Origin: Escherichia phage PP01
Sequence record: NC_054930.1
Strand: one strand, 5' to 3'
Length of the DNA stretch: 64,000 nt
In this document: piece after piece, positions 1-64,000 of the stretch
Position numbering within the stretch: position 1 is the first letter of the stretch
Layout of the letters: the number at the start of each line of letters is the position of its first letter
Position numbers and translations under genes: made by a program
Notes under the pieces: generated by a model
The model's input: only the letters and a program-made list of their open reading frames with translations
Database searches by the model: none
What the model was told of the DNA's origin: nothing

Positions 1-939
1 GCCGAAGTTAAGAAACAAATGGAAGCTGGTGTACTGGTAGAAATCGCTGAAGGTATGGCTACTTCTATCGCTGAACTTCAGGAAGGTTTCAACGGTTCTA
101 CCGATAACCCATGGAATGAAATGGGCTTCCGTATCGATAAACAAGTTATCGAAGCTAAATCTCGTCAGCTGAAAGCTGCTTACTCTATCGAATTAGCACA
201 AGACCTCCGCGCTGTTCACGGTATGGATGCTGATGCTGAACTGTCTGGTATTCTGGCTACAGAAATTATGCTGGAAATTAACCGTGAAGTTGTTGATTGG
301 ATTAACTACTCAGCTCAGGTTGGTAAATCTGGTATGACCCTGACTCCGGGTTCTAAAGCTGGTGTATTTGACTTCCAGGACCCAATCGATATTCGTGGTG
401 CTCGCTGGGCAGGTGAATCCTTTAAAGCTCTGTTGTTCCAGATTGACAAAGAAGCAGTTGAAATTGCTCGTCAGACTGGTCGCGGCGAAGGTAATTTCAT
501 TATCGCTTCCCGTAACGTAGTTAACGTTCTGGCTTCAGTTGATACTGGCATTTCTTATGCTGCACAGGGTCTGGCTACCGGCTTCAACACTGATACTACC
601 AAGTCAGTATTTGCTGGTGTTCTGGGTGGTAAATACCGCGTATATATCGACCAATATGCTAAACAGGATTATTTCACTGTAGGTTATAAAGGTCCGAACG
701 AAATGGATGCTGGTATTTACTATGCTCCATATGTAGCTCTGACTCCACTGCGTGGTTCTGATCCGAAGAACTTCCAACCGGTAATGGGATTCAAAACTCG
801 TTACGGTATCGGTATCAACCCATTTGCAGAATCCGCTGCTCAGGCTCCGGCTTCTCGCATCCAGAGCGGTATGCCTTCTATTCTGAATAGCCTTGGTAAA
901 AACGCTTACTTTAGACGTGTATATGTTAAAGGTATCTAA
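1..939 (+). CDS. 23: Major capsid protein gp23, C-terminal 312 codons (5' end lies outside window)
   Basis: Reading frame open from position 1; stop TAA at 937-939; position immediately upstream of gene 24; followed by terminator hairpin. Confidence 0.85.
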   Translation, partial: AEVKKQMEAGVLVEIAEGMATSIAELQEGFNGSTDNPWNEMGFRIDKQVIEAKSRQLKAAYSIELAQDLRAVHGMDADAELSGILATEIMLEINREVVDWINYSAQVGKSGMTLTPGSKAGVFDFQDPIDIRGARWAGESFKALLFQIDKEAVEIARQTGRGEGNFIIASRNVVNVLASVDTGISYAAQGLATGFNTDTTKSVFAGVLGGKYRVYIDQYAKQDYFTVGYKGPNEMDAGIYYAPYVALTPLRGSDPKNFQPVMGFKTRYGIGINPFAESAAQAPASRIQSGMPSILNSLGKNAYFRRVYVKGI

Positions 940-965
940 TCTCTAACGATAGAAACACAATTTTA

Positions 966-989
966 GGGAACCTTCGGGTTCCCTTTTTC
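966..989 (+). terminator. Intrinsic terminator after gene 23
   Basis: GGGAACC-TTCG-GGTTCCC hairpin followed by TTTTT. Confidence 0.6.
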
Positions 990-1689
990 TATTTTATACG
1001 ATAGCAATCAGGCATATCATCCGCATTTATCCAATTGCGAATAGTTTTAGGACTAACTTTAAAATGCTCCGCTGCGTAATCAGGATTATCAAATTTAACG
1101 CCCTTTATACATATTGGAATAAATTTTTTAATACCACCAAGTTTTTCAGAAATAGCTTTACGGTGTGAAATCGATATAGGTTTATTTTTTCGTGGATGAA
1201 CATGTGTTTTATAATATTCATTGCGCCCTTTAACTCGCTTCGCAATAGTTTCATCAGATTGCTTAACGCCTGTTTTTGCCTTTGATATTTTTCGTTTAGC
1301 TTCCACAGTCATTCCTTCTTTTGTTCGTATTGATAACATATTACGATATGAAGGATCTTGCAAATGAACTATAACTGGATTTCCTCTGCCACCAATAGCA
1401 GCATTATAGGTATCAGTTCTCATAACGAATTCCTCATTGACTAGTAAAGCTTCCATTTTATACATCTCCTCAGATGAGGAGAAAGAATAAAGAATTTCTT
1501 TTTAAAGTTATGAATACCATATTTTTTGATGGATTTTTTGATGTTTACGCCAGAACCCATATAACCATCGTTTTCGTCAAGAGTAGCATGAGCTCCGATG
1601 TAAATTTTTCCATTGATGATATTAGTAATTTGATATATTAAATATTTCATTTTAAACATCGCTCCGTTTGTATATGAATATAATATCAT
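989..1689 (-). pseudogene. GIY-YIG homing endonuclease (Seg family), split by a frameshift; N-terminal catalytic ORF 1441..1689, C-terminal DNA-binding ORF 989..1465
   Basis: N-terminal ORF carries [14 protein letters not shown]...DDGYMGSG...GIHNF (GIY-YIG); downstream ORF in another frame carries ...LVNEEF... and an I-TevI-like C-terminal HTH (AAEHFKVSPKTIRNWI); frames join by a -1 shift at T-AAA-AAG near 1498-1504. Confidence 0.6.
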
Positions 1690-1714
1690 ATTACTTTGGT
1701 CTTGTAAATAACTT

Positions 1715-1722
1715 TATAAATA
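1715..1722 (+). promoter_or_regulatory. T4-type late promoter (TATAAATA) for gene 24
   Basis: Exact TATAAATA 28 nt upstream of the gene 24 ATG. Confidence 0.6.
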
Positions 1723-1749
1723 GTATTATATTTCAACAAGGAAAATACA

Positions 1750-3033
1750 ATGGCTAAAATCAACGAACTTCTGCGCGAATCAACCACAACGAATAGCAAC
1801 TCAATCGGTCGCCCAAATCTCGTTGCTTTGACTCGCGCTACCACTAAATTAATATATTCTGACATTGTAGCAACGCAAAGAACTAATCAACCTGTTGCTG
1901 CTTTTTATGGTATCAAATACCTTAACCCAGACAACGAATTTACATTTAAAACTGGTGCTACTTACGCTGGCGAAGCCGGATATGTAGACCGAGAACAAAT
2001 CACAGAATTAACAGAAGAGTCTAAATTAACTCTCAATAAAGGCGATTTATTCAAATATAATAATATCGTTTATAAAGTATTAGAAGATACTCCATTTGCT
2101 GATATTGAAGAAAGCGACTTAGAGTTAGCTCTTCAGATTGCAATTGTTCTTTTAAAGGTTCGTCTATTTTCTGACGCAGCGTCAACAAGCAAATTTGAAA
2201 GCTCTGATAGTGAAATTGCGGATGCTAGATTCCAGATTAATAAATGGCAAACCGCGGTTAAATCTCGTAAACTTAAAACTGGCATCACAGTTGAATTAGC
2301 GCAAGATTTAGAAGCAAATGGATTCGATGCTCCTAATTTCTTGGAAGATTTGCTTGCAACTGAAATGGCAGATGAAATCAATAAAGATATTCTGCAGTCT
2401 TTGATTACAGTGTCAAAACGCTATAAAGTTACAGGAATTACTGATAGTGGATTCATCGATTTGAGTTATGCATCTGCACCTGAAGCGGGTCGTTCATTAT
2501 ATCGAATGGTATGTGAAATGGTTTCGCATATCCAAAAAGAATCAACTTATACAGCAACGTTCTGTGTTGCTTCAGCTCGTGCCGCTGCGATTCTTGCTGC
2601 ATCAGGTTGGTTAAAACATAAACCAGAAGATGATAAATATCTTTCACAAAATGCCTACGGGTTCTTAGCTAATGGTTTACCGCTTTATTGCGATACTAAC
2701 AGTCCATTAGATTATGTAATCGTTGGCGTAGTAGAAAATATCGGCGAAAAAGAAATTGTTGGATCAATTTTCTATGCTCCGTATACAGAAGGTCTCGACT
2801 TAGATGACCCTGAACATGTAGGTGCATTTAAAGTTGTTGTTGATCCAGAAAGCTTACAACCGTCTATCGGTTTATTAGTTAGATATGCTTTATCAGCAAA
2901 TCCTTATACCGTAGCAAAAGATGAAAAAGAAGCAAGAATAATTGATGGTGGAGACATGGATAAAATGGCGGGTCGTTCAGATTTGTCTGTTTTATTAGGT
3001 GTTAAATTACCAAAAATTATTATTGATGAATAA
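1750..3033 (+). CDS. 24: Capsid vertex protein gp24
   Basis: 427 aa as in T4 gp24; synteny after gene 23; late promoter upstream. Confidence 0.9.
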   Translation: MAKINELLRESTTTNSNSIGRPNLVALTRATTKLIYSDIVATQRTNQPVAAFYGIKYLNPDNEFTFKTGATYAGEAGYVDREQITELTEESKLTLNKGDLFKYNNIVYKVLEDTPFADIEESDLELALQIAIVLLKVRLFSDAASTSKFESSDSEIADARFQINKWQTAVKSRKLKTGITVELAQDLEANGFDAPNFLEDLLATEMADEINKDILQSLITVSKRYKVTGITDSGFIDLSYASAPEAGRSLYRMVCEMVSHIQKESTYTATFCVASARAAAILAASGWLKHKPEDDKYLSQNAYGFLANGLPLYCDTNSPLDYVIVGVVENIGEKEIVGSIFYAPYTEGLDLDDPEHVGAFKVVVDPESLQPSIGLLVRYALSANPYTVAKDEKEARIIDGGDMDKMAGRSDLSVLLGVKLPKIIIDE

Positions 3034-3039
3034 AACAAA

Positions 3040-3064
3040 GGGACCGAAAGGTCCCTTTTTATTT
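3040..3064. terminator. Bidirectional terminator between gene 24 and rnlB
   Basis: GGGACC-GAAA-GGTCCC hairpin flanked by T-runs on both strands. Confidence 0.55.
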
Positions 3065-4070
3065 AGCTCACCAACTCAATCCAAGCTGGACGAAGTACAT
3101 CTTGTACCATTTTAACTAATTCCTTTTTAATCAAAGAAGGATTATCTGCTTGAGTTAGAGTAATACCTTCACGAGAAGTTTCTTCCAAAATATCTTGAAC
3201 AGTTAGCCCCATCACCTTTCCAAAATCCTTTGGACCAATTTCGCCAATTTTAGAAATAACGTTATTTACGCGGTTTAGTGTAACGTAACAAGCTAAAATT
3301 CCAACCAATTTGTTATCAGCTTCTGATAGTTCAACTTTAGCTTTAATAGGCTTATCAGACTTTTTCTTTTCACTAAATTTAGAGTTCTTGCATTTAATCG
3401 CTACACGAGCACCGTTTGGCAGCCATTTAGGGAAACAAGGCTTCAGAACATAACCTTCTGCAGTATTATCACCAATAACATTAGCATCAAATACACAATT
3501 ATTTGCTTCGACAAGGTCTTCCGATGCCGTAACGTTATAAGCGGCTAAGACGGAATCAAGGTCGTTTGGAATCATGATAAGAGCATCAAATGTTCCACGT
3601 CCAAGCATTGGTGCCATTTTAAAACCAAACGTATTACAGAAATCTTGCATTTCGTAATCACTCATGTAATAAGTATCACCGCTTTCCGTGTTTATGATGA
3701 TATCGAATACATAGAAATCTTTTTCACCGTAGTCAACACCTTTCTGAATTCCACCACCAGCGAATTCACCAAAGACTTGATATGTCACCGGCACTGAAGT
3801 TGAAATACTGTCCATGACTTCTTGAACGCCTTTAATAGCTTTATCATACTTTTTGAGTACTATTTCATAGCCATAAAAATCTTCTGCTGGAAGAATAGGG
3901 CCAGTACGTTTAGCGCAAGTTACTTTATCACGCTCAATAATCAATGAGAAATTTGTACCATGAATCTTTTCACGAGCTACCCACTCCCCACCAGTCAATC
4001 CCAAGCTATAAAGTTTTTCAATAAATTTAGAGTTGTAATGATTTTCAAGACTGCTATACTTTTTAAACAT
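3063..4070 (-). CDS. rnlB: RNA ligase 2
   Basis: 335 aa; nucleotidyltransferase lysine motif EKIHGTN; T4 position after gene 24. Confidence 0.85.
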
Positions 4071-4079
4071 AATTAATCC

Positions 4080-4358
4080 TCAAAATGTAATTTCTAACCA
4101 ATCACCATCACGCTGATCACTATTGACTTTAAAGCTGAATCCTTCTTTTCTCAGCCAATCACCAATTTCTTCAGTAATCAATTTATCACGAGCAATACAA
4201 TAATAATTAAAATGTGTTTTACCTTGTTCAGCTGCTTTATTAGCAAGTTCCGAAAAATCTTTAATAAAACATTCTAGCTTAAACTGTTTACTTTTGAATG
4301 CTTTTTCGCGTAATTGATTAGCAAAAGATTCATTTTCATAAAGATCATACTGTTCCAT
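4080..4358 (-). CDS. Hypothetical protein (T4 24.2-like position)
   Basis: 92-aa ORF with ATG start, tightly packed after the upstream ORF. Confidence 0.5.
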   Translation of the reverse strand: MEQYDLYENESFANQLREKAFKSKQFKLECFIKDFSELANKAAEQGKTHFNYYCIARDKLITEEIGDWLRKEGFSFKVNSDQRDGDWLEITF

Positions 4359-4560
4359 TTTTCACCTTTTTATTGATATGTCTTTTTCTATAGACAACTT
4401 TTTCTCGAGTTTCAAATTTATTCTTAGCAGTCATAGCTCGAGCCCATAATACAGCCACTTCTTTTGCCTGTAAGTTCAATTCACGAGCAATTTCAATGAA
4501 TGACTTTCCAGACTCATGGAGTGTAAACACCACAACCTCAGTTCTCATAATCAATCTCAT
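4345..4560 (-). CDS. Hypothetical small protein with possible helix-turn-helix (T4 24.3-like position)
   Basis: 71-aa ORF; segment GKSFIEIARELNLQAKEV resembles an HTH; start uncertain (ATG at 4560 or 4548). Confidence 0.45.
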   Translation of the reverse strand: MRLIMRTEVVVFTLHESGKSFIEIARELNLQAKEVAVLWARAMTAKNKFETREKVVYRKRHINKKVKNGTV

Positions 4561-4610
4561 GTTATCGAGTTGATGCCATTATATACACCGTTTTCTGATT
4601 GTGTTTTATG

Positions 4611-4643
4611 TGCTTTCAAAATGAAGAAAGGGGCCGAAGCCCC
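4611..4643 (-). terminator. Terminator downstream of hoc
   Basis: GGGGC-TTCG-GCCCC hairpin on minus strand followed by U-rich run. Confidence 0.55.
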
Positions 4644-4648
4644 TGAGA

Positions 4649-6067
4649 TTATGGATAGGTATAGATGATACCAGTTTCTAAAGCAGTTTTATGAATGATG
4701 TATCCATTGCGCGATTCTTGAACATCAACTTCTGGATAGTCTTTCATCATCTTCTGAAGAGTGTAACGATGCAAGTAGTATTTACTATCTGGATCTTCAG
4801 TTTTCCAATCTTTACCTTCTTCAGTCATTTTTTGGATTTCATCCATAACCCACCAACCGCACCAGATATAAGCTGAGCTACGATGTGGAAGAGGATGAAC
4901 ATAAGGTAATTCACCTTCTGGTTCCGGAGCAACTTTATCAGTCACTTGAACTTGACCTGTGGCTTTAACTGTTTTACTATCATAGTCAGTTGCTGTAACG
5001 ACAGCAGTAACTTCAATAGTTTGACTTCCAATAGATGATGTATCAACGGTGTATACATTAGTTGACCCTTCTACAGGAGAAGAATCTTTCTTCCATGAAT
5101 ACGTAATTTGTGCTTCTTCCGGAGCATCCGTAACGTTAGCAGTAAATGTAGCCGAAGCATCTTGCTGAACATTAATAGAAGGAGGAGTCAATGTAACCTG
5201 TGGATTCATTGTCTTCTTATTAACTGTCAATGATACTTCATTGGAAGTAACTTCCTTTTCATTATAATTTTCTGCAGTTACTTGGGCTACGCATTTAATT
5301 CTTTTTACTCCACTTGTAGTTGGAGTATAGTTAAATGTAGAGTTAGTTTCTCCACCAACTTGTGAATCATCTACATACCACTGATACGTGGCAGACGCTC
5401 CATCGGGTTGAGAAGCTAAGGCAGCAGTAAATTGAACCGGAGTTCCAATTACTCCAGCAGCAGGACTAGCAGGAGTTACTGCCAAGGTAGTTGTCTGCGT
5501 CTTTTTATTAACCGTCAATGATACTTCATTAGAAGTAACGCTCAATGCATCATAATCTGTCGCAGTTACTTGAGCTACACACTTGATTTTTTTAACTCCG
5601 CTTGTGGAAGGAGTGTAATTGAATGTAGCGTCAGTTGCTTCGTCTACAGGAGAACCGTCAACATACCATTGATACGTAGCAGATGCGCCCGATGGCTGTG
5701 AAGCTAAGGCAGCAGTAAATTCAACGGCTGTTCCGATTACTCCTTCTGGAGGACTATTAGGAGTTACAGCTAAGGTAGTTGTCTGTGTCTTATTTTGAAC
5801 TGTGATAGTTGTACTAATTTCAGCTGTTTCAGCTTCAGCTTCTGGAACTGTATTTGTTGCAACCACTTTAATAGTCTTTTGACCAGCAGGTCCTTTTAAT
5901 ACATAATTAAAGGTTGCTTCAGCTCCATCCTGTGGAACATTATCTACGCTCCAAGCATAGGTAATAGTTCCACCTCCAGTTTCACCACTGGGTGTAGCAG
6001 TAAACTGCTTGGTTTCATCAATAACCCCTGTTGGTGTTTTAGGAGTTATATCAACTGTAAAAGCCAT
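4649..6067 (-). CDS. hoc: Head outer capsid protein Hoc with four Ig-like domains
   Basis: 472 aa; repeated ~96-aa Ig-like units; T4 position between rnlB cluster and inh; longer than T4 Hoc as I recall it (376 aa). Confidence 0.85.
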   Translation of the reverse strand: MAFTVDITPKTPTGVIDETKQFTATPSGETGGGTITYAWSVDNVPQDGAEATFNYVLKGPAGQKTIKVVATNTVPEAEAETAEISTTITVQNKTQTTTLAVTPNSPPEGVIGTAVEFTAALASQPSGASATYQWYVDGSPVDEATDATFNYTPSTSGVKKIKCVAQVTATDYDALSVTSNEVSLTVNKKTQTTTLAVTPASPAAGVIGTPVQFTAALASQPDGASATYQWYVDDSQVGGETNSTFNYTPTTSGVKRIKCVAQVTAENYNEKEVTSNEVSLTVNKKTMNPQVTLTPPSINVQQDASATFTANVTDAPEEAQITYSWKKDSSPVEGSTNVYTVDTSSIGSQTIEVTAVVTATDYDSKTVKATGQVQVTDKVAPEPEGELPYVHPLPHRSSAYIWCGWWVMDEIQKMTEEGKDWKTEDPDSKYYLHRYTLQKMMKDYPEVDVQESRNGYIIHKTALETGIIYTYP

Positions 6068-6076
6068 AAGTTATCC

Positions 6077-6757
6077 TTATTTTAATGTTACGAAAGAAGA
6101 ATTGCGTGTTTCACGAATTAGAACTGATCCGTCACGATTAATGTAGTAAATTAAGCTAAACAAAGTTTGATGCGCAGATGCATGTTCAAAACTAGTTGGG
6201 TGAGATTTCCAATTCGGAGTTTCAGCAATCCACTGGTAAATCCACCAAGGAACAGTGCAGAATCCTGGATTTTTTCCAATCAACTGAAGATTCGGACTAA
6301 AGTTTTCCGGAAGAGTGAATACAGACGGCTTTTCAGATTCAATAATCTCAGCTACAGCCTGTTCGAATTTTTCTTCAACAAAAGGAGTATCTTCAATCAA
6401 AACATCGGTATTTTCGGGAATTTTATCCGTTTCTACTACTTCAATTTTAATGTCAGATTTAACCGGAGAATCAATCAGAAGTGCTGCTTCTGGATTGACC
6501 TCTTCATCGTCATATTTTAACCCCTCTGCAGCATCAGCAGCATCGATTAAGTCTTTAATAGATAACCCATCAGTCTCTGGCATAGGTTCATTAGCGAGCT
6601 TCTGGAGGGCTTCTTCAATATCAATAACGATATTATCAAAAGATTTATTCTTTTTGACCTTTATACCAAACTGTTCAGCATATTCAGCTAATTTAGCCTT
6701 AGCTTCTTTATTATCATCAAGAGCCTTCAGCTCTGCAATATAATCTTTATCTATCAT
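6077..6757 (-). CDS. inh: Inhibitor of prohead protease
   Basis: 226 aa, same length as T4 Inh; synteny between hoc and uvsW. Confidence 0.7.
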   Translation of the reverse strand: MIDKDYIAELKALDDNKEAKAKLAEYAEQFGIKVKKNKSFDNIVIDIEEALQKLANEPMPETDGLSIKDLIDAADAAEGLKYDDEEVNPEAALLIDSPVKSDIKIEVVETDKIPENTDVLIEDTPFVEEKFEQAVAEIIESEKPSVFTLPENFSPNLQLIGKNPGFCTVPWWIYQWIAETPNWKSHPTSFEHASAHQTLFSLIYYINRDGSVLIRETRNSSFVTLK

Positions 6758-6770
6758 AATATTTCCTCAG

Positions 6771-6778
6771 TATAAATA
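6771..6778 (+). promoter_or_regulatory. Late promoter (TATAAATA) for uvsW
   Basis: Exact TATAAATA about 30 nt upstream of the uvsW ATG. Confidence 0.6.
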
Positions 6779-6807
6779 TAGATATATTTATTACATGGTA
6801 TTTAGAC

Positions 6808-8319
6808 ATGACTGACATTAAAGTACATTTTTACGATTTTAGTCACGTGAGAATTGATTGTGAAGAAAGTACATTTCATGAACTCCGTGATTTCTTTAGC
6901 TTTGAAGCTGATGGGTATCGTTTTAATCCGAAATACAAATATGGTCACTGGGATGGACGAATCCGTCTTTTAGATTATAATCGCCTTCTTCCATTCGGTT
7001 TAGTTGGGCAAATTAAAAAGTTCTGTGATAACTTTGGCTATAAAGCCTGGATTGACCCGCAAATTAATGAAAAAGAAGAATTATCAAGAAAAGATTTTGA
7101 TGAATGGATTTCTAAATTAGAAATCTATTCAGGAAATAAAAGAATTGAACCACACTGGTATCAAAAAGATGCAGTGTTCGAAGGATTAGTTAATCGTCGT
7201 AGAATTCTTAATCTTCCAACATCCGCAGGTAAATCTTTAATTCAAGCTTTGCTTGCACGTTATTATTTGGAAAATTATGAAGGTAAAATTCTTATCATTG
7301 TTCCAACAACTGCTTTAACAACTCAGATGGCTGATGACTTTGTTGACTATCGTTTATTCAGTCATGCAATGATAAAGAAAATCGGTGGTGGAGCATCAAA
7401 AGATGATAAATATAAAAATGATGCACCAGTCGTTGTGGGTACATGGCAAACTGTAGTAAAACAACCAAAAGAATGGTTTTCCCAATTTGGTATGATGATG
7501 AATGATGAATGCCATCTTGCTACAGGAAAAAGTATTTCATCTATCATATCGGGTTTAAATAACTGCATGTTCAAATTCGGTTTGTCTGGTTCATTACGTG
7601 ATGGAAAAGCCAATATCATGCAGTATGTTGGAATGTTTGGTGAAATATTTAAGCCAGTAACGACTTCTAAATTAATGGAAGATGGGCAAGTAACTGAGCT
7701 AAAAATTAATAGTATTTTTCTTCGCTATCCTGATGAGTTCACTACTAAATTAAAGGGAAAAACTTACCAAGAAGAAATAAAAATTATTACTGGACTCAGT
7801 AAAAGAAATAAATGGATTGCTAAATTAGCTATTAAACTTGCACAAAAAGATGAAAACGCTTTTGTCATGTTTAAGCATGTATCACATGGTAAAGCTATTT
7901 TCGATTTAATTAAAAATGAATACGATAAAGTTTATTACGTATCAGGGGAAGTTGATACCGAAACACGCAACGTAATGAAAACCTTAGCTGAAAACGGTAA
8001 AGGAATAATTATAGTAGCTAGTTATGGTGTATTTTCTACTGGTATTTCAGTTAAAAATCTGCATCACGTTATTTTAGCGCACGGTGTTAAATCTAAAATT
8101 ATTGTATTGCAAACAATAGGTCGCGTATTACGTAAGCATGGTTCTAAAACAATCGCAACGGTCTGGGACCTCATAGATGATTGTGGTGTTAAGCCAAAAT
8201 CTGCTAATACGAAAAAGAAATATGTTCATTTGAACTATCTTTTAAAACACGGCATTGATCGTATTCAGCGCTACGCAGATGAAAAATTTAATTACGTAAT
8301 GAAAACAGTTAATTTATAA
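6808..8319 (+). CDS. uvsW: UvsW recombination/repair helicase (SF2)
   Basis: 503 aa; helicase motifs LNLPTSAGKS (Walker A) and DECH (Walker B). Confidence 0.9.
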   Translation: MTDIKVHFYDFSHVRIDCEESTFHELRDFFSFEADGYRFNPKYKYGHWDGRIRLLDYNRLLPFGLVGQIKKFCDNFGYKAWIDPQINEKEELSRKDFDEWISKLEIYSGNKRIEPHWYQKDAVFEGLVNRRRILNLPTSAGKSLIQALLARYYLENYEGKILIIVPTTALTTQMADDFVDYRLFSHAMIKKIGGGASKDDKYKNDAPVVVGTWQTVVKQPKEWFSQFGMMMNDECHLATGKSISSIISGLNNCMFKFGLSGSLRDGKANIMQYVGMFGEIFKPVTTSKLMEDGQVTELKINSIFLRYPDEFTTKLKGKTYQEEIKIITGLSKRNKWIAKLAIKLAQKDENAFVMFKHVSHGKAIFDLIKNEYDKVYYVSGEVDTETRNVMKTLAENGKGIIIVASYGVFSTGISVKNLHHVILAHGVKSKIIVLQTIGRVLRKHGSKTIATVWDLIDDCGVKPKSANTKKKYVHLNYLLKHGIDRIQRYADEKFNYVMKTVNL

Positions 8320-8344
8320 GGGCTTCGGCCCTTTGGAGAAAAAG

Positions 8345-8575
8345 ATGTTACTAGAATTTAAACAATTTCTTTATGAAGCTTCTATTGATGAATTTATGGG
8401 TAAAATTGCCTCTTGTCAAACATTAGAAGGTTTAGAAGAACTTGAAGCTTATTATAAGAAAAGAGTCAAAGAAACTGAATTAAAAGATACTGATGACATC
8501 TCTGTGAGAGATGCTTTGGCAGGAAAAAGAGCTGAATTAGAAGATTCAGATGATGAAGTAGAAGAAAGCTTTTAA
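8345..8575 (+). CDS. uvsW.1: UvsW.1 small acidic protein
   Basis: 76 aa from ATG 8345 preceded by GGAGAAAAAG; the ORF-track start at 8333 is a TTG. Confidence 0.7.
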   Translation: MLLEFKQFLYEASIDEFMGKIASCQTLEGLEELEAYYKKRVKETELKDTDDISVRDALAGKRAELEDSDDEVEESF

Positions 8576-8630
8576 ATTAAAAAAGGCCCAACCAAAAAGG
8601 AAGGGCCAAAACTATAGACTAAAGGTCACA

Positions 8631-8798
8631 CTATAGCAAAAGTTGTGTTTCATTTAATTGTTCTTCCGAACTTTCTGAAACTGGTAGTTCTTTAATGTAA
8701 TTATAGCAAGGCCCAGGATGTACAGGACCTTTGTCTGTTTCAACAACCAATGCAGAATCGATTGGAGTTTTACAGACAACACAAATCTTATCTGACAT
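8631..8798 (-). CDS. Small Cys-containing protein, 55 aa (not in ORF track)
   Basis: ATG at 8798 preceded by GAGGAG; translation MSDKICVVCKTPIDS...HPGPCYNY (CxxC plus H/C). Confidence 0.45.
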   Translation of the reverse strand: MSDKICVVCKTPIDSALVVETDKGPVHPGPCYNYIKELPVSESSEEQLNETQLLL

Positions 8799-8921
8799 GA
8801 TTGTCTCCTCTGAATTATATATCTATTTATAACCCCATCTTAAAACGCATTTCTTGTACACGCTTTAAACATGCTTCCATTTCTGCTAAAAGTCTAAATA
8901 CTTCTTTATAATTTGTCATAT

Positions 8922-9149
8922 TTACCCCATATCTCTCATATGCATATCAATGCCCATATCTTTAGAATAAAAATATTCATCAAGATATCCGGCAAATTTT
9001 CCTTTAATATAAAGGACATCTTCACCACACGGGTGGTCGGCCAGGATACGAATATCCTGACGCTTGAGATTATACTTTTTCATTAAGAATTGAATTTCCG
9101 TTTCAAATTCTTCTTCATAATTAAAAGCATCATCAATGCTATATCTCAT
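8922..9149 (-). CDS. Hypothetical protein (uvsY.-1-like position)
   Basis: 75-aa ORF; its start overlaps the uvsY stop (TAATG). Confidence 0.5.
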   Translation of the reverse strand: MRYSIDDAFNYEEEFETEIQFLMKKYNLKRQDIRILADHPCGEDVLYIKGKFAGYLDEYFYSKDMGIDMHMRDMG

Positions 9150-9562
9150 TATTTTCCAGCCTCAAATGCTCGCATGTCTTGAATATGCTTAATAGCAAAT
9201 CCACGTGATTTAATAGCATCAAGAGCTCCGCTACAGAAATCTAATAAAATCCCCCAATACTGTAACGAGGTATCAACCTTTAAAACATCCTTATCAGCTG
9301 ATAGAACTGTCTTCATTTCTGATTTCTCGTAACGATCCATACTAAATTCATCACCATCTCCTCGTCCCGAGTAGTAGTCTAATTTAGCTTTAAGAGCAAC
9401 TTTTTTCTGTGCTTCAATTCTAAGCATTTCCTTTTTAATACTTGAATGCTTATTAAGCCATTTACTATATAACATCACATTATTAGCTGCTTCATATTGT
9501 AATTTAGTCGAATCTATAAACACATCTTTCTTCAATTCTTCTTGAAGATCTTCTAATTTCAT
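9149..9562 (-). CDS. uvsY: UvsY recombination mediator
   Basis: 137 aa as in T4 UvsY; synteny. Confidence 0.85.
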   Translation of the reverse strand: MKLEDLQEELKKDVFIDSTKLQYEAANNVMLYSKWLNKHSSIKKEMLRIEAQKKVALKAKLDYYSGRGDGDEFSMDRYEKSEMKTVLSADKDVLKVDTSLQYWGILLDFCSGALDAIKSRGFAIKHIQDMRAFEAGK

Positions 9563-9628
9563 ACTGTTCTCTATTCAATTGTTATTGGATGGACTTAGAT
9601 TCATTATACCACGTTTATACGTGAAGCA

Positions 9629-10027
9629 TTATACTCTATTACTGGAAGCCAGTTGCAGTTTTATCTGCTCAATATCATCAGGGTTATCAATGACCGAAAA
9701 GCGTATTTCTACTATCAGAGTATAATCATCATAAACCGGTATTACATTAACTGCTAATTTATCAATACGTGGCTCATAGTTTCTTACTGCGCTTTCGATG
9801 TTACGCTCAACCGTATCAGCAGTAAGAGGAGTCATATTTTCAAAAAGCTGATCTGATAAATCACATCCAAATTCAGGGTCAAACGGTCTTGAACCTTTTC
9901 TTGTTGTAATAATTCCTAAAAGACTGTTTTTAATTGACCTTAATCCAAGCGATCTGGAAACGTCTTTGTTCCAATCCATTTTCATTTCCGGGTCAATGTC
10001 AGAATAAAGCTTATTAATATTTGCCAT
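9629..10027 (-). CDS. 25: Baseplate wedge protein gp25
   Basis: 132 aa; synteny 26-25. Confidence 0.85.
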   Translation of the reverse strand: MANINKLYSDIDPEMKMDWNKDVSRSLGLRSIKNSLLGIITTRKGSRPFDPEFGCDLSDQLFENMTPLTADTVERNIESAVRNYEPRIDKLAVNVIPVYDDYTLIVEIRFSVIDNPDDIEQIKLQLASSNRV

Positions 10028-10653
10028 TATAGTAACTCAAAGAACTCTTTGAGGCCTCTTATTACGTGAGCATGGGTTTTTCCACACTCTGGACACTTAA
10101 TTGGAACAGCCAAATAAACGGTAGGTTTTAAAAGCATATCTTTTATAGCTACAATATCTGACTCTGTGATGATAGAATATAAATCTTCTAGTTCCTTTTC
10201 ATTTAAGTCTTCAACTGGAATGCTTTCCCCGTTAGCATGAATCGTTTCTATGCATGATACTATCATGTGGGCTATATTTTTATCATCAAAAATTTTAGGG
10301 TATCGGAATTTAATTTTAATGTCACCCAGTGTATACCAGAGGTCTTCTGGTGCATCTATTTGTGTATGTAATAGATTTATATGGGTTGGTATTTCAGTTC
10401 CACAGGTGCACTTCCAGGAGTTTTCGTGATTAACTTCGCCGAGAGAATGTGCCCATAAATGAATCAACAATAGTTCTGATTCTTGGCGGTTTAAATCTTT
10501 TGCATTTGTGCAGTCTTTGATTAGCTTTTTAACAATTACTTCTACGGAACCATTATTTTTGGCAGTAATAAGTTCTAGATATTCTTTAAGCGTGAATGCG
10601 CGACAATTGATTATTTTAGAACCAACTCTCACATCAAATTTGTATTCATACAT
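10027..10653 (-). CDS. 26: Baseplate hub protein gp26
   Basis: 208 aa; synteny; stop overlaps the gene 25 start. Confidence 0.8.
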
Positions 10654-10675
10654 ATTTTAGCTCCTTTATTTATCA

Positions 10676-10687
10676 TATTTATAAATA
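10676..10687. promoter_or_regulatory. Overlapping divergent late promoters for genes 26 (minus) and 51 (plus)
   Basis: TATTTATAAATA: TATAAATA on plus at 10680-10687 and on minus at 10676-10683. Confidence 0.55.
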
Positions 10688-10704
10688 GAATAAAAGGAGC
10701 ATCT

Positions 10705-11454
10705 ATGGCAAACATTATTCGTTGTAAATTACCAGATGGTGTTCATCGTTTTAAACCATTTACGGTAGAAGATTATCGAGATTTTTTGTTAGTTCGAAAC
10801 GATATAGAACATCGGTCACCACAAGAACAAAAAGAAATAATTACTGATTTAATTGATGATTATTTTGGAGACTATCCGAAGACTTGGCAACCATTTATAT
10901 TTTTGCAGGTATTTGTAGGGTCAATAGGTAAAACTAAAGTACCGGTCACATTTGTATGTCCAAAATGTAAAAAAGAAAAGACAGTTCCATTTGAAATATA
11001 TCAAAAAGAATTAAAGGAACCTGTTTTTGATGTAGCTAATGTTAAAATTAAATTAAAGTTTCCTTCTGAGTTTTATGAAAATAAAGCAAAGATGATTACT
11101 GAAAATATTCATTCCGTCCAAGTAGATGAAATTTGGTATGATTGGAAGGAAATTAGCGAGTCCAGTCAAATAGAACTAGTTGACGCCATCGAGATAGAAA
11201 CATTAGAAAAAATTCTCGATGCAATGAATCCTATTAATTTAACTCTACATATGTCATGCTGTAATAAGTACATTAAAAAATACACTGATATAGTAGACGT
11301 GTTTAAGCTATTAGTTAACCCAGATGAGATATTTACTTTTTATCAAATTAATCACACACTCGTAAAAAGTAATTATAGCTTAAATTCAATAATGAAAATG
11401 ATTCCTGCCGAGCGCGGATTCGTATTAAAACTGATTGAGAAGGATAAACAATAA
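10705..11454 (+). CDS. 51: Baseplate hub assembly protein gp51
   Basis: 249 aa; synteny. Confidence 0.8.
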
Positions 11455-12629
11455 TGAGTATGTTGCAACGCCCCGGATATCCAAATCTCAGCGTTAAATT
11501 ATTTGATAGCTACGACGCTTGGAGTAATAATAGATTTGTTGAATTAGCTGCTACTATTACCACATTAACTATGCGGGATTCTCTTTATGGCCGAAATGAA
11601 GGAATGCTGCAGTTTTATGATTCTAAAAACATCCATACAAAAATGGATGGAAATGAAATAATTCAGATTTCTGTAGCTAATGCAAACGATATTAATAATG
11701 TTAAAACAAGAGTTTATGGATGTAAGCATTTTTCCGTGTCAGTAGATTCAAAGGGTGATAACATCATTGCTATTGAATTGGGAACTATTCATTCTATAGA
11801 AAATCTTAAATTTGGTAGACCGTTTTTCCCTGATGCAGGTGAATCTATAAAGGAAATGCTTGGCGTCATTTATCAAGATCGCACATTATTAACTCCAGCA
11901 ATAAATGCTATAAATGCTTATGTTCCTGATATTCCGTGGACTAGCACATTTGAAAACTATTTGTCATATGTCAGAGAAGTTGCTCTAGCTGTAGGAAGTG
12001 ACAAATTTGTATTTGTATGGCAAGACATCATGGGAGTTAACATGATGGACTATGATATGATGATAAATCAAGAACCGTATCCAATGATTGTCGGTGAGCC
12101 ATCTTTAATAGGTCAATTCATCCAAGAATTAAAATATCCATTGGCATATGATTTCGTTTGGTTGACTAAATCGAATCCTCACAAACGTGACCCAATGAAA
12201 AATGCTACTATCTATGCGCATTCATTTTTAGATTCTTCAATACCAATGATTACTACAGGAAAGGGTGAAAACTCTATTGTAGTGTCAAGGTCAGGTGCTT
12301 ATTCTGAAATGACTTATAGGAATGGATATGAAGAAGCTATTCGTCTTCAAACTATGGCACAATATGACGGCTATGCTAAATGTTCTACTGTCGGTAATTT
12401 TAACTTGACTCCTGGTGTTAAAATTATTTTTAATGATAGTAAAAACCAATTTAAAACAGAATTTTACGTTGATGAAGTTATTCATGAATTATCCAATAAT
12501 AATTCAGTAACTCATCTATATATGTTCACTAATGCAACGAAACTGGAAACAATAGACCCAGTTAAGGTTAAAAATGAATTTAAATCTGATACTACCACTG
12601 AAGAAAGTAGTTCTTCCAATAAGCAATAA
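11454..12629 (+). CDS. 27: Baseplate hub protein gp27
   Basis: 391 aa; TAATG overlap with gene 51. Confidence 0.85.
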
Positions 12630-13107
12630 AGAAGTTTCTATTCCTAAAATGGGTCTTAAACACTATAACATTTTAAAAGATGTTAAAGGACCTGATGAAA
12701 ATTTAAAACTTCTTATTGATTCTATTTGTCCGAATTTATCACCGGCAGAAGTTGATTTCGTTTCTATTCATTTATTGGAATTTAATGGAAAGATTAAATC
12801 TCGTAAAGAAATAGATGGCTATACTTATGACATTAATGATGTTTATGTGTGCCAAAGATTAGAATTTCAATACCAAGGAAATACATTTTATTTTAGACCT
12901 CCTGGAAAATTTGAACAATTTTTAACGGTGAGCGATATGTTATCCAAGTGCTTGCTTAAGGTCAATAATGAAGTTAAAGAAATTAATTTTCTTGAGATGC
13001 CAGCATTCGTTTTAAAATGGGCAAATGACATTTTTACAACTTTAGCAATTCCTGGCCCTAATGGTCCAATAACCGGAATTGGCAATATTATTGGATTATT
13101 TGAATGA
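12574..13107 (+). CDS. 28: Baseplate hub distal protein gp28
   Basis: 177 aa; synteny. Confidence 0.8.
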
Positions 13108-14876
13108 AAAAGCCACAAGAAATGCAAACGATGCGTAGAAAAGTTATTTCAGATAATAAACCAACACAGGAAGCGGCTAAATCCGCTTCCAATACTTTAT
13201 CTGGACTTAACGATATATCTACGAAATTGGATGATGCTCAAGCTGCTTCTGAATTAATTGCTCAAACTGTCGAAGAAAAATCGAATGAAATAATTGGAGC
13301 AATTGACAATGTAGAAAGCGCAGTGAGTGATACTACTGCTGGTTCTGAGTTAATTGCTGAAACTGTTGAAATTGGCAACAATATTAATAAAGAAATCGGT
13401 GAATCGCTCGGGAGTAAATTAGATAAATTAACGAGTTTATTAGAGCAAAAAATTCAGACAGCTGGAATTCAACAAACAGGAACCAGTTTAGCCACTGTTG
13501 AAAGCGCTATTCCTGTTAAAGTTGTTGAGGATGATACAGCTGAATCTGTGGGTCCTTTATTACCGGCTCCTGAAGCAGTTAATAATGATCCTGACGCTGA
13601 TTTTTTCCCTACCCCTCAGCCAGTTGAACCTAAACAAGAATCACCAGAAGAAAAACAGAAAAAAGACGCATTTAACTTAAAATTATCTCAAGCTTTAGAT
13701 AAATTAACAAAGACTGTTGATTTTGGATTTAAGAAATCCATTTCAATTACTGATAAAATATCAAGCATGTTATTTAAGTATACCGTCAGTGCTGCTATTG
13801 AAGCCGCTAAAATGACTGCAATGATATTGGCTGTTGTTGTTGGAATAGACCTGTTGATGGTTCATTTCAAATATTGGTCAGATAAATTTTCGCAGGCTTG
13901 GGATTTGTTTAGTACAGACTTTACTAAATTCTCTAGCGAAACCGGAACATGGGGTCCTTTATTACAGAGCATCTTTAGTTCTATTGATGAAATTAAAAAA
14001 TTCTGGGAAGCGGGAGATTGGGGCGGTTTGACAGTAGCTATTGTAGAAGGACTTGGAAAGGTTCTTTATAATTTAGGTGAACTTATTCAACTTGGAATGG
14101 CTAAATTATCTGCTGCAATTCTTCGAGTCATTCCTGGAATGAAGGATACTGCTGATGAAGTAGAAGGAAGAGCACTAGAAAATTTCCAAAATTCTACTGG
14201 AGCATCTCTCAATAAAGAAGACCAGGAAAAAGTTGCAAATTATCAAGATAAACGAATGAATGGAGACCTCGGTCCAATAGCAGAAGGACTAGATAAAATT
14301 GCGAACTGGAAAACTCGTGCATCTAACTGGATTCGTGGTGTTGATAATAAAGAAGCACTAACTACCGACGAAGAACGTGCAGCGGAAGAAGAAAAATTAA
14401 AGCAACTTTCGCCGGAAGAAAGAAAAAATGCTTTAATGAAGGCTAATGAAGCTCGTGCCGCGATGATTCGCTTTGAAAAATATGCTGATTCAGCTGATAT
14501 GAGTAAAGACTCAACGGTTAAATCAGTTGAAGCTGCCTATGAAGACCTTAAAAAACGGATGGATGACCCGGATTTAAATAATTCACCGGCAGTTAAAAAA
14601 GAACTTGCTGCTAGATTTTCTAAAATTGATGCTACTTATCAAGAACTCAAGAAAAATCAGCCTAATGCCAAACCTGAAACTTCTGCTAAATCGCCAGAAG
14701 CAAAACAAGTCCAGGTTATTGAAAAGAACAAAGCACAACAAGCTCCTGTTCAACAAGCATCTCCTTCAATCAATAATACTAATAATGTTATTAAGAAAAA
14801 TACTGTCGTTCATAATATGACACCCGTAACGAGCACGACTGCTCCTGGTGTATTTGATGCGACTGGAGTTAATTAA
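13104..14876 (+). CDS. 29: Tail tube length-determination (tape measure) protein gp29
   Basis: 590 aa; ATGA overlap with gene 28. Confidence 0.85.
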   Translation: MKKPQEMQTMRRKVISDNKPTQEAAKSASNTLSGLNDISTKLDDAQAASELIAQTVEEKSNEIIGAIDNVESAVSDTTAGSELIAETVEIGNNINKEIGESLGSKLDKLTSLLEQKIQTAGIQQTGTSLATVESAIPVKVVEDDTAESVGPLLPAPEAVNNDPDADFFPTPQPVEPKQESPEEKQKKDAFNLKLSQALDKLTKTVDFGFKKSISITDKISSMLFKYTVSAAIEAAKMTAMILAVVVGIDLLMVHFKYWSDKFSQAWDLFSTDFTKFSSETGTWGPLLQSIFSSIDEIKKFWEAGDWGGLTVAIVEGLGKVLYNLGELIQLGMAKLSAAILRVIPGMKDTADEVEGRALENFQNSTGASLNKEDQEKVANYQDKRMNGDLGPIAEGLDKIANWKTRASNWIRGVDNKEALTTDEERAAEEEKLKQLSPEERKNALMKANEARAAMIRFEKYADSADMSKDSTVKSVEAAYEDLKKRMDDPDLNNSPAVKKELAARFSKIDATYQELKKNQPNAKPETSAKSPEAKQVQVIEKNKAQQAPVQQASPSINNTNNVIKKNTVVHNMTPVTSTTAPGVFDATGVN

Positions 14877-14884
14877 GGAATAAT

Positions 14885-15979
14885 ATGGCAATTGTTAAAG
14901 AAATAACTGCTGATTTAATTAAAAAGTCCGGTGAGAAAATTTCAGCCGGACAGAGTACTAAATCAGAAGTAGGAACTAAAACATACACAGCCCAGTTTCC
15001 AACTGGGCGTGCTAGTGGTAATGACACTACAGGGGACTTCCAGGTAACAGATCTATATAAGAATGGATTATTATTTACTGCATACAATATGTCATCTAGG
15101 GATTCTGGAAGTCTTAGATCGATGAGATCTAACTACTCTTCTTCATCTTCGAGTATTTTACGTACAGCCAGAAACACTATCAGTAATACAGTATCAAAAC
15201 TGTCAAATGGATTAATATCAGATAATAATTCAGGAACAATAAGTAAAGCCCCTGTTGCAAATATTCTTTTACCAAGATCTAAATCTGATGTTGATACATC
15301 ATCACATAGATTTAATGATGTTCAAGAAAGTCTTATCAGCAGAGGCGGAGGTACTGCTACTGGTGTGCTAAGTAATATTGCTTCAACTGCAGTATTTGGA
15401 GCACTGGAAAGTATAACACAAGGTATAATGGCTGATAATAATGAACAGATTTATACGACAGCCAGAAGTATGTATGGCGGCGCTGAGAATAGAACTAAAG
15501 TGTTTACATGGGATTTGACTCCACGTTCAACAGAAGATTTAATGGCTATTATTAATATCTATCAATATTTTAACTATTTTTCTTATGGTGAAACGGGTAA
15601 ATCTCAATACGCTGCTGAAATAAAGGGGTATTTAGATGATTGGTATCGTTCTACGTTAATTGAACCTTTATCTCCGGAAGACGCAGCTAAAAATAAAACA
15701 CTATTTGAGAAAATGACATCGAGTTTAACTAACGTCCTAGTAGTTTCAAACCCGACAATTTGGATGGTGAAAAACTTTGGTGCAACATCTAAGTTTGATG
15801 GAAAAACGGAAATATTTGGCCCATGCCAAATACAGAGCATCAGATTTGATAAAACACCTAATGGTAACTTTAACGGATTAGCTATTGCTCCAAACCTCCC
15901 TAGTACATTTACTCTTGAGATTACTATGAGAGAAATTATCACGTTAAACCGTGCTTCTTTATATGCGGGGACTTTTTAA
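14885..15979 (+). CDS. 48: Baseplate tail-tube junction protein gp48
   Basis: 364 aa; synteny. Confidence 0.85.
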   Translation: MAIVKEITADLIKKSGEKISAGQSTKSEVGTKTYTAQFPTGRASGNDTTGDFQVTDLYKNGLLFTAYNMSSRDSGSLRSMRSNYSSSSSSILRTARNTISNTVSKLSNGLISDNNSGTISKAPVANILLPRSKSDVDTSSHRFNDVQESLISRGGGTATGVLSNIASTAVFGALESITQGIMADNNEQIYTTARSMYGGAENRTKVFTWDLTPRSTEDLMAIINIYQYFNYFSYGETGKSQYAAEIKGYLDDWYRSTLIEPLSPEDAAKNKTLFEKMTSSLTNVLVVSNPTIWMVKNFGATSKFDGKTEIFGPCQIQSIRFDKTPNGNFNGLAIAPNLPSTFTLEITMREIITLNRASLYAGTF

Positions 15980-16944
15980 TGTATTCTTTAGAGGAATTTA
16001 ATAATCAAGCAATAAACGCAGATTTCCAACGTAATAATATGTTTAGCTGCGTTTTTGCGACAACTCCATCAACTAAAAGCTCTTCGTTGATAAGTTCAAT
16101 TAGCAACTTTTCTTATAATAACTTGGGTCTAAATTCAGATTGGTTAGGATTGACTCAAGGCGATATTAATCAGGGAATTACCACGCTAATTACAGCTGGC
16201 ACACAAAAACTGATAAGAAAATCAGGGGTTAGTAAATATCTTATTGGTGCCATGAGTCAACGTACAGTTCAAAGTTTATTAGGCTCATTTACAGTTGGTA
16301 CATATTTAATTGACTTCTTTAACATGGCATATAACTCATCTGGATTGATGATATACTCCGTAAAAATGCCAGAGAATAGATTATCCTATGAAACTGACTG
16401 GAACTATAATTCTCCTAATATTCGTATAACTGGGAGAGAATTAGACCCTTTGGTTATTTCATTTAGGATGGATTCAGAAGCATGTAACTATCGTGCAATG
16501 CAAGACTGGGTTAACGCTGTTCAAGACCCAGTAACTGGACTGCGTGCTTTGCCACAAGATGTCGAGGCAGACATTCAAGTTAATCTTCATGCTCGTAATG
16601 GATTACCTCATACTGCTGTGATGTTCACCGGATGCATTCCAGTGTCAGTGAGCGCTCCTGAGTTATCATATGATGGAGATAATCAAATAACTACATTTGA
16701 TGTTACTTTTGCGTATAGAGTCATGCAGGCTGGAGCAGTTGATAGACAAGCTGCGCTTGAATGGCTTGAATCTGCTGCTATAAATGGCATTCAAAGCGTT
16801 CTCGGAAATAGTGGAGGTGTTACTGGACTATCTAATTCGCTTTCACGACTTAGTAGATTAGGAGGAACTGCAGGAAGCATTTCAAACATTAATACTATGA
16901 CGGGAATTGTCAACTCGCAAAGTAAAATATTAGGAGCAATATAA
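15979..16944 (+). CDS. 54: Baseplate tail-tube initiator gp54
   Basis: 321 aa; synteny. Confidence 0.85.
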   Translation: MYSLEEFNNQAINADFQRNNMFSCVFATTPSTKSSSLISSISNFSYNNLGLNSDWLGLTQGDINQGITTLITAGTQKLIRKSGVSKYLIGAMSQRTVQSLLGSFTVGTYLIDFFNMAYNSSGLMIYSVKMPENRLSYETDWNYNSPNIRITGRELDPLVISFRMDSEACNYRAMQDWVNAVQDPVTGLRALPQDVEADIQVNLHARNGLPHTAVMFTGCIPVSVSAPELSYDGDNQITTFDVTFAYRVMQAGAVDRQAALEWLESAAINGIQSVLGNSGGVTGLSNSLSRLSRLGGTAGSISNINTMTGIVNSQSKILGAI

Positions 16945-16948
16945 CAAT

Positions 16949-16978
16949 GGGGACCTTTCGGTCCCCGTGTTTTTATTT
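16949..16978 (+). terminator. Terminator after gene 54
   Basis: GGGGACC-TTTC-GGTCCCC hairpin followed by GTGTTTTTATTT. Confidence 0.6.
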
Positions 16979-17263
16979 ACGGAATGAAATAAAAGCAGCA
17001 ACTGAAGCAACTAAACTGTCTTCAATATAAACTTCAATTTTTACCGGAGCTTCTGACTCAAATTTACCTGTTACTACACCTTGGAAAATGCTTTCAGTCT
17101 GCTCTGGCTTTGAAAAATTTTCAGAAGGAAAAATTCCGAACTTTTTATCTGTTCCAAAAATTTTGATAAATTCATCATAAACTGCTTCATTAAAAGCGTT
17201 ATCAGCAGGAATAACGCCTTCAACTACGAGTTCTTGACCTAAAAAGCGCAAAGAAGATTTCAT
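16973..17263 (-). CDS. Hypothetical protein (alt.-3-like position)
   Basis: 96-aa ORF with ATG and GAGGA SD, directly downstream of an early promoter. Confidence 0.55.
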   Translation of the reverse strand: MKSSLRFLGQELVVEGVIPADNAFNEAVYDEFIKIFGTDKKFGIFPSENFSKPEQTESIFQGVVTGKFESEAPVKIEVYIEDSLVASVAAFISFRK

Positions 17264-17294
17264 TTTGTGTTCCTCATGTTATGTCAGTAAGATT

Positions 17295-17323
17295 ATTATA
17301 ACACAACACGAGGGACTTGTAAA
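17295..17323 (-). promoter_or_regulatory. T4-type early promoter
   Basis: Minus strand GTTTACA-N17-TATAAT; part of a 55-bp cassette repeated at 32857-32911. Confidence 0.6.
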
Positions 17324-19381
17324 CTACATTTTGAACTTTTTAGACATTCCGTTGATGTTAACCAAAGAAGCCAAGATTTGAGAAACTTCATTTTCCTCTT
17401 CTTTTGATTCTTCTACAAGGAATTGATTAAATCCAGCCATTGGACGAACTTCACCAGTTTCCATTAGATGGTCGCCATCATATACCGATTCTTTTAATTG
17501 TTCAGAAGGAGGAACGATTGTGCCTTCGATTAAATACTTATTATAAGCAGTTTCTTTCATCATGTACGTACTCACTTTATTAATCTTCAGCAAAATTCCA
17601 CGCGGTAAAATAACTTCAGCTTCTGACGGAAATCCTGATAAATGCCCTGGAACGATAACTTTGATTCGCTCAGCTCCTTTAATTACCATACCCACGCTAG
17701 TTTCAGCATCTTCATTCGCATAAGCAGAATGACTGCCCATATGCATTAAATCTTCAGCATCAACGGAACCTTCTCCTTCACCAGAAAATACTGCACCGGA
17801 ATCATCTAGAGCCATATAGTTTTTACCATACTCACCGAAGATATTTGGTTTAAGCGATGTGGATACGAAGTTCTTGAAATAGAACATTTTATTTTCAATA
17901 TTATGACGTAAAGTTTTAAAGGTAACTTCTTGTCCACGGTAAAGTGTAGTTCCTGGAGGAAGAACTGATCCTTTGGCAAAGGCAGAATCCATTGTCTCGA
18001 TGTGTTTAATAGCTCGTTCCATGTATTCTTCACGTGTAGAATCCGGTTTACCTAAAAGGAACGAGTTCATTTCAACATATGAATCTGCACAATAATCTTC
18101 AATTACATCAGACTCAGCCTGAGTTAATCCTTTTGGAGTTACTTCAGTACTTGCATATTCATACGCTTGAGAAGCAGACTCATTAATCAATTTATAAACG
18201 CCATTCATGACAAATTGAATAATAGCTACCTTTTCATCTGGCGTGGCTTTAGAACCTTTAACTAAATCATTGACGATTTTCTTAATAACATCAAAGCTAT
18301 TAGAAATATTAATGTCAGCAAGATCGCTTAAAATTTTATCAGTTTTATAATCAAAAAATTCTTTATTCTTTAAATATTCTTGAGAACCTTGATATGTTAT
18401 ATCGCTCTGTAACTTGATAGATGGATCACGTAAACGTGCATGAGCCAATGCAATATGATTTCGGAAGCTTTCTAGTTCATAATCACTAGATTTAAAACGA
18501 GAAGCACTTCTCATACCACCGATAGCTCCTTTGCTGAAGTTTGAACCAACCTGAATAACGCCGGAGTTCATTGGTCCTTCTGCTTTATATACCGGAACTT
18601 TAGATTCAAACTCTTGGTATTTCTTAGCAGCGAAGCTATCACCCTGAAGTGAAGCATCGACGGTAGAGTATTGAGCTTGTGCTGCTAATCGACGACTAAT
18701 TTTAGTTTTCTGAATAACAGCTTGATCCGTGCGCTTATCATTTTCTAAAGCAATAGAAGCGGCAACAGCGACAGCTTTAGGAACAGCATTACCTGTTTTA
18801 ACATCTACATAAACATCACCAACCTTTGATTCAACTTTTGTGAATAACTCAGTTGAAATAGGAGGTACACCTGGAATGTCTTCTAAATTGGCATTTTTAC
18901 GGTAAACCATAATATATGCATATTTCTTATCATAGTCCCAGATTTCCTTTAAAAGAACATATCGACCTGCTCCTTTAGTACGTACTAAACGGTCGGCAAT
19001 AACTTGCATTTGACGAGCTGCGCCATTTGTTTTACTCTTTAGTACGCGGAATAAGCATGCGTCAATTTTGTACTGTTTCATTGTCTGAAGAGCAGTATCA
19101 AAAACCGCATTAATGACACCAATTGGATTTCCACCCAAGTTTTTAAGTTTAACTAATGATAGTTTCTCATTAACACCTATCATTACGATATGCATCATTT
19201 TATCGCCTGGCTTAACGTTTTTATTCGTATCACCGCCAGAGGTGTATGTACAAAATCTAAATCCAGGAAGCACGCTTTCTTCGCCTGCTTGAATAGCAAA
19301 AATTTGAGGTATTTTATGCTTAGGATTTAAGTTAACAACCGGCGCCGAAGCGCCGTCAAATAATTCTGTAATAAGTTCCAT
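17324..19381 (-). CDS. Alt-family mono-ADP-ribosyltransferase paralog (distal copy)
   Basis: 685 aa; Alt-like N-terminus MELITELFD...; R-S-E motifs LYRGQ, FVSTSL, EAEVILPRG. Confidence 0.8.
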   Translation of the reverse strand: MELITELFDGASAPVVNLNPKHKIPQIFAIQAGEESVLPGFRFCTYTSGGDTNKNVKPGDKMMHIVMIGVNEKLSLVKLKNLGGNPIGVINAVFDTALQTMKQYKIDACLFRVLKSKTNGAARQMQVIADRLVRTKGAGRYVLLKEIWDYDKKYAYIMVYRKNANLEDIPGVPPISTELFTKVESKVGDVYVDVKTGNAVPKAVAVAASIALENDKRTDQAVIQKTKISRRLAAQAQYSTVDASLQGDSFAAKKYQEFESKVPVYKAEGPMNSGVIQVGSNFSKGAIGGMRSASRFKSSDYELESFRNHIALAHARLRDPSIKLQSDITYQGSQEYLKNKEFFDYKTDKILSDLADINISNSFDVIKKIVNDLVKGSKATPDEKVAIIQFVMNGVYKLINESASQAYEYASTEVTPKGLTQAESDVIEDYCADSYVEMNSFLLGKPDSTREEYMERAIKHIETMDSAFAKGSVLPPGTTLYRGQEVTFKTLRHNIENKMFYFKNFVSTSLKPNIFGEYGKNYMALDDSGAVFSGEGEGSVDAEDLMHMGSHSAYANEDAETSVGMVIKGAERIKVIVPGHLSGFPSEAEVILPRGILLKINKVSTYMMKETAYNKYLIEGTIVPPSEQLKESVYDGDHLMETGEVRPMAGFNQFLVEESKEEENEVSQILASLVNINGMSKKFKM

Positions 19382-19384
19382 GAT

Positions 19385-21481
19385 TTATCCTTGAACGAAC
19401 TTGTAAGGCATGTTTGTAATATCTATGCAAGACGCAATAATTCCAAGAGATGATTCTACTTTCTGTTTAATATTTGATGAAACAAATGATGCAAAGTCAA
19501 CTCTGTCTTCTATTTCAATATCATCTGTCATTGCAACTACTTCGCCGGTTTCCATTAGACGGTCACCGTCATAAATTACTGATTCGGTGAGTTCTTCCGT
19601 AGTCATAACTTCAGCTTGAATGAGTTTTGTATTATTAGATGTTGTTCCGTCATTATTAGAAGCATCAGTTATTTTATTAACTTTGACCATCAATCCGCGT
19701 GGTAGAATAACTTCAGCTTCTGTTGCTATTCCGAGACTTCCTGGATATACAACATTAACTTTATGAGCTCCATCAATTGCCCATCCTATTTGAACTTTAA
19801 CGTATTCAGGATTTTCTTTATACGCTCTTATTTCGTTTGGATTGATAGTTATTCCTTCTTCATTTTTATCAACTGTTAATTCATTACGAGCTTCTGGTTC
19901 TAAAAGACCTATACCAGCATGTGTAATTCCAAAACGTCCAAAAATGATAGGAGTTAAAGAAGTAGATACAAAATTTCTGAAATAGAACACTTTATTTTTA
20001 ACTAGTGCTTCGTATATAGGAGCAGTCATGCTTTGAGCACGATAAACTGTAATGCCTTCTGGTATACGGTCACCATTTTCAAAAGCTGAATCTAAATTAT
20101 TTATCGCAGATTCAATTTCTTTTTCACTCATTACATCATATCGTTCTGGATTGTAGCGGCCTAAAAGAAGATTATTGATGTCAGTATATCCTGATCCACA
20201 ATACTCTCTAATGCCGCGCTTTTGCGATGGAGTATATTTAGAACCATCACGTGCAATGGTAATATCAATCATTGGACCTGCACCAATTCCAGAAAAGCTA
20301 TAAATCATTCGTTTGAGGAATTTAGTTTTTGCTGCGTTCCAGGAATTTTTAGTTATTTCTTCCCAGACTTCATCTGGCTGCCCTTTACGAGTTTTATTAT
20401 GTTTATCAAGCCAATTATCTTTATATTCTTCAAAGAATTGATTAACAGCTGCTGCGTATTTCTCTAAACATTTTATTGAAGTAGTTGGTTCATTTTTAAT
20501 CGCATTAAGAATTACATCTTTAATTTTTTCAGAAACTTCATTAACCTCACTTTTTGAAAAGAATTTATAATCATAGTGAAGTTCATCTGCAGTTCCTTCA
20601 GCAATAATTTTTGCTGCCTTAGTTTTAGAAGCTAATGAATTAATTCCAAGTTTCATTTCTTCTGCTTCAGGAATTAAAGGAGCTGTAGCAGGTTTATTGA
20701 AATTAGCTGCGGTAGATTCATACTTCTGGAATAATTCACTTTCAAATCTAGAAGATTCTAATGATTGACTTTGCGCAATTGCTCTACGGGAAATTTTAAC
20801 TTTAACGATTACAGCTTGGTCAGAACGTTTATCATTTTCTTGTGCAATAGAAGCAGCAATTGCCTCATTTTTAGTTACTTGAGCTCCAGTATCTTTATTA
20901 ATATAAACATCGCCGACTTTCGATTCAACTTTAGTAAAGAGCTCGGTACTAATTTCCGGAACTCCTGGAATGTCTTCTAGTGATACATTTTTGCGATGTA
21001 TAAGAATATATGCATACTTTTTATCATAATCCCAGAGTTCCTTAAGAAGGACGTATCTGCCACCTGAACGACTACGGATAAGTCTATCAGCAATAACTTG
21101 AATTTGTCGAGCTTGACCAGCAGTTTTAGACTTAAGAATACGAAGCATGCAGGCATCAATTTTATACTGACGCATTGTTTGCATTGCAATAGTAAAAACT
21201 GAATTGATATAATTAATTGGGCTTGGACCGAGACCTTTTAATTTAGCAATTGAACCTTTAGCAGTTAATGTAAAAGGAACAATATGCATCATTTTATCGC
21301 CCATTTTTAAATCGCGATTAGTATCACCTCCAGATGTATAGGTACATAAACGAAAGCCTGGTTGTTCAATTGCGTCATCAACGTGAACTGAAAAAATTTG
21401 TGGTATTTTCTTCTTTGGATTTAAGTTTGTAATCGGAAGAGTAGTATCTTCGTCAAATAATTCTGTAATAAGTTCCATCAT
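19385..21481 (-). CDS. alt: Alt mono-ADP-ribosyltransferase (copy adjacent to gene 30)
   Basis: 698 aa; N-terminus MMELITELFD; motifs VYRAQ, FVSTSL, EAEVILPRG; late promoter upstream. Confidence 0.8.
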   Translation of the reverse strand: MMELITELFDEDTTLPITNLNPKKKIPQIFSVHVDDAIEQPGFRLCTYTSGGDTNRDLKMGDKMMHIVPFTLTAKGSIAKLKGLGPSPINYINSVFTIAMQTMRQYKIDACMLRILKSKTAGQARQIQVIADRLIRSRSGGRYVLLKELWDYDKKYAYILIHRKNVSLEDIPGVPEISTELFTKVESKVGDVYINKDTGAQVTKNEAIAASIAQENDKRSDQAVIVKVKISRRAIAQSQSLESSRFESELFQKYESTAANFNKPATAPLIPEAEEMKLGINSLASKTKAAKIIAEGTADELHYDYKFFSKSEVNEVSEKIKDVILNAIKNEPTTSIKCLEKYAAAVNQFFEEYKDNWLDKHNKTRKGQPDEVWEEITKNSWNAAKTKFLKRMIYSFSGIGAGPMIDITIARDGSKYTPSQKRGIREYCGSGYTDINNLLLGRYNPERYDVMSEKEIESAINNLDSAFENGDRIPEGITVYRAQSMTAPIYEALVKNKVFYFRNFVSTSLTPIIFGRFGITHAGIGLLEPEARNELTVDKNEEGITINPNEIRAYKENPEYVKVQIGWAIDGAHKVNVVYPGSLGIATEAEVILPRGLMVKVNKITDASNNDGTTSNNTKLIQAEVMTTEELTESVIYDGDRLMETGEVVAMTDDIEIEDRVDFASFVSSNIKQKVESSLGIIASCIDITNMPYKFVQG

Positions 21482-21502
21482 ATCCTCTCTAGTGTTTATT
21501 CT

Positions 21503-21510
21503 ATTTATAA
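21503..21510 (-). promoter_or_regulatory. Late promoter (TATAAATA on minus strand) for alt
   Basis: Plus strand TATTTATA; about 22 nt upstream of the alt ATG. Confidence 0.55.
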
Positions 21511-21532
21511 AATTAAAGGCCCGAAGGCCTTT
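21511..21532 (-). terminator. Terminator hairpin between gene 30 cluster and alt
   Basis: AAAGGCC-TTCG-GGCCTTT hairpin followed by A/U-rich run on minus strand. Confidence 0.5.
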
Positions 21533-21719
21533 AATAATCTAGTGGTAAGAGAGTACGGTATATTTCAAACTTTGGCCCTTTTTCATAGGCATCAAATGTT
21601 TCTGTAAATTTATTATAAGCATACGCATCTACAAATTCGAGAATGACTTGCGATACCGAAGTAGAAACATCTCCACCTTCTTTTTGAGCTATAACAATTG
21701 TTTCTAAGTAAGCTTTCAT
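21531..21719 (-). CDS. Hypothetical protein
   Basis: 62-aa ORF; ATGA overlap with the gene 30 stop. Confidence 0.5.
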   Translation of the reverse strand: MKAYLETIVIAQKEGGDVSTSVSQVILEFVDAYAYNKFTETFDAYEKGPKFEIYRTLLPLDY

Positions 21720-23176
21720 AGACCAGTTACCTCATGAAAATCACCAAATACATCCTCGAATGTATTAGCTTTAGTTTTATCTTCACGTAAACGAATCGCA
21801 ATCGGAAGAAATAATTTAACGTAATCAGTGCGGCCATCAGATTTTAACCAACCATTGCATTCGCACTCTAGAATTTTTCCAATATAATAATTTTGGTTTT
21901 CCATAATGCGAGTACGGTCAAGTTCATGTGATTTTACACCGGCTTTATCTTTTAAGCCTGAACCTGCATTTACTTTAATTTTTCCACACTCTGATTCAAG
22001 AATAAATCCACCCGCTTTAGTAGGGTCTTTACGGTGAGGATAAATTCCTACAATTTTTAAATCAACATCAATTACTTCTTTAAATTTATAGAGATTTTTT
22101 GAACGAGCATTTTCCCACAATCCATCGGTATTTTTGAGAATAATACCTTCAAGACCTTGGTCAATATATTTTTTATAAATTACCTTAGCTTCATCTAGGT
22201 TATTTACTACCTGGTTTTCAATTAAAATTACTTTATCATATCCTGATGCCATTTGTTCTAGTTTAGAAAAACGTACATCATATTTTAAACGAAACGCCGG
22301 AAGACCGTATATTTCTACCAACGGAACATAATCCCAGACCTGAAACTTCATGCATTTGGCTTCTTTTTCTGAAATAGTTCCCTTTAAAGATTTATTGGCG
22401 ATTCCATTAGAAGCAGTACGAGATTCAGCTACTTCGGCAAACTCTTTAGCTTTACTGATTTCAGGAGCATCAAAAAGAAAATCTAGGCCTTCTGGTTCCT
22501 TTTCAACTTGCTCATGGTATACCAATTCGCCATCAATTAACACACCTTCTGGATGAATCTGGCGGGCTTCAGCAGTCATTTTGATTAACTCTTCCTTAAG
22601 AAGATCTAATCCTAAATATTCATTACCAGCTCGCGATAAAAGACGAACATCATCTAATTCATCGCCTCGGACTTCAGCAAAACACCGAGCTCCATCAGCT
22701 TTTAACTGTGCAAAAGCTGGAAACTTGATATTCTTACTAATGCCTTTTTCATCATAAGAACTTGCAAGCATTTGAGGTTGTTCAGGAATTAAACCTGGCC
22801 AAACTTTGTTTGCAATAGATACTGAAGCACCGCATTCAAGGTCTCGCATCATAACTCGACGCAAAACTTCAACATCATCCTTTTTACCATCGGTGATATA
22901 TCCAGTTAATTCCTCAATTGCTGCATTGCCAGTTAATTTCCGAGTAGCTAACGTGAATTCAATGAAGTCAAGCATATCGGTAATAGTCAACATTCCAAAA
23001 CTCTGGGTAGCAATACCAGGTTTAGGCCATTTCTTGATATAATATTGTAACCCACGAGAATAAGTCAGACGATATACTCGTTTAAGCAATTCATTATCTT
23101 TATTCTTTTCAAGAATTGCTTGCTTCTGTTTAGTTGATCCAATAGATGCTATTTCATTCAGAATTTTAAGAATCAT
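21716..23176 (-). CDS. 30: ATP-dependent DNA ligase gp30
   Basis: 486 aa; adenylation motif LKADGAR (KxDG); synteny. Confidence 0.9.
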   Translation of the reverse strand: MILKILNEIASIGSTKQKQAILEKNKDNELLKRVYRLTYSRGLQYYIKKWPKPGIATQSFGMLTITDMLDFIEFTLATRKLTGNAAIEELTGYITDGKKDDVEVLRRVMMRDLECGASVSIANKVWPGLIPEQPQMLASSYDEKGISKNIKFPAFAQLKADGARCFAEVRGDELDDVRLLSRAGNEYLGLDLLKEELIKMTAEARQIHPEGVLIDGELVYHEQVEKEPEGLDFLFDAPEISKAKEFAEVAESRTASNGIANKSLKGTISEKEAKCMKFQVWDYVPLVEIYGLPAFRLKYDVRFSKLEQMASGYDKVILIENQVVNNLDEAKVIYKKYIDQGLEGIILKNTDGLWENARSKNLYKFKEVIDVDLKIVGIYPHRKDPTKAGGFILESECGKIKVNAGSGLKDKAGVKSHELDRTRIMENQNYYIGKILECECNGWLKSDGRTDYVKLFLPIAIRLREDKTKANTFEDVFGDFHEVTGL

Positions 23177-23442
23177 TGCTCATCCTTCAAGGTTTGGTTT
23201 ACAGCTCTATTATAAATCAATTCATCATTAAGCTCAGGCAAAGACTTATGATATGTAGTTCTAACTTTATTTCCTTGCATCCAGTGCTTGACGTAAATGA
23301 AACCTTGCTCTACACATTTTTTAAAAATTCGTTCGTCTTTTTGAGCTCGGAATTCTGGATTGCATCTAAAAAATTGATTTACGTGACCGTAATCACGTGT
23401 AGTATTACCTTCATTTTCATAAATAGTGTGAACGACAAACAT
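23173..23442 (-). CDS. Hypothetical protein (30.1-like)
   Basis: 89-aa ORF overlapping the gene 30 start codon. Confidence 0.5.
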   Translation of the reverse strand: MFVVHTIYENEGNTTRDYGHVNQFFRCNPEFRAQKDERIFKKCVEQGFIYVKHWMQGNKVRTTYHKSLPELNDELIYNRAVNQTLKDEQ

Positions 23443-24281
23443 TAGAATGCTCCTTGAAAAATATTATCACCACTAGTAGGTCTATTATACAAATACTCTA
23501 TGCCACCAGGTTTAATATAGTTCCATGTCTGAAACGGATGTGTCTGATATGGATGATATGGATGATTATAAGGATTAAATCCAGGCGTTCTCCAGGTAGT
23601 GTTCCAAGGAAAAGAATCGTTTTTAACCATCTTCTCAATTACATCTTTTATAGCTTTTTCACTATCAAAACTTTCTTTATTTTCCTTTGGTGAAAAAAGC
23701 TTATTTTCTACATCATTCCATGTATAAACTCGCTGCGCAGTTTTTGGAATATTGTCACGCTCTCCTCGAGCCATCCAATAAACTGGAACATTTAATATTT
23801 CACTCGCATGATCGCAGTGATGAGCGAGATCGTCAATATAACAAATTACGTTATATTTCTCTTTTGCCTTTTTGAACAGCTCTTCTTTTGAAGAATCATG
23901 ACCACACATCATTACTTCTGAGAAGGCACCGGGAAAAAGAGCATTCAAATTAAATTGACGATTCAACAGAGCGTCAATAGAATCACCCAATGCTGTAACA
24001 GCTACAAAATTATAATCTTCCTTTAATTTGTTAATTACACACAGGGCATCTTTATACGGAGACAAGTAACGAATAAAATCTGAACGATTGTATTTTTCAA
24101 TTAACTTGACGCCAAGTTCTTCGTCACAATTAAAGAGTTTACCTGGAGAAATAAATTTCTCATCTTGGATCATTTTTAAAATATGTTCTAATGGAAGATT
24201 ATATTTCTGAGCAAAATAAGGAAGGCCTGATTGCCAGCTTAAACATACTCCATCAATATCAGTCAAAATAGTTGGCTTCAT
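23442..24281 (-). CDS. HAD-superfamily phosphatase, 5'(3')-deoxyribonucleotidase-like (30.2-like)
   Basis: N-terminal ILTDIDGV motif (DxDGV); aromatic/proline-rich C-terminal tail. Confidence 0.55.
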   Translation of the reverse strand: MKPTILTDIDGVCLSWQSGLPYFAQKYNLPLEHILKMIQDEKFISPGKLFNCDEELGVKLIEKYNRSDFIRYLSPYKDALCVINKLKEDYNFVAVTALGDSIDALLNRQFNLNALFPGAFSEVMMCGHDSSKEELFKKAKEKYNVICYIDDLAHHCDHASEILNVPVYWMARGERDNIPKTAQRVYTWNDVENKLFSPKENKESFDSEKAIKDVIEKMVKNDSFPWNTTWRTPGFNPYNHPYHPYQTHPFQTWNYIKPGGIEYLYNRPTSGDNIFQGAF

Positions 24282-24736
24282 AGAGAGTCTCTTAATAGAT
24301 TTAACACATCAATAAATTCAGCTTCGGTTAGTATTGTATCATCTTTTGTTAGACCACTAGCCATGCTGTGCTTCAAAACTTTTCCTTTCGAGGCTTGTAA
24401 TGCATCACGAAAGCCCCTGTTTTGGATCGCTGCTTCAAAATATGCATTTGTGTATAATTCTTTCCACGCTGGAGAGTATCTTGAAAACGGAACTCCAAGC
24501 CAGAACAACGTGCCACGGTCCTGAGCTCTAGCATAAGCTCGTCCAGCTTTTTGCGCGTCCAACCCAGACATCCCAAATATACGACGTTGTTGTTCAACAT
24601 TTTTCACCTTACATCCCTGGAGAAATCCTTCGAGACCTCCAAATTGGATACCATTCATAACGAAAGGCCATTGGGCGAAATTGCTTAATGCACATGATGG
24701 CCATCTAAAATTGCTTCTAATCTCTAACTCAGACAT
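24278..24736 (-). CDS. NADAR/YbiA-like domain protein (30.3-like)
   Basis: Motif LSNFAQWPF...GIQFGGLEGFLQ matches the YbiA/NADAR signature FSNFxxWP...EHYFQ. Confidence 0.6.
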   Translation of the reverse strand: MSELEIRSNFRWPSCALSNFAQWPFVMNGIQFGGLEGFLQGCKVKNVEQQRRIFGMSGLDAQKAGRAYARAQDRGTLFWLGVPFSRYSPAWKELYTNAYFEAAIQNRGFRDALQASKGKVLKHSMASGLTKDDTILTEAEFIDVLNLLRDSL

Positions 24737-24944
24737 CTTTAATACTTATAATTTCAATATCAGCCCAATGACCGTAACCTGGTAGACGGTCCTCAATGGA
24801 TAATCCGCCATCATATTTAAGCATTTTAATTGTCATAATATATGGCTCTAAATGGTCTTCTGTGAGAGGAGAAACGTCAGTCACACGATAAGTAACTTCA
24901 ACCATTTCCGTACCTAATAATTTCTGAATTAATTTCTTAAACAT
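24729..24944 (-). CDS. Hypothetical protein
   Basis: 71-aa ORF, ATG start, operon-packed. Confidence 0.45.
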   Translation of the reverse strand: MFKKLIQKLLGTEMVEVTYRVTDVSPLTEDHLEPYIMTIKMLKYDGGLSIEDRLPGYGHWADIEIISIKDV

Positions 24945-24948
24945 TTTA

Positions 24949-25236
24949 TTAGAACCTCATCTGAAAACCATGCGATTTAACATTACCGCCGCCAATATCA
25001 GAAATGTTAATTTCACGCGCAATTGAAGGGTCAATATCAATTTCACGATTGAGTTTAGTAATAGCTAAAGTATCACGGCCATTTACAGTACGGAACTCTA
25101 AAGGGCAGACTACATTAACGTAGTTTTTAATCGATTCACTGGTAGGTTGCAAATGAGCAGGAAGGTCTTTAGGCGCCTTAGAGAAAACTACTTCACAGAA
25201 ATTTTTGCGGGTATCAAAATAAGTAGTCATAAACAT
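24949..25236 (-). CDS. Hypothetical protein
   Basis: 95-aa ORF, ATG start with GAGGAAAAT SD. Confidence 0.5.
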   Translation of the reverse strand: MFMTTYFDTRKNFCEVVFSKAPKDLPAHLQPTSESIKNYVNVVCPLEFRTVNGRDTLAITKLNREIDIDPSIAREINISDIGGGNVKSHGFQMRF

Positions 25237-25277
25237 AGTATTTTCCTCAGTAAGGGGCCGAAGCCCCTCATTTTATT

Positions 25278-25643
25278 TTAAATGTCAAATTCGTTAAGAA
25301 CTACATCAAAGATTGCTTCAAGATGCTCAGGTTTAGCTCTGTTACTCAGAATATGACGAATCCAAGTTTTAACCAGAAGCTTGCGATTAACGCCATTCCA
25401 ACAAGGATGAGTACCTAAATCACGTTGACGGAAATCATCATCTAATGCGATTTTAAAGGAAGAACCTTCTTTCGTGATTGAAACCGTGATGCCATTTTCA
25501 AATCGCATATAAACGTAGTTAGGAGTCATATACTGTTCAATTTCGCATACTGATCCATTTTGATGTTTCCAAAGGCAAATAGTATCAATAGAACCTGCAA
25601 TACCGTTAGAAACATATTTACGTTCAAAGTTGATGTAGTTCAT
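25278..25643 (-). CDS. Hypothetical protein
   Basis: 121 aa from ATG 25643 (SD GGAGAATAAA); the track start at 25655 is a TTG. Confidence 0.5.
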   Translation of the reverse strand: MNYINFERKYVSNGIAGSIDTICLWKHQNGSVCEIEQYMTPNYVYMRFENGITVSITKEGSSFKIALDDDFRQRDLGTHPCWNGVNRKLLVKTWIRHILSNRAKPEHLEAIFDVVLNEFDI

Positions 25644-25679
25644 TTTATTCTCCAAGATGTTTAATTGCGGTACAGGTAT

Positions 25680-25707
25680 ATAATATCATATCCTGTACCA
25701 AAGTAAA
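25680..25707 (-). promoter_or_regulatory. Early promoter
   Basis: Minus strand GTTTACT-N16-TATTAT; -10 lies inside inverted repeat GGTACAGG...CCTGTACC. Confidence 0.45.
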
Positions 25708-25710
25708 CAA

Positions 25711-26043
25711 TTATTTTACTAATTTCCAATGCTTCATGTCAAGTTTGCCAACTTTTTTCATCTTCTCAATTAAGCGTTCGGCACGTTGGCGAGCTGTAAC
25801 ATAATACCATTCACCTAATTCATTTTGTTCAATTTTTCCAACGATTACTGTATTCAATTCATAAATCCAACCAGTAAAGAAATTATGAACTTGAATTGTA
25901 AAGGTGAAATCTGTTCCCATACCTTCTGTTGTTTCTACTTCAACAATATCACCTTCAACTGCCATTAAGAACCACATAGTTTCATCATATTTACCATTGA
26001 AGCATTTAGTTTTAACCGCAGCGTTCAGATTAATCGTTTTCAT
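25711..26043 (-). CDS. Hypothetical protein
   Basis: 110-aa ORF with ATG and GGAGAATAAA SD. Confidence 0.5.
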   Translation of the reverse strand: MKTINLNAAVKTKCFNGKYDETMWFLMAVEGDIVEVETTEGMGTDFTFTIQVHNFFTGWIYELNTVIVGKIEQNELGEWYYVTARQRAERLIEKMKKVGKLDMKHWKLVK

Positions 26044-26070
26044 TTTATTCTCCTTTGTTTGTGTAAGATA

Positions 26071-26099
26071 ATACTATCACAAAGGAACCATACTGTAAA
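26071..26099 (-). promoter_or_regulatory. Early promoter
   Basis: Minus strand GTTTACA-N17-TAGTAT upstream of the ORF starting at 26043. Confidence 0.5.
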
Positions 26100-26127
26100 C
26101 AACTTTGTGCAATCTTTGGAAAATAAA

Positions 26128-26147
26128 AAAGGACTCCCGAAGGAGTC
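26128..26147 (-). terminator. Intrinsic terminator
   Basis: GGACTCC-TTCG-GGAGTCC hairpin followed by TTTTTTATTTT on minus strand. Confidence 0.65.
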
Positions 26148-26153
26148 CTCAAC

Positions 26154-26372
26154 TTATGCTTTCTGCTTACCAAAACGAGAAGCATCATCTCGAAGAACCG
26201 CACGTGCTCGACGCATGATCTTCTCAACAGTTTGATTGATACGAGAGTTCGACGCACGCTTGTAACCAGCGCGTTTAGAATCACCAACTTTCTTTTCAAC
26301 TGCTTTCTTTGCTTTAGCTTGTTTTGCCATTGTAAATTCTCTTTTAAATGAAAATGCAGGACTTATTGGCAT
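26154..26372 (-). CDS. Small basic protein (30.9-like position)
   Basis: Lys/Arg-rich ORF; alternative ATG at 26330 would give 58 aa (MAKQAKAKK...). Confidence 0.45.
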   Translation of the reverse strand: MPISPAFSFKREFTMAKQAKAKKAVEKKVGDSKRAGYKRASNSRINQTVEKIMRRARAVLRDDASRFGKQKA

Positions 26373-26524
26373 TGCCTGCGCAAGCCCTCAAGGGGAACAT
26401 AGGTTTTGTATATTTACCGACAGGATAACCATAAACCTCGTCAACATTCAAGAGGTACACCGTAAAACAAAGTTCGACGGCTCCTCGATTTTAGCTCACA
26501 CTAAGGCAGTGAATCTCCAATAAA

Positions 26525-26773
26525 TTACTTCAGTGTTACCACAAAGTGACGAACTGCTTTTCGTGCAGCAGAAGCCAGAGGCTTAGCATACTTAAGTTCA
26601 TCTTTTTCCTGGAGCTCAGCAGCTAATGCGGTTTGAGCAGGATTCAGATGTTTGAAATAACGCAGGATTTCAAGAGCTTCGGCTTCAACATCAATAGATG
26701 CGCCATAGTTTTCGTGACCATTATTCCATGCGTTTCGTTGCAGTTCAAGAGCGTGTTGTAATTGTTTAATCAT
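26525..26773 (-). CDS. rIII: rIII lysis-inhibition accessory protein
   Basis: 82 aa as in T4 rIII; synteny between gene 31 and the gene 30 cluster. Confidence 0.75.
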   Translation of the reverse strand: MIKQLQHALELQRNAWNNGHENYGASIDVEAEALEILRYFKHLNPAQTALAAELQEKDELKYAKPLASAARKAVRHFVVTLK

Positions 26774-26920
26774 TTAAAAATTCTCGTTAGAGATTAAAAC
26801 TCGGTAGTCACGTTCTTCTGAATTTCATCTTCTTTCGACAGATCTCTCAGTTGTAGACTACCACGTAGAATTGTTCGGTTAACTTATTATTCCGACACCC
26901 AATTCATATTATTATTTATA

Positions 26921-27256
26921 TCACTTATAAAGACACGGAATAGCTTTATAGTGACAAGTAACGAATTTTTGTTTAATTTCTTTTGGCTGCTTAAGACCCA
27001 GAGCTACAAAAGGATGCGGAACGTTTCGAATTTGACCAACTGGAAGAGAAGTCAAATCACCAACTTCGCAGAAACCTTCAGGAACATCAGGACCAACAGA
27101 GTGAACTACACACAGTTCAGGAACTTCACCTTGAACACGTTTACCGATAATGAGTCCTGATTCTGTAACTTCTTCATCACCAGCTTGCGCAGGTTCAGAA
27201 ACTAAAATAACATATTCACCGACAGCACGAATTGGTAGCTGTTGTACTTCAGACAT
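26921..27256 (-). CDS. 31: Co-chaperonin gp31 (GroES-like)
   Basis: 111 aa as in T4 gp31; middle promoter upstream. Confidence 0.85.
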
Positions 27257-27286
27257 CGTTTTTCCTTTTTGTTAACAGATGAATTA

Positions 27287-27314
27287 ATAATAACAAATAA
27301 TTCTTAAAGCATTT
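27287..27314 (-). promoter_or_regulatory. Middle promoter with MotA box for gene 31
   Basis: Minus strand AAATGCTTTA (MotA box) then 12 nt then TATTAT. Confidence 0.5.
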
Positions 27315-27621
27315 ATTTACCAATAAATTGAAGCAAATGCTCAACTTTCATGCCATTAACGGAAATCAATTTGTCAATAGAAAAACCTCGCCATGCACCA
27401 AGCTCAACATCAAATACTGGAACCATATCAGTAGATTCTTTCCGAGTTGATTCAGTCAATTTACCGGTTTGCATGGTTGGCATAAAGTCAGCATCACGAG
27501 TACCTTTCATAGTACGAATAGTACCGTCAGACTTTTCAAAAACCACGTTTGAAATACCCATAGACAATTTAGTTTTCAAAATTTCACGAATTGCTACTTT
27601 TTGTTCAGTCGTCAGTTTCAT
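27313..27621 (-). CDS. Hypothetical protein (31.1-like)
   Basis: 102-aa ORF with ATG start. Confidence 0.5.
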   Translation of the reverse strand: MKLTTEQKVAIREILKTKLSMGISNVVFEKSDGTIRTMKGTRDADFMPTMQTGKLTESTRKESTDMVPVFDVELGAWRGFSIDKLISVNGMKVEHLLQFIGK

Positions 27622-27858
27622 TTATTTACCTATCACAGTTTTAATATGGGTTGTTCCACGTTCTTTAAGAGTGGAAAGCAATTTTTGGCATTTTTCTAAA
27701 TCAGATTTCCAACTATACGGTCTATCAATACAAACCCAGTCTGACTTATAATACTGTTTCCATTTAGAGAAAAAATACTTCTTATACTCTACAGCAAATG
27801 AAATGTTCTCGTTGGAATAAGAACTAATTGCTGTGAGTTGTACCAAACGAAATTTCAT
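27622..27858 (-). CDS. Hypothetical protein (31.2-like)
   Basis: 78-aa ORF with ATG start. Confidence 0.5.
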   Translation of the reverse strand: MKFRLVQLTAISSYSNENISFAVEYKKYFFSKWKQYYKSDWVCIDRPYSWKSDLEKCQKLLSTLKERGTTHIKTVIGK

Positions 27859-28439
27859 TATTCACCACAGAATTCGTTGATATTTTCCCAGTTTAACTTA
27901 TTCAAGTTTTTCTTAGGAACATTAAACACTTCAATACCTGCATTTCGCAGAATATCATCCCAGCCAGGTTTATTTTTATCGTATGTTTCGCAATAAACCA
28001 ACTTTTTAATTCCAGATTGAGCTATCGCTTTTGCACAATCTGGGCAAGGAGAAAGTGTTACATACATAGTAGCACCTTCAATTGAAGAACCATTTCGTGC
28101 AGCAAACAAAATTGCATTTAGTTCAGCATGAATTTCATTTTTAGGCGACCATTCAGAATGAGCGCTGCGGTGTTCTTTCGCCAAGACAAAACGATCAGTT
28201 GAACCAAACGATACACATTCGGGCTTATGACCTTGAATGATAGTATGTTTAGGTTTATTCAACAACCAACCTTGCTCGGCAGCATAATCACAGCAATTCA
28301 CACCGCCTGCAGGCGAACCATTATATCCGGTAGAAATAATACGTCCATTCTTTTCAATTACTGCTCCTACCTTCCAGGAGCAACATTTTGATTCTTGTGA
28401 TACTAAATATGCAATTTGAAGTACTGTACTCGCTTTCAT
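27858..28439 (-). CDS. cd: dCMP deaminase
   Basis: 193 aa; zinc-binding motifs HAELNAI and SPCPDCAKAI. Confidence 0.9.
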   Translation of the reverse strand: MKASTVLQIAYLVSQESKCCSWKVGAVIEKNGRIISTGYNGSPAGGVNCCDYAAEQGWLLNKPKHTIIQGHKPECVSFGSTDRFVLAKEHRSAHSEWSPKNEIHAELNAILFAARNGSSIEGATMYVTLSPCPDCAKAIAQSGIKKLVYCETYDKNKPGWDDILRNAGIEVFNVPKKNLNKLNWENINEFCGE

Positions 28440-28774
28440 TTCATAATCACCAGATAAGCAGATTTAGCAGTTTCAACACGATAAATTTCGTGACGAAGTT
28501 TAGTTATACTTTTAATAACAGAACTAATTATATTCTGCCCATCTTTAAAGCGGTTTTTCTTATCAATAAAAATTGCACCAGCCATCTTTTTGTGAAGCTC
28601 AACTGGATACTTCGTCACAATAATAGCATCATACACAGAAGGATGAATACTGTTCACCAGAGTATCGTTCATTAAAGTTATTCTAATGAACTGAGCTGTT
28701 TCAGAATCAAGCGCTCTATGATCGCCAGTATCATTTTCAAGACAATTATCAATTATATCAGTTAAATTCATCAT
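28436..28774 (-). CDS. Hypothetical protein (cd.1-like)
   Basis: 112-aa ORF; ATGA overlap with the cd start. Confidence 0.5.
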   Translation of the reverse strand: MMNLTDIIDNCLENDTGDHRALDSETAQFIRITLMNDTLVNSIHPSVYDAIIVTKYPVELHKKMAGAIFIDKKNRFKDGQNIISSVIKSITKLRHEIYRVETAKSAYLVIMK

Positions 28775-29007
28775 AGTACGCCATACACCCTTTGTGCTTC
28801 AACTAATCCATCAAAATCCAATTTGAGATGTGTTATTTGGTCACCATCACCTGGATTCACAATTACTAATACTGAACGAGGAGTTTCGGTAATAACACGA
28901 ACCGACGTTTCAGGAAATCGTTCAGAAACCTTATTTACCAATTCCTGAGCAAATAGTTTAACTTTTTCTTGGAATTCTTTAACAGTAATTGGATTTTCAC
29001 TTAGCAT
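28771..29007 (-). CDS. Hypothetical protein
   Basis: 78-aa ORF; overlapping start/stop. Confidence 0.5.
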   Translation of the reverse strand: MLSENPITVKEFQEKVKLFAQELVNKVSERFPETSVRVITETPRSVLVIVNPGDGDQITHLKLDFDGLVEAQRVYGVL

Positions 29008-29528
29008 GTTGATCCAAGCTCCTTACTTTCAACGTTTTTAACTAATTTGACAGAAACTAATTCAGCATCTTGAGTAATCATTACCGGACCTTCTTCATAC
29101 TCTTCAAGATATTCTAGAGCTTTCTTTTTAGCTTCTTCCTTCGTATCAGTTTGAGCATAGATATAGAACATACAACCAGTAATACCTACTACTTTCCACT
29201 TAATTTCTTTATCAGCTTTAATTTCAAATTTACTGGCAGAATCATCTTTTTGAACTTCTTCGAAAAAAGAATATTCTAACATATAAGCAATTGAAAATAA
29301 CGGACTAACTTTATAGGATTCGCCCATTACATCAACAGCTTTATACCAACAGTCATCAATTTCGCGTTTAATGCTAATAACATTTTTCGCAGGATCTATT
29401 TTTACTTTAAATGAATTTTCCCCAATAAACTGGGCAATTCGTTTATTAGCCCCACAAGTTTCATTAAAAATATCTTTATATCCAGCTTTAAAGCGATAAA
29501 CCTTATCTTCTTCAAACCATTCGCTCAT
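29001..29528 (-). CDS. Hypothetical protein
   Basis: 175-aa ORF preceded by an early promoter and GAGGAAA SD. Confidence 0.55.
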   Translation of the reverse strand: MSEWFEEDKVYRFKAGYKDIFNETCGANKRIAQFIGENSFKVKIDPAKNVISIKREIDDCWYKAVDVMGESYKVSPLFSIAYMLEYSFFEEVQKDDSASKFEIKADKEIKWKVVGITGCMFYIYAQTDTKEEAKKKALEYLEEYEEGPVMITQDAELVSVKLVKNVESKELGSTC

Positions 29529-29558
29529 TTCAATTTCCTCATTTGTTTTGGTAGAGCT

Positions 29559-29587
29559 ATAATATCACAACTCTACCGTAAAGTAAA
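29559..29587 (-). promoter_or_regulatory. Early promoter
   Basis: Minus strand GTTTACT-N17-TATTAT; -10 lies inside inverted repeat GGTAGAG...CTCTACC. Confidence 0.5.
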
Positions 29588-29590
29588 CTG

Positions 29591-29866
29591 TTAAATTGCT
29601 TTGAATTCTGATGTCTGCGATTCAAAGCGAATATCGCCCTTGATAACTAACTCAGCATCAAGACCGAATACGACAATGATATGCGCGGAACCTGGATACA
29701 GCGTAATGGCGATAGAATCCACCTGGTCTGGAAGCAAAGTGTTCAATACATGAGTCACTTGAGCGTGGATTCGAAGTTCAGCTGCATTATCAAGCTTTTC
29801 AAACATGTTATTAACGATAATTTGACTAAACACTACTTCTACGATTTTAGAATAAGTCGGAAACAT
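29591..29866 (-). CDS. Hypothetical protein
   Basis: 91-aa ORF, ATG start. Confidence 0.45.
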   Translation of the reverse strand: MFPTYSKIVEVVFSQIIVNNMFEKLDNAAELRIHAQVTHVLNTLLPDQVDSIAITLYPGSAHIIVVFGLDAELVIKGDIRFESQTSEFKAI

Positions 29867-29868
29867 AT

Positions 29869-30069
29869 TTACCTCACATAATTTTCTTCAAGCCAATCAA
29901 TAACATCCAACGCATTATCAAAAGTTGAACCATCTACTTTGTCTTCTGTTTCATAATCAAGAACATCTAAACCTACTCTTCCATCAACAATAGGCCATAA
30001 ACAAAATAGATATTTCTTTTCTTTTTCAATTTTATCACAAAGTCGATAAATCTTTTCTATGTTATTCAT
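29869..30069 (-). CDS. Hypothetical acidic protein
   Basis: 66-aa ORF, ATG start. Confidence 0.45.
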   Translation of the reverse strand: MNNIEKIYRLCDKIEKEKKYLFCLWPIVDGRVGLDVLDYETEDKVDGSTFDNALDVIDWLEENYVR

Positions 30070-30258
30070 AAGTTTTCCATGGTAAAGGCAGTTTAGTTTT
30101 CTTTACTGTTAGTTCAACATCAGGATTCTTTTCTCTTAATTTAAGACATTCCTCCCAAGCCCTAATTTCACTAGTGAATACGCAAAATTGCCCATTACTA
30201 GTACCAACTAAATCGCTATTTACAATAACAATAGCCCAAGTTTCATGATGCCAAGCCA

Positions 30259-30259
<1 letters not shown>
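30062..30259 (-). CDS. Hypothetical protein
   Basis: 65-aa ORF; stop overlaps the pseT start region. Confidence 0.45.
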
Positions 30260-31477
<1,218 letters not shown>

Positions 31478-31481
<4 letters not shown>

Positions 31482-31708
31482 TTATTTTTCTCAACCAATG
31501 ATTGAATATAATCATGCAGGTCTTTAGATGCTTTGCCCCACTTATTTTGATATTCATTTTTGAGATTAGCACGTGATTGAGCTAATAAAACATCATTAGT
31601 TGGAGGTAAAGATTCTAATCGTTGAATCTGGCGTCCATAAATCATTGCAGCCATCTCAGATTCATAAATCAATCCTTTGAGATGTTCAAATTGATGCCAT
31701 GAAATCAT
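31478..31708 (-). CDS. Hypothetical protein
   Basis: 76-aa ORF, ATG start. Confidence 0.45.
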
Positions 31709-32004
31709 TTACATTTATCCTCTTTTAGCTCTTGACGATAATAACATATCATAGTTTTTTGGTCATGTACATATCGTTTTACATCATTAAGCCAAATACG
31801 AAATTCCTGAGAATCTTCGAATGGCATACCGACCCAAGCTTTACCATCAATAACTTTAACTTGCCAAGATAGTTTAGCTTCGTCATATGACTTTATTTGC
31901 ACAGGCCAATTAGGATGAACTGTTTCTTTCTTTACTTCTAGAGGCTTTGTCGAACAACCAACTAGAAGACCAATAGATAATATTACTGCTGATAGTTTAA
32001 TCAT
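31705..32004 (-). CDS. Outer-membrane spanin (o-spanin lipoprotein; T4 pseT.2-like)
   Basis: N-terminal signal with lipobox LLVGC; ATGA overlap with the upstream i-spanin. Confidence 0.7.
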   Translation of the reverse strand: MIKLSAVILSIGLLVGCSTKPLEVKKETVHPNWPVQIKSYDEAKLSWQVKVIDGKAWVGMPFEDSQEFRIWLNDVKRYVHDQKTMICYYRQELKEDKCK

Positions 32005-32354
32005 TTAGAAAGGTCCTGGATGTCTTCTGCGAACTTGTTGAAGGAGTTGTTGATTTGTTTTTCAACCAATCCTGGCTTATGAGCCACCACATCCGCCTTC
32101 TTTGCATCTTTGCGCAGTTTTTCATTTTCACGCTCAATAGCAGCAATTGCCTCACGATTTTTATTATTCATCGCATCAATATAATTATATTGAATTTTTA
32201 AATCATTCAATGCTAAAGCGTTTTCATTGGCCGTTTTTGTAATTTCAGTAACCGATGTTTCTAATCTTTCTACCTTATTTTTTAAAATAATAGATGTTCC
32301 GCCAAATGCTATTACAAGTAATAGCAATCCAGCTGTAAAATTACTTACATGCAT
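32001..32354 (-). CDS. Inner-membrane spanin (i-spanin; T4 pseT.3-like)
   Basis: N-terminal TM helix FTAGLLLLVIAFGGTSIIL then coiled-coil-like periplasmic region; paired with the lipoprotein. Confidence 0.7.
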   Translation of the reverse strand: MHVSNFTAGLLLLVIAFGGTSIILKNKVERLETSVTEITKTANENALALNDLKIQYNYIDAMNNKNREAIAAIERENEKLRKDAKKADVVAHKPGLVEKQINNSFNKFAEDIQDLSK

Positions 32355-32851
32355 AAAGTTTTAATAACCTCTACAATATCGTCTTGAGAAAGACCGTTAA
32401 TTAAAATATGATGTTCAGCTGGAGATTTAGAAATTTTAAAGCATGCCTCAACATCTTCTGCCATATCTGATGCGCTACGATTTGGATTACTAATTCCAAG
32501 ACGATGTTTTCCCGTCAAAGGATTAACGATGATGTAGCATTTACAGCTATTAATGTGAACATTAGGTTGAGTCTGATTAATGAATACTTCACAATCGTAT
32601 TTCGCAAGCTGATTTTCTAAAAAGACTTTCATCTCCTCGACCGCATCAGGAAGCATATCACGAGCTTGCTCAAGACGACGATTTCGATATTCTTTGATGG
32701 TCGTTTTCCGCTTAACTTGCTTAGCTAAATCTTTCTTAAGATCGGTGATATATCCAACTCGACGATTTCCTTTGAATACAGAAATCCCATCTGTAGTATC
32801 ACCGTATGCTTCAACGACCATCTCAGTAGTAATAAACTGCAAATCCATCAT
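32345..32851 (-). CDS. alc: Alc, inhibitor of host transcription
   Basis: 168 aa, close to T4 Alc (167 aa); position between rnlA and pseT cluster; early promoter upstream. Confidence 0.6.
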   Translation of the reverse strand: MMDLQFITTEMVVEAYGDTTDGISVFKGNRRVGYITDLKKDLAKQVKRKTTIKEYRNRRLEQARDMLPDAVEEMKVFLENQLAKYDCEVFINQTQPNVHINSCKCYIIVNPLTGKHRLGISNPNRSASDMAEDVEACFKISKSPAEHHILINGLSQDDIVEVIKTLCM

Positions 32852-32879
32852 AAAGTCCTCATGTTATGTCAGTAAGATT

Positions 32880-32908
32880 ATTATAACACAACACGAGGGA
32901 CTTGTAAA
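32880..32908 (-). promoter_or_regulatory. Early promoter for alc
   Basis: Minus strand GTTTACA-N17-TATAAT; 55-bp cassette identical to 17271-17325. Confidence 0.6.
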
Positions 32909-32912
32909 CAGC

Positions 32913-34500
<1,588 letters not shown>

Positions 34501-34527
34501 AATAAAATGGGCCTTGCGGCCCACTCC

Positions 34528-35697
34528 TTAAAAATATTTTTTAAAACTCATCATAACTTTATCATCAACATCATTATCAATCTGTGCTACAAGGTAAGAT
34601 GACAGTTCTACTTCTTGCGGCGCGGATTGAACATTATCAGAATTAAGATATTCACGAATCCAAGGATATGGATGTTTAACCGGAGCATCGGTAATTGGGC
34701 ATGGAAGACCGCACTGTTTCATACGAGATACAGTTAAGTAATCAATAAAGCTCCACATGCTATTTGTATTTAATCCAGGAACATCACCATCTTTAAATAA
34801 ATGAACTGCCCAATCTTTTTCTTGACGGTTAACTTCCATGAAAATATCAACTGCTTCTTGTTCACACTCTTGAGCAATTTTAACCCATTCATCACCGTCA
34901 GTGCCAAGTTGAAGTTGACGAATAATATATTGAGTGCCTTTAAGATGAAGTTGCTCATCGCGCGCAATGAACTTCATAATCTTAGCATTACCTTCCATGA
35001 TTTCCATGTTCTTATGGAAGTTAAAGGTACATGCGAAAGATACATAAAAACGAATAGCTTCCAATGCATTGATTACATGAAGGCAAAGATAAAGAGATTT
35101 CATTAGTGCTCGTTTAGTACATTCAACAACTTTGCCTAACTCTTCTTTACGAAATCCTTCTGATAAAATTCCTTCATAATCTTCAACCGCATTCTGATAT
35201 TCACGAGTCTTAACTAGAACATCATCATAATAGCGACCAATGGACTCGGCACGTTTCATAATAGCTTTATCTAATACAATCTCATCAAATACCTTTGATG
35301 GATCAGTATAAAGATTTCGCATGATATGAGTATATGAACGGCTGTGAATAGTTTCACTAAAAGTCCATGTAGCAACCCATGTATCAAGACTTGGGTCTGA
35401 AATTAATGACATAAGTACAGCAGACGGTGCACGACCCTGAATGCTATCCAAAAGTGATTGATACTTCAGGTTATTAGTAAAAATATCTTGCTGATACTGA
35501 GGAAGCTTGTTAAATTGTGCAGCATCCATCATCAAGTTTACTTCTTCAGGACGCCAGAAAAATGACAACTGCTTTTCAGTTAAATCTTCAAAAACTTTAT
35601 GACGTTGAATATCATAACGCGCAATACCAAGACCTGAACCGAAGAACATAGGTTCTTTTAAAACATCAACTGGATTTGTATTAAAAACTGTGCTCAT
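34528..35697 (-). CDS. nrdB: Ribonucleotide reductase beta subunit, uninterrupted (no intron)
   Basis: 389-aa continuous ORF. Confidence 0.85.
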   Translation of the reverse strand: MSTVFNTNPVDVLKEPMFFGSGLGIARYDIQRHKVFEDLTEKQLSFFWRPEEVNLMMDAAQFNKLPQYQQDIFTNNLKYQSLLDSIQGRAPSAVLMSLISDPSLDTWVATWTFSETIHSRSYTHIMRNLYTDPSKVFDEIVLDKAIMKRAESIGRYYDDVLVKTREYQNAVEDYEGILSEGFRKEELGKVVECTKRALMKSLYLCLHVINALEAIRFYVSFACTFNFHKNMEIMEGNAKIMKFIARDEQLHLKGTQYIIRQLQLGTDGDEWVKIAQECEQEAVDIFMEVNRQEKDWAVHLFKDGDVPGLNTNSMWSFIDYLTVSRMKQCGLPCPITDAPVKHPYPWIREYLNSDNVQSAPQEVELSSYLVAQIDNDVDDKVMMSFKKYF

Positions 35698-35748
35698 AAA
35701 TTTTCCGCTTAGTTAATAGATAGTGACTCGTCCGTGAGTCAAATTATA

Positions 35749-38013
35749 TCATAATTTACAGGATGAACAATCTTCAGCTTTTGGAGTTTCTATTTCATAA
35801 TCATCAGTACCAGAACCATCACGGGTATTATGATAATAGAAATTTTTTCCGCCAAAATACCAAAAATACAAAAGGTCATCAATCATTACAGACATTGGAA
35901 CCTTTCCTTTTGGAAAAATCTGCGGGTCATAATATGTATTCGCTGAAGCTGATTGACATACCCATTTCAGCATAATAGCTACCTGCGTAAGATAAGGTTT
36001 ATTACCTTTCTTAGCTAATTTCCATGTATAATCATAGAGGTCTATGTTATGTTCAATATTGGGCACGACTTGATTAAAGGAACCCTCTTTTGATTCTTTA
36101 ACCGAGACTGGTCCACGTGGAGGCTCGATACCATTTGTACTGTTAGAAACTTGGGAAGATGACTCACATGGCATAAGTGCTGATAATGTGCTATTACGGA
36201 TGCCAAAGAGCTTAAGGTCTTCCCGCAGCGCCGACCAGTCACAAACGTATTTTGGAGCTGCGATTTGATCAATCTTTTTATTGTACCAGTCGATAGGTAA
36301 TTCGTCTCGAGACCAACGAGTGTCTGAATAATATTCGCAAGGTCCTTTTTCTTTGGCGAGCTTAATGGATGCTTTAATGAGTCCATACTGTAGTCTCTCA
36401 AATAGTTCATGTGTTAAATCGTTAGCATCTTCATAAGAAGCAAAGTTACTTGCCAGCCAAGCTGCATAGTTAGTAACACCTACACCAAGATTTCGACGCT
36501 TTTTAGCTTTTTCTGCTTCAGGAACTGGATATCCTTGGTAATCCAAAAGATTATCAAGAGCACGAACTTGGACTTCTGCCAATTCATTAATTTTATCTTG
36601 GTCTTGCCAATCGAAGTTATCCAACACAAATGCAGATAACGTACACAATCCAATTTCAGCATCAGGACTATTCACATCATTTGTTGGAATAGCAATTTCA
36701 CAGCACAAGTTACTCTGACGAATAGGTGCCTTTTCACGAATAAACGGAGTATAGTTATTCGTATTATCAATGAACTGTACATAAATCCTTGCTGTTCCTG
36801 AGCGTTCAGTCATGAGCAATTCAAATAATTCACGAGCTTTAATACGCTTTTTACGAATATTAGGATCTTTTTCTGCTGCTTCGTATAATTCACGGAAACG
36901 GTCTTGGTCTTTAAAATAAGAATAATAAAGCTCGCCACCCATTTCATGCGGACTGAACAAAGTAATGTAGTCGTTCTTTCCAAACCGTTCCATCATCAAA
37001 TCATTCAGCTGGACGCCATAATCCATATGACGGATACGGTTTTCTTCTACACCTTTGTTATTTTTCAAAACGAGAAGATTTTCAACTTCCAAATGCCAAA
37101 TAGGATAATAAGCAGTAGCAGCGCCGCCACGAATTCCGCCCTGTGAACATGATTTAACAGCAGTCTGAAAATGTTTCCAAAAAGGAATAACCCCAGTATG
37201 ACGCACTTCACCTGTGCCAATCTTAGAACCTTCGGCACGAATCATACCAACGTTAATGCCGATTCCAGCTCGTTTAGAAATATACTCAACAATTGAAGCA
37301 GAAGCCTTATTGATAGACTTCAGCGAATCACCTGCCTCAATAACAACGCATGAACTAAATTGCCGAGTCGGAGTACGACATCCAGCCATAATAGGAGTTG
37401 GCAATGAAATCTGTCGAGTAGATACTGCTTCATAAAAACGGATAACGTGTTTTAATCTATCAACAGGTTCATCTTGATGCAATGCCATTCCAATAGTCAT
37501 AAATGCAAACTGTGGAGTTTCATAAATTTGACCAGTGGTTTTATCTTTAACGAGATATTTTTCTTTTAATTGCATCGCCCCGGAATAAGTAAATTCCATA
37601 TCCCGCTCATGCTTAATTTTTGATTCTAAAAATGTAATTTCTTCTGCTGAATATTTTGACAACAATTCAGGGTCATATTTACCTTCATTTACGCAGTAAG
37701 AAATATGGTCAATAAATGAACGTGGTTCATACTGCCCATAAACATGCTTACGAAGAGCGAACATTAAACAGCGCGCAGCTACGTATTGATAATCAGGCTC
37801 TTCAACTGAAATAGAATTCGCAGCAGCCTTAATGACAATAGTCTGAATGTCATCAGTTGTCATTCCATCACGGAGATATGATTTAATATTTTCATATAAT
37901 TCATAAGGATCTACAGATGTTCCTTCAGCTGCCCAAGATAAAACTTTAATAATTTTTTGCGGGTCAAAGCTTTGAGAAACACCACTACTTTTGATAACAT
38001 TAATTAATTGCAT
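35749..38013 (-). CDS. nrdA: Ribonucleotide reductase alpha subunit
   Basis: 754 aa as in T4 NrdA; ATP-cone N-terminus; synteny. Confidence 0.9.
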   Translation of the reverse strand: MQLINVIKSSGVSQSFDPQKIIKVLSWAAEGTSVDPYELYENIKSYLRDGMTTDDIQTIVIKAAANSISVEEPDYQYVAARCLMFALRKHVYGQYEPRSFIDHISYCVNEGKYDPELLSKYSAEEITFLESKIKHERDMEFTYSGAMQLKEKYLVKDKTTGQIYETPQFAFMTIGMALHQDEPVDRLKHVIRFYEAVSTRQISLPTPIMAGCRTPTRQFSSCVVIEAGDSLKSINKASASIVEYISKRAGIGINVGMIRAEGSKIGTGEVRHTGVIPFWKHFQTAVKSCSQGGIRGGAATAYYPIWHLEVENLLVLKNNKGVEENRIRHMDYGVQLNDLMMERFGKNDYITLFSPHEMGGELYYSYFKDQDRFRELYEAAEKDPNIRKKRIKARELFELLMTERSGTARIYVQFIDNTNNYTPFIREKAPIRQSNLCCEIAIPTNDVNSPDAEIGLCTLSAFVLDNFDWQDQDKINELAEVQVRALDNLLDYQGYPVPEAEKAKKRRNLGVGVTNYAAWLASNFASYEDANDLTHELFERLQYGLIKASIKLAKEKGPCEYYSDTRWSRDELPIDWYNKKIDQIAAPKYVCDWSALREDLKLFGIRNSTLSALMPCESSSQVSNSTNGIEPPRGPVSVKESKEGSFNQVVPNIEHNIDLYDYTWKLAKKGNKPYLTQVAIMLKWVCQSASANTYYDPQIFPKGKVPMSVMIDDLLYFWYFGGKNFYYHNTRDGSGTDDYEIETPKAEDCSSCKL

Positions 38014-38330
38014 AAGTCCTCAACTTGAAAATCGTCTTTAAACAATCGGTTAACTATATGAGCTATTATATCACCATGACACGGCTTTGGTTTACATGTG
38101 CATCCTAGCCTCATTCCACGTAAAGGCTCTAAATGTGCTTTAGTTATTTCTCCGGATTTAATTCGACGTATAAAATCTTTTTTAAATAATTCAATGGCAG
38201 CCTCCCGGCTGCCAGCATCTTTACCGACGTAATTTCCCCAAAATGTACCGCGGTGAATATTAACATCAAAGTCGGATTTATATTTATTCACTACCCGGCA
38301 TAGACGGCCCGCGCGGTGATAATTCAGCAT
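38004..38330 (-). CDS. Hypothetical protein with Cys/His cluster (nrdA.1-like)
   Basis: 108-aa ORF; [13 protein letters not shown] motif; start uncertain (ATG 38330, or a GTG overlapping the upstream stop). Confidence 0.5.
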
Positions 38331-38547
38331 ATTGTTTTTCCGTCAAAACAGTAATATCGTAGTAACAGTCAGAAGAAGTTTTAACTGTGGAAATTTTATT
38401 ATCAAAATACTCACGGGTCATTTTATGAGTATAATATTTTTTACCATAAATGATAATAGGCTGATTTGGTCCTGGAACTTCTAACTCACTTGGGTTAGGA
38501 AGTGTAAAAAGAACGGCACCAGAAGTATCTTTAAATCGTAAAATCAT
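38284..38547 (-). CDS. Hypothetical protein (nrdA.2-like)
   Basis: 87 aa from ATG 38547 with GAGAGGA SD; the track start at 38559 is a TTG. Confidence 0.5.
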
Positions 38548-38570
38548 ATATCCTCTCAATTAAATTAAAA

Positions 38571-39431
38571 TTATACCGCCATCTTTCCTTTAATTGGCGG
38601 GTGAGATACATAGTTGTTAAGAACGAAATCTTTAGGTCTAAGTTTAAGAACATATTTTAATTGTTCTTTAGTAGAAAGATATCGGAATTTATAAGGTAGA
38701 CCACTTATTACCAGCTCACAAAGCTCTTTAGGTTCACGCCTCAAAATTTCTTTACACTGTTCTACGTGATTCATATAGATATGAGTATTACCACCAGAAA
38801 ATATCAAATCTCCTGGAATAAGATTACACATCTTAGCTACAATATGAACTAACGTAGCATATGATGCAATATTAAATGGAAGACCGAGAAAAACATCTAC
38901 CGAACGTTGATACCACTGCAAATCCAAATAGCCATTACGCACATTAAACTGATAGAACATATGACAAGGCGGTAATGCCATATATTTAAGTTCAGCTGGA
39001 TTCCATGCTGAAACAATTTGACGCCTATCATTTGGCAGTTTTTTAATACGATCAACAACTTCTATAATTTGGTCTACACCACCAAAATCACGCCACTGTT
39101 TTCCATAAATTGGACCAAGTTCACCGCTATGATACCCTAAATCTTTTGCCTGATTTTCGTAATTTTCATCCCAAACTGTTTTGCCTTGAATTAATGAATC
39201 GTGCTGAATTAATCGTAAATCATTGACATTTGTGCTTCCTGATAAAAACCAAAGCAGCTCAGCAATGCAAGCTTTCCAGGCGAGCTTCTTAGTTGTTACC
39301 GCAGGAAAACCTTTAGTTAAATCCCAGCGTAATTTAGTACCAAACAAAGCAATTGTTCCTGTGCCTGTTCGGTCATCGGTTTCATAGCCATTTTCAAAAA
39401 TGTCTTTAATTAAATCTTGGTATTGTTTCAT
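38571..39431 (-). CDS. td: Thymidylate synthase, uninterrupted (no intron)
   Basis: 286-aa continuous ORF; T4 td is intron-interrupted. Confidence 0.9.
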   Translation of the reverse strand: MKQYQDLIKDIFENGYETDDRTGTGTIALFGTKLRWDLTKGFPAVTTKKLAWKACIAELLWFLSGSTNVNDLRLIQHDSLIQGKTVWDENYENQAKDLGYHSGELGPIYGKQWRDFGGVDQIIEVVDRIKKLPNDRRQIVSAWNPAELKYMALPPCHMFYQFNVRNGYLDLQWYQRSVDVFLGLPFNIASYATLVHIVAKMCNLIPGDLIFSGGNTHIYMNHVEQCKEILRREPKELCELVISGLPYKFRYLSTKEQLKYVLKLRPKDFVLNNYVSHPPIKGKMAV

Positions 39432-39476
39432 TTAGTACCTTATATAAATTATAATACATTTTATGAAGCTAAATAA

Positions 39477-39824
39477 TCAATACGGTTTAGCATCAAATTT
39501 TCTCTCAATTTCAGGCGTGAAGTATAATTCTTTGCCACGTTTGGAAAAGCGACCAATAATATGATAATTATTCTCATCAAACGTAATATTGCCAATATCC
39601 ATGGCTTTCAACCAAATATCGATATTTCTATCCAGTTTTATATCAAAATTCCAATACGGAGAACTATTACCGAAAATACTGCAAGCGGATTCAGTGAAAC
39701 AACTACTATAAATCTTGTCTTTAGGAACTACTAATTGATAGACGCCTTTAATAAACTGAGGACCCTGCCATTTAGGTTGTTTCGCGTCTTTTTCTAATAG
39801 AATAGGGTAATAATTAAAATTCAT
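39477..39824 (-). CDS. Hypothetical protein between frd and td
   Basis: 115 aa from ATG 39824; the track start at 39836 is a GTG; no recognisable motif. Confidence 0.5.
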   Translation of the reverse strand: MNFNYYPILLEKDAKQPKWQGPQFIKGVYQLVVPKDKIYSSCFTESACSIFGNSSPYWNFDIKLDRNIDIWLKAMDIGNITFDENNYHIIGRFSKRGKELYFTPEIERKFDAKPY

Positions 39825-39844
39825 ATTTTCCGCCACGCATTATT

Positions 39845-40671
<827 letters not shown>

Positions 40672-40681
40672 ATTATTTTCC

Positions 40682-40924
40682 TTAAACAGACTTTTTCACA
40701 ATTTTCCAATCAGCTTTAAACTGCTCGACGTCAGAATGGTAAATCCAGAATCCTGCGCTTTCTCCATCCTCATAAAGAGGACATCCATCGCATTCATCTT
40801 CCCATCCCATATCACGTAAAAGATGTTCAGCTTTTTCAACAAGTTCAGAATCTTTACCGATGATATTAAAATACCATTTACCTCTAACTTCTGAATCTTT
40901 GATGCTTTGGCGTTGTAATCTCAT
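40682..40924 (-). CDS. Hypothetical protein (frd.2-like)
   Basis: 80-aa ORF with ATG start. Confidence 0.5.
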   Translation of the reverse strand: MRLQRQSIKDSEVRGKWYFNIIGKDSELVEKAEHLLRDMGWEDECDGCPLYEDGESAGFWIYHSDVEQFKADWKIVKKSV

Positions 40925-40978
40925 TTTATTCTCCTTAATTGATAGGGTAATAGTATCACGCTACTACCCTTCTGTAAA

Positions 40979-41359
40979 CTACTTTTTGAAAGTTTTTCGC
41001 AAAAGTTCAATGATTTCATCTACATTGTTTTCGTCAACAATGCAGTGAATTTTTGTTACGCCAGAAACCGGGTCTTTGACTTCATCTTTTTCAGAAGTCG
41101 GTTCTTTATACTCACGAAAACAATGAAATTCGTCTTCGCAAATTTCTAAAAGTCTATCTTTGAGGTAAAAATGTTTTCCATTTGCGCATTCAATGTGTTT
41201 TACTGCTTTATATCCATTAGCGACGGAAACTTCTTTAACTTCAAACCATCCGCCATTCTCTCGAATGGCTTTAACTATTGATGAATTAGAACGTGGGCTA
41301 TAATTAATAAATGTATCAATAAGTCTTGGAACAAGTTCATACTTTTTACCGGTATACAT
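40979..41359 (-). CDS. Hypothetical protein (frd.3-like)
   Basis: 126-aa ORF with GAGGAAA SD. Confidence 0.5.
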   Translation of the reverse strand: MYTGKKYELVPRLIDTFINYSPRSNSSIVKAIRENGGWFEVKEVSVANGYKAVKHIECANGKHFYLKDRLLEICEDEFHCFREYKEPTSEKDEVKDPVSGVTKIHCIVDENNVDEIIELLRKTFKK

Positions 41360-41403
41360 TACGGTTTCCTCATTTTAACGGGGCTGTAATAGCCCCTTGA
41401 TAA

Positions 41404-41631
41404 TTATTGTTCAATCAGTCCCATGTAAAATTCTGCGTCTTCAGAATCCATGCCATCACAATATTCATTAGCCATAAAGAGGGTGAGGTCTTCAAGAGGA
41501 CCTTTAATAACGATTTGAATACTCCAAAACTTAGAATCTTGCACGCTTGTGATACTAAGTTCAGGATAACGATTACGAATAATCTCTTCAATATATTCAA
41601 AATCAACGATGTCAATATCAACTTTAGCCAT
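41404..41631 (-). CDS. Hypothetical acidic protein
   Basis: 75 aa from ATG 41631 (SD AAGAGGAAAA); the longer track ORF would start upstream of its own promoter. Confidence 0.5.
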
Positions 41632-41674
41632 ATTATTTTCCTCTTTAATCATCAGCAGTATTGCCGATAGTTGT

Positions 41675-41703
41675 ATAGTACCATGGAAGGACAAGGATGT
41701 AAA
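41675..41703 (-). promoter_or_regulatory. Early promoter
   Basis: Minus strand GTTTACA-N17-TACTAT with A/T-rich upstream region. Confidence 0.5.
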
Positions 41704-41720
41704 CAGTTTTGTGAAAAATT

Positions 41721-41753
41721 TTTAAATTAAAAAAGGGGACCCTAGAGGTCCCC
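41721..41753 (-). terminator. Terminator downstream of gene 32
   Basis: GGGGACC-TCTAG-GGTCCCC hairpin followed by TTTTTAATTT on minus strand. Confidence 0.65.
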
Positions 41754-41775
41754 AATTAATTAGTAATATAATCTA

Positions 41776-42684
41776 TTAAAGGTCATTCAAAAGGTCATCC
41801 AGGTCCGTGTCATCAGCACTAGATGAACTGCTAGAGCTTGAGCTCATAAAATCATCTTCAGTTTTTGTATTGAAGTCATCAACATTGAATGCATCCAAAT
41901 CATCAGCAACTTTATCAGCTTTCTTAGCAGCAGTTGCAGCGGCACCGCCCATCACAGCAGTTCCCATAACTTGACCGAATTTAGTATTCAGTTCTTCAAA
42001 CGATTTGAATTTATCTTTAGAAGTCATTTCAGAAAGGTCAACCATTTGTTCGAACAGTTCTTTCTGGAAAGATTCATCGTCAATGTTTGGAATCGCAGAT
42101 TGATTCAGGAATTTAGATTCATCGTAGTTACTAAATCCGGAAACTTGTTTAACTTTCAGTACAAAGTTAGCACCTTCCCACGGGCAAGTTACATCAACCG
42201 GAGTTTCACCCATTTCGACATCAACCGCAATCATTGCATTGATTTTATCCCAGATTTTCTTACCGAAACGGTATTTAAATACTTTACCTTCGTTTTCTGG
42301 AGCAGCTGGGTCTTTTACTACAAGAATGTTAGCCCAGTAAGAAGTTTTACGTTTAACAAGACCGTACTCTTTATTGTCAGTGTTGTACAGATCATTTTTA
42401 CTGATGTACTGACATACTGGGCAAGAATCGTAATCACCGTGGGTAGATGAACAGTTTTCAATATACCATTTACCATTTTTCTTGAAACCGTGATTTACAA
42501 GAATTGCGAATGGTGCTTGTTCATCATTTTTAGACGGAAGAAAACGAATTACTGCTTGACCGTTACCCGCATTGTCGAGTTTCAGTTTCCACTCGCCTTT
42601 ATCTTCAGAAGAAAAACCACCTTTATTTCCAGCCAGTTTAGCCATTTGTGCAGCGAGTTCAGCAGTAGATTTACGTTTAAACAT
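41776..42684 (-). CDS. 32: Single-stranded DNA-binding protein gp32
   Basis: 302 aa; zinc ligands [10 protein letters not shown]; acidic C-terminus with poly-Ser then [12 protein letters not shown]. Confidence 0.95.
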
Positions 42685-42783
42685 TTTTATTTCCTTTTTA
42701 ATTTAATTAACAGTTGGTGCTATGACGATGTATGACCTCATAGCTGGTCAGTGAGATAATTATAATTTATTTATAATAAGCAA

Positions 42784-43437
42784 TTAATACTTACAAGATT
42801 TCACAGTTTCAATAAAAACTTTTTTAGCTTCCTGTGAATCGATATTTAAAATTTTTCTATAAGCTTTTAACTTTATAGAATAATTGTTCCAAACTAAATT
42901 ATCAGTTTGTTCATCATGTTTATCAATTATATTTAAAAATGAATCAAGCAAGATAAACGTTTCAAACGAAATTATGTTCGACTGAAGCAGTTTAAAAATA
43001 TAACTTGATTGAACCTTTGGATTATATTCAAAGATTTCTTTAAAAGCAGAAACTTCAACTTTTTTACTAAAATAATAAATGTTGCGAATATCTTCTTCAA
43101 ACTTAAATTTAATTTGCTTTAAGCGTCCGATATATTCACGATAAAACACAAGTGCATCAGCGTCAGAGATGTCACCAATCCAAGCATCTTGGTTAGCAAC
43201 AAGATTGCTTATAAAGATTAAAGCAAGTTCCTTTAATTTATATTTTTCTGATAACTTCTGGAAAAAATACTTATCCCTTCGCTTTTGATAAGCGGCATCA
43301 GACACCCGCATGCACCAATTATACTTAATTACATCATACTTTCCATTCATATGTTGTTTTATCATTAAGTATAATTTATAAACTGATTTACCATCAATAT
43401 ATCTTTCACCACCAGCAGGCATGCGGAGTTTAATCAT
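42784..43437 (-). CDS. 59: Helicase loader gp59
   Basis: 217 aa as in T4 gp59; synteny. Confidence 0.85.
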   Translation of the reverse strand: MIKLRMPAGGERYIDGKSVYKLYLMIKQHMNGKYDVIKYNWCMRVSDAAYQKRRDKYFFQKLSEKYKLKELALIFISNLVANQDAWIGDISDADALVFYREYIGRLKQIKFKFEEDIRNIYYFSKKVEVSAFKEIFEYNPKVQSSYIFKLLQSNIISFETFILLDSFLNIIDKHDEQTDNLVWNNYSIKLKAYRKILNIDSQEAKKVFIETVKSCKY

Positions 43438-43447
43438 AGTAGAAAAT

Positions 43448-43771
43448 CTAATGTATTAGTTTTTCACAACGAACAACAGAAGGACGTAAAAGATTTTCGT
43501 CAATGGCTTCTGACTGAATTTTTTCAATTATACCCGAAGGAATAAATTTAGCAAATTGAGTTTCAGGAATAGAATTTTCTTCTAAGAATGCTGTTGTAGC
43601 TTCAAGATAACTCATTCCAAACTCTTCTACCATTTTTTCAATAATAAATCCATTTTCTTGGCGGTCAAGAAGCTTTGCTATTTCATCCTTTTCTTTCTTA
43701 ATTGAAAGTTCTTTTTCTGAAAGACCGGTCTCATCGACCGGACGAATATCATTTAGAGAAAACTGTGTCAT
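43448..43771 (-). CDS. 33: Late transcription co-activator gp33
   Basis: About 107 aa from ATG 43771 (the track start at 43780 is a TTG); synteny 59-33-dsbA. Confidence 0.7.
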   Translation of the reverse strand: MTQFSLNDIRPVDETGLSEKELSIKKEKDEIAKLLDRQENGFIIEKMVEEFGMSYLEATTAFLEENSIPETQFAKFIPSGIIEKIQSEAIDENLLRPSVVRCEKLIH

Positions 43772-44018
43772 AAAGTTCAACTACCTCTTCAGTTTCAGCT
43801 TCAAACACATCACGGTTATCTTTATGATACAAAGCTAATAGACGATTAAACATCTTACCATCAACGCCAAGTTCATCTTTGGCACGAATTCGAATATCTT
43901 TAATCAGTTCATTATAACCGGAAATTTTCAGTTTATGATCAGATGCTTCTTTAATAAATTTAGCCAAGTCTTCGCCATGGATAGCTTCATCAAATTCAAC
44001 CATTTCTTTTTTAGCCAT
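43749..44018 (-). CDS. dsbA: dsDNA-binding late transcription enhancer DsbA
   Basis: 89 aa as in T4 DsbA; synteny. Confidence 0.7.
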   Translation of the reverse strand: MAKKEMVEFDEAIHGEDLAKFIKEASDHKLKISGYNELIKDIRIRAKDELGVDGKMFNRLLALYHKDNRDVFEAETEEVVELYDTVFSK

Positions 44019-44026
44019 TATTCACC

Positions 44027-44944
44027 TCAAAATTCATTAATGCTATTAGTTAATTTAGAAAGACCCGCTTTTACAAAATATGAATAAATTTTGCCACGCG
44101 GTGGTAATTTATATGAATTATAGTAATTCACAATGTTTGAAGCAATATTATCAGGAATATAATCAAAATCAATTAGAACTAAATTTTCTTTATAACGATT
44201 ATATTCAGATTCTGTGAGAAGCACCTTAGCTTGCTCACGGTCATTAGCAATAGCTTCAACGATTGAAGTTTTCATTGAAGGAGTTCGTTCACCTTCAACT
44301 CTGGTAAACCAAAAGTCAGATCGTACTTTAACTGAAGCAACGTTATCCTTTTTGTCGCCTTTAAGGATTTTAGTCATACAGTCAATTTCAGCAGAACCAC
44401 TTTTAATTTTAACCCATTTCTTATGCATCGGAGACCATTGCTTAACATTTGGGTATTTGTGAAGTTGAGTAAAGTCACCATCCGATGAAATGATTAAAAT
44501 CTTATGTCCTTCTAAAGAGAACTTTTTAACAAGAACAGCAATGTGGTCATCTGCTTCATACTTATCAATATCCATAACAATGTATGGCATATAAGCTTTC
44601 AATTCATCTATAACTTTATGACTGGATTCAAAATAACCTTCCCAGTCCCAAGTAGATTCTTCTCGTGCTTTTCCACGGTTTTTCTTATAATAATAAGCGA
44701 AATCACGACGCCAGTATCCAGATTTCGCGTTATCAATACACAGTACAATTTTAGTGTATCCAAGCGTTTTTGCTTTTTTGACATTAAACTTAATTGAGTT
44801 CAATATCAAATGACGAACCATTGATAAATTAATTTTTTCTTTATCTGGGAAGTTTACAAGAGCAGTTGAAAGCGCAATTTGACTAAAGTCAATAAAGCAA
44901 ATTCCTTCTTTATAGTCTTCATCTAGCATCATTTCTAAATCCAT
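44027..44944 (-). CDS. rnh: RNase H (5'-3' exonuclease/flap endonuclease)
   Basis: 305 aa from ATG 44944 (N-terminus MDLEMMLDEDYKEG); the longer track start is probably an upstream extension. Confidence 0.85.
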   Translation of the reverse strand: MDLEMMLDEDYKEGICFIDFSQIALSTALVNFPDKEKINLSMVRHLILNSIKFNVKKAKTLGYTKIVLCIDNAKSGYWRRDFAYYYKKNRGKAREESTWDWEGYFESSHKVIDELKAYMPYIVMDIDKYEADDHIAVLVKKFSLEGHKILIISSDGDFTQLHKYPNVKQWSPMHKKWVKIKSGSAEIDCMTKILKGDKKDNVASVKVRSDFWFTRVEGERTPSMKTSIVEAIANDREQAKVLLTESEYNRYKENLVLIDFDYIPDNIASNIVNYYNSYKLPPRGKIYSYFVKAGLSKLTNSINEF

Positions 44945-45006
44945 ATGAACCTCGTTCAATTAGTGAGATTTCTATTATATACCATCCAAATCTTAAAGTA
45001 AACAAG

Positions 45007-45014
45007 TATAAATA
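45007..45014 (+). promoter_or_regulatory. Late promoter (TATAAATA) for gene 34
   Basis: Exact TATAAATA about 35 nt upstream of the gene 34 ATG. Confidence 0.6.
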
Positions 45015-45048
45015 CTTATTATTGAAAACACAATAGGAGCCCGGGAGA

Positions 45049-48000
45049 ATGGCCGAGATTAAAAGAAAGTTCAGAGCAGAAGATGGTCTGGACGCAGGTG
45101 GTGATAAAATAATCAACGTAGCTTTAGCTGATCGTGCCGTAGGAACTGACGGCGTTAACGTTGATTACTTAATTCAAGAAAACACAGTTCAACAATATGA
45201 TCCAACTCGTGGATATTTAAAAGATTTTGTAATCATTTATGATAACCGCTTTTGGGCTGCTATAAATGATATTCCAAAACCAGCAGGAGCTTTTAATAGC
45301 GTACGATGGAGAGCGTTACGTACTCATGCAAACTGGACAGCTGTTTCATCAGGACCTTATCAATTAAAATCAGGCGAATCAATTTCAGTTGATACTGCAG
45401 CTGGTAATGACATTACATTTACTTTACCATCTACCCCAATTGACGGTGATACTATCGTTCTCCAAGATATTGGAGGAAAACCTGGAGTTAATCAAGTTTT
45501 AATTACAGCTCCGGTACAAAGCATTGTAAATTTTAGAGGTCAGCAAGTACGATCAGTACTAATGACTCATCCAAAATCACAGATAGTTTTAATTTTTAGT
45601 AATCGTCTGTGGCAAATGTATGTCGCTGATTATAGTAGAGAAGCTGTAGTTGTAACGCCTGCGAGTCTCTATCAGGCGCAATCAAACGATTTTATCGTAC
45701 GTAGATTTACTTCTGCTTCAGCAATTAATATTAAACTTCCAAGATTTGCTAATCATGGCGATATTATTAATTTCGTTGATTTGGATAAATTAAATCCTCT
45801 TTATCACACAATTGTTACTACATATGATGAAACAACTTCAGTACAAGAAGTTGGAACTCATTCCATTGAAGGCCGTACATCGATTGACGGTTTCTTGATG
45901 TTTGATGATAATGAGAAATTGTGGAGATTGTTTGACGGGGATAGTAAAGCACGTTTACGCATTATAACAACTAATTCTAATATTCGTCCAAATGAAGAAG
46001 TCATGGTATTTGGCGCGAATAATGGAACAACCCAAACAATTGAACTTCAGCTTCCGACTGATATTTCTGTTGGTGATACTGTCAAAATTTCCATGAATTA
46101 CATGAGAAAAGGACAAACAGTTAAAATCAAAGCTGCAGGTGAAGATAAAATTGCTTCTTCAGTTCAATTGTTGCAATTCCCAAAACGCTCAGAATATCCG
46201 CCTGAAGCTGAATGGGTAACAGTTCAAGAATTAGTTTTTAACGGTGAAACTAATTATGTTCCAGTTTTGGAGCTTGCTTATATAGAAGATTCTGATGGAA
46301 AATACTGGGTTGTACAACAAAACGTTCCAACTGTAGAAAGAGTAGATTCTTTAAATGATTCTACTAGAGCAAGATTAGGCGTAATTGCTTTAGCTACACA
46401 AGCTCAAGCTAATGCTGATTTAGAAAATTCTCCACAAAAAGAATTGGCAATTACTCCAGAAACGTTAGCTAACCGTACTGCTACTGAAACTCGCAGAGGT
46501 ATCGCAAGAATAGCAACAACTGCTCAAGTTAACCAGGATACTACATTCTCTTTTGCTGATGATATTATCATCACTCCTAAAAAGCTGAATGAAAGAACAG
46601 CTACTGAAACTCGCAGAGGTGTTGCTGAAATTGCTACGCAGCAAGAAACTAATGCAGGAACCGATGATACTACAATCATCACTCCTAAAAAGCTTCAAGC
46701 TCGTCAAGGTTCTGAATCATTATCTGGTATTGTAACCTTTGTATCTACTGCAGGTGCTACTCCAGCTTCTAGCCGTGAATTAAATGGTACGAATGTTTAT
46801 AATAAAAACACTGATAATTTAGTTGTTTCACCTAAAGCTTTGGATCAGTATAAAGCTACTCCAACACAACAAGGTGCGGTAATTTTAGCAGTTGAAAGTG
46901 AAGTAATTGCTGGACAAAGTCAGGAAGGATGGGCAAATGCTGTTGTAACGCCAGAAACGTTACATAAAAAGACATCAACTGATGGAAGAATTGGTTTAAT
47001 TGAAATTGCTACGCAAAGTGAAGTTAATACAGGAACTGATTATACTCGTGCAGTCACTCCTAAAACTTTAAATGACCGTAGAGCAACTGAAAGTTTAAGT
47101 GGTATAGCTGAAATTGCTACACAAGTTGAATTCGACGCAGGCGTCGACGATACTCGTATCTCTACGCCATTAAAAATTAAAACCAGATTTAATAGTACTG
47201 ATCGTACTTCTGTTGTTGCTCTATCTGGATTAGTTGAATCAGGAACTCTCTGGGACCATTATACCCTTAATATTCTTGAAGCAAATGAGACACAGCGTGG
47301 TACACTTCGTGTGGCTACACAAGTTGAAGCTGCTGCAGGAACATTGGATAATGTTCTAATAACTCCTAAAAAGCTTTTAGGTACTAAATCTACTGAAGCA
47401 CAGGAAGGTGTTATTAAAGTTGCAACTCAGTCTGAAACTGTGGCTGGAACGTCAGCAAATACTGCTGTATCTCCAAAAAATTTAAAATGGATTGTGCAGA
47501 GTGAACCAACTTGGGCAGCAACTACTCTGATAAGAGGGTTTGTTAAAACTTCATCTGGTTCAATTACATTCGTTGGTAATGATACCGTTGGTTCAACGCA
47601 GTCATTAGAATTATACGAGAAAAATAGTTATGCAGTATCGCCATACGAATTAAACCGTGTATTAGCAAATTATTTGCCGTTAAAAGCAAAAGCTGTAGAT
47701 AGTAATTTACTGGATGGTCTAGATTCATCTCAGTTCATTCGTAGGGATATTGCACAAACGGTTAATGGTTCACTAACCTTAACACAACAAACGAATCTGA
47801 GTGCCCCTCTTGTATCATCTAGTACTGCTACATTCGGTGGATCAGTTTCAGCAAATAGTACATTAACTATTTCTAATACTGGAACGGCAACTCGTCTGAT
47901 TTTTGAGAAAGGACCTCAAACTGGAACAAACCCGGCTCAAACGATGACAGTCAGAGTGTGGGGAAATCAATTTAGCGGGGAATCAGACACAACACGTTCT

Positions 48001-48918
48001 ACCGTATTTGAAGTTAGTGATGAAACGTCTAGTCATTTTTATTCTCAGCGTAATAAAGCTGGAAATATAACATTTAATATCAACGGTACAGTAACACCGA
48101 TAAATGTTAATGCTTCAGGAACATTGAATGCAAATGGTGTAGCAACATTTGGTAATTCAGTCACTGCAACTGGTGAAATTATTTCTCGAAGCGCAAATGC
48201 TTTCCGTGCTATTAACGGAAATTATGGTTTCATTGTTCGCAATGATGGATCAGTAACGAATTTTATGCTTACTGCATCGGGTGATCAGACTGGTGGATTT
48301 AATGGATTACGTCCTTTAGCTATTAATAATGCATCTGGCCAAGTAACGATTGGTGAAAGCTTAATCATTGCCAAAGGTGCTACTATAAATTCAGGCGGTT
48401 TGACTGTTAACTCGAGAATTCGTTCTCAGGGCACTAAAACATCTGATTTATACACCCGCGCTCCAACATCTGATACTGTAGGATTCTGGTCAATTGATAT
48501 TAACGATTCAGCCACTTATAACCAGTTCCCGGGTTATTTTAAAATGGTTGAAAAAACTAATGAAGTGACTGGGCTTCCATACTTAGAACGTGGCGAAGAA
48601 GTTAAATCTCCTGGTACATTGACTCAGTTTGGTAACACACTTGATTCGCTTTACCAAGATTGGATTACTTATCCAACGACCCCAGAAGCACGTACCACTC
48701 GCTGGACGCGTACATGGCAGAAAACTAAAAATTCTTGGTCAAGTTTTGTTCAGGTATTTGATGGAGGTAACCCTCCTCAACCTTCGGATATAGGAGCAAT
48801 CCCATCTGATAATGGAATAATAGGTAATCTTACTATTCGTGATTTCTTACGAATTGGTAATGTTCGCATTATTCCTGACCCAGTGAATAAAACTGTTAAA
48901 TTTGAATGGGTTGAATAA
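45049..48918 (+). CDS. 34: Long tail fibre proximal subunit gp34
   Basis: 1289 aa as in T4 gp34; repeated TPKKL/ATQ motifs. Confidence 0.9.
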   Translation: MAEIKRKFRAEDGLDAGGDKIINVALADRAVGTDGVNVDYLIQENTVQQYDPTRGYLKDFVIIYDNRFWAAINDIPKPAGAFNSVRWRALRTHANWTAVSSGPYQLKSGESISVDTAAGNDITFTLPSTPIDGDTIVLQDIGGKPGVNQVLITAPVQSIVNFRGQQVRSVLMTHPKSQIVLIFSNRLWQMYVADYSREAVVVTPASLYQAQSNDFIVRRFTSASAINIKLPRFANHGDIINFVDLDKLNPLYHTIVTTYDETTSVQEVGTHSIEGRTSIDGFLMFDDNEKLWRLFDGDSKARLRIITTNSNIRPNEEVMVFGANNGTTQTIELQLPTDISVGDTVKISMNYMRKGQTVKIKAAGEDKIASSVQLLQFPKRSEYPPEAEWVTVQELVFNGETNYVPVLELAYIEDSDGKYWVVQQNVPTVERVDSLNDSTRARLGVIALATQAQANADLENSPQKELAITPETLANRTATETRRGIARIATTAQVNQDTTFSFADDIIITPKKLNERTATETRRGVAEIATQQETNAGTDDTTIITPKKLQARQGSESLSGIVTFVSTAGATPASSRELNGTNVYNKNTDNLVVSPKALDQYKATPTQQGAVILAVESEVIAGQSQEGWANAVVTPETLHKKTSTDGRIGLIEIATQSEVNTGTDYTRAVTPKTLNDRRATESLSGIAEIATQVEFDAGVDDTRISTPLKIKTRFNSTDRTSVVALSGLVESGTLWDHYTLNILEANETQRGTLRVATQVEAAAGTLDNVLITPKKLLGTKSTEAQEGVIKVATQSETVAGTSANTAVSPKNLKWIVQSEPTWAATTLIRGFVKTSSGSITFVGNDTVGSTQSLELYEKNSYAVSPYELNRVLANYLPLKAKAVDSNLLDGLDSSQFIRRDIAQTVNGSLTLTQQTNLSAPLVSSSTATFGGSVSANSTLTISNTGTATRLIFEKGPQTGTNPAQTMTVRVWGNQFSGESDTTRSTVFEVSDETSSHFYSQRNKAGNITFNINGTVTPINVNASGTLNANGVATFGNSVTATGEIISRSANAFRAINGNYGFIVRNDGSVTNFMLTASGDQTGGFNGLRPLAINNASGQVTIGESLIIAKGATINSGGLTVNSRIRSQGTKTSDLYTRAPTSDTVGFWSIDINDSATYNQFPGYFKMVEKTNEVTGLPYLERGEEVKSPGTLTQFGNTLDSLYQDWITYPTTPEARTTRWTRTWQKTKNSWSSFVQVFDGGNPPQPSDIGAIPSDNGIIGNLTIRDFLRIGNVRIIPDPVNKTVKFEWVE

Positions 48919-48926
48919 GAGGTATT

Positions 48927-50042
48927 ATGGAAAAATTTATGGCAGAGTTTGGACAAGGATATGTCCAAACGCCATTTTTATCGGAAAGCAATTCAGTAAG
49001 ATACAAAATAAGCATAGCGGGTTCTTGCCCGCTTTCTACAGCAGGACCATACGTTAAATTTCAGGATAATCCTGTAGGAAGTCAAACATTTAGCGCAGGC
49101 CTTCATTTAAGAGTTTTTGACCCTTCCACGGGAGCATTAGTTGATAGTAAGTCATATGCTTTTTCGACTTCAAATGATACAACATCTGCCGCTTTTGTTA
49201 GCTTCATGAATTCTTTGACGAATAATCGAATTGTTGCTATATTAACTAACGGAAAGGTTAATTTTCCTCCTGAAGTAGTATCTTGGTTAAGAACCGCAGG
49301 AACGTCTGCTTTTCCATCTGATTCTATATTGTCAAGATTTGACGTATCATATGCTGCTTTTTACACTTCTTCTAAAAGAGCTATCGCATTAGAGCATGTT
49401 AAACTGAGTAATAGAAAAAGCACAGATGATTATCAAACTATTTTAGATGTTGTATTTGACAGTTTAGAAGATGTTGGAGCTACCGGGTTTCCAAGAAGAA
49501 CGTATGAAAGTGTTGAGCAATTCATGTCAGCGGTTGGTGGAACTAATAACGAAATTGCACGTTTACCAACTTCATCCGCGATAAGTAAACTCTCTGATTA
49601 TAATTTAATTCCTGGCGATGTTCTTTATCTTAAAGCGCAGTTATATGCTGATGCAGATTTACTTGCGCTTGGAACTACAAATATATCTATCCGTTTTTAT
49701 GATGAATTGAATGGATATATTTCTTCAACACACGCTGAGTTTACTGGACAAGCTGGGTCATGGGAATTAAAGGAAGATTATGTAGTTATTCCAGAAAATG
49801 CAGTAGGATTTACGATATATGCACAAAGAACTGCTCAAGCTGGTCAAGGTGGCATGAGGAATTTAAGCTTTTCGGAAGTGTCAAGAAATGGAAGTATTTC
49901 GAAACCTGCTGAATTTGGCGTCAATGGTATTCGAGTTAATTATGTCTGTGAATCTGCTTCACCTCCAGATATAATGGTACTTCCTACACAAGCATCGTCT
50001 AAAACTGGTAAAGTGTTTGGACAAGAATTTAGAGAAGTTTAA
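48927..50042 (+). CDS. 35: Long tail fibre hinge protein gp35
   Basis: 371 aa; synteny. Confidence 0.85.
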   Translation: MEKFMAEFGQGYVQTPFLSESNSVRYKISIAGSCPLSTAGPYVKFQDNPVGSQTFSAGLHLRVFDPSTGALVDSKSYAFSTSNDTTSAAFVSFMNSLTNNRIVAILTNGKVNFPPEVVSWLRTAGTSAFPSDSILSRFDVSYAAFYTSSKRAIALEHVKLSNRKSTDDYQTILDVVFDSLEDVGATGFPRRTYESVEQFMSAVGGTNNEIARLPTSSAISKLSDYNLIPGDVLYLKAQLYADADLLALGTTNISIRFYDELNGYISSTHAEFTGQAGSWELKEDYVVIPENAVGFTIYAQRTAQAGQGGMRNLSFSEVSRNGSISKPAEFGVNGIRVNYVCESASPPDIMVLPTQASSKTGKVFGQEFREV

Positions 50043-50047
50043 ATTGA

Positions 50048-50071
50048 GGGAGCCTTCGGGTTCCCTTTTTC
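50048..50071 (+). terminator. Terminator after gene 35
   Basis: GGGAGCC-TTCG-GGTTCCC hairpin followed by TTTTT. Confidence 0.55.
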
Positions 50072-50073
50072 TT

Positions 50074-50081
50074 TATAAATA
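50074..50081 (+). promoter_or_regulatory. Late promoter (TATAAATA) for gene 36
   Basis: Exact TATAAATA 24 nt upstream of the gene 36 ATG. Confidence 0.6.
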
Positions 50082-50104
50082 CTATTAAAATAAAGGGGCA
50101 TACA

Positions 50105-50761
50105 ATGGCTGATTTAAAAGTAGGTTCAACAACTGGAGGCTCTGTCATTTGGCATCAAGGAAATTTTCCATTGAATCCAGCCGGTGACGATGTACTCTAT
50201 AAATCATATAAAATATATTCAGAATATAATAAGCCACAAGCTGTTGATAACGATTTCGTTTCTAAAGCTAATGGTGGTACTTATTTAAATAAAGTAATTT
50301 TTAATAAAGGAATGACTGTTCCTGGCGCAGGGTCAGGCGATAACGGTATTTTTGCTGGTCCTGGTGATAGTGCCACGTATGATACTACAAATATGGATAT
50401 TGTTTCGTGGTATGGTATTGGTTTTAAATCATCACAGGGTTCAGCGGGTAGAACTGTAGTAATTAACACGCGAAATGGAGATATTAGCTCAAAGGGTGTA
50501 ATTGAAGCATCACAAATACGCGCAACTTCATTATCTCCAGTAAATAATTATGACCTTACACGGAAAGATTATGTTGATGGAGCAATAAATATTGTTACAG
50601 CAAACGCAAACTCTAGGGTATTACGCTCTGGAGACACTATGACAGGAAATTTAACTGCGCCAAACCTTTTTTCACAGAATCCTGCATCTCAACCCTCACA
50701 TGTTCCACGATTTGATCAAATTGTTATTAAGGATTCTGTTCAAGATTTCGGCTATTATTAA
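50105..50761 (+). CDS. 36: Long tail fibre distal connector gp36
   Basis: 218 aa; synteny. Confidence 0.85.
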   Translation: MADLKVGSTTGGSVIWHQGNFPLNPAGDDVLYKSYKIYSEYNKPQAVDNDFVSKANGGTYLNKVIFNKGMTVPGAGSGDNGIFAGPGDSATYDTTNMDIVSWYGIGFKSSQGSAGRTVVINTRNGDISSKGVIEASQIRATSLSPVNNYDLTRKDYVDGAINIVTANANSRVLRSGDTMTGNLTAPNLFSQNPASQPSHVPRFDQIVIKDSVQDFGYY

Positions 50762-50769
50762 GAGGACTT

Positions 50770-54910
<4,141 letters not shown>

Positions 54911-54940
54911 TTTGAATAAATATCCTTAAAAGGAGGGTCT

Positions 54941-55597
54941 ATGGCAGCACCTAGAATATCATTTTCGCCCTCTGATATTCTGTTGGGTGTTCTAGATCGC
55001 TTGTTCAAAGATAACGCTACCGGGAAGGTTCTTGCTTCCCGGGTAGCTGTCGTAATTCTTTTGTTTATAATGGCGATTGTTTGGTATAGGGGAGATAGTT
55101 TCTTTGAGTACTATAAGCAATCAAAGTATGAAACATACAGTGAAATTATTGAAAAGGAAAGAAATGCACGCTTTGAATCTGTCGCCCTGGAACAACTCCA
55201 GATAGTTCATATATCATCTGAGGCAGACTTTAGTGCGGTATATTCTTTCCGCCCTAAAAACTTAAACTATTTTGTTGATATTATAGCATATGAAGGAAAA
55301 TTACCTTCAACAATAAGCGAAAAATCACTTGGAGGATATCCTGTTGATAAAACTATGGATGAATATACAGTTCATTTAAATGGACGTCATTATTATTCCG
55401 ACTCAAAATTTGCTTTTTTACCAACTAAAAAGCCTACTCCCGAAATAAACTACATGTACAGTTGTCCATATTTCAATTTGGATAATATCTATGCTGGAAC
55501 AATAACTATGTACTGGTATAGAAATGATCATATAAGTAATGACCGCCTTGAATCAATATGTGCTCAGGCGGCCAGAATATTAGGAAGGGCTAAATAA
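54941..55597 (+). CDS. t: Holin T
   Basis: 218 aa as in T4 T; single N-terminal TM segment VAVVILLFIMAIVWY; SD AAGGAGGG. Confidence 0.85.
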   Translation: MAAPRISFSPSDILLGVLDRLFKDNATGKVLASRVAVVILLFIMAIVWYRGDSFFEYYKQSKYETYSEIIEKERNARFESVALEQLQIVHISSEADFSAVYSFRPKNLNYFVDIIAYEGKLPSTISEKSLGGYPVDKTMDEYTVHLNGRHYYSDSKFAFLPTKKPTPEINYMYSCPYFNLDNIYAGTITMYWYRNDHISNDRLESICAQAARILGRAK

Positions 55598-55870
55598 TTA
55601 TTTGTTCGTATACATCTCTAGATATCGATATACACCCTCAAAACCCTCGTTGAATTCGTCGATGAGGGTTTTCTTATCTTCTTGAGTTAATTCAGAAACA
55701 ATTTTACGGAATGAATTCTGATTTAATTTTCTACCTTCATGCGTTACTCCAATCTCATTCAGAAATGCAATAAAATTAGCACGATTTTCAACAATATCTT
55801 CTCTGGAAAATTTAATCAAAATAGACGCAACAGTAATAATTTCACGAACTGTATCAATATTTTTATTCAT
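55598..55870 (-). CDS. asiA: Anti-sigma70 factor AsiA
   Basis: 90 aa; sequence MNKNIDTVREIITVASILIKF... matches T4 AsiA as I recall it. Confidence 0.85.
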   Translation of the reverse strand: MNKNIDTVREIITVASILIKFSREDIVENRANFIAFLNEIGVTHEGRKLNQNSFRKIVSELTQEDKKTLIDEFNEGFEGVYRYLEMYTNK

Positions 55871-55882
55871 TAACTATACCAC

Positions 55883-56035
55883 TCAATTAGTTGACTTTAT
55901 TATAGTATCATCAGACGCTTGATTTGTAAACTGGTCTGTGTTATTTTCTTCAAAAATTTTTTCTACGAATTCCTTGAACGACTTACGTTCCTGAGCTACA
56001 TTATGCTCGATTACCTTTTCAAGATTATGACTCAT
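55883..56035 (-). CDS. Small hypothetical protein, 50 aa (not in ORF track)
   Basis: ATG overlaps the stop of the upstream ORF (ATGA). Confidence 0.4.
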   Translation of the reverse strand: MSHNLEKVIEHNVAQERKSFKEFVEKIFEENNTDQFTNQASDDTIIKSTN

Positions 56036-56310
56036 TCGAAATAATCTTCAATTTCATAATCATGGACATAAATCATTATAGTTTTTAATACATCATCAAT
56101 ACTTTTTCCTGGAGCTGGAATTACGTAAAAATACCCTGCTTTTGAGAGGTCTTTATAAGTTCCAATCAAGAAATCATTATTCTCAAGATGTAGTTCTTCA
56201 ACTAATTCATTAACAATTGAGTGGTATAAATTTGGTAGAAACTTATATAGCTTTTCTAGAATATCAATTTTGATTGTGTATTGAACCACGGACTGAGAAT
56301 CAATAATCAT
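56032..56310 (-). CDS. arn: Probable Arn (anti-restriction, DNA-mimic inhibitor of McrBC)
   Basis: 92 aa, strongly acidic with no Arg; position between asiA and motA as in T4. Confidence 0.55.
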   Translation of the reverse strand: MIIDSQSVVQYTIKIDILEKLYKFLPNLYHSIVNELVEELHLENNDFLIGTYKDLSKAGYFYVIPAPGKSIDDVLKTIMIYVHDYEIEDYFE

Positions 56311-56393
56311 AGACCTTCCCCTTATGTTTCTGTTTGCGATTAGATTCTTTAAACGCTTTCTTCTTATCCTTATGAACAGAAGCTTTATTAAAA

Positions 56394-56612
56394 TTATGTT
56401 TTGCGACTAAATTGTTCATAATGCTGAATTACCTCTCTTAAACATTTGCATGTGAATGAAAACTTTTTAGCTACACCACATTCAAATATATGTTCTCTTA
56501 AATCGTTTGTATCGGTATATCCCATCTCAACAATAAAATGCCGTATTAGATTTTTATCTTTATCATTGAGAGAATTAAAATAATCAGATTTTGAATTAAT
56601 TTCCCTGGCCAA
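56394..56612 (-). CDS. Hypothetical protein
   Basis: 72-aa ORF; probable TTG start with GAAGGTGA SD. Confidence 0.4.
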   Translation of the reverse strand: MAREINSKSDYFNSLNDKDKNLIRHFIVEMGYTDTNDLREHIFECGVAKKFSFTCKCLREVIQHYEQFSRKT

Positions 56613-56892
56613 ATTGAATCACCTTCAGTTGACGTTTTAGCTCTTTTATCATCTCTTCGTTCATCGCAATATAAAGATCGCGTAAAGCAGGTTTTAGCAT
56701 TCCATTTACTGGAGAACTAAATGGACATACATAATCTTTTCCTACAAGCTTTTTGGCGAATTCCATATCGCAGAACTTAAATCCCGGCTCATTGGTATAA
56801 ATTCCCCAATTAGTTGACATCATTTTATTGGCATATTCTAGTGCCTGGATTTGATTAGTAATTCCATCAATTTGAAACTTTTTAATATTCAT
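56596..56892 (-). CDS. Hypothetical protein
   Basis: 98-aa ORF with ATG start. Confidence 0.5.
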   Translation of the reverse strand: MNIKKFQIDGITNQIQALEYANKMMSTNWGIYTNEPGFKFCDMEFAKKLVGKDYVCPFSSPVNGMLKPALRDLYIAMNEEMIKELKRQLKVIQFGQGN

Positions 56893-57359
56893 TAGTAAAG
56901 GTCCTCGGAGTAAAGTTCTTTTTCACTACCACCACGTTCAATACGCACTTGTCCAGCGTAAGTTGCAATAATCATTGCTTCTTCACGTGTCCAGTAATTG
57001 CTATACTGGTCAATAAATCCTTGGTCTTCACCACAAACATGGTCTGATACAAGTTTATCACTTACCTGGTCAAGAACTTCAGCCATATCTTTAGAATAAT
57101 GACGAGCACCAGGAATAACCAGAGTCCCACCATCTTTTAACTTAAAGCGGTTGGCTGCACACACAATTCGACGTTGATATTTTTCATTATTGTTCCAATG
57201 AGCTACTTGCCAACAGATTTCAGGAACCTCTTCTAAAACATCCTCTTCCGTATATTCGGTGTAGTCGCCATAGGCCTGTAATTTAGCTGCTAGACTTTCT
57301 GGAGTTTCACGTAATAAAGCCAGGTCTAATAATTCAAGACGCTCTTTGAAGGTTTTCAT
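56892..57359 (-). CDS. Hypothetical protein
   Basis: 155-aa ORF with ATG start. Confidence 0.5.
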
Positions 57360-57507
57360 TTGGTTTCCTCAACACTTTTAATTTTTATAGCTTGTTTAGA
57401 ACTTTCAAAGCATTGACAATATACTCTTACCGCATCAAACTGGTTGGCCGCTTTAAGATGGACTACACCTTCGCCGTTATAAAATTCTACGACAATTTTA
57501 AATGTTT

Positions 57508-57837
57508 TCATTTAAACCATCCTTTAATACGTTGCCATAAAGTTTTCTGTTGAGCTTTGTTAACACCAATTGAGCGAATAACTGGTTGAGATTCATGGAA
57601 TTCTTTATAATCAGCAAGGTAAATTTCGTAAGCTGAATCCATAAAGGAACTTATAGCTGCCATGAAATTATTGCGAATACCTACTGGAGCATCTTTACTT
57701 TCACGAATAATCATGTATTTACCAGTCTTAATCTTTACAATAGTTCCAAGATAAGCCCCATGGTACCAGATGTCCCATCCCTCTTGAGTGGGTTCTGCAC
57801 AACGACGAAGTTCATTAACAATTTCTAACTTGTTCAT
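57508..57837 (-). CDS. Hypothetical protein (motA.1-like)
   Basis: 109-aa ORF immediately downstream of motA. Confidence 0.5.
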   Translation of the reverse strand: MNKLEIVNELRRCAEPTQEGWDIWYHGAYLGTIVKIKTGKYMIIRESKDAPVGIRNNFMAAISSFMDSAYEIYLADYKEFHESQPVIRSIGVNKAQQKTLWQRIKGWFK

Positions 57838-57847
57838 TATTTATTCC

Positions 57848-58483
57848 TCACAGTTCAGATGCTACAGTGATTACTGCTTCAATGTTTTCTGCCGAGCGTT
57901 TAATGTCAAGATACACATTACCGTTTTTAGCGATTTTACATGACATTCCGATATCAGTAAATTTCTGAATATGATGTTCCATCATTTTGTATCCAAAAAT
58001 TCGCATATTTCCATTATTGTTAATTTCAAAATTACGAATTCCGTGAGTGCGTTTTTCTAAAATGGCAAGATAATTACTACGATAAGTTTCAACCTTTTTA
58101 AGAACAAATCCATTTTCATCTAAAAGTTTTAACATGAGGTCTTTATCTTCTTCCATATCAGAAGTAATCTCACGAGCTTTACGAGTTGCTCGTTTTTTCA
58201 GCAGTTCCGGAGCATTTTCCTGTGCATATAAAGTTGCTGCATTTGAAATAATATCCTGAGCTTCACCAGTAATGATTAATCCATCACCAGATTTCTCCAC
58301 CAGGCCTTTTTTAATCAATACCCCAATATTACTATTAACTACTGCGTTACCTAAATCTGGATGCACCTCACGAACTTCTGCAGCTGTAATGAAATCTTTC
58401 TTAGCAATGGTAATTAAAATCGCAGCAGTTTTTTCATTCAGAACATCGTTAGAAGCTTTGATGATGTAAGTTACTTTAGACAT
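57848..58483 (-). CDS. motA: Middle-transcription activator MotA
   Basis: 211 aa as in T4 MotA; early promoter upstream. Confidence 0.85.
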   Translation of the reverse strand: MSKVTYIIKASNDVLNEKTAAILITIAKKDFITAAEVREVHPDLGNAVVNSNIGVLIKKGLVEKSGDGLIITGEAQDIISNAATLYAQENAPELLKKRATRKAREITSDMEEDKDLMLKLLDENGFVLKKVETYRSNYLAILEKRTHGIRNFEINNNGNMRIFGYKMMEHHIQKFTDIGMSCKIAKNGNVYLDIKRSAENIEAVITVASEL

Positions 58484-58524
58484 TTTCTAATCTCCGTAAT
58501 TCTGTATCAGTAGTTGATAGTTGT

Positions 58525-58553
58525 ATAGTACCACAGTATGCTTTGGTTGTAAA
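58525..58553 (-). promoter_or_regulatory. Early promoter for motA
   Basis: Minus strand GTTTACA-N17-TACTAT with upstream A/T-rich region. Confidence 0.55.
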
Positions 58554-58570
58554 CCGTTTTGTGAAAAAAA

Positions 58571-58605
58571 TTTTAAAATAAAAAAGGGAGAGCCGAGGCT
58601 CTCCC
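58571..58605 (-). terminator. Intrinsic terminator
   Basis: GGGAGAGCC-TC-GGCTCTCCC hairpin followed by TTTTTTATTTT on minus strand. Confidence 0.65.
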
Positions 58606-58610
58606 TAAAA

Positions 58611-58760
58611 TTACTGTTCAAACGCGATTACTATCATGATAACACGCTGAATACCAAAAGCAAGAAGACCTCCTGCTACGGCTGGAACAACACCTAAACC
58701 CGCCAGTAAAATGGCACCAGATACTAACGCAGCGCTTGTAATACCTACGAATGGACTCAT
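58611..58760 (-). CDS. Small hydrophobic membrane peptide, 49 aa (not in ORF track)
   Basis: ATG with GAGGAAA SD; Gly/Ala/Leu-rich TM-like sequence; terminator directly downstream. Confidence 0.5.
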   Translation of the reverse strand: MSPFVGITSAALVSGAILLAGLGVVPAVAGGLLAFGIQRVIMIVIAFEQ

Positions 58761-60085
58761 TTGATTTCCTCTAAATCTTTGGTGTATTCTGTAACTACAT
58801 CAGTAGTTTTCCAATATTCGTTTTCTTCTTTCTTAGCTTTAGCTTCTTCGGCAAGTTTCTTTGCTTCATCAGAAGTCATGTGAAAAATATTCATTCCAAC
58901 TAGTTTATCAACATAAGAAGAATACATGTCAATTTTAGAAAGTTCTTCGGTCAGTTCTTTGCGAGTTTTACCCTGTACAACGATTTCACCTGAAATTACT
59001 TTCTTAATGAAATGTGCCTTGGCAAAGGCTAAACGAAATGCTGATTCAGTTTCTTTGATTTTGTTATCAATTCGTTTTTGGACATAAGTTTTACGAACTT
59101 CAACGAAGTCTTTGATTAAATCGACTACGTTATCGTAAACTTGTAGTTTTCCTTTCTCATTAATAACCGTAATATTCTGAGAACGACGCTCAATCAACCC
59201 GAAGTCTTTCATAATTTTTGCATGACGTTCTTCTTCATTATCGCTCAAAGAATATTCTTTGCGGAATTTAACTTTGAATCCAAAACCATGCTCACCGCAA
59301 GCATCATCCCATGTAATGAAGCCTTTATCTTCAAGTGGGTCTAAGATTTTACTCACATAAGTTTCACGATCATACTTATACGGAATCTCAGTGATATGCA
59401 TTTGAGTTCGTGAAGTAAACTTATATGTTCCACGAATTTCATATTGCCCATCAATCTCAACGACTTCACCACGAAATTCTGGGAATTCTACCTTCGGTTT
59501 AGTTACTTTCTTTCCTTGAAGAGCTTGCAGTACAGCTTTCTTAACAGAAGAAACACTATGAGGAAGAATGTAAGTTGCATAACCAGTTGCAATACCGGAA
59601 ACGCCATTAAGAAGAACGGTAGGAATAATAGGCAAATAGAAAGCAGGCGGAATGTGTTCTTTATCTTGATGTACCGGAGCATATTCAGTATCTTTATATA
59701 CGTTATAGAAATTTTTACTTACACGAGCAAAAATATAACGACTTGCCGCGGCCTTTTGAACAGTACGAGAACCAAAGTTTCCTTGGCCATCTAACAAAGG
59801 AAAGTTATTATTCCAAGTGTTAGCCATCAAAGCACCTGCATCTTGTGCAGAGTTTTCGCCATGGTGATATCCAAGGTCCGCTACACCACCTGCAATAGAA
59901 GCGAGTTTGTGAAACTTATCTTTATTTCCTCGTGCCAAATCAAGAGCTCGAGCAATAACAAATCGTTGAACTGGCTTAAATCCATCAATCATATTTGGAA
60001 TGGCACGATTTTCAACCGTGTACATAGCATAAGCCAATGCTTCATTATCAATGATACTTTTTAAATCGCGATTATTCAGTTGCAT
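58757..60085 (-). CDS. 52: DNA topoisomerase II medium subunit gp52
   Basis: 442 aa as in T4 gp52; synteny. Confidence 0.9.
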   Translation of the reverse strand: MQLNNRDLKSIIDNEALAYAMYTVENRAIPNMIDGFKPVQRFVIARALDLARGNKDKFHKLASIAGGVADLGYHHGENSAQDAGALMANTWNNNFPLLDGQGNFGSRTVQKAAASRYIFARVSKNFYNVYKDTEYAPVHQDKEHIPPAFYLPIIPTVLLNGVSGIATGYATYILPHSVSSVKKAVLQALQGKKVTKPKVEFPEFRGEVVEIDGQYEIRGTYKFTSRTQMHITEIPYKYDRETYVSKILDPLEDKGFITWDDACGEHGFGFKVKFRKEYSLSDNEEERHAKIMKDFGLIERRSQNITVINEKGKLQVYDNVVDLIKDFVEVRKTYVQKRIDNKIKETESAFRLAFAKAHFIKKVISGEIVVQGKTRKELTEELSKIDMYSSYVDKLVGMNIFHMTSDEAKKLAEEAKAKKEENEYWKTTDVVTEYTKDLEEIK

Positions 60086-60089
60086 AAAT

Positions 60090-60230
60090 TTACCATACTA
60101 GTGAATGTAGTGCCATAATAACATCAGAAATGAAAAGCACGACTTGAATTAATCCGAACATTACTCCATAATATAATGCTACCAATAAAGCAGCAAGGGC
60201 TAATGAATAGCCCAAGATTTTCTTAATCAT
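60090..60230 (-). CDS. Small hydrophobic membrane peptide, 46 aa
   Basis: ATG start; single TM-like segment; not in ORF track. Confidence 0.4.
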   Translation of the reverse strand: MIKKILGYSLALAALLVALYYGVMFGLIQVVLFISDVIMALHSLVW

Positions 60231-60381
60231 TAGTAGATAACAACACAAATGTTAAATATGCACACATACCCTGAGCTAAAGCTTGCGAAAACACACTGCT
60301 GGCATCAATACAGATAGTTAAAACACATGCTACTATCCAACAAATAAATGAAATAACTCCTAATAATTTTGCAATATTCAT
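60223..60381 (-). CDS. Small hydrophobic membrane peptide, 52 aa (possibly ac)
   Basis: ATG with GAGGAAA SD; Cys-rich TM-like sequence; position between stp and gene 52. Confidence 0.45.
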   Translation of the reverse strand: MNIAKLLGVISFICWIVACVLTICIDASSVFSQALAQGMCAYLTFVLLSTND

Positions 60382-60388
60382 ATTTTCC

Positions 60389-60469
60389 TCACTGGCGTCC
60401 GAAGACGCCTTTAGTTTTAAGATTATTACGATAAAACTGCATCACGTGTTCGTTGTGAAAATTACTCAT
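60389..60469 (-). CDS. stp: Stp peptide, 26 aa
   Basis: Translation [26 protein letters not shown] matches T4 Stp as I recall it; not in ORF track. Confidence 0.75.
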
Positions 60470-60927
60470 TAATATGCCTGCAAAACGAATTTAAAGTTAT
60501 CAGCCAACATACGGTTCATTTCTTCAAGTGTTTGATACTCAGAATGATGATTACGAGTAAACGCAAAAGCTAACTGTCCTTTTCCAAATCCCGTCGTCAA
60601 AGGTTTCATCTTAGAAGCAGGCAGATAAAATACTGTGTATGGAACATTGTTATTTGCAATAGTACGTGCAAGTTGAGACCGTCGTTGACGAATATGACTT
60701 AGAACTGCACTGAATCCTTGCTTAGAACGCTGATTACCTACATAAAATCGTGCAGACACACATGGATTACTAAATGGACGACCATCTAATTTACTTACTA
60801 AAAAATAAAATCCAGGTTTAGATAAAATATCTTTATGCGGAGTTCCCAAAAACCACTCACCACCCTTGATTGTACCAATAACAGTAGCGCCTGCATTGTT
60901 CAGATCAGTAACAGTCATGTATTTCAT
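60469..60927 (-). CDS. ndd: Nucleoid disruption protein Ndd
   Basis: 152 aa from ATG 60927 (SD AGAGGAAA); the track start is an upstream non-ATG extension; synteny. Confidence 0.6.
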
Positions 60928-60987
60928 ATTAATTTCCTCTAAATTATTTTCTACTCCAAGGCCGCATGAATACACACGGCCATTAAA

Positions 60988-61203
60988 TTAATCGTCGCAG
61001 TCGACGCTCAATTCCCAGAATTCTTCTACGGTATAAGTTTCAGTATCATTTTCAATACAGAAACGTTCATTACTGTTATTTGCTAAAGTAGCGTTAACTG
61101 TCATTTTCTCGCTAGTGCTCTTAAGAGGTGAAATACGAATTAACTGATCACCGTTATCTAAACAAAAAATTTCACCAACTTTTACATCTTTAAAAATTTT
61201 CAT
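60988..61203 (-). CDS. Hypothetical protein (ndd.1-like)
   Basis: 71-aa ORF with GAGGTGA SD. Confidence 0.5.
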   Translation of the reverse strand: MKIFKDVKVGEIFCLDNGDQLIRISPLKSTSEKMTVNATLANNSNERFCIENDTETYTVEEFWELSVDCDD

Positions 61204-61211
61204 AATTCACC

Positions 61212-61322
61212 TCAAGGAGTATAAAATCCAAATGCAGTTGTTGACCATCCCATCCAATATGGGAAATTTGCACCAATGTAAAACATAAGAATATAAAACC
61301 AACCGCTCAGCAAATTCATCAT
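61212..61322 (-). CDS. Small hydrophobic peptide, 36 aa
   Basis: ATGATGA-coupled to the upstream ORF; aromatic-rich TM-like sequence; not in ORF track. Confidence 0.35.
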   Translation of the reverse strand: MMNLLSGWFYILMFYIGANFPYWMGWSTTAFGFYTP

Positions 61323-61516
61323 TTTACACCATTCCAAATTGTTTCAACCACGGATTTTAAACCATTTTGATGAATATCCATTCCGACTACCGCCATCAAA
61401 TAAATTCCAACTACAACTGAACCTAAGGCAAAAATCAGCATGAAAATGAATAAAGCCGGAAAAATATTATCGAAAAACCATTCAATAAATGTAAAAGCAC
61501 TGCGTTTACGCTTCAT
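61319..61516 (-). CDS. Small membrane protein, 65 aa
   Basis: ATG 61516 with GAGGAAAAT SD; TM segment IFPALFIFMLIFALGSVVVGIYLMAVV; the track start is a TTG. Confidence 0.45.
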   Translation of the reverse strand: MKRKRSAFTFIEWFFDNIFPALFIFMLIFALGSVVVGIYLMAVVGMDIHQNGLKSVVETIWNGVK

Positions 61517-61523
61517 ATTTTCC

Positions 61524-61637
61524 TCACATAAATCCAAAGTAAACGTTTAATACATCAATCATTAAAACGATTGGGAATATACTCAAAACTACTAGTATTA
61601 TAACTACATTCCATATAGCTTTAATAATCTTTTTCAT
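61524..61637 (-). CDS. Small membrane peptide, 37 aa
   Basis: ATG 61637 with GGAGGAACAGAAA SD; TM segment VVIILVVLSIFPIVLMI; the longer track ORF overlaps its own promoter. Confidence 0.45.
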   Translation of the reverse strand: MKKIIKAIWNVVIILVVLSIFPIVLMIDVLNVYFGFM

Positions 61638-61665
61638 TTTCTGTTCCTCCGTAGTTGATAGGGTA

Positions 61666-61694
61666 ATAGTACCACGGAAGAACAGTCTTGTAAA
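61666..61694 (-). promoter_or_regulatory. Early promoter
   Basis: Minus strand GTTTACA-N17-TACTAT. Confidence 0.5.
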
Positions 61695-61911
61695 CAACTT
61701 TTTAAAAATATTCGTAATAAATGTGAATACCAACTACTACCGCTGAAACCTGTGCAACCCACCACGCACAAGCAATAAGTACAGAATTCATAATTTTCAT
61801 AATAACCTCATTACAAAAGTAAATGTTAAACAAATTAATGGAATACTAACTAACCAAACAAAACACCACCACAATGAACTCATAGTTCAATCTCAACGAT
61901 TTTCATTTTAC

Positions 61912-62118
61912 TCAATAATCCGCTAAAAGATCAACGATTGCATCACGAAGACACTTATTCGCAATACGTTTAAGAGCAATTTCAGTTTCTGGAGCATTTT
62001 GAATAATCATCGAATTCAACTCAGCCTCAGCAAATTGAAGTTCTTTAACTAGTTCAGCTTTATATTTCCCTTGCCCTTTCTTAGCTTTTGCTCGTTTTAA
62101 TTCAGCTGTAGTAAACAT
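61912..62118 (-). CDS. Hypothetical protein, 68 aa
   Basis: ATG 62118 downstream of an early promoter; the track start lies upstream of the promoter. Confidence 0.45.
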   Translation of the reverse strand: MFTTAELKRAKAKKGQGKYKAELVKELQFAEAELNSMIIQNAPETEIALKRIANKCLRDAIVDLLADY

Positions 62119-62152
62119 TTTATTCTCCAAATCCGTATCAGTTGATAGTTGT

Positions 62153-62181
62153 ATAGTACCACGGTCCTTGTGGTATGTAAA
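62153..62181 (-). promoter_or_regulatory. Early promoter
   Basis: Minus strand GTTTACA-N17-TACTAT. Confidence 0.5.
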
Positions 62182-62198
62182 CTGTTTTGTGAAATTTT

Positions 62199-62756
62199 TT
62201 AAATGGAAAGATACCATCCGTTGTAGTTGCTTTTTCTTACAACCTTACGAAGGTCTTCTCTGTCACCGATGAACTTCGGAGTGTACTGGATGACACCTGG
62301 ATGAATTTCTTTAGTGTTGAATATAATTATACAGTCAGCGACTTGATGATTTAGAATGGGCCCTAGATTTATTCCAGAACCATATGGATACTCTCCGCTG
62401 CATCCCGTTGTTACCGAAATCCAACGTGAGTCAGTTTGATGTGTCTTAACTTCTACACGAAGCCCACAGTATTTTGGATGTGCTAAAACATCCCATGCAT
62501 ACGTGTACGGATCATCGACATCTTCTTGGCCTTTATTGACATATCCGCTTAGCCAATCTGCCACAAAAAACTCTGCGTACACAGCGATACGGCATCTTTC
62601 GATAACTTCTGCCTTATCCTGATTTGGGTTCTGTTTTAAAGAGTATCTTGCAGTATCAGCAATTTTGACCTTCATTTCATTGGTTAAATCGTTGTTCGAT
62701 AGAGTAAATGTTGGAATCTGAAATAGTCTCTGTAACCCAGGATTCGTTTTCTGCAT
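62199..62756 (-). CDS. denB: Endonuclease IV
   Basis: 185 aa as in T4 DenB; position next to rIIB. Confidence 0.75.
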   Translation of the reverse strand: MQKTNPGLQRLFQIPTFTLSNNDLTNEMKVKIADTARYSLKQNPNQDKAEVIERCRIAVYAEFFVADWLSGYVNKGQEDVDDPYTYAWDVLAHPKYCGLRVEVKTHQTDSRWISVTTGCSGEYPYGSGINLGPILNHQVADCIIIFNTKEIHPGVIQYTPKFIGDREDLRKVVRKSNYNGWYLSI

Positions 62757-62805
62757 TTAAACTTTCCTTTATGTCGGAATCACTGATATTCATATAAATC
62801 ATAAT

Positions 62806-62833
62806 TTCTCTTAAAACAAAAGGGCCGAAGCCC
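62806..62833 (-). terminator. Terminator hairpin
   Basis: GGGC-TTCG-GCCC hairpin followed by U-rich run on minus strand. Confidence 0.45.
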
Positions 62834-62838
62834 TTATT

Positions 62839-63033
62839 TTATTTGAATTGTGCAATTCTTTTCTCTAAACAGTCAGCGTAAGATTTCATTGAGATGAACT
62901 GCGAAAGTAGCAGTTCTTGCTCAACTGCGCTAACTGTTAGAAACTTTGCGCTTTCTAAAAATTTACTCAGTGCATTAATTTTGAGCATTAATTGATCGTA
63001 TTCTTCTTTTACTCGTGCTTGATAACCTAACAT
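62839..63033 (-). CDS. Hypothetical protein (rIIB-adjacent)
   Basis: 64-aa ORF with AAGGAAAA SD. Confidence 0.5.
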   Translation of the reverse strand: MLGYQARVKEEYDQLMLKINALSKFLESAKFLTVSAVEQELLLSQFISMKSYADCLEKRIAQFK

Positions 63034-63061
63034 AATTTTCCTTAGTTAAGGGCCGAAGCCC

Positions 63062-64000
63062 TTATTTAAATTGTTCAGTAACGTCTTCAACTACTTCGTA
63101 TTGGCAGGTACGCATTTTAGCATCGTTATAATCAATCGGAATTGATACCACATCGCGAGGATGCACTTTAACTTTTACGACTCGGCTGGTTGAACTGCCA
63201 AAGTGACGAATATAAGATTTAGAACACACATGCAGACCACGTGAACAAGTTTGTGTATCATCGTCATTCACACGAGTACGTGGCATTTTAACTACTTTAC
63301 CCGGACTGTTATCAAAGGTGTTTGAGTGACAGTCAAAGTAATTGCTGCGAACTACTTTCCAAGCATAGAAGTAACCATCTTCTGTAATTTCAATATCGTT
63401 TGCTACCAAGAAATCAAAGAGTCGAGATACCGCTTTTTGGCTTGGGTTTTCCAGTAGATTTTCCAAGAACGGAAAATAAAATTCAAAGTTTTCGCCTTTT
63501 TCCATCGAGTCAAGAATACGATCAACTAAACCGGACCGCAATTCGATATTTTGATAGAACAAGCTTCCACCTTCAATTCGAACATCACCGGAAATATATT
63601 TTTCAACAGCGCGACGAACATTAATTTTTTGTGCCGCTTCTTCCAACTTATCTGCTACGAGCAGATTAAGAATTTCCTGGAAGTTTGAATGAGTATTAGG
63701 AGTTGCATTATAAGTTACACCGTCAACAGTAATTGAAATGAATTTTTTAGATGCATTCCAAATAATGTCAGATTTAGCAACTGGAGCAATAACTGCATCG
63801 CTATTAACTTTAACTGTAATATCACCGCTAATAGTAACTTTAGGGCGTTTAGCTTCTTCAGCATTTTTCAAAACACGACGGATTGTGTCAACCGATACAC
63901 CTTGCCAATCAGCCAATTCCTGTTGGGTGTAATTACCGCTTGAATACAGTTTAACAATTTCAGCTTGTTCGTTTTTGGTCAGGCATTTAATATTGTACAT
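63062..64000 (-). CDS. rIIB: rIIB protein (start codon at window edge)
   Basis: 312 aa; N-terminus MYNIKCLTKNEQAEIVKLYSSGNYTQQELADW matches T4 rIIB as I recall it. Confidence 0.9.
   Translation of the reverse strand: MYNIKCLTKNEQAEIVKLYSSGNYTQQELADWQGVSVDTIRRVLKNAEEAKRPKVTISGDITVKVNSDAVIAPVAKSDIIWNASKKFISITVDGVTYNATPNTHSNFQEILNLLVADKLEEAAQKINVRRAVEKYISGDVRIEGGSLFYQNIELRSGLVDRILDSMEKGENFEFYFPFLENLLENPSQKAVSRLFDFLVANDIEITEDGYFYAWKVVRSNYFDCHSNTFDNSPGKVVKMPRTRVNDDDTQTCSRGLHVCSKSYIRHFGSSTSRVVKVKVHPRDVVSIPIDYNDAKMRTCQYEVVEDVTEQFK

Follow-up and report, generated by a model that had tools for sequence, protein, structure and literature searches.

A gene 30.3 (adfN) orthologue in Escherichia phage PP01, a predicted NADAR hydrolase acting against DarTG1

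Does a small open reading frame in the early region of Escherichia phage PP01 encode an enzyme that removes ADP-ribose from DNA and, if so, whose modification would it reverse? The question arises from a stretch of 64,000 nucleotides of the PP01 genome (NC_054930.1; hereafter the window), in which a first-pass annotation made from the sequence placed a YbiA/NADAR-like protein within the gene 30 early cluster, close to the alt genes. It was proposed there that the protein either counters DarT-like toxins of the host or processes ADP-ribose adducts made by the phage itself. The reading frame proves to be an intact orthologue of T4 gene 30.3, which Johannesman et al. 2025 (PMC11825919) renamed adfN (anti-DarT factor NADAR), and we consider it very probable that it encodes a minimal single-domain NADAR hydrolase countering DarTG1. 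Publications already cover the family and structure class of adfN as well as what it does in vitro and in infection, and since the work on the T4 orthologue appeared in 2023-2025, PP01 adds only another intact allele.

Gene 30.3 and its neighbours in PP01

The reading frame at 24278-24736 is as first described, with 152 codons and a stop, and it lies on the minus strand, a detail missing from the first-pass annotation; its ATG is at 24736 and its TGA ends at 24278. Both of the motifs that had been quoted are found in the translation, where ALSNFAQWPF spans residues 16-25 and GIQFGGLEGFLQ residues 29-40. It is not a chance reading frame, as it matches the Pfam family PF08010 with 230 bits (E 9e-69), the protein collection searched yields 98 homologues of it, with identity falling to ~33%, and it is detected in 1509 phage records. 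Judged by its sequence, the window is that of a T4-like phage (Tequatrovirus), and the 1.9 kb surrounding adfN is 96-97% identical to Tequatrovirus genomes. The genes of the cluster run two alt-like genes, alt.1, 30 (ligase), 30.1, 30.2, 30.3, 30.4, 30.6, 30.7, 30.8, rIII and 31. This order matches that of T4, with 30.4 and 30.2 on either side of the reading frame, which identifies it as gene 30.3. The placement in the gene 30 early cluster near alt was also accurate, with the DNA ligase gene at 21716-23176 and two Alt-like genes within 17324-21481.

T4 gp30.3 has the same length as PP01 AdfN and is identical to it at 145 of 152 positions without gaps (95%). The two share the 30.4 and 30.2 flanks, the residues E36, K43 and H123, and a C-terminal helix, and only one of the seven substitutions between them, D28N, touches a strongly conserved column. 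The loci differ in that gene 30.5 is not present in PP01 and both of its alt genes are full length. Gene 30.5, which in T4 sits between 30.4 and 30.6, is missing at 24944-24949, where a gap of 4 nt separates 30.4 from 30.6; RB69 is likewise without it. The two Alt-like ADP-ribosyltransferase genes are arranged in tandem on the minus strand (17324-19381 and 19385-21481, encoding 685 and 698 amino acids, both PF03496). T4 has a single alt with the degenerate duplicates alt.-1 and alt.-2, and RB69 has a single alt, so that PP01 appears to retain the intact form of an alt duplication that has decayed in T4.

The genes around adfN are closely packed on the minus strand. Its stop codon overlaps the start of 30.2 in an ATGA (24278-24281), an arrangement shared with T4, and its start overlaps the stop of 30.4 by 8 nt (ATGTCTGA; 24729-24736). 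The ATGA overlap suggests co-transcription and translational coupling of adfN with 30.2, and adfN is probably expressed within a tightly overlapping 30.4-30.3-30.2 unit. A scan of 21500-27400 found 23 promoter sites (20.2 +/- 5.1 in shuffled sequence) and five terminator sites (3.8 +/- 2.9 in shuffled sequence), in neither case an excess; because these counts are at chance level, we make no claim about transcription units from the scan. Two further features were seen in this region. A GC-rich hairpin at 25253-25268, AGGGGC-CGAA-GCCCCT when read on the plus strand, lies within the short interval separating 30.7 from 30.6; on the minus strand, the one transcribed, its loop is UUCG, and it may be an RNA-stabilising or attenuating element. 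A 75-amino-acid reading frame (24373-24600, minus strand) lies wholly inside adfN in another frame; it is the counterpart of T4 gene 30.3', described as 'internal translation in a different reading frame', and matches phrog_14037 (3.6e-42). It may be a genuine gene or may persist simply because adfN is conserved.

Remote homology to NADAR proteins and the predicted active site

Direct searches tie AdfN only to its own phage family. The protein scores 230.1 bits against PF08010 (Phage_30_3), for which the gathering cut-off is 36, and covers profile positions 1-138 of 138. The first-pass annotation had proposed an HMM search against Pfam DUF1768/NADAR as a check, and taken literally this fails for AdfN itself: the single-sequence Pfam scan gave no match to PF08719 (NADAR), even at E<=10. 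No NCBIfam model was matched, PDB sequences searched with the protein alone gave nothing above chance level, and PHROGs assigns the protein to phrog_652, which is annotated as of unknown function. Given the lack of direct matches in Pfam NADAR, NCBIfam and PDB sequences, profiles and structure were required to place it.

We therefore turned to an alignment of 61 full-length gp30.3-family members (A1), drawn from the 98 relatives found. When its members were scanned singly, 30 of the 61 matched PF08719 at E<=1, the best at 1.5e-7. One relative (P0068) has precomputed matches to both PF08010 and PF08719, and several relatives are named 'YbiA (DUF1768 family)' by JGI. The A1 profile, searched against PDB sequences, had E. 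coli YbiA (2B3W) as its top match (E 0.0021), and hhalign aligned A1 with YbiA from E. coli K-12 at a probability of 95.4% (E 1.8e-8), pairing AdfN residues 2-122 with YbiA residues 15-124. The AlphaFold2 (AF2) model of AdfN has the helical core flanked by small beta-sheets that characterises the YbiA fold, and so the comparison of a predicted structure with YbiA, also proposed at first pass, favours the assignment. AdfN belongs to the NADAR superfamily, a placement that holds by every deeper test of profile or model, and the YbiA/NADAR membership first claimed stands at those levels. A genuine remote homology could thus be recovered by the earlier reader from one short motif. The practical value of the gene lies in annotation, as a direct Pfam scan yields only 'Phage_30_3', without a link to NADAR, and among the matches listed the gene is still labelled 'hypothetical protein' in almost all of ~75 phage records.

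YbiA, the founding NADAR/DUF1768 member, is the best match to AdfN in both sequence and fold among solved structures, and the two have the motifs SNFA..W.., E-x6-K and LLAT in common. Glu36 and Lys43 of AdfN align with the Glu and Lys of the YbiA motif EHYFQAQKF at the same E-x6-K spacing. Glu36 (codon GAA, 24629-24631, minus strand) is the predicted distal-ribose-binding residue, equivalent to PnNADAR E43 and YbiA E48, and is invariant in 61/61 members. Lys43 (codon AAG, 24608-24610, minus strand), the putative phosphate-binding residue equivalent to PnNADAR K50 and YbiA K55, is Lys in 59/61. In PnNADAR the former holds the distal ribose, and the latter, which corresponds to K95 in the E. coli C7 NADAR, contacts phosphate and is essential (Schuller et al. 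2023, PMC11543638). The same authors remarked on the His of phage NADARs at a last-strand position (PnNADAR E125) where YbiA-type proteins have Glu and DarT1-linked ones have Asp. This catalytic position is occupied in PP01 by His123 (codon CAC, 24368-24370, minus strand), invariant in 61/61 members; it falls on YbiA E125 after a one-residue extension of the ungapped hhalign alignment, and it directly follows strand 120-122 in the AF2 model. The equivalences of all three residues are drawn from sequence alignment and the literature.

These features also separate AdfN from its relatives. It does not have the last-strand Glu of the YbiA family proper, since its His123 aligns with YbiA E125. DarG1 proteins (BC4488 family) carry Asp at this position, as in the E. 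coli C7 NADAR, and are paired with an adjacent darT1, whereas AdfN has His and its gene stands as an orphan among the phage early genes, flanked by 30.4 and 30.2 and not by a darT1. The DarG1 of Geobacter lovleyi (8BAT) is 219 amino acids long against 152 for AdfN, with 133 residues aligned; AdfN is without its N-terminal extension and consists of the core domain only, starting ~10 residues ahead of the core. A PF08010 score above gathering, a last-strand His and an intact C-terminal helix together place the PP01 protein in the phage gp30.3/AdfN-T4 subfamily.

The C-terminal alpha-helix spans residues 138-151 in the AF2 model (24284-24325, minus strand). It is missing from the defective RB69 allele, where an extra T creates a TGA after Thr137, and this insertion is absent from PP01 and T4 adfN. 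According to PMC11825919, the E36A, K43A and C-terminal truncation variants of T4 AdfN are impaired. By sequence and model, the PP01 copy is intact in its frame, its catalytic trio and its C-terminal helix. Many matches in other phages span only residues 1-144 and were considered as RB69-like truncations; this was rejected because the slur14 and ST0 alleles are full length, which makes the partial coverage an artefact of end-trimming by tblastn.

The one departure of PP01 from the conserved pattern is Asn28 (codon AAT, 24653-24655, minus strand). Asp fills this column in 55/61 relatives, and YbiA has it too (VDG); among the sequences compared, Asn is found only in PP01; the nearest allele, from phage Nami, differs from PP01 solely at residue 28, where it has Asp. 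The substitution may be a sequencing error, a polymorphism without effect or a change that matters for function, and could alter the activity of PP01 AdfN. There is a slim chance that it has left the protein weakened or inactive and the gene in decay, as in RB69; the conservation of Asp28 and the privacy of Asn would speak for this. Against such decay, the remaining relatives in A1, which are intact family members, carry Arg or Glu at this position, residue 28 lies outside the set of residues tested and shown to be catalytic, and the frame, catalytic trio and C-terminal helix are all retained. By analogy, the PP01 D28N allele would be expected to behave as the T4 allele does.

Counter-defence against DarTG1 and its alternatives

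Host DarT1 places ADP-ribose on the guanine N2 of phage DNA, which blocks replication. If AdfN acts in PP01 as its orthologue does in T4, it would hydrolyse the ribose-guanine bond to give back unmodified DNA, and phage growth on DarTG1-carrying hosts would follow from this repair. Within the enzyme, Glu36 would position the distal ribose and Lys43 would bind the diphosphate, while His123 would fill the last-strand catalytic position occupied by Glu or Asp in other NADARs, and the C-terminal helix would be required for full activity. adfN would then represent a counter-defence that enzymatically repairs ADP-ribosylated DNA, with the phage carrying an orphan antitoxin-like enzyme.

Much of this scheme has been worked out elsewhere. 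Guanine ADP-ribosylation by DarT1 is reversed by NADARs (Schuller et al. 2023, PMC11543638). Purified T4 gp30.3 strips ADP-ribose from guanosine, and not from thymidine, in DNA (PMC11125620, 2024), and the T4 enzyme removes guanine-ADPr but not cytidine-ADPr (PMC12945103, 2026). Johannesman et al. 2025 (PMC11825919) report that resistance of T-even phages to DarTG1 maps to gene 30.3, that deletion of adfN in T4 or T2 abolishes plaques on DarTG1 cells, and that ectopic adfN restores plating of RB69 on DarTG1, making the gene both necessary and sufficient against this system; purified T4 AdfN is also reported to take ADP-ribose off DNA. The anti-DarT role suggested at first pass is thus supported by an orthologue, identical at 145 of 152 residues, that hydrolyses guanine-ADPr on DNA and counters DarTG1. 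Taken from experiments with the T4 protein, the same enzymatic activity, the same guanine specificity (excluding thymidine- and cytidine-linked ADP-ribose) and the same anti-DarTG1 phenotype would be expected of PP01 AdfN. A small discrepancy in this literature is that the Methods of PMC11125620 describe the T4 gp30.3 construct as 'residues 1-208', while T4 gene 30.3 encodes 152 amino acids.

The kinship with YbiA raises the alternative that AdfN is a housekeeping N-glycosidase of the YbiA type, whose substrates are small molecules (reactive intermediates of the riboflavin pathway, for instance) and not DNA adducts. YbiA does share the AdfN fold with detectable homology, and one bacterial His-type member is surrounded by housekeeping genes, with no toxin near. 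However, the last-strand Glu that defines YbiA is replaced by His in 61/61 members, the T4 orthologue acts on guanine-ADPr in DNA, and its deletion ends growth on DarTG1 hosts (PMC11825919). YbiA, a housekeeping N-glycosidase, differs from the T4 enzyme in acting on cytidine-ADPr as well (PMC11543638, PMC12945103). We regard a housekeeping role as very improbable.

The second proposal made at first pass, that the protein processes adducts made by the phage, would have AdfN mainly reversing ADP-ribosylation by the phage transferases (the two Alt-like proteins as well as ModA and ModB) and not by a host toxin. The two Alt-like genes lie ~3-7 kb from adfN in the same orientation, and NADARs are stated also to take guanine-ADPr off RNA in vitro (PMC12945103). 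Yet these nearby transferases are of the PF03496 type, and Alt is annotated as targeting host RNA polymerase, a protein, whereas NADAR activity has been demonstrated on base-linked ADP-ribose. The gp30.3 gene is also unlinked to alt in distant phages, and DarTG1 hosts are the only ones for which a phenotype of the T4 deletion is reported in the accessible part of PMC11825919. The proposal is accordingly disfavoured, and there is little likelihood indeed that phage-made adducts are the main substrate.

Some observations count against DarTG1 counter-defence, the preferred reading. AdfN has no direct match in PF08719 or NCBIfam, and D28N falls on a conserved column. DarT1 toxicity in uninfected cells is not rescued by T4 gp30.3 (PMC11125620), which sets it apart from DarG1, the antitoxin of DarTG1. 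PMC11825919 likewise describes no rescue by T4 AdfN in uninfected E. coli and a need for an extra T-even factor; full activity of AdfN solely in T-even infection implies a phage co-factor. As described in that report, AdfN-Bas32 (from a T5-like phage) and AdfN-Bas60 (Vequintavirinae) resemble AdfN in being phage orphan NADARs that counter DarTG1, but belong to other, independently acquired NADAR clades and need no extra phage factors.

A candidate co-factor and distant relatives

The neighbouring gene product gp30.2 offers itself as a candidate for the T-even co-factor. It is a protein of 279 amino acids (23442-24281, minus strand) with a HAD-type DIDGV N-terminus and a His/Pro/Tyr-rich tail; it has no Pfam match at E<=0.01, matches phrog_420, and in some records carries the label HAD-like hydrolase or 5'-nucleotidase. 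That this HAD-like, 5'(3')-nucleotidase-resembling and putatively translationally coupled protein is the co-factor of AdfN is a doubtful idea with a small chance of being right. The coupling overlap with adfN is common to PP01 and T4. When the PP01 neighbours were compared by BLAST with four distant loci, a 30.2 homologue adjoined 30.3 in Acinetobacter phage 133 only, with none within 6 kb of 30.3 in phiM12, Vibrio phage K491 or Aeromonas phage Aes508. The genome-level host distributions of gp30.2 and gp30.3 are near-identical, but this co-occurrence tells nothing, as it is what any near-core gene of the Straboviridae would give.

Distant His-type relatives of AdfN are mostly on phage-like contigs, and no DarT-like toxin was found beside those inspected (in one bacterial metagenome-assembled genome (MAG) and two phage-like contigs). 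The bacterial case is a His-type protein of 155 amino acids (P0031) in a Caulobacteraceae MAG (locus L006, 3992-4459); its gene shares 4 nt with a Pyr_redox_2 oxidoreductase gene and adjoins rimM and ffh, with no DarT nearby. Its presence in a bacterial MAG means that the 'phage NADAR' subfamily is not confined to phages. Anecdotally, in three cases, gp30.3 homologues outside the T-even phages lie near RNA-repair or tRNA genes, a setting to be read beside the reported action of NADARs on guanine-ADPr in RNA (PMC12945103). The homologue in Sinorhizobium phage phiM12 (locus L002, 955-8515) has genes for an RNA ligase and for a CCA-adding enzyme in its vicinity, that on a metagenomic phage contig (locus L007, 7664-12606) has two RNA ligase genes and one AAA_33 kinase-like gene close by, and that of Aeromonas phage Aes508 (locus L005, 2213-6547) lies within a tRNA gene cluster.

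Follow-up and report, generated by a model that had tools for sequence, protein, structure and literature searches.

The interval between cd and pseT in Escherichia phage PP01 is probably the known Tequatrovirus cd.1-cd.5 block of small, dispensable early accessory genes, held between the conserved genes cd and pseT, together with one further gene whose 175-aa product (ORF175) is GoF-like. The 64,000-nt window that we analyzed comes from a Tequatrovirus whose closest sequenced relative is phage JE01 (97.8% identity). Six minus-strand genes occupy the space between cd (27858-28439) and pseT (30259-31164), where a preliminary description of the DNA had counted seven; the annotation of JE01 likewise places six coding sequences here, and the remaining minus-strand ORFs of at least 30 aa in this interval are nested within ORF175 or share sequence with pseT in different frames. 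The same description was right about the tight packing of ORFs of 65-175 aa on the minus strand. Neighboring genes overlap by 1 nt at pseT/cd.5, 8 nt at cd.5/cd.4, 7 nt at ORF175/cd.2 and 4 nt at both cd.2/cd.1 and cd.1/cd, and are separated by 2 nt at cd.4/cd.3 and by 62 nt at cd.3/ORF175.

Five of the six genes are orthologues of T4 cd.1-cd.5, with 92-98% amino acid identity in a tblastn comparison with the T4 locus, and T4 (NC_000866, T4p218-T4p222) carries them in the same position, order and strand. The DNA of the two loci is collinear apart from the insertion of ORF175, although the segment from cd.3 to pseT is just 87% identical to T4, compared with about 96% for the flanks. Next to pseT, cd.5 (30062..30259, minus strand) encodes 65 aa as called here versus 75 aa in T4, its start overlapping the pseT stop by 1 nt; it belongs to PF25744 (T4_Y13H) and phrog_2430, is 95% identical to its T4 counterpart and is found at 90% identity or more in 421 phage records. 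The adjacent cd.4 (29869..30069, minus strand) encodes an acidic protein of 66 aa (pI 4.4) that falls in phrog_2360 without a Pfam family, with 97% identity to T4 cd.4 and 417 records at or above 90%. The 91-aa product of cd.3 (29591..29866, minus strand; PF24051 DUF7355, phrog_1695) is 98% identical to that of T4 and has 886 records, 496 of them at 90% identity or higher. On the other side of ORF175, cd.2 (28771..29007, minus strand; 78 aa, PF24005 DUF7320, phrog_1504) is 92% identical to T4 cd.2 by tblastn, the T4 start being annotated as GTG because of a 1-nt difference, and cd.1 (28436..28774, minus strand; 112 aa, phrog_2063, without a Pfam family) is 98% identical to T4 cd.1. Their records number 919 and 613, respectively, with 496 at 90% identity or above in each case.

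All six ORFs are real protein-coding genes. The idea that some of them are chance reading frames in AT-rich DNA draws on their shortness (65-112 aa), on the AT-richness of the genome (GC 0.29-0.39) and on the two that have no Pfam family. In each ORF, however, synonymous changes greatly exceed non-synonymous ones. The dN/dS ratios of 0.03-0.25 within Tequatrovirus (0.11-0.25 for cd.5, 0.03-0.09 for cd.3, 0.06-0.19 for cd.2) and below 0.45 against other genera indicate strong purifying selection on all six, and they refute this idea. Each ORF also has a PHROG family (E ≤1e-38) and, in other genera, homologues that are 35-60% identical, and we give a chance origin next to no likelihood. The six products are soluble, mostly acidic and free of transmembrane segments. 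A BLASTP search found no paralogues of the interval genes elsewhere in the window, all-against-all hhalign detected no hidden paralogy among cd.1-cd.5, ORF106 and the two domains of ORF175, and an Rfam scan of the interval gave no credible match.

The preliminary description had called the whole block uncharacterised. That remains apt for cd.1-cd.5, which are known only as DUF7320, DUF7355, T4_Y13H, phrog_2063 and phrog_2360; Pfam, PHROG and NCBIfam searches return families of unknown function only, and a literature search, its results dominated by papers on Crohn's and coeliac disease, retrieved no functional study or phenotype for these five genes. It does not hold for ORF175, discussed below. 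We also considered cd.2 as a DinI-like protein and rejected this assignment: the match to Pfam PF06183 is weak (E 0.045; 14.5 bits, the cut-off being 24.2), and a PDB profile search returned no DinI, its best matches being spurious partial ones to designed ankyrin repeats.

Across genera, cd.2 and cd.3 hold their position and the other slots vary. These two genes accompany cd and pseT in most T4-like genera of enterobacterial phages, and a cd.4 homologue directly follows pseT in Mosigvirus and Dhakavirus. The cd.1 slot is variable, being empty in some genera and occupied by a 330-aa DAHP synthase in several. Gene content differs between genera and even within Tequatrovirus: each of cd.1, cd.4, cd.5 and ORF175 is lacking in some phages with cd and pseT, and PseT homologues occur in 2934 records versus 514-919 for the cd.x genes. 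Such variability is what is expected of a hyperplastic region.

A regulatory cassette lies at 29526..29587 on the minus strand, comprising a promoter, a stem-loop, a Shine-Dalgarno sequence and an ATG. The preliminary description had placed an internal early promoter at 29559-29587, and that site is exact. It reads TTTACT (29587-29582), N17 and TATTAT (29564-29559) with an upstream TG, lines up nucleotide by nucleotide with Pe133295, an early promoter annotated in T4, and is the sole such site that a promoter scan found in an intergenic gap. A 12-bp stem (29577-29550; dG -16.3 kcal/mol) encloses the -10 box, and the Shine-Dalgarno sequence GAGGAAA (29540-29534) is followed by the ATG of ORF175 (29528-29526). 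Promoter, Shine-Dalgarno sequence and ATG are common to T4, PP01, Mosigvirus and Dhakavirus, and the GAGGAAA with its following ATG is conserved in four genera. The stem is kept in Dhakavirus by compensatory changes (GGTAGAG/CTCTACC to GGTAGGAC/GTCCTACC), and one pair is changed to G-U in Mosigvirus. No U-run follows the stem, and a terminator scan of the minus strand gave no match.

Promoter-early stem-loop (PeSL) cassettes have been described from the hyperplastic regions of T4-type phages (Arbiol et al., 2010, PMC2839356; Comeau et al., 2014, PMC4122927), where reporter fusions and inverse PCR were used to examine terminator/attenuator activity and the formation of mini-circles (PMC2839356). 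A stem-loop overlapping the -10 box is among the commonest published arrangements (PMC2839356, PMC4122927), and the PST/T4 early promoter consensus is TTTACW-N17-TAYWAT (PMC4122927). The cassette found here shares with the published ones a consensus promoter, a stem-loop over the -10 box, a Shine-Dalgarno sequence and ATG at its 3' end, and a position bordering an indel by which close relatives differ. It differs from them in being a single cassette, upstream of ORF175, with the cd.2 start codon rather than a second PeSL at the downstream junction, and in that its AT-rich upstream part is taken up by the end of cd.3. Judged by its sequence, the cassette is a PeSL of the published kind and the homologue of Pe133295. 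Because only one PeSL flanks ORF175, excision between two PeSLs is insufficient alone to explain the indel.

ORF175 itself (29001..29528, minus strand; 175 aa, 20.3 kDa, pI 4.9, phrog_3710) is a gene that T4 lacks, and relative to T4 it forms an exact gene-sized insertion (29007-29525). It lies directly behind the promoter, stem-loop and Shine-Dalgarno elements, the boundary between its presence and absence coincides with the ATG of the cassette, and its end falls on the start codon of cd.2. It is present in roughly 60% of Tequatrovirus records; the 301 phage records in which it occurs, T6, RB3 and HY01 among them, are all at least 90% identical. In Dhakavirus and Gaprivervirus the same slot holds a homologue at 30% identity. 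A phmmer search of 1.84 billion representatives returned no relatives other than near-identical copies; its lone "distant" match, P0006 (1345 aa), is an artefact that arises from summing the weak scores of 17 identical Ig-like repeats. We likewise set aside matches of the family to DUF4288, DOMON and Opr-porin, all far under their cut-offs, and the "putative homing endonuclease" label given in phage PaulHMueller to the truncated ORF175 and to the ORF106 homologue, which finds no Pfam or PHROG support.

The preliminary description had seen no assignable motifs in the block, and for the 175-aa ORF this is wrong, since PHROG and hhalign comparisons both place it with the GoF/Frd.2 LSm-like family. 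ORF175 matches phrog_622, the family of GoF and Frd.2, at 3.4e-5 and the goF family phrog_2980 at 4.9e-3, and in the reverse direction T4 GoF matches phrog_3710 at 8.1e-12. By hhalign, ORF175 reaches 67% against GoF and 89% (E 2.2e-6) against the GoF family profile, compared with less than 1.5% in control comparisons. The motifs FE..K.Y.F, N...A...G..PF and E..FF.EV are common to ORF175 and GoF. Similarity of the N-terminal domain to Frd.2 is weaker than to GoF, and none to MotB.1 was detectable. On the basis of these profile matches, we assign the N-terminal domain of ORF175 as a homologue of T4 GoF and Frd.2. Since HY01 has both goF and ORF175, the latter is a paralogue.

GoF and Frd.2, along with MotB.1, were described as Tevenvirinae proteins with an LSm-like fold by Kim et al. 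(2025, PMC12152347), the fold of the GoF family being an N-terminal, bent five-stranded antiparallel beta-sheet of LSm/SH3-like type. An AF2 model of ORF175 built from a 45-sequence alignment (pLDDT 65, pTM 0.50; single-sequence model pLDDT 41) predicts two domains, one N-terminal (approximately residues 1-92) and the other a small C-terminal domain of beta-beta-alpha-beta type (approximately residues 108-153), joined by a linker of low confidence (95-107). At this pLDDT, the N-terminal domain is modeled as four strands plus helices, with no clean five-stranded LSm barrel. PDB fold matches of the model are non-significant; the top ones are FeoA SH3-like proteins, and the two-domain model with these matches echoes what has been reported for the GoF N-terminal domain. 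The 29 BFVD matches at E ≤0.001 carry either no name or that of "Uncharacterized protein", and those with an organism name come mostly from T4-like phages. ORF175 resembles the GoF family in its architecture, a flexible linker joining about 90 aa of N-terminal domain to a C-terminal domain that varies, in its early-gene context, in its confinement to T4-like phages and in its acidity. It differs in forming its own subfamily (phrog_3710/5804), the part that aligns to GoF being approximately 20-27% identical, in residing in the cd-pseT interval rather than at 39-motB or frd-32, in being absent from T4, and in its C-terminal domain, which does not align to that of GoF by hhalign and is predicted to adopt a different small beta-beta-alpha-beta fold.

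We propose early transcription of the block, both within the counter-clockwise unit that runs from pseT to cd and, a second time, from the PeSL promoter inside it; the early timing is drawn from T4's annotation and from the type of promoter. The overlapping stop and start codons could couple translation of successive genes. Recombination at the PeSL and at homologies on gene boundaries may reshuffle gene content, as has been proposed for other hyperplastic regions of T4-type phages. By analogy with what has been proposed for the GoF family, ORF175 would act on RNA, binding or stabilizing transcripts through its putatively LSm/SH3-like N-terminal domain, and the C-terminal domain may confer partner specificity. 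Within that family, stabilization of a reporter RNA was seen only with the GoF D25Y mutant; the wild-type protein and MotB.1 did little (PMC12152347). The five cd.x proteins are likely to aid host takeover under certain conditions, by binding macromolecules of the host or the phage, and would not contribute to growth on E. coli laboratory strains. In a published genome-wide CRISPRi-ART knock-down, T4 cd.1-cd.5 scored "Not Fit", with no fitness effect in the laboratory host.

The preliminary description had offered the interval as a candidate site of host-interaction or anti-defence functions, and this is a reasonable suggestion that comparison across T4-like phages leaves standing: gene order is conserved in part, and the genes have no assigned function, housekeeping or other. 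In T4, pseT and rnlA serve RNA repair and so counter the anticodon nuclease PrrC. The variable content, the early unit, the lack of a knock-down effect in a laboratory host and the neighbors pseT and rnlA fit accessory, host-conditional roles. In its specific form, the suggestion would make at least one of the six products an inhibitor of an anti-phage system of the host, such as a toxin or nuclease directed at RNA. A position beside RNA-repair genes would suit such a protein, as would cassette-like gene content behind an early promoter, small acidic products and knock-downs that leave T4 unaffected in a laboratory strain. None of the six genes, however, matches a known defence or anti-defence family in PADLOC, Pfam, PHROG or NCBIfam, the literature search yielded no cd.x phenotype, and the retention of cd.2 and cd.3 over many genera under strong purifying selection is less typical of anti-defence genes, which turn over fast; we consider this possible but unlikely. 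It is distinctly unlikely, in our estimate, that ORF175 is a previously unassigned fourth branch of the GoF/Frd.2/MotB.1 LSm-like proteins, with a C-terminal domain of its own, that acts from its PeSL-driven slot next to pseT and rnlA to shield phage transcripts or tRNA from host RNA-targeting defence, or that one of the cd.x products is a new anti-defence protein. If ORF175 were such an accessory RNA-protection or antitoxin-like factor, this would account for its retention in only some Tequatroviruses.

The proteins could instead serve the metabolism of nucleotides or RNA ends, as regulators or accessory subunits, working with dCMP deaminase in the dNTP-synthesis complex or with polynucleotide kinase. 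Their presumed tight translational coupling to cd and pseT, the way cd.2 and cd.3 travel with these two genes, and the presence of another metabolic gene, the DAHP synthase, in the cd.1 slot of several genera would all be in keeping with this idea. Yet Pfam and NCBIfam revealed no enzyme or nucleotide-binding motifs, four of the six genes are each lacking in some phages with cd and pseT, PseT homologues occur in far more records than the cd.x genes, and in the early regions of T4 being neighbors says little about function. We regard a metabolic role as very unlikely, and we retain the accessory block with its GoF-like insertion as the likeliest explanation of the interval.

The cd.1-cd.5 block, the family of ORF175 and the promoter/stem-loop cassette are all already known. 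The cd.x genes have stood as hypothetical in the annotation of T4 and hundreds of relatives for decades, and as it is, the finding matters little. What is gained is that the 175-aa "hypothetical protein" of T6/RB3/RB32-type phages becomes assignable to the GoF/Frd.2 LSm-like family, which leads to a concrete, testable RNA-centered hypothesis for its role. A second gain is a map of the fixed (cd.3, cd.2) and exchangeable slots between cd and pseT, which guides screens for host range and counter-defence in these phages.

The interval between the dCMP deaminase gene cd (27858-28439) and the polynucleotide kinase gene pseT (30259-31164) contains six minus-strand ORFs, of 112, 78, 175, 91, 66 and 65 aa, and not the seven that the preliminary description counted in 28436-30259. 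The same six genes are annotated between cd and pseT in Escherichia phage JE01 (Tequatrovirus), the best megablast match (97.8%, full length) among the 768 phage records matched by 27500-31500. Beyond cd and pseT the region is T4-like, with gene 31, rIII, the spanins pseT.2/pseT.3, alc and rnlA. The overlapping starts and stops described earlier occur at five of the seven pseT-to-cd junctions (1-8 nt), whereas gaps of 2 nt and 62 nt separate the genes at the others. The interval ORFs are real genes, with synonymous changes far in excess of non-synonymous ones against both close and distant relatives; within Tequatrovirus, their dN/dS is 0.03-0.25, and that of cd itself is 0.01-0.03.

Five of these ORFs are orthologues of T4 cd.1-cd.5 (92-98% aa identity): cd.1 (28436-28774; no Pfam family, phrog_2063), cd.2 (28771-29007; DUF7320, phrog_1504), cd.3 (29591-29866; DUF7355, phrog_1695), cd.4 (29869-30069; no Pfam family, phrog_2360) and cd.5 (30062-30259; T4_Y13H, phrog_2430). 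The T4 reference lists, from cd to pseT, cd.1 (112 aa), cd.2 (76), cd.3 (91), cd.4 (66) and cd.5 (75), with early promoter Pe133295 placed between cd.3 and cd.2. None of the five PHROG families has a known function, and NCBIfam and PADLOC scans of the interval gave nothing further. The six interval proteins are all predicted to be soluble, and all except cd.1 are acidic. A literature search found no phenotype for cd.1-cd.5. When T4 genes were knocked down genome-wide by CRISPRi-ART, all five were scored 'Not Fit', that is, without significant fitness effect, as were cd and pseT; their prior essentiality is listed there as unknown (PMC11879866, supplementary file 15). These scores fit accessory, condition-dependent roles of cd.1-cd.5, but none of the evidence marks such roles as anti-defence. 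The label 'uncharacterised' holds for these five genes, but not for the sixth.

This sixth gene, ORF175 (29001-29528), is absent from T4 and accounts for one of two clean gene-sized insertions in a BLASTN comparison of the window with T4 (29007-29525 and 31162-31474). The promoter, Shine-Dalgarno sequence and ATG 5' of ORF175 are, by alignment, the very sequence preceding cd.2 in T4 and Mosigvirus, and its 3' end falls on the cd.2 start codon (ATGCTAA). The early promoter proposed at 29559-29587 is real: TTTACT-N17-TATTAT lies at 29587-29559, inside the 62-nt gap. This spacer conforms to the promoter-early stem-loop (PeSL) cassette described in the literature: its promoter matches the PST/T4-type consensus TTTACW-N17-TAYWAT, its stem-loop overlaps the -10 box, and its 3' end carries a Shine-Dalgarno sequence and ATG. 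Compensatory substitutions preserve the stem (29577-29550, dG -16.3 kcal/mol) in Dhakavirus, and in Mosigvirus a G-U pair does so. PeSLs are proposed drivers of cassette exchange in hyperplastic regions (PMC2839356, PMC4122927). The boundary between ORF175 presence and absence falls exactly at the ATG of the PeSL cassette; a second PeSL, however, is absent 3' of ORF175.

In T4 (locus L002, 3730-3772, against window 28975-29007), the ATG behind the PeSL starts a frame, MLLSEKPITVK, that resembles cd.2 of other phages. One extra G (AAAGGAATTCC vs AAAGAATTCC) shifts this frame to a stop after 17 codons, and the annotated T4 cd.2 therefore takes an internal GTG as its start, which gives it another N-terminus (MKNRLLLKEF...). 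The discrepancy may be either a real frameshift or a reference-sequence issue.

ORF175 (phrog_3710) can now be assigned, by profile comparison, to the GoF/Frd.2 LSm-like family. Searching 1.84 billion representative proteins with its sequence alone returned only near-identical copies and one repeat protein, the sole 'distant' match (P0006, a 1345-aa metagenomic protein, E 8e-15). P0006 is built from an Ig-like repeat of ~79 aa, present in 17 identical copies, is probably an assembly artefact, and was rejected as a homologue because its E-value sums weak per-repeat scores. Profile searches recovered 184-aa, 180-aa and second 175-aa subfamilies at 25-30% identity, and the relatives with a source name are from T4-like phages. 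Against PHROG, ORF175 matches phrog_622 (3.4e-5) and the goF family phrog_2980; T4 GoF is itself a member of phrog_622 and also matches phrog_3710 (8e-12). Profile-profile comparison gave 67% probability over 91 columns with T4 GoF, and 89% (E 2e-6) with a five-genus GoF alignment, whereas control comparisons (MotB.2, MotB.1 and every cd.x family) all gave <1.5%. The motifs FE..K.Y.F, N...A...G..PF.[VI] and E..FF.EV are common to both proteins, and in the alignment with T4 GoF, E23 of ORF175 lies opposite D25, the classic D25Y suppressor site. In family members a flexible linker joins an N-terminal LSm/SH3-like domain to a variable C-terminal domain, and RNA stabilisation has been demonstrated only for GoF(D25Y) (Kim et al., PMC12152347).

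A 126-aa minus-strand ORF at 40979-41359 belongs to phrog_622 (E 4.5e-40), the family of T4 GoF, and sits at the T4 frd.2 position; this ORF probably represents Frd.2 and gives the window another LSm-like family member besides ORF175. Given this gene, and the presence of both goF and ORF175 in HY01, ORF175 is an additional paralogue within the family.

ORF175 was recovered from 301 phage records, T6, RB3 and HY01 among them, with no copy below 90% identity; set against the 496 records with cd.1, cd.2 and cd.3 at >=90% identity, this places it in about 60% of Tequatrovirus-type records. Certain copies appear to have decayed. One IMG/VR locus (UViG_2938479101_000011) has ORF175 in two pieces of 92 and 57 aa, a split that could be a sequencing error. 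Another (UViG_2974742932_000001) lacks cd.5, cd.4, part of cd.3 and ORF175, and phage PaulHMueller (L031, 2471-2728) has an 85-aa remnant matching the C-terminal 75 residues at 93% identity.

Across 31 loci from Tequatro-, Mosig-, Dhaka-, Gapriver-, Karam-, Marfa- and Bragavirus and IMG/VR, pseT is followed by one to three small ORFs that vary, cd.5 and/or cd.4 among them, and by cd.3, then by an ORF175-family gene or nothing, cd.2, and finally cd.1, a 330-aa DAHP synthase gene or nothing before cd. ORF175 homologues fill the corresponding slot in Dhakavirus and Gaprivervirus. The stable elements are cd.2 (919 records) and cd.3 (886); cd.1 (613), cd.4 (688), cd.5 (514) and ORF175 are variable. 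The slot adjoining cd in Mosigvirus, Marfavirus and Bragavirus carries the ~330-aa gene annotated as 3-deoxy-7-phosphoheptulonate (DAHP) synthase, of the aromatic amino-acid pathway, in place of cd.1 or beside it (loci L003, 6498-7490; L005, 6522-7514; L007, 6043-7005; also L013, L014 and L024-L026).

The second insertion relative to T4 (31162-31474) corresponds to a 106-aa minus-strand ORF (31161-31481) between pseT and pseT.1, of phrog_2364 (unknown function), with homologues of 51-64% identity at the corresponding place in Mosigvirus and Dhakavirus. The 'putative homing endonuclease' label on its PaulHMueller homologue finds no support in Pfam or PHROG. The cd.3-to-pseT segment (29526-31161) is 87% identical to T4 DNA, against ~96% for both flanks, and on these values is mosaic. 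The window PseT has 82% protein identity to T4 PseT, with 19 of 2934 records at least 95% identical to it; the comparison suggests a rare pseT allele gained by recombination.

The preliminary description was largely right, with a real promoter but six genes. The cd-pseT interval is a typical hyperplastic region built around a PeSL cassette. All its elements belong to kinds previously described, and its interest is therefore low.

Follow-up and report, generated by a model that had tools for sequence, protein, structure and literature searches.

Uninterrupted nrdB and td genes and empty homing-endonuclease sites in Escherichia phage PP01, compared with phages T2 and T4

The DNA analysed here is a stretch of 64,000 nucleotides from Escherichia phage PP01 (NC_054930.1), called the window below. 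It is a segment of a Tequatrovirus genome and was found by blastn to be collinear with positions 105572-168903 of T4 (NC_000866), with 91-97% identity to the T4 backbone. The nucleotide-metabolism genes lie in the order denA-nrdB-nrdA-nrdA.1-nrdA.2-td-ORF-frd, and the features of this cluster are as follows.

34528-35697, minus strand: nrdB, class Ia ribonucleotide reductase small subunit, an uninterrupted ORF of 389 aa (Pfam PF00268, 2.6e-37)
35030-35031, minus strand: vacant insertion site of the nrdB intron, between the end of exon 1 (35031) and the start of exon 2 (35030)
35572-35576, minus strand: positions corresponding to the MobE nicks at nrdB nt 122-126, from alignment to T2 nrdB
35698-35748, minus strand: nrdA-nrdB spacer of 51 bp, where T4 has mobE and nrdB.1 (696 bp)
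35749-38013, minus strand: nrdA, ribonucleotide reductase large subunit, unsplit, 754 aa (Pfam ATP-cone, lgN and lgC)
38004-38330, minus strand: nrdA.1 homologue (DUF4326, Pfam PF14216), collinear with T4 nrdA.1
38284-38559 as the ORF is listed, minus strand: nrdA.2 homologue (DUF5496, Pfam PF17600 over residues 5-91)
38571-39431, minus strand: td, thymidylate synthase, an uninterrupted ORF of 286 aa (Pfam PF00303, 2.4e-95)
38871-38909, minus strand: I-TevI homing-site region (-27 to +12) with the unoccupied td intron site between 38883 and 38882, from alignment to T4
39477-39836, minus strand: optional ORF of 119 aa between td and frd (phrog_1928, unknown function; no Pfam match)

An earlier reading made from the letters alone (the sequence-only reading) described nrdB and td as single continuous ORFs of 389 and 286 aa, and both the ORF list and the alignment to the T4 exons agree with it. 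That alignment, which the same reading had proposed as a check, showed that both intron sites are unoccupied and that the exons are joined exactly. nrdB aligns to the spliced T4 exons with one additional codon in a variable patch (aa 166-195), and its exon 2 has 96% DNA identity to T4. The window has TATGTATCTTTCGCAT before and GTACCTTTAAC after the nrdB junction, while T4 has TTTTGCGT and GTACC, and in blastn the window jumped over the 598 nt of the T4 nrdB intron (138458-139055). The td gene has the same length as spliced T4 td, from which it differs at 34 nt and 3 aa (283/286 aa identical). Its junction, with CTCGGT followed by CTTCCA, is uninterrupted at the T4 insertion position, and the T4 td intron (143547-144563) was jumped over in blastn. 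Sensitive blastn of T4 intron DNA against the window gave only chance matches of up to 33 nt. The Rfam model of the group I catalytic core (RF00028) found nothing in the window, either at its gathering score or at E<=10, but this is weak evidence, as sensitivity was low: in the T4 positive control the td intron was missed and the nrdB intron, at 35.7 bits, stayed below the gathering score of 50. The decisive evidence for intron absence is thus the alignment to T4, not Rfam. Full-length Pfam matches above the curated cut-offs were obtained for NrdA, NrdB and Td (PF00268, PF02867, PF00317, PF03477 and PF00303). The ribonucleotide reductase and thymidylate synthase genes are full-length and functional-looking, with splicing unnecessary.

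The window nrdA is as long as that of T4 and is unsplit at 36634-36667, the site of an HNH endonuclease insertion in phage FL33. The true start of nrdA.2 probably lies 12 nt downstream of the listed ORF start; the gene is 264 nt long in T4 and T2. In blastn the window jumped over T4 139720-140419, which holds nrdB.1 and mobE. The remaining 51-bp spacer holds a small hairpin (GACTCA...GAGTC, -7.5 kcal/mol), and T2 and FL33 have a near-identical spacer of equal length. Two further spacers correspond to the positions of free-standing endonuclease genes in T4.

6758-6807, plus strand: inh-uvsW spacer of 50 bp, without the segE that T4 has here
42685-42783, minus strand: 59-32 spacer of 99 bp, the place of segG in T4

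The T4 segE gene (112057-112674) has no counterpart in the window by blastn, which jumped over T4 112045-112679, and the same was found for segG (T4 147919-148541). The inh-uvsW spacer is identical to that of T2 over 50/50 nt and contains TATAAATA (6771-6778), which equals the T4 late-promoter consensus and is a predicted promoter. The 59-32 spacer, near-identical to the T2 spacer, starts with TTGCTTATTATAAATAAATTATAAT and carries predicted elements matching a Mot-box-like TTGCTTA, TATAAATA and TATAAT.

One homing-endonuclease gene was recognised elsewhere in the window.

989-1689, minus strand: segD pseudogene (free-standing homing endonuclease, GIY-YIG type); -1 frameshift within the A-run at about 1498-1502

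This gene is 99.2% identical to T4 segD, and a deletion of 1 nt (A6 to A5) breaks the frame into ORFs at 1441-1689 (82 aa) and 989-1465 (158 aa). Both halves are matched by Pfam SegE_GIY-YIG and by PHROG 314 'homing endonuclease'. The gene is homologous to T4 SegD in the GIY-YIG catalytic module and the C-terminal DNA-binding region, with tblastn identities of 94.7% over residues 1-57 and 100% over residues 54-223. When 15 T4 homing-endonuclease proteins were compared with the window by tblastn, no significant match was found outside segD. A screen of the whole window left five ORFs (>=50 aa) that lack a T4 homologue, and none has a nuclease domain; one of them, judged from its position, is a putative T2-type gp38 adhesin. 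The window has optional ORFs without a T4 counterpart (29001-29528, 31161-31481, 39477-39836 and 40426-40671). Hidden endonuclease genes in insertions relative to T4 were considered and rejected, as Pfam and PHROGs assign all ORFs in these insertions to families of unknown function. A very recent acquisition of segD from a T4-like donor was also unsupported; the flanking genes 23 and 24 are likewise about 98% identical to T4. Among the matches listed for the 701-nt segD query in the phage collection, 12/12 span 702 nt, one base more. Neither the frameshifted nor the intact segD allele turned up in exact-pattern scans of IMG/VR, which are uninformative on recurrence.

Taken together, the sites of the two group I introns and the three free-standing homing-endonuclease genes of T4 are empty in the window. 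The sequence-only reading had placed mobE, segE and segG in T4 between nrdA and nrdB, between inh and uvsW and between genes 59 and 32, in agreement with the T4 annotation and Table 1 of PMC2988022. Their absence from the window, including the 51-bp nrdA-nrdB gap, was confirmed by the ORFs and blastn, but the 59-32 gap, given as 100 bp, measured 99 bp. nrdB.1, which that reading did not list, is absent as well. Its frameshifted seg-like gene is segD, and the tblastn and ORF screens agree that this is the only homing-endonuclease remnant in the window.

We also compared the sequences adjoining the empty sites with T2 and T4. The MobE nicks have been mapped in T2 nrdB at nt 122-126 (PMC2790892). 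Over nt 101-140 of nrdB, which span these positions, the window is identical to T2 at 39/40 nt, so that its nrdB 5' region is of T2 type, while it is strongly diverged from T4 (72-73% identity over nt 61-150). The sole difference from T2, at nt 120, sits 2 nt from the mapped nicks and may have an effect on cutting. The cleavage positions of I-TevI are 23 and 25 nt upstream of the td insertion site (PMC2988022), and its CNNNG cleavage motif is kept in the window as CAACG at -27 to -23, at the right distance from the insertion site. The homing-site flanks are CAACGTTCGGTAGATGTTTTTCTCGGT and CTTCCATTTAAT in the window versus CAACGCTCAGTAGATGTTTTCTTGGGT and CTACCGTTTAAT in T4, and at the exon positions pairing with the intron guide (-7, -6 and -4) the window bases are not of T4 type. 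Within this site of about 40 bp there are three differences from T2, at -22, -19 and -4, which may likewise influence I-TevI cutting. For SegE and SegG the comparison was made by regional identity to T2, not at exact cleavage positions: over its first 100 nt uvsW has 99% identity to T2 and 73% to T4, and gene 32 has 100% identity to T2 over its first 100 nt. The alleles adjoining the empty sites are of T2 type ('recipient-type') at each mapped or presumed target.

T2 is an experimentally proven recipient; in T2 x T4 crosses, mobE, I-TevIII and I-TevI showed inheritance ratios of about 2, and transfer of the nrdB intron in dependence on MobE has experimental precedent as well (PMC2790892). The seg and mob endonucleases have been linked to marker exclusion (PMC2988022). 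The sequence-only reading regarded this genome as an invasion target of this kind. The comparison with T2 supports this, and it is reasonable to infer that PP01 would be a recipient for the T4 endonucleases and subject to marker exclusion. In a mixed infection with a carrier of the elements, cleavage would be expected in td by I-TevI, 23/25 nt upstream of the vacant intron site, in uvsW by SegE and in gene 32 by SegG, along with nicking of nrdB by MobE near nt 122-126. Repair off the donor genome would then copy in the element together with flanking donor sequence, resulting in localized marker exclusion. The guide-pairing td bases (-7, -6 and -4) fall inside the interval from the cut to the insertion site and therefore would be co-converted. 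The I-TevIII of T4 is defective (T4 annotation; PMC2790892), and the T4 nrdB intron would therefore move only in trans, by co-conversion initiated by MobE and not by its own homing.

It might be argued that the empty sites represent resistant alleles, in which clustered synonymous changes were selected to block cutting by I-TevI, MobE or SegE, so that the lineage 'escaped' and stays endonuclease-free by target-site immunity, not through lack of exposure. The differences from T4 do cluster at the targets: 8 of the 34 td differences, these 8 being synonymous, fall within 40 nt at the insertion site (p about 0.003-0.01), T4 identity falls to 72-73% in nrdB nt 61-150 and to 73% in uvsW nt 1-100, and the window departs from T2 too, at td -22, -19 and -4 and nrdB nt 120. 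However, the bearer of the 'resistant' allele is T4, since a carrier needs immunity against its own enzyme and is thus expected to diverge from non-carriers at the targets. The CNNNG motif of I-TevI is intact, and this enzyme tolerates many substitutions in its homing site. Moreover, T2 is similarly diverged from T4 and is nevertheless cut and converted efficiently (PMC2790892). We consider target-site immunity very unlikely.

Precise secondary loss of the introns, by reverse splicing, a cDNA-mediated route or recombination with an intron-less relative, is also unlikely. Homing endonucleases have visited this genome, as seen from the decaying segD copy with 99.2% identity to T4, close relatives such as FL33 have the td intron, and T-even genomes are mosaic, with best matches that vary along the window. 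On the other hand, a recent precise loss would leave intron-compatible bases of the T4/FL33 type at -7, -6 and -4 of the td flank, which the window does not have, and the whole td-nrd block is of T2 type. One genome separates loss from a history without invasion only this far, and the present-day function is equal under both. That introns or endonuclease genes of the real phage were dropped by assembly or annotation is scarcely credible. The single-base frameshift of segD in a homopolymer is a typical spot for sequencing error, with nothing specific otherwise to favour an artefact, whereas the exons are joined in frame to the exact codon, T2 and FL33, which were sequenced independently, share the architecture and the spacer lengths, and a 6-kb region of the cluster aligns in one piece in 23 of the 30 best-matching records. 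We are highly confident that the nrd-td region is an ordinary Tequatrovirus nucleotide-metabolism cluster in the endonuclease-free, T2-type configuration.

In the phage collection, about 534 records match the 6-kb region at >=80% identity, and the 23 records mentioned above, from the 30 best of these matches, are collinear with the window. The td intron was found in 197 records at >=80% coverage, the nrdB intron in 118, mobE in 21, segG in 142 and segE in 159, which are rough counts, given the duplicates, lab strains and gene fragments in the collection. Each element is present in a minority of related genomes, and the element-free condition is the majority state.

It has been known for decades that T-even phages vary in their td and nrdB introns and in their seg/mob genes, and T2 has long been used as an element-free recipient suffering localized marker exclusion (reviewed in PMC2988022). 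The intron- and endonuclease-free state of the nrd-td region is common, long known from T2 and not unusual, and the interpretation of PP01 as a recipient restates known T2/T4 biology and is not new. The importance of the observation beyond correct annotation is slight; nrdB and td should each be annotated as a single continuous gene, and the list of empty sites and target alleles can be used if PP01 serves as a recipient in homing crosses.

Compared with known systems, the window most resembles T2 (LC348380) in configuration, with 95.8% identity over 6 kb. The two share the gene order denA-nrdB-nrdA-td-frd, intron-less nrdB and td, the nrdA-nrdB, inh-uvsW and 59-32 spacers of 51, 50 and 99 bp, an ORF-sized td-frd gap (unannotated in T2), an additional ORF of 81 aa after frd and two alt paralogues, and a few substitutions separate them inside the I-TevI and MobE target regions. 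They differ in the variable patch of NrdB (aa 166-195; 392 aa in T2 versus 389 aa), and T2 has no segD (23-24 gap of 83 bp), whereas the window has the frameshifted copy. T4 carries the td intron with I-TevI, the nrdB intron with I-TevIII, mobE, segG, segE and nrdB.1, all of which the window lacks. In T4 the td and frd genes overlap without the 119-aa ORF of the window, and the target-site flanks of the window have diverged from those of T4. FL33 (PP400788) has 96.9% identity to the window over the queried 6 kb and agrees with it in the intron-less nrdB, the 51-bp spacer, the td-frd gap with its optional ORF and the td exon-2 bases. In FL33, unlike the window, nrdA is divided by an HNH endonuclease gene into two ORFs, with a new tail and a new start. 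FL33 also has a td intron with I-TevI beside exon-1 guide-pairing bases of T4 type; with this intron, the lineage has therefore been invaded in nature.

The nrd-td cluster was recovered from the ORF list as three genes with the expected Pfam domains:

34528-35697, minus strand, nrdB, 389 aa
35749-38013, minus strand, nrdA, 754 aa
38571-39431, minus strand, td, 286 aa

Alignment with T4 (blastn), read against the T4 annotation, skipped the following T4 segments in the window:

T4 138458-139055, the 598-nt nrdB intron with the I-TevIII remnant
T4 143547-144563, the td intron with I-TevI
T4 139720-140419, nrdB.1 and mobE
T4 147919-148541, segG
T4 112045-112679, segE

The sequence-only reading had described nrdB and td as single continuous ORFs, and codon-exact alignment to the T4 exons confirmed this, with both insertion sites unoccupied. 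The window td and the spliced T4 td are equal in length and differ at 34 nucleotides and 3 amino acids; the exon junction lies between window positions 38883 and 38882. The corresponding nrdB junction lies between 35031 and 35030, in a flank identical to T4 except at -5 and -2. NrdB residues 166-195 (window 35100-35200) form a patch of about 30 residues that is essentially unalignable among the window, T2 and T4, which have three different versions (NrdB of 389, 392 and 388 aa, respectively) in an otherwise nearly identical protein. It is flanked by the MobE nick site on one side and by the intron insertion site on the other, and it coincides with one recombination point, at nrdB nt 505-515, reported in the progeny of T2 x T4 crosses (PMC2790892).

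Rfam scans of the window gave no group I intron match, and the T4 introns used as control were poorly detected. With the Intron_gpI model at the gathering threshold, both the td and nrdB introns of T4 (positions 3000-10000 of the T4 piece L002) were missed; at a permissive E-value the nrdB intron reached 35.7 bits (gathering score 50) and the td intron was still missed. Therefore, a negative scan does not count against the presence of phage group I introns that contain ORFs. The absence of introns from the window is read from the codon-exact alignments, which are decisive by themselves.

The intergenic claims were largely borne out. The nrdA-nrdB gap is 51 bp, as had been stated, and segE is absent from the 50-bp spacer between inh and uvsW; the 59-32 gap is indeed short and without segG, but it measures 99 bp and not 100 bp. 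The positions that the sequence-only reading gave for mobE, segE and segG match those in the T4 annotation and in Table 1 of the review of Edgell, Gibb and Belfort (PMC2988022). The nrdA-nrdB spacer (35698-35748, minus strand) contains a small hairpin, GACTCA-CGGAC-GAGTC (-7.5 kcal/mol), without a U-tract and kept in T2 and in FL33, a relative carrying the td intron. In T4, a hairpin within mobE is a weak terminator modulating nrdB transcription (PMC2790892), and by analogy the spacer hairpin might have a similar role.

We also found that a frameshifted seg-like gene is the only homing-endonuclease remnant in the window, as had been proposed, by tblastn, blastn and an ORF screen. The significant tblastn matches of 15 T4 homing-endonuclease proteins (segA-G, mobA-E, I-TevI-III) all fell within window 992-1659, and sensitive blastn of the T4 intron and endonuclease DNA against the window returned chance-level matches only. 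The denA gene (EndoII, 34090-34524) matches its T4 counterpart and is not a homing endonuclease. Of 99 non-nested ORFs in the window (50 aa or longer), five had no homologue in the whole T4 genome; four of these fall into PHROG families without a known function, with no nuclease domain found in Pfam or PHROGs, and the fifth (54119-54910) is, judging by its position, probably the T2-type gp38 adhesin. The remnant is as follows:

989-1689, minus strand, frameshifted segD, 99.2% identical to T4 segD

An A-run at about 1498-1502 has lost one base (A6 to A5), and the gene is thereby broken into two ORFs, of 82 and 158 aa. In the phage collection, segD is an uncommon gene, matched by 53 records. Because all 12 of the listed matches span 702 nt against the 701-nt query, without the deletion, the frameshift is peculiar to this genome or else a sequencing error in a homopolymer.

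The absence of an element does not alone make a genome a recipient, and therefore the target sequences were compared. The I-TevI recognition site is about 38 bp long, and cleavage occurs 23 and 25 nt upstream of the point of insertion (PMC2988022). The td insertion sites are:

Window: CAACGTTCGGTAGATGTTTTTCTCGGT upstream, CTTCCATTTAATATTGCATCA downstream of the insertion point
T4: CAACGCTCAGTAGATGTTTTCTTGGGT upstream, CTACCGTTTAATATTGCGTCA downstream
T2: CAACGATCAGTAGATGTTTTTCTTGGT upstream, CTTCCATTTAATATTGCATCA downstream

The cleavage motif CAACG is intact in the window td, with its spacing kept. All eight differences from T4 at the site are synonymous, and these 8 of the 34 td differences fall within 40 nt (p ~0.003-0.01 for any such stretch). 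Three of the eight, at -7, -6 and -4, lie at exon bases which pair with the intron guide sequence. The intron-bearing FL33 has T4-type bases at the guide-pairing positions and window-type bases in exon 2, a pattern that fits carriers being under guide-pairing constraint and non-carriers being relaxed. Repair from the donor after an I-TevI cut would co-convert the guide-pairing bases, since the cut lies upstream of them.

At nrdB, MobE nicks have been mapped to nt 122-126 of the T2 gene, and the T4 nrdB intron moves solely through MobE, the I-TevIII of T4 being defective (PMC2790892). Window nrdB nt 101-140 matches T2 at 39 of 40 positions (nt 120 differs) and is far from T4. The SegE and SegG targets were judged by regional identity to T2: over its first 100 nt, uvsW is 99% T2-type, with 73% identity to T4, and gene 32 is 100% T2-type over the same length. 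In T2 x T4 crosses, inheritance ratios of about 2 were reported for mobE, I-TevIII and I-TevI (PMC2790892), and T2 marker exclusion has been linked to these endonucleases (PMC2988022). Because the target alleles are T2-type and these ratios are about 2, the proposal that this genome would be a recipient for the T4 elements, with marker exclusion expected, is sound by homology. It restates established biology.

The changes at the target sites could be thought to confer resistance to cutting. This is unlikely, because T2 has the same pattern of divergence, yet it is efficiently converted; moreover, such divergence between a carrier and a non-carrier is expected, as the carrier has to withstand its own enzyme. 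That the introns were once present and were precisely lost appears improbable to us, the non-T4 guide-pairing bases in td speaking against loss in recent times. It is very unlikely that introns and endonuclease genes were removed by an assembly artefact, as the junctions are codon-exact and independently sequenced genomes have the identical architecture.

With the intron in td and none in nrdB, FL33 is an intermediate that occurs in nature. Its nrdA consists of two ORFs, separated by an insertion of about 0.9 kb (3135-4072 of the FL33 piece L006) that carries a gene for a 236-aa HNH (Mob-like) endonuclease; a new C-terminal tail of 28 aa has been added to the upstream piece, and the downstream piece has acquired a new start codon. 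The split point corresponds to window 36634-36667, directly after the SNLCCEI motif, where the window nrdA is unsplit. In Aeromonas phage Aeh1, nrdA is reported to be split by mobE, and the FL33 arrangement resembles this 'genes-in-pieces' case. The sequence-only reading had not considered this point.

T4 NC_000866 105572-168903 is collinear with the window, most blocks being 91-97% identical (blastn). Window 34000-40000, searched by megablast against 50,697 phage records, matched 882 of them, the best being Tequatroviruses, with Yersinia phage ZN18 at 97.7% identity and T2 at 95.8% in one collinear piece; the remaining two thirds of the window have other records as best matches (94-97%). Because the best matches change between its parts, the window is, on these alignments, a mosaic Tequatrovirus with no identical record in the phage collection. 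Position 64000, the end of the window, is the counterpart of the final base of the T4 reference (168903, in rIIB), and the source record was probably linearised by the T4 convention.

At an identity of 80% or more, the 6-kb region has matches in about 534 records, and 23 of the 30 best align to it in one piece. Records holding at least 80% of an element numbered 197 for the td intron, 118 for the nrdB intron (some of other genera), 21 for mobE (with 140 partial matches), 142 for segG and 159 for segE, counts that are rough because the collection includes duplicates and fragments. By these matches, the element-free state is the majority state.

Several further differences from T4 were observed, including these ORFs of PHROG families of unknown function:

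29001-29528, minus strand, 175 aa, PHROG 3710, between cd.2 and cd.3, absent from T4
31161-31481, minus strand, 106 aa, PHROG 2364, between pseT and pseT.1, absent from T4
39477-39836, minus strand, 119 aa, PHROG 1928, no Pfam match, between td and frd
40426-40671, minus strand, 81 aa, PHROG 3183, between frd and frd.1, absent from T4

In T4, td and frd overlap, without an ORF between them, whereas the gap is also found in FL33 and in T2 (where the ORF is unannotated). The 119-aa ORF region is a 405-bp heterology adjoining td and would fall in the I-TevI co-conversion range. Window 17324-21481 (minus strand) holds two tandem full-length Alt-like ADP-ribosyltransferase paralogues of 685 and 698 aa; T4 has alt with short alt.-1/alt.-2 remnants there, and T2 is arranged as the window. 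At hoc (window 5499-5515), the T4 alignment has a self-overlap of about 300 bp (T4 110749-111053), an indication that the window Hoc differs from T4 Hoc by about one repeat unit.

In T2 (LC348380), nrdB and td are likewise intron-less, the nrdA-nrdB spacer is 51 bp, the 50-bp inh-uvsW spacer is the same at every base, and the 59-32 spacer is 99 bp. T2 also shares the ORF-sized td-frd gap, the extra small ORF after frd and the two alt paralogues, and differs in lacking segD. In these comparisons, the window has the architecture of phage T2. It contains nothing that departs from known T-even biology: T4 is its occupied counterpart, and T2 the closest known configuration.

Follow-up and report, generated by a model that had tools for sequence, protein, structure and literature searches.

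Which genes fill the interval between asiA and motA in the 64,000-nucleotide stretch of phage DNA analysed here (the window), and what might they do for the phage? A sequence-only reading had listed five open reading frames (ORFs) of 50, 92, 72, 98 and 155 aa in this interval, and all five are confirmed on the minus strand at the positions given below. The listed ORFs are real but the list is incomplete: ORFs of 39, 51 and 109 aa had been omitted, and the 51- and 109-aa ORFs sit between the 155-aa ORF and motA, so that the listed set leaves the asiA–motA interval unfilled. Read from motA to asiA, the interval holds eight small co-directional genes (arn.4, a 51-aa ORF, arn.3, arn.2, arn.1, a 39-aa DUF7230 gene, arn and asiA.1), which lie on the minus strand and are tightly packed, with overlapping stop and start codons. 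The downstream flank is asiA, the gene for the anti-sigma-70 factor (55598..55870, minus strand; Pfam AsiA, E 1e-42; annotated as asiA in T4 and RB32), and the upstream flank is motA, the gene for the activator of middle transcription (57848..58483, minus strand; Pfam MotA_activ and MotCF). The account preferred here, to which as a whole we give a probability of about 85%, is that this is a Tequatrovirus block with an Arn protein, that arn.1 encodes about 72 aa from a TTG codon and contains both an ArcZ-complementary site and a GCAUU motif, that the block is probably regulated as in T2, that Arn.1 would be a helix-turn-helix (HTH) protein and that Arn.3 may be an enzyme or ligand-binding module.

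In nucleotide comparison the block is 100% identical to that of Shigella phage ESh31, a Tequatrovirus, and 97–98% identical to those of RB32, RB33 and others. It is present in 832 phage records, 475 of which cover at least 80% of the 3-kb query, and its gene order is that of T4 and RB32. On these comparisons this is the standard asiA–motA early/middle gene block of a Tequatrovirus, already known and ordinary. A sigma-70-type promoter-like site upstream of motA (TTTACA-17-TACTAT with TG; 58525..58553, minus strand), recognized by consensus match only, is a candidate start of the co-directional transcript; the sigma-70 promoter scan as a whole performed no better than shuffles. The MotA-box middle promoter pattern had zero matches on the minus strand of 55500–58800, and an Rfam scan of 55000–59000 returned no credible RNA family.

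Published work describes Arn as a dimeric, acidic protein that mimics DNA and inhibits McrBC, a type IV restriction enzyme that would otherwise cut hydroxymethylcytosine DNA. The 92-aa ORF (arn; 56032..56310, minus strand) had been proposed to encode this inhibitor, and alignment bears the proposal out: the product shares 90 of its 92 residues with chain 3WX4_A of the T4 Arn structure (E 1.1e-55), it scores 181.2 bits on Pfam DM_Arn (PF22134; cut-off 26) and the gene occupies the T4 position between asiA.1 and arn.1, with neighbours as in T4 and RB32. Its description as strongly acidic and free of arginine also holds (16 D+E, 7 K, 0 R, pI 4.55), and a strong Shine–Dalgarno (SD) sequence, AAGGGGAAGG, lies upstream. 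By these measures the 92-aa protein is Arn. Its acidic surface is consistent with DNA mimicry, on the assumption that at 98% identity it keeps the three-dimensional charge pattern of the T4 structure, and inhibition of McrBC would carry over from T4. An Arn-only scan of IMG/VR found just seven near-identical loci. The allele here has I13 and S70 where T4 has F13 and N70. In T4 Arn, N70S is reported to abolish inhibition of the PUA-Cal-HAD defence system, and T2 Arn also to have Ser70 (2026 preprint, PMC12871103); given S70, the allele here is predicted to lack this second activity and to keep the McrBC-directed one.

The four neighbours that had been described as unassigned and without recognizable motifs are the known T4 genes asiA.1, arn.1, arn.2 and arn.3; what stands of that description is that they give no significant motif matches. 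Local Pfam, NCBIfam and PDB sequence searches returned nothing significant for Arn.1, Arn.2, Arn.3, asiA.1 and the 51- and 109-aa ORFs, and weak matches to Prok-E2_B (0.014), primase large subunit (0.29) and Pumilio (0.056) were treated as noise. By family, arn.1, arn.2 and arn.3 belong to Pfam Phage_T4_Y16B, Phage_T4_Y16C and T4_Y16D. The asiA.1 gene (55883..56035, minus strand; PHROG 3762, E 2.6e-36) encodes a 50-aa acidic protein, lies at the same position as T4 asiA.1 and has an ATG that overlaps the arn stop codon (ATGA); the genes at its position in RB69 and KPN6 share with it only an N-terminal MSHNLExV motif. The 98-aa arn.2 (56596..56892, minus strand; Phage_T4_Y16C; PHROG 1844, E 2e-51) has 23 close homologues and diverged ones in RB69, CC31 and KPN6, and is absent in PEi20 and kv_tblp5. 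Between arn and arn.1, overlapping them by 11 and 26 nt, respectively, the gene for a 39-aa basic microprotein (56300..56419, minus strand; pI 10.2) matches Pfam DUF7230 (44.9 bits versus a cut-off of 27) and PHROG 1359 (E 5e-23). It is annotated in RB32, CC31, KPN6 and PEi20 and left out of the T4 and ESh31 records; in T4 it is intact and identical, and MNNxVAKxDFNK...RKQKHKGK is conserved across five genera. The 51-aa ORF (57356..57511, minus strand; PHROG 15636, E 1.9e-40) is found in ESh31, RB32 and kv_tblp5 and is absent in T4, and the 109-aa ORF (57508..57837, minus strand) is a full-length homologue of arn.4 (Pfam Phage_T4_Y16F; PHROG 1594; arn.4 of RB32 and RB69).

The T4 reference (NC_000866) and the ESh31 record annotate arn.1 as 132 nt (43 aa). 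The gene preferred here has 72 codons (56394..56612, minus strand) and starts at TTG 56612–56610, with the SD sequence AGGTGAT (56618..56624, minus strand; read from sequence) 5 nt upstream. The position of this TTG is ATG in RB69, CC31, PEi20 and kv_tblp5 and GTG in KPN6. TTG is a weak and rare start codon, which counts against a 72-aa product. Neither proteomic nor ribosome-profiling support for the long form was found. Of 806 phage records, 801 align by tblastn from residues 1–3 to residues 65–72, with identities as low as 47%; PHROG 4452 matches residues 1–72 (E 4.9e-39), and the RB69 record already has a 72-aa arn.1. Outside Tequatrovirus and Mosigvirus, all lineages have Leu or Val in place of the T4-annotated start Met (“Met30”). 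Codons 4–29 resemble the C-terminal part of the gene both in dN/dS (0.14–0.66) and in third-position excess (203 vs 133 and 105), and the N-terminal codons are under purifying selection. On this comparative evidence, a product of about 72 aa from TTG 56612, rather than 43 aa, is better supported than the T4 annotation.

The length of arn.1 bears on how the block may be regulated. For T2, pairing of ArcZ/Hfq at the arn.2/arn.1 junction is reported to make the transcript more stable against RNase E and to increase Arn levels; 70 nt are treated there as intergenic, and GCAUU is proposed as an RNase E site (bioRxiv 10.64898/2026.06.19.733364). In the DNA studied here, CCAGGGAAAT, the perfect complement of the ArcZ seed AUUUCCCUGG, occurs once in the window (0.12 expected), at 56599..56608 on the minus strand, in the last codons of arn.2 (+285 to +294) and at nt +4 to +13 of arn.1; the ArcZ sequence was confirmed by Rfam RF00081 (117.6 bits) on an E. 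coli locus. The GCAUU motif (56537..56541, minus strand) lies within arn.1 codons 24–26 (R-H-F), 11 nt upstream of ATG 56525–56523 and 57 nt from the ArcZ site. This geometry (297-nt arn.2, 70 nt, 11 nt, 57 nt) matches the T2 report exactly. The ArcZ site is absent from RB69, CC31, KPN6, PEi20 and kv_tblp5. A duplex-energy scan ranked it second, and 39 of 100 shuffled seeds did as well; such energies are not discriminating, and what ties ArcZ to the block is the exact 10-mer together with the T2 experiments. By analogy with T2, the block is probably under ArcZ regulation of the same type, in which ArcZ/Hfq pairing at the arn.2/arn.1 junction would stabilise the transcript. As a result of the 72-aa reading, the ArcZ site covers arn.1 codons 2–5 and GCAUU falls inside the gene, and the GCAUU-to-GCAGG mutation would also change Arn.1 (H25Q and F26V, F26 being invariant). 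Pairing of an sRNA on codons 2–5 would normally repress translation. It is not obvious how such repression would fit with the positive effect described in T2.

Arn.1 has the conserved core of Phage_T4_Y16B, and its homologues carry PF26827. An alignment of 11 sequences from T4-like and T5-like phages (34–97% identity) has 16 invariant columns: F12, K20, I23, F26, I27, G31, Y32, L38, H41, E44, C45, F51, C57, L58, I62 and H64. Paired cysteines (FECG...FTCKC) had been pointed out earlier; C45, C55 and C57 are indeed present, but only two of them, C45 and C57, are invariant; the C55 of ‘CKC’ varies, and the pairing is to that extent not conserved. H64 is invariant in the 11 aligned sequences and is Tyr in 1 of 21 distinct sequences (L033), and H41/C45/C57/H64 make up a conserved candidate ligand set. 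The AF2 model of the 72-aa protein is confident and helical, and its predicted fold appears homeodomain-like; none of the 11 members matches an HTH family in Pfam at E<=1, and a PDB profile search with Arn.1 gave nothing significant. From the model we infer a homeodomain-like HTH protein; it would be small, possibly metal-stabilised via H41/C45/C57/H64, and would bind nucleic acid or a host protein.

The 155-aa product of arn.3 (56892..57359, minus strand; PHROG 839, E 1.3e-71) has a variable helical N-terminus and a conserved T4_Y16D core (about residues 46–155) ending SEDLY. The features of T4_Y16D (PF26092) are all found in it, namely a C-terminal core of ~95–110 residues with RH, QGFxD, R, Q and a terminal LxSExLY, and PF26092 is carried by its homologues and by the RB33 gene of identical length. 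R86-H87, Q113-G-F-x-D117, R125, Q137 and the C-terminal L-x-S-E-x-L-Y are invariant; given these enzyme-like polar residues, the domain could be a small enzyme or a module that binds a ligand, perhaps for host takeover or counter-defence. The model has a pLDDT of 87 and no solved structural relative; structural matches occur in many phage lineages, including in large polyvalent proteins, and the domain is represented by 2,816 50%-identity clusters at E<=1e-3. In longer homologues, of which 8–10 were scanned with Pfam and PHROG, the core was fused only to families of unknown function. A bacterial genome scan with the Arn.3 alignment gave two MAG matches only, and the gene neighbourhood of a distant homologue, on metagenomic contigs of phage size (111 and 211 kb), was uninformative.

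Several other readings have to be weighed against this account. The flanking ORFs are short, have no known function and are annotated inconsistently by gene callers, as chance open frames in AT-rich DNA might be; however, each matches a phage protein family (E 1e-23 to 1e-71), they are conserved as proteins across genera, they have SD sequences and coupled stop/start overlaps, and arn.4-through-arn RNA is abundant in T2 infection (bioRxiv 10.64898/2026.06.19.733364). Chance is already refuted by the conservation data, and we give it virtually no weight. It is also improbable, to a degree that leaves little room for it, that the T4 reference is right and that arn.1 encodes 43 aa from ATG 56525, with 56526–56595 (70 nt) a non-coding intergenic regulatory segment conserved via the RNase E site and RNA structure. 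In CC31, KPN6, PEi20, kv_tblp5, Kamaji and IMG/VR relatives, all of which start upstream, Leu or Val replaces the internal Met, and the upstream 26 codons have protein-level conservation (KSDYFNSLN, IRHFIVE), with change biased to synonymous, whereas stop codons crowd the other two frames across them. As a start codon, ATG is better than TTG, but ATG 56525 is without a properly spaced SD sequence and TTG has AGGTGAT at 5 nt; residues 1–29 belong to one confidently modelled domain in the AF2 model. The short form does agree with the 132-nt annotations in T4 NC_000866 and ESh31, with PHROG 6212 (a 43-aa family), with a gene caller’s 43-aa call in RB33 and with the T2 preprint, which reads the 70 nt as intergenic and in which mutation of GCAUU gave the predicted phenotype (bioRxiv 10.64898/2026.06.19.733364).

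Other alternatives concern function. Arn.1 could be primarily zinc-binding, with H41, C45, C57 and H64 forming a site that bridges helices 3 and 4, and could act via this metal site rather than through HTH-type DNA binding. All four residues are among the 16 invariant columns of the 11-sequence alignment, and spacings of i, i+4 and i, i+7 would suit positions on single faces of the two predicted helices; yet C55 of the ‘CKC’ pair is not conserved, zinc-finger families gave zero matches for Arn.1 in Pfam or by PDB profile, and the idea is weakened because H64 is Tyr in one homologue (L033); we regard it as doubtful. That asiA.1, arn.1, arn.2 and arn.3 work together with Arn as a single anti-restriction module is distinctly unlikely. 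The genes are co-transcribed and translationally coupled with arn, and the T2 preprint proposes that arn-neighbour genes may also act in counter-defence (bioRxiv 10.64898/2026.06.19.733364), but the genes come and go independently of one another (PEi20 and kv_tblp5 lack arn.2 and retain arn.1, arn.3 and an Arn-like gene), asiA.1 is found in Tequatrovirus only, the 2,816 clusters with the Arn.3 domain come from unrelated phages, and a T5-like phage has an Arn.1 domain in a region without annotated arn. The label ‘anti-restriction nuclease’ on several records and on PHROG 4452 looks like a spread of arn.N gene names, and no evidence for it was found. Only tentatively, and at well below even odds, might the parts be combined further: in T4/T2-type phages arn.1 would encode a 72-aa homeodomain-like protein (possibly metal-stabilised), its TTG initiation region would be the true ArcZ target, ArcZ would act on arn.1 translation or arn.2 coupling and only thereby on the RNase E sensitivity of a site within arn.1, and Arn.3 would be a new class of phage host-takeover/counter-defence enzyme.

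The phage is nearly identical to sequenced Tequatroviruses, and under the preferred account, an ordinary Tequatrovirus block with a 72-aa arn.1 and probably T2-like regulation, Arn and the surrounding conserved hypothetical genes are a rediscovery. In the T4 reference, and in many annotations derived from it, arn.1 is cut to 43 aa or missing, and the DUF7230 gene is missing too. The corrected arn.1 would alter the reading of the T2 sRNA/RNase E mechanism: the ‘intergenic’ segment would be coding, the ArcZ site would overlap the start codon and the diagnostic mutation would alter the protein. The Arn.3 core, one of the larger phage protein families yet to be characterised, would be a sensible choice for work on structure and function.

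Compared with known systems, asiA.1 and arn.1–arn.4 are orthologues of the T4 genes (NC_000866), alike in order and orientation and with 92–99% protein identity. The differences are that arn.1 is best read here as 72 rather than 43 aa, that the 39-aa DUF7230 gene is intact but unannotated in T4, that arn.4 is full-length here (109 aa) where T4 has ATA for ATG, and that an extra 51-aa ORF is present. Arn shares with T4 Arn (3WX4, PF22134) a length of 92 aa, an acidic, arginine-free composition and the slot between asiA.1 and arn.1, and differs by F13I and N70S. T7 Ocr and other phage DNA-mimic anti-restriction proteins, which are small and acidic, imitate DNA and titrate restriction enzymes, offer a functional analogy for Arn; Ocr is unrelated to it in sequence and fold, and targets type I R-M and BREX, whereas Arn targets modification-dependent McrBC. 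Among the closest known systems for Arn.1 are homeodomain-like, Myb and transposase N-terminal HTH domains (IS21 IstA, 8B4H; Sleeping Beauty RED, 5UNK; ARR1, 8XAS), from which it differs in the two extra short strands of its model, in a conserved H/C/C/H set that is atypical of homeodomain-like HTH domains, and in standing outside their sequence families (Pfam and PDB profile negative). The T2 arn operon agrees in its ArcZ-complementary 10-mer (arn.2 +285 to +294), in the 70-nt spacing and in a GCAUU that precedes the annotated arn.1 ATG by 11 nt; the difference is one of reading, in that its ‘intergenic region’ would be the 5' part of arn.1 and the ArcZ site would overlap the arn.1 initiation region.

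The gene block between asiA (55598-55870) and motA (57848-58483), two flanking genes verified by Pfam, is a T4-type block that was already known, found again here. The sequence-only reading placed five minus-strand ORFs here, and an ORF list for 54500-59000 recovers all of them with exactly the same boundaries. Four had been called unassigned; they are present but already named on the gene maps annotated for RB32, ESh31 and T4, as asiA.1 (55883-56035, 50 aa), arn.1 (56394-56612, 72 aa, TTG start), arn.2 (56596-56892, 98 aa) and arn.3 (56892-57359, 155 aa; 152 in T4), and the fifth is arn (56032-56310, 92 aa) on the same maps. The genes are joined by ATGA or TAATG overlaps, with Shine-Dalgarno (SD) sequences at most of them. 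A 3-kb query of the region matched 832 phage records, 475 of which covered at least 80% of it; Shigella phage ESh31 is 100% identical over this region, and RB32, RB33 and many other Tequatroviruses are 97-98% identical. Chance ORFs are ruled out, and these are conserved, real genes. Still of use are a corrected gene model for arn.1 and its consequences for the mechanism of the host sRNA ArcZ, an overlooked microprotein gene, and the large, uncharacterised Arn.3 domain family.

The arn.1 product is best read, from comparative sequence evidence and a structure model, as about 72 aa long and not 43. Annotations of T4 and ESh31 include only the last 43 codons, from an ATG at 56525, RB69 is annotated with 72 aa, and several other genomes have no arn.1 annotation. 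With the 72-aa query, tblastn aligned at least 80% of the length in 801 of 806 phage records, at identities down to 47%. The window TTG, right where the upstream gene ends, is ATG in RB69, CC31, PEi20 and kv_tblp5 and GTG in KPN6. The residue matching the annotated T4 start Met was compared in 20 distinct sequences, among them IMG/VR contigs and one from a T5-like Serratia phage; outside Tequatrovirus and Mosigvirus, every lineage has Leu or Val there. Codons 4-29 have dN/dS values of 0.14-0.66 (where calculable). As in the C-terminal part, their differences fall mainly at third positions (203 vs 133 and 105). The remaining two frames contain many stop codons. AGGTGAT lies 5 nt ahead of the TTG; a properly spaced SD sequence is missing at ATG 56525. 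The confident AlphaFold2 model of the 72-aa protein (pLDDT 89.9; 89-94 over the first 30 residues) predicts four helices plus two short strands, residues 3-5 and residues 51-53. A 43-aa form would be without the first strand and helices 1-2. Paired cysteines had been noted in this ORF; C45 and C57 are indeed invariant, but C55 of the CKC motif is not conserved. H41 is also invariant and H64 is present in all sequences but one, and a metal site is possible. A 94-aa protein with an Arn.1 domain (34% identity) occurs at 1414-1698 in the T5-like Serratia phage Kamaji (Demerecviridae); it keeps the H/C/C/H residues and has a 3-residue insertion. The Arn.1 domain therefore also occurs outside T4-like phages and outside the arn block.

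In T2, RIL-seq and genetics show that ArcZ pairs with the arn.2 3' end at +285 to +294 (June 2026 preprint, bioRxiv 10.64898/2026.06.19.733364), and the site geometry in T2 is that of the window. The 10-mer CCAGGGAAAT at 56599-56608 is the sole copy in 64 kb (0.12 expected), and the GCAUU motif lies at 56537-56541. The 70-nt ArcZ sequence used was confirmed by its presence in 5,417 of 5,426 E. coli genomes, with an Rfam ArcZ call there (117.6 bits). If arn.1 encodes 72 aa, what the preprint calls the "intergenic region" would belong to arn.1 as its 5' portion. The ArcZ site would then be nt +4 to +13 of arn.1, inside the ribosome initiation footprint, and a GCAUU-to-GCAGG mutation would alter Arn.1 too, through H25Q and through F26V at an invariant residue. 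This reading is compatible with the preprint data, but RNA and protein effects need separating controls. A duplex-energy scan did not set the site apart from shuffled seeds. RB69, CC31, KPN6, PEi20 and kv_tblp5 lack the 10-mer, so any ArcZ link appears limited to the T4/T2 group.

Three further ORFs had been passed over. A lysine-rich 39-aa DUF7230 protein (Pfam; MNNLVAKHNFNK...RKQKHKGK, pI 10.2) is encoded at 56300-56419 on the minus strand, overlapping arn.1 at its stop and arn at its start. The protein is kept across five genera (Tequatrovirus, Mosigvirus, Karamvirus, Jiaodavirus and Kanagawavirus), and its gene is unannotated in ESh31 and in the T4 reference, where the sequence is intact and identical. 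The other two, of 51 and 109 aa, lie between arn.3 and motA. The 51-aa ORF (57356-57511, minus strand, PHROG 15636), between arn.4 and arn.3, occurs in ESh31, RB32 and Klebsiella phage kv_tblp5 but not in T4. The ATG of the 109-aa arn.4 gene (57835-57837), shared with RB32, RB69 and others, is ATA in T4, where the SD sequence TGAGGAA is unchanged. In T4, the annotation of arn.4 as 68 aa and the 133 nt left "intergenic" ahead of motA therefore look like products of a start-codon change or of a non-canonical start. For arn.2 (Phage_T4_Y16C), diverged homologues occur in RB69, CC31 and KPN6; PEi20 and kv_tblp5 lack the gene, and sequence searches gave no relative with a solved structure. asiA.1 is limited to Tequatrovirus, save for an N-terminal MSHNLExV motif shared beyond the genus.

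Arn.3 belongs to Pfam family T4_Y16D. In this family the N-terminus is variable and the C-terminal core, always at the protein end, is conserved. R86-H87, Q113-G-F-x-D117, R125, Q137 and a terminal L-x-S-E-x-L-Y are invariant or nearly so among 48 close members and 147 distant ones. This pattern may be enzyme-like or ligand-binding. A profile search recovered 943 50%-identity clusters at E<=1e-10, rising to 2,816 at the looser E<=1e-3. By Foldseek against viral models, many unrelated phages carry the domain, which also lies within "large polyvalent" proteins; no known domain was found in the regions fused to it, and bacterial loci comprise two MAG loci only. The name "anti-restriction nuclease" is given to arn.1, arn.2 and arn.3 in many records, in UniRef names and by PHROG 4452; no support for this label on these genes was found, and it appears to have propagated from the locus names arn.N.

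A strong terminator-like hairpin (58585-58606, minus strand) precedes a promoter-like site with an extended -10 (58525-58553, minus strand) just upstream of motA. A second site of identical type (TTTACA-17-TACTAT with TG) lies at 55902-55930 on the minus strand, within the asiA.1 3' end and upstream of asiA. A search of the minus strand over 55500-58800 gave no match to the MotA-box middle promoter pattern. Upstream of holin t, 54119-54910 on the plus strand encodes a glycine-rich, T2-type gp38 adhesin of about 259-263 aa, and a 183-aa T4-type gp38 assembly factor is rejected there. Pfam Gp38_N/GP38 occurs in related contigs. Receptor recognition is T2-like in a phage whose arn block is T4-like.

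The proposed identity of the 92-aa ORF as Arn holds. It is acidic and arginine-free as described (16 acidic residues, 7 lysines, pI 4.55), matches Pfam DM_Arn at 181 bits, and aligns with the solved T4 Arn chain 3WX4_A at 90/92 identical residues (E 1e-55). It differs from T4 Arn only by F13I and N70S, with I13 and S70 in the window. All seven IMG/VR relatives are 99-100% identical to it, and RB32 Arn likewise carries Ser70. Arn is described as an inhibitor of McrBC, and of H-NS as well, that mimics DNA (Ho et al. 2014, as cited in PMC12871103). T4 Arn reportedly also inhibits a PUA-Cal-HAD defence system, T2 Arn (Ser70) does not, and N70S removes the activity from T4 Arn (2026 preprint, PMC12871103). 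The window Arn shares Ser70 with T2 Arn, and by analogy this allele would lack PUA-Cal-HAD inhibition.

Follow-up and report, generated by a model that had tools for sequence, protein, structure and literature searches.

A T-even early gene block with small hydrophobic products between gene 52 and denB of Escherichia phage PP01

The block and its counterparts in T4-like phages

Ndd is known from the literature to disrupt the nucleoid. Stp is an inhibitor of type Ic restriction enzymes that triggers the PrrC anticodon nuclease, and its N-terminal 18 residues have been implicated in the interaction with EcoprrI (PMC3014915). Ac confers acriflavine sensitivity on infected or Ac-expressing cells, and the block of AcrAB-TolC efflux by this protein is a proposal, not a proven mechanism (bioRxiv 10.1101/2025.06.30.662393; PMC13250531). 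The features of Ac that matter include two helices joined at D26-A27 and residue G38, whose change to Arg (G38R) leads to resistance (bioRxiv 10.1101/2025.06.30.662393).

Genes for these three proteins are found together in the window, here the entire 64,000-nucleotide stretch of Escherichia phage PP01 DNA (NC_054930.1). The window is Tequatrovirus DNA, with RB14 and KMB40, and not T4 itself, as the best matches (97.5 to 98%). The same gene order, at 97 to 98% DNA identity, is found in RB14, KMB40, and about 480 further Tequatrovirus records. Positions 60090 to 61637 contain 52.1-ac-stp-ndd-ndd.1-ndd.2-ndd.2a-ndd.4, every gene on the minus strand, and this interval is part of a hyperplastic region flanked by the core genes 52 and denB, which the original prediction had correctly named as its neighbors. 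The right boundary chosen there cuts the cluster, however, as the block goes on past 61637 with ndd.5 and ndd.6, to position 61883. The genes and ORFs are as follows.

60090-60230, minus strand: gene 52.1, 46-aa hydrophobic peptide; DUF7396 (PF24129), phrog_3595 (1e-25)
60223-60381, minus strand: gene ac, 52-aa "acridine resistance" protein; phrog_2501 (3.7e-25)
60389-60469, minus strand: gene stp, 26-aa hydrophilic peptide; PF08133
60469-60927, minus strand: gene ndd, 152-aa nucleoid disruption protein; identity to T4 and RB14 Ndd
60988-61203, minus strand: gene ndd.1, 71-aa acidic soluble protein; phrog_2183 (2.7e-38)
61212-61322, minus strand: gene ndd.2, 35/36-aa aromatic-rich peptide; phrog_4135 (1.7e-24)
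61319-61516, minus strand: gene ndd.2a, single 65-aa ORF; DUF7248 (PF23906)
61524-61637, minus strand: 37-aa hydrophobic gene, ndd.4 in T4 and RB14; phrog_3098 (4e-21)
61702-61800, minus strand: gene ndd.5, 32 aa, strongly hydrophobic, outside the interval; phrog_5011 (9e-26)
61797-61883, minus strand: gene ndd.6, 28 aa, strongly hydrophobic, outside the interval; phrog_8851 (5.6e-17)
61880-61906, minus strand: 8-codon remnant ORF, MKIVEIEL and stop; four-way alignment
61912-62118, minus strand: 68-aa soluble ORF of the RB32ORF266c type; phrog_4535 (4e-24)

The genes correspond one by one to those of the T4 and RB14 annotation, and every ORF belongs to a PHROG family; an error in these matches to T4-type genomes is not plausible. 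The block in T4 (NC_000866, 165209-166996) and in RB14 (NC_012638) shares the order, strand, overlaps, and promoters of the window, and its proteins are 93 to 100% identical to their window counterparts. The window differs in carrying a 52-aa Ac allele with an extra Thr, a 152-aa Ndd, and an intact 65-aa ndd.2a, which in the T4 reference is broken into two. It also encodes, between ndd.6 and the upstream promoter, the 68-aa ORF that T4 does not have, whereas an 87-aa ORF of RB14 and RB51 is absent from it.

Taken together, this is very probably the standard early, non-essential block of the T-even phages, consisting of real coding genes served by two early promoters, with the remaining peptides as putative modulators of envelope proteins. 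All ORFs of the block have existing annotations in T4 or its relatives, and nothing is added to the T4 gene map; by-products for practice are small annotation corrections, which concern ndd.3/ndd.2a, ndd.4, ndd.6, stp, and ndd.1.

Coding status and conservation of the small genes

At least six ORFs of 36 to 65 aa with TM-like segments had been predicted in the interval. Small hydrophobic ORFs are indeed present, but only five fall into this size range, and four of the five have a clearly TM-grade segment (best 19-residue Kyte-Doolittle mean, 2.35 to 3.05). The fifth, Ndd.2, is rich in aromatic residues, and its hydrophobicity is only moderate (best Kyte-Doolittle window, 1.17). Moreover, 675 of the 1548 bases of the interval (44%) encode the hydrophilic Ndd and Ndd.1. 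GRAVY values of 0.6 to 1.9 and best 19-residue windows of 2.2 to 3.05 are found in six of the seven small hydrophobic ORFs. As had been noted, the ORF track extends several genes too far: 52.1, ndd, ndd.2, ndd.2a, ndd.4, and ndd.5 run there to an upstream TTG or GTG.

On the minus strand of 60090-61883, 92% of the sequence lies in ATG-initiated ORFs of 26 aa or more, compared with a mean of 32% in dinucleotide shuffles, none of which (0 of 300) reaches 92%. Six small ORFs with a TM-grade segment are observed against a shuffle mean of 1.07, and a single shuffle in 300 has as many. Length, frame, start, and stop are unchanged in 9 Tequatrovirus alleles; pN/pS is 0.00 to 0.17 for ac, stp, ndd.2, ndd.2a, ndd.5, and ndd.6, with the changes clustered at third codon positions. 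The higher values for 52.1 (0.37) and ndd.4 (0.88) within Tequatrovirus come from very few, conservative changes. Several block ORFs are kept across four or five genera of Tevenvirinae, and 52.1, ndd.4, ndd.2a, and ndd.6 are conserved between genera, the last with weak cross-genus constraint (pN/pS, 0.6 to 1.0). Judging from these patterns, the seven hydrophobic ORFs of 28 to 65 aa are genuine conserved protein-coding genes.

The T4 data bear on expression, the check proposed with the original prediction, and answer it in part: early transcripts come from all these genes, whereas mass spectrometry of the T4 proteome detected only Ndd and Ndd.1, the latter early in infection, and not the small hydrophobic products (PMC9697503, Table S2). 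Such a gap is expected for short TM peptides, whose translation is a prediction.

The 52.1 protein is identical to T4 gp52.1 (100%) and aligns with the full PF24129 model (1 to 46 of 46; 81.1 bits versus a cut-off of 27). Its stop codon is 4 nt before the ATG of gene 52, and the gene is found in five genera, always directly upstream of gene 52. Cross-genus pN/pS is 0.05 to 0.21, with 0.53 in Jiaodavirus. Between Tequatrovirus and Dhakavirus, 52.1 is 93 to 98% identical, compared with 81% for the adjoining gp52 and about 60% for Ndd; 52.1 is the most conserved of the peptides and is constrained more tightly than the neighboring, essential gene 52. The AlphaFold2 model of 52.1 is one helix (residues 2 to 45; pLDDT, 96.6), a prediction compatible with both a single-span and a hairpin topology.

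Ac of the window has two hydrophobic segments that join at D26-A27, retains G38 in addition to these two residues, and carries its extra Thr near the C terminus. It is 100% identical to Ac of RB14 and 96% identical to that of T4 (pN/pS, 0.00). The predicted 26-aa stp is present, with 26 of 26 residues identical to T4 Stp and a PF08133 score of 75.3 bits (cut-off, 25). Ndd is 97 to 98% identical to its T4 and RB14 counterparts and 58 to 63% identical to those in four other genera. Ndd.1 shows 45 to 53% identity in Dhakavirus, Gaprivervirus, and Mosigvirus (pN/pS, 0.09), and its AlphaFold2 model, built from a shallow alignment, has a pLDDT of 41, too low to be of use. The label "naphthalene 1,2-dioxygenase" for ndd.1 is a frequent misannotation.

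Among the genera compared, ndd.2 (pN/pS, 0.05) and ndd.5 (pN/pS, 0.11) are found only in Tequatrovirus. The second ATG of ndd.2 may be the true start, because the first codon in RB51 is ATA. Ndd.2a matches PF23906 over residues 6 to 63 (71.9 bits versus a cut-off of 27; pN/pS, 0.05) and has homologues in Gaprivervirus and Jiaodavirus; its basic N terminus (MKRKRS) is followed by some 28 hydrophobic residues and, at the C terminus, by a conserved NGLKSVVETIWNGVK. By comparison with this intact gene, "ndd.3" and the 40-aa "ndd.2a" of the T4 reference are an artefact of a 1-nt deletion in one 65-aa gene. Ndd.4 is 61 to 64% identical in Dhakavirus and Gaprivervirus (cross-genus pN/pS, about 0.3). 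The 37-aa start of this gene is the conserved one, given that the upstream ATG of the 42-aa T4 annotation reads ACG here, and its product is best taken as 37 aa, not 42.

The Ndd.6 motif MSS..WC..W..IPxIC is retained in Dhakavirus, Gaprivervirus, and Mosigvirus. Both ndd.6 and stp are often absent from annotations, and ndd.6 is unannotated in RB14, RB51, and CAM-21. Upstream of it, the remnant ORF at 61880-61906 is what an in-frame deletion has left of the 87-aa ORF found in RB14 and RB51. The 68-aa ORF is 100% identical in RB14 and CAM-21 and absent from T4 and RB51, a clean cassette difference in the four-way alignment.

Among 5.8 billion proteins, the only homologues retrieved for 52.1, Ndd.2a, and Ndd.1 are proteins of T4-like phages, and the same holds for a 52.1 profile run with HMMER against all of 1.84 billion representatives; 52.1 forms just 9 clusters at 50% identity. 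Comparison of the hydrophobic peptides with Pfam (E up to 10) returns no toxin, holin, or transporter match, and NCBIfam gives only sub-threshold noise. Hits to SecD/F (10 bits) and bacteriocin 51 (14.8 bits) are noise, far under the cut-offs. A slight resemblance by eye between Ndd.6 and the TM region of Hok was dropped for want of profile support.

Possible roles of the membrane peptides

The statement that functions other than that of stp are not evident holds, in sequence and literature, for most of the peptides; Ac, with its link to acridine sensitivity, is a further exception. In the proposed mechanism, 52.1, Ndd.2, Ndd.2a, Ndd.4, Ndd.5, and Ndd.6 would insert into the inner membrane of the host during the first minutes after infection and would then modulate host envelope proteins as small-protein partners, as is thought for Ac. 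Hydropathy and one AlphaFold helix suggest the membrane insertion and topology, and the modulation of host membrane proteins is suggested by analogy with Ac, whose own mode of action is hypothetical.

AcrZ, a 49-aa partner of AcrB, is a small modulator in the bacterial inner membrane. Modulators of the AcrZ type are similar to the phage peptides in size class and predicted membrane location, and AcrAB-TolC is the proposed target of Ac; however, no sequence relationship to the peptides was found in Pfam or NCBIfam, and Ac is a proposed pump inhibitor, whereas AcrZ-type proteins tune. By this analogy, 52.1, the 37-aa Ndd.4 type, Ndd.2a, and Ndd.6 might each be a specific binder of a host inner-membrane machine. 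The 52.1 protein exceeds gp52 and Ndd in Tequatrovirus-Dhakavirus identity and therefore could have an important role, for example, as a membrane partner of the topoisomerase or replication complex, with whose gene 52.1 is linked in translation. A single reading that combines AcrZ-like binders, a key role of 52.1, and a hairpin switch for promoter choice (see below) is speculative and, as a whole, rather unlikely. The block marks a real gap in what is known of the best-studied phage, six of whose conserved early membrane peptides have no assigned function.

The original prediction pointed to resistance and superinfection-related factors, which is a reasonable analogy. If so, the peptides would be host-range, anti-defence, or superinfection-exclusion factors akin to Imm, Sp, and rII. 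Genes of hyperplastic regions are thought to be adaptive (PMC4122927), and the peptide genes have counter-defence genes as neighbors: stp acts against restriction, and rIIB/rIIA protect against exclusion by prophages. Gene content varies in cassettes among close relatives, and laboratory strains tolerate loss of the block. However, the conservation of 52.1, ndd.4, and ndd.2a between genera is more in keeping with a housekeeping role during infection than with an arms race, and none of the peptides matches a known superinfection or anti-defence family in PHROG, Pfam, or NCBIfam. Such a role is unlikely.

Joint remodeling of the inner membrane by the peptides has a poor chance of being correct. 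It would make them the determinant of the phosphatidylglycerol stimulation that is lost in sa-delta-9, a T4 deletion that removes the whole block, from 52.1 through denB, and has a burst of about 50%; phage-induced stimulation of phospholipid synthesis is abolished in this mutant, and the authors of the review note that the region encodes several predicted membrane proteins (PMC6071114). Stimulation is also missing, however, in mutants in dCTPase, endonuclease IV, and Alc and in rII-delta-DD2, a partly overlapping deletion (PMC6071114), which implicates denB or the block's right end rather than the peptides. The cause of the sa-delta-9 lipid phenotype may be denB or some other gene and not the peptides, and Pfam shows no family link between the peptides and lipid enzymes.

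It is very improbable that the peptides are type-I-toxin-like or holin-like and damage the membrane to aid host shut-off. They do resemble the Hok, TisB, and Ibs-type toxins in size and hydrophobicity, but no match to Hok/Gef, holins, or any toxin family was found in Pfam or NCBIfam at E up to 10. T4-infected cells also have to keep their membrane energised for over 20 minutes. Expression of Ac alone, in drug-free conditions, has not been reported to be lethal (bioRxiv 10.1101/2025.06.30.662393).

Least credible is the view that AT-rich DNA has yielded some or all of these small ORFs by chance, in what would really be leader or spacer sequence for ndd and gene 52: the 34% G+C content, with U-rich codons that specify hydrophobic residues and about one hydrophobic small ORF per 1.8 kb in shuffles, the lack of peptides from these ORFs in the T4 proteome, and the weak constraint on ndd.6 between genera would all agree with it, but it conflicts with the ORF coverage and hydrophobic ORF count, matched in 0 and 1 of the 300 shuffles, respectively, with the start, stop, frame, and length kept in the 9 alleles, with pN/pS far under 1 for most ORFs, with protein conservation across genera in which Ndd is about 60% identical, and with the genetic proof of ac, whose mutants and deletions alter the phenotype.

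Promoters, coupling, and hairpins

The promoters and hairpins predicted in and around the interval are as follows.

61695-61666, minus strand: T4-type early promoter GTTTAC-N17-TACTAT, with -35 at 61695-61690 and -10 TACTAT at 61671-61666
62182-62153, minus strand: second T4-type early promoter GTTTAC-N17-TACTAT, with TG upstream of -10; no significant hairpin (z, 0.1)
61641-61695, minus strand: PeSL element (promoter and 15-bp stem); fold, -22.7 kcal/mol (z, -4.8)
60394-60409, minus strand: GGCGUCUUCGGACGCC hairpin with a UUCG tetraloop; terminator-like scan (plus strand), RNA fold, -12.3 kcal/mol (z, -2.8)
60960-60981, minus strand: 9-bp GC-rich hairpin GGCCGUGUG....CAUGCGGCC; fold of 60925-60995, -16.8 kcal/mol (z, -2.85)

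The small ORFs had been credited with their own early promoters. None lies in the interval; the only two early promoters from denB to gene 52 are both outside 60090-61637 and serve the whole block, the one at 62182-62153 heading a unit of ORF68, ndd.6, and ndd.5. Searches of the stretch from denB to gene 52 revealed neither MotA-box middle promoters nor late ones. The block genes are transcribed leftward from the two strong early promoters, in two polycistronic units, and not from one promoter each.

Six genes (ac, ndd, ndd.1, ndd.2a, ndd.4, and ndd.5) have their own GAGG or GGAG ribosome-binding site. The predicted overlaps of starts and stops are present at ac/52.1 (8 nt), ndd/stp (1 nt), and, as a 4-nt ATGA, ndd.2a/ndd.2 and ndd.6/ndd.5. 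No Shine-Dalgarno sequence of their own is seen for 52.1, the ATG of which is inside the 3' end of ac, or for stp and ndd.2, and ndd.6 has no strong one. Each of the four overlaps a preceding stop, in the case of ndd.6 that of the remnant mini-ORF, and this arrangement suggests that they are probably translated by coupling.

The promoter at 61695 belongs by sequence and architecture to the promoter-early stem-loops (PeSLs), a class of elements in the hyperplastic regions of T4-like phages (Arbiol et al. 2010, PMC2839356; Comeau et al. 2014, PMC4122927), for which the T4 ndd.4/ndd.5 exchange serves as an example (PMC4122927). Terminator or attenuator activity and mini-circle recombination of PeSLs have been reported for RB49 and phi1 from reporter and PCR assays (PMC2839356, PMC4122927). 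Like the published PeSLs, the 61695 element has a TTTACW-N17-TAYWAT promoter and a stable stem-loop that overlaps -10 or lies between it and -35; the Shine-Dalgarno sequence and the start codon are at its 3' end, and cassette-type indels adjoin it (PMC2839356, PMC4122927). It reads AAAAAGTT-GTTTACA-N17-TACTAT (61695-61666), with an A/T-rich upstream region. The indels, ORF68 and ORF87 present or absent, lie between the two promoters and have their junctions at repeated (A/G)TAAAATG.

The 5' arm of the 15-bp stem (61685-61671) is in the promoter spacer, and the 3' arm (61655-61641) holds the GGAGG Shine-Dalgarno of the 37-aa ndd.4. None of 200 shuffles is as stable; the stem is strand-specific owing to G-U pairs, and on the mRNA strand no U-run follows it. 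The same promoter-hairpin architecture, with different arm sequences, is found in three other genera, as compared by per-genus folds, since MAFFT columns were structurally inconsistent and a covariance-model alignment drew in other promoters.

In contrast to the published PeSLs, for which only terminator or attenuator and recombination roles are discussed (PMC2839356, PMC4122927), the 3' stem arm is the ribosome-binding site itself, here and at three or four other early promoters in the window. With this placement, the stem should mask the ndd.4 ribosome-binding site on read-through transcripts. In T4 e, soc, 49, and I-TevI, the ribosome-binding site is in a hairpin on long transcripts and is freed when the promoter inside the hairpin fires (PMC3014915). 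The geometry of the 61695 element is the same, with the promoter in the DNA of the 5' arm, so that proximal transcripts do not carry the arm. However, those T4 promoters are late and provide a temporal switch, whereas the embedded promoter here is early, and the predicted effect is therefore on which early transcript is translated, not on timing. Through hairpins of this kind, the choice of promoter would then switch the translation of early genes, and the masking of ribosome-binding sites by some PeSL stems is a testable idea.

An Rfam search over 59900-62400 (E up to 0.1) gave no match. Of the two other hairpins, GGCGUCUUCGGACGCC is in the last codons of stp, directly upstream of the ac Shine-Dalgarno, and GGCCGUGUG....CAUGCGGCC sits in the 60-nt spacer between ndd.1 and ndd.

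Gene content of the block between denB and gene 52

The interval 60090-61637 lies within a well-annotated T4 gene block and is not novel. In a megablast search, the region 60000-62300 matched 560 phage records (query coverage of 80% or more in 482), led by RB14 and bov9_1 (~97.5% identity); all matches come from Tequatrovirus or close relatives. A more sensitive search adds KMB40 (98.1% identity) and weaker matches in other Tevenvirinae genera. Given these best matches, the window represents a T4-like phage and not T4 itself. The gene map is based on reading of the sequence, ATG starts with ribosome-binding sites, and comparison with the T4 and RB14 annotation.

Genes of the block and its boundaries, with pN/pS values pooled within Tequatrovirus
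58757-60085, minus: 52, 442 aa; core gene, boundary
60090-60230, minus: 52.1, 46 aa; hydrophobic; pN/pS 0.37 (very few, conservative changes)
60223-60381, minus: ac, 52 aa; hydrophobic; pN/pS 0.00
60389-60469, minus: stp, 26 aa; hydrophilic; pN/pS 0.02
60469-60927, minus: ndd, 152 aa; hydrophilic
60988-61203, minus: ndd.1, 71 aa; acidic, soluble
61212-61322, minus: ndd.2, 36 aa; aromatic-rich; pN/pS 0.05
61319-61516, minus: ndd.2a, 65 aa; hydrophobic; pN/pS 0.05
61524-61637, minus: 'ndd.4', 37 aa; hydrophobic; pN/pS 0.88 (very few, conservative changes)
61702-61800, minus: 'ndd.5', 32 aa; hydrophobic, outside 60090-61637; pN/pS 0.11
61797-61883, minus: 'ndd.6', 28 aa; hydrophobic, outside 60090-61637; pN/pS 0.17
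61912-62118, minus: ORF68 (RB32ORF266c type), 68 aa; soluble, missing from T4
62199-62756, minus: denB, 185 aa; boundary

The original prediction of a dense cluster of tiny hydrophobic ORFs was a real yet imprecise observation, and its interpretation was partly right. The tiny ORFs are present, with the expected overlaps of start and stop codons (8 nt for ac/52.1, 1 nt for ndd/stp, and ATGA for ndd.2a/ndd.2 and ndd.6/ndd.5), and the mechanical ORF list is indeed mis-extended, carrying six genes up to upstream TTG or GTG codons. The count of at least six ORFs of 36 to 65 aa was too high, as five lie within 60090-61637. The hydrophobic character applies to the small peptides but not to Ndd and Ndd.1, which fill 44% of the interval, and the cluster extends past its assigned right edge, just beyond which ndd.5 and ndd.6 encode two more hydrophobic peptides.

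In many phage GenBank records, Ndd.1 is labeled "naphthalene 1,2-dioxygenase" or "outer membrane protein," Ndd.5 and Ndd.6 "outer membrane protein," and motA "flagellar motor protein." These labels look like propagated annotation errors; Ndd.1 has 71 aa and no matching family.

The small ORFs as conserved genes

The small ORFs are real, conserved genes with strongly hydrophobic products. On the minus strand of 60090-61883, ORF coverage is 92%, compared to a mean of 32% and a maximum of 69% in 300 dinucleotide-preserving shuffles; the six small ORFs of transmembrane grade (shuffle mean, 1.07) are equaled in 1 of the 300. The ORF pattern is thus beyond chance. The best 19-residue Kyte-Doolittle means are 2.2 to 3.05 for 52.1, Ac, Ndd.2a, Ndd.4, Ndd.5, and Ndd.6 and 1.17 for the aromatic-rich Ndd.2. 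Every ORF has a PHROG family (E values of 1e-17 to 1e-38), and three pass the Pfam gathering threshold: 52.1 (DUF7396), Ndd.2a (DUF7248), and Stp (PF08133). In nine Tequatrovirus alleles, length, frame, start, and stop are all preserved, and the changes fall mostly at third codon positions. Since the Tequatrovirus pN/pS values of 52.1 and ndd.4 rest on very few changes, these two genes were compared across genera.

52.1 adjoins gene 52 in Dhakavirus, Gaprivervirus, Mosigvirus, and Jiaodavirus, with a cross-genus pN/pS of 0.05 to 0.21 (Dhakavirus, Gaprivervirus, and Mosigvirus). Between genera, it is better conserved than gp52, the essential topoisomerase subunit whose gene lies 4 nt downstream: identity to Dhakavirus is 93 to 98% for 52.1, 81% for gp52, and ~60% for Ndd, and identity to Gaprivervirus is 87% for 52.1 and 69% for gp52. 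The sequence QVVLFISD is invariant in all examined 52.1 proteins except the Jiaodavirus homologue, which keeps VLFISD. Ndd.4 shows 61 to 64% identity in Dhakavirus and Gaprivervirus, with a pN/pS of ~0.3. The C-terminal NGLKSVVETIWNG.K motif of Ndd.2a is retained in Gaprivervirus and Jiaodavirus, and the MSS..WC..W..IPxIC pattern of Ndd.6 in three other genera, under weak constraint there (pN/pS, 0.6 to 1.0). Ndd.2 and Ndd.5 occur in Tequatrovirus alone among the genera compared. In the slot between 52.1 and stp/ndd, there is always a gene for a ~50-aa peptide with two hydrophobic segments, which belongs to at least two sequence classes: an Ac-like one in T4, RB51, JS98, and SF, sharing SVF.Q..AQG, and a second, unrelated-looking one in ABTNLsp5, VR20, and 311F. 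Wider searches found no relatives outside T4-like phages, and profile searches tied none of the peptides to toxin, holin, or cellular families.

In the Dhakavirus vB_EcoM_005 (MK295203, 2796-3008), the reading frame of 52.1 is interrupted, and a 70-aa fusion product takes in the ac-slot ORF and overlaps a shortened gene 52. The cause is an assembly error or a genuine rearrangement.

The T4 genes ndd.3 and ndd.2a are two pieces of one 65-aa gene, split by an artefact of the reference. At the sites compared (window 61319-61516, minus strand; 3433-3629 of L001, the compared sequence from T4 NC_000866), the T4 reference reads ATGAA-CGTAAACGC, whereas the window and RB14 read ATGAAGCGTAAACGC; without this base, the 65-aa ORF falls apart into an out-of-frame "ndd.3" of 26 aa and a 40-aa "ndd.2a" starting from an internal ATG. 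Only X75802, AF158101, and NC_000866, apparently sharing one original sequence, give a 100% match to an 81-nt T4 probe spanning the site. One extra base (G) is spanned in all five listed independently sequenced T4 genomes (HM137666, KJ477684, KJ477685, OZ209023, and OZ209057), and the intact 65-aa ORF was read directly in KJ477684 and OZ209023. Nearly all of the other ~487 records are 95 to 99% identical to the probe, consistent with the same gap of one base. With the deletion confined to three records and the ORF intact in other T4 genomes, T4 ndd.3 is not a gene. The ATG at which the 42-aa T4 ndd.4 begins coincides in part with the Shine-Dalgarno sequence, and the window has ACG in its place; the conserved start gives 37 aa.

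Transcription units and the promoter stem-loop

A scan with the T4 early-promoter consensus (GTTTAC, 16 to 18 nt, TAnnnT) finds exactly two early promoters between denB and gene 52, at 62182-62153 and 61695-61666 (minus strand), both with TG upstream of a TACTAT -10 element; it finds no MotA-box or late-promoter matches in this stretch. Neither promoter lies inside 60090-61637, so the claim that the cluster has its own early promoters fails. The promoters define two polycistronic units, ORF68-remnant ORF-ndd.6-ndd.5 and ndd.4-ndd.2a-ndd.2-ndd.1-ndd-stp-ac-52.1-52. A clear GAGG or GGAG site precedes ac, ndd, ndd.1, ndd.2a, ndd.4, ndd.5, and ORF68. In the four genes without one (52.1, stp, ndd.2, and ndd.6), and in no others, the ATG overlaps the preceding stop codon, a combination that points to translational coupling. 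The T4 counterparts of 52.1 through ndd.6 are all classed as early transcripts, and proteins were detected for ndd and ndd.1 but not for 52.1, ac, stp, or ndd.2 to ndd.6 (PMC9697503, Table S2). The last stp codons also encode a GGCGUCUUCGGACGCC hairpin closed by a UUCG tetraloop (60394-60409, minus strand), right before the ac ribosome-binding site.

The element at 61641-61695 (minus strand) is a promoter-early stem-loop (PeSL), a published class. As described in the searched text of the PeSL papers, these promoter-plus-stem-loop cassettes flank shuffled ORFs in hyperplastic regions of T4-like phages, and the stem is treated as a terminator or attenuator and also as a site of recombination (PMC2839356, PMC4122927); the T4 ndd.4/ndd.5 exchange serves there as an example (Comeau et al. 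2014, PMC4122927). Here, the spacer of promoter 61695 can pair with the ribosome-binding site of the 37-aa gene in a 15-bp stem (-22.7 kcal/mol; z, -4.8) that is strand specific because of its G-U pairs. The same architecture with different arm sequences is found upstream of the ndd.4 homologue in Dhakavirus, Gaprivervirus, and Jiaodavirus, including JS98 (CAUCUCCAUUAG/CUAAUGGAGAUG; z, -4.8), VR20 (CAUCUCCGGUGGUUG/CAACUACUGGAGAUG; z, -6.3), ABTNLsp5 (z, -4.1), and 311F (z, -2.8). This geometry matches that of T4 e, soc, 49, and I-TevI, whose ribosome-binding sites are masked on long transcripts and free on promoter-proximal ones (PMC3014915). The stem is therefore a putative mask of the ribosome-binding site of the 37-aa gene; the searched text of the PeSL papers contains no mention of the 3' arm as a Shine-Dalgarno sequence or of masking on read-through transcripts (PMC2839356, PMC4122927). 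When the 12 GTTTAC-type early promoters on the window's minus strand are classed by stem, the spacer pairs with the Shine-Dalgarno sequence in four (61695, 32909, 26100, and 17324) and partially at 41704; three (40979, 29588, and 25708) have a stable stem over the -10 element only, and four (62182, 58554, 55931, and 45003) have none. The 32909 and 17324 elements are near-identical copies.

Downstream of promoter 62182, RB14 encodes ORF68 and an 87-aa ORF (ORF87), RB51 only ORF87, the window only ORF68, and T4 neither (stretches compared: window 61880-62182, minus strand; 3370-3936 and 4270-4623 of the compared sequences L002 and L007; 3985-4105 of L001, from T4 NC_000866). Where ORF87 is absent, an 8-codon remnant is left (MKIVEIEL in the window), whose stop still overlaps the ndd.6 ATG and would thus preserve coupling. 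The cassette junctions lie at repeated (A/G)TAAAATG(AAA) sequences.

Possible functions of the small peptides

Ac is the determinant of acriflavine sensitivity (bioRxiv 10.1101/2025.06.30.662393; PMC13250531). T4 becomes resistant through ac deletions or point changes such as G38R, and Ac expressed in E. coli causes sensitivity to acriflavine and ampicillin (bioRxiv 10.1101/2025.06.30.662393); the authors propose that Ac, a two-helix membrane peptide, blocks AcrAB-TolC (bioRxiv 10.1101/2025.06.30.662393; PMC13250531). The window Ac contains D26, A27, and G38; it corresponds to the 52-aa allele carrying an extra threonine, which is reported to be functional (bioRxiv 10.1101/2025.06.30.662393).

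No literature on 52.1 or ndd.2 to ndd.6 was found beyond annotation, and a review calls the ndd.1 to ndd.6 products unknown (PMC6071114). The T4 deletion sa-delta-9, spanning 52.1 through denB, leaves a burst still about half of normal and abolishes the phage-induced stimulation of phospholipid synthesis, especially that of phosphatidylglycerol; denB or the right end of the block was suggested as possibly responsible (PMC6071114), so this phenotype is not assignable to the peptides. Early in infection, the small hydrophobic peptides may insert into the inner membrane and there, by analogy with Ac, modulate host envelope components as small proteins. The AlphaFold2 model of 52.1 is a single helix (residues 2 to 45; pLDDT, 96.6), which agrees with a membrane helix of either topology. 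Ndd.2a has a basic N terminus (MKRKRS), ~28 hydrophobic residues, and a conserved amphipathic tail, suggesting, by the positive-inside rule, a single span with an N-in/C-out orientation.

By inhibiting type Ic restriction enzymes, Stp unmasks the PrrC anticodon nuclease (PMC3014915). An unannotated 25-aa ORF in Raoultella phage RP180 (MK737937, 1195-1272, minus strand), a 45-kb Kagunavirus siphovirus unrelated to T4, shares 24 of 25 residues with T4 Stp, and tblastn finds Stp-like ORFs also in Rtp, Ro145clw, and LHE71. This distribution suggests that the anti-restriction peptide has spread horizontally.
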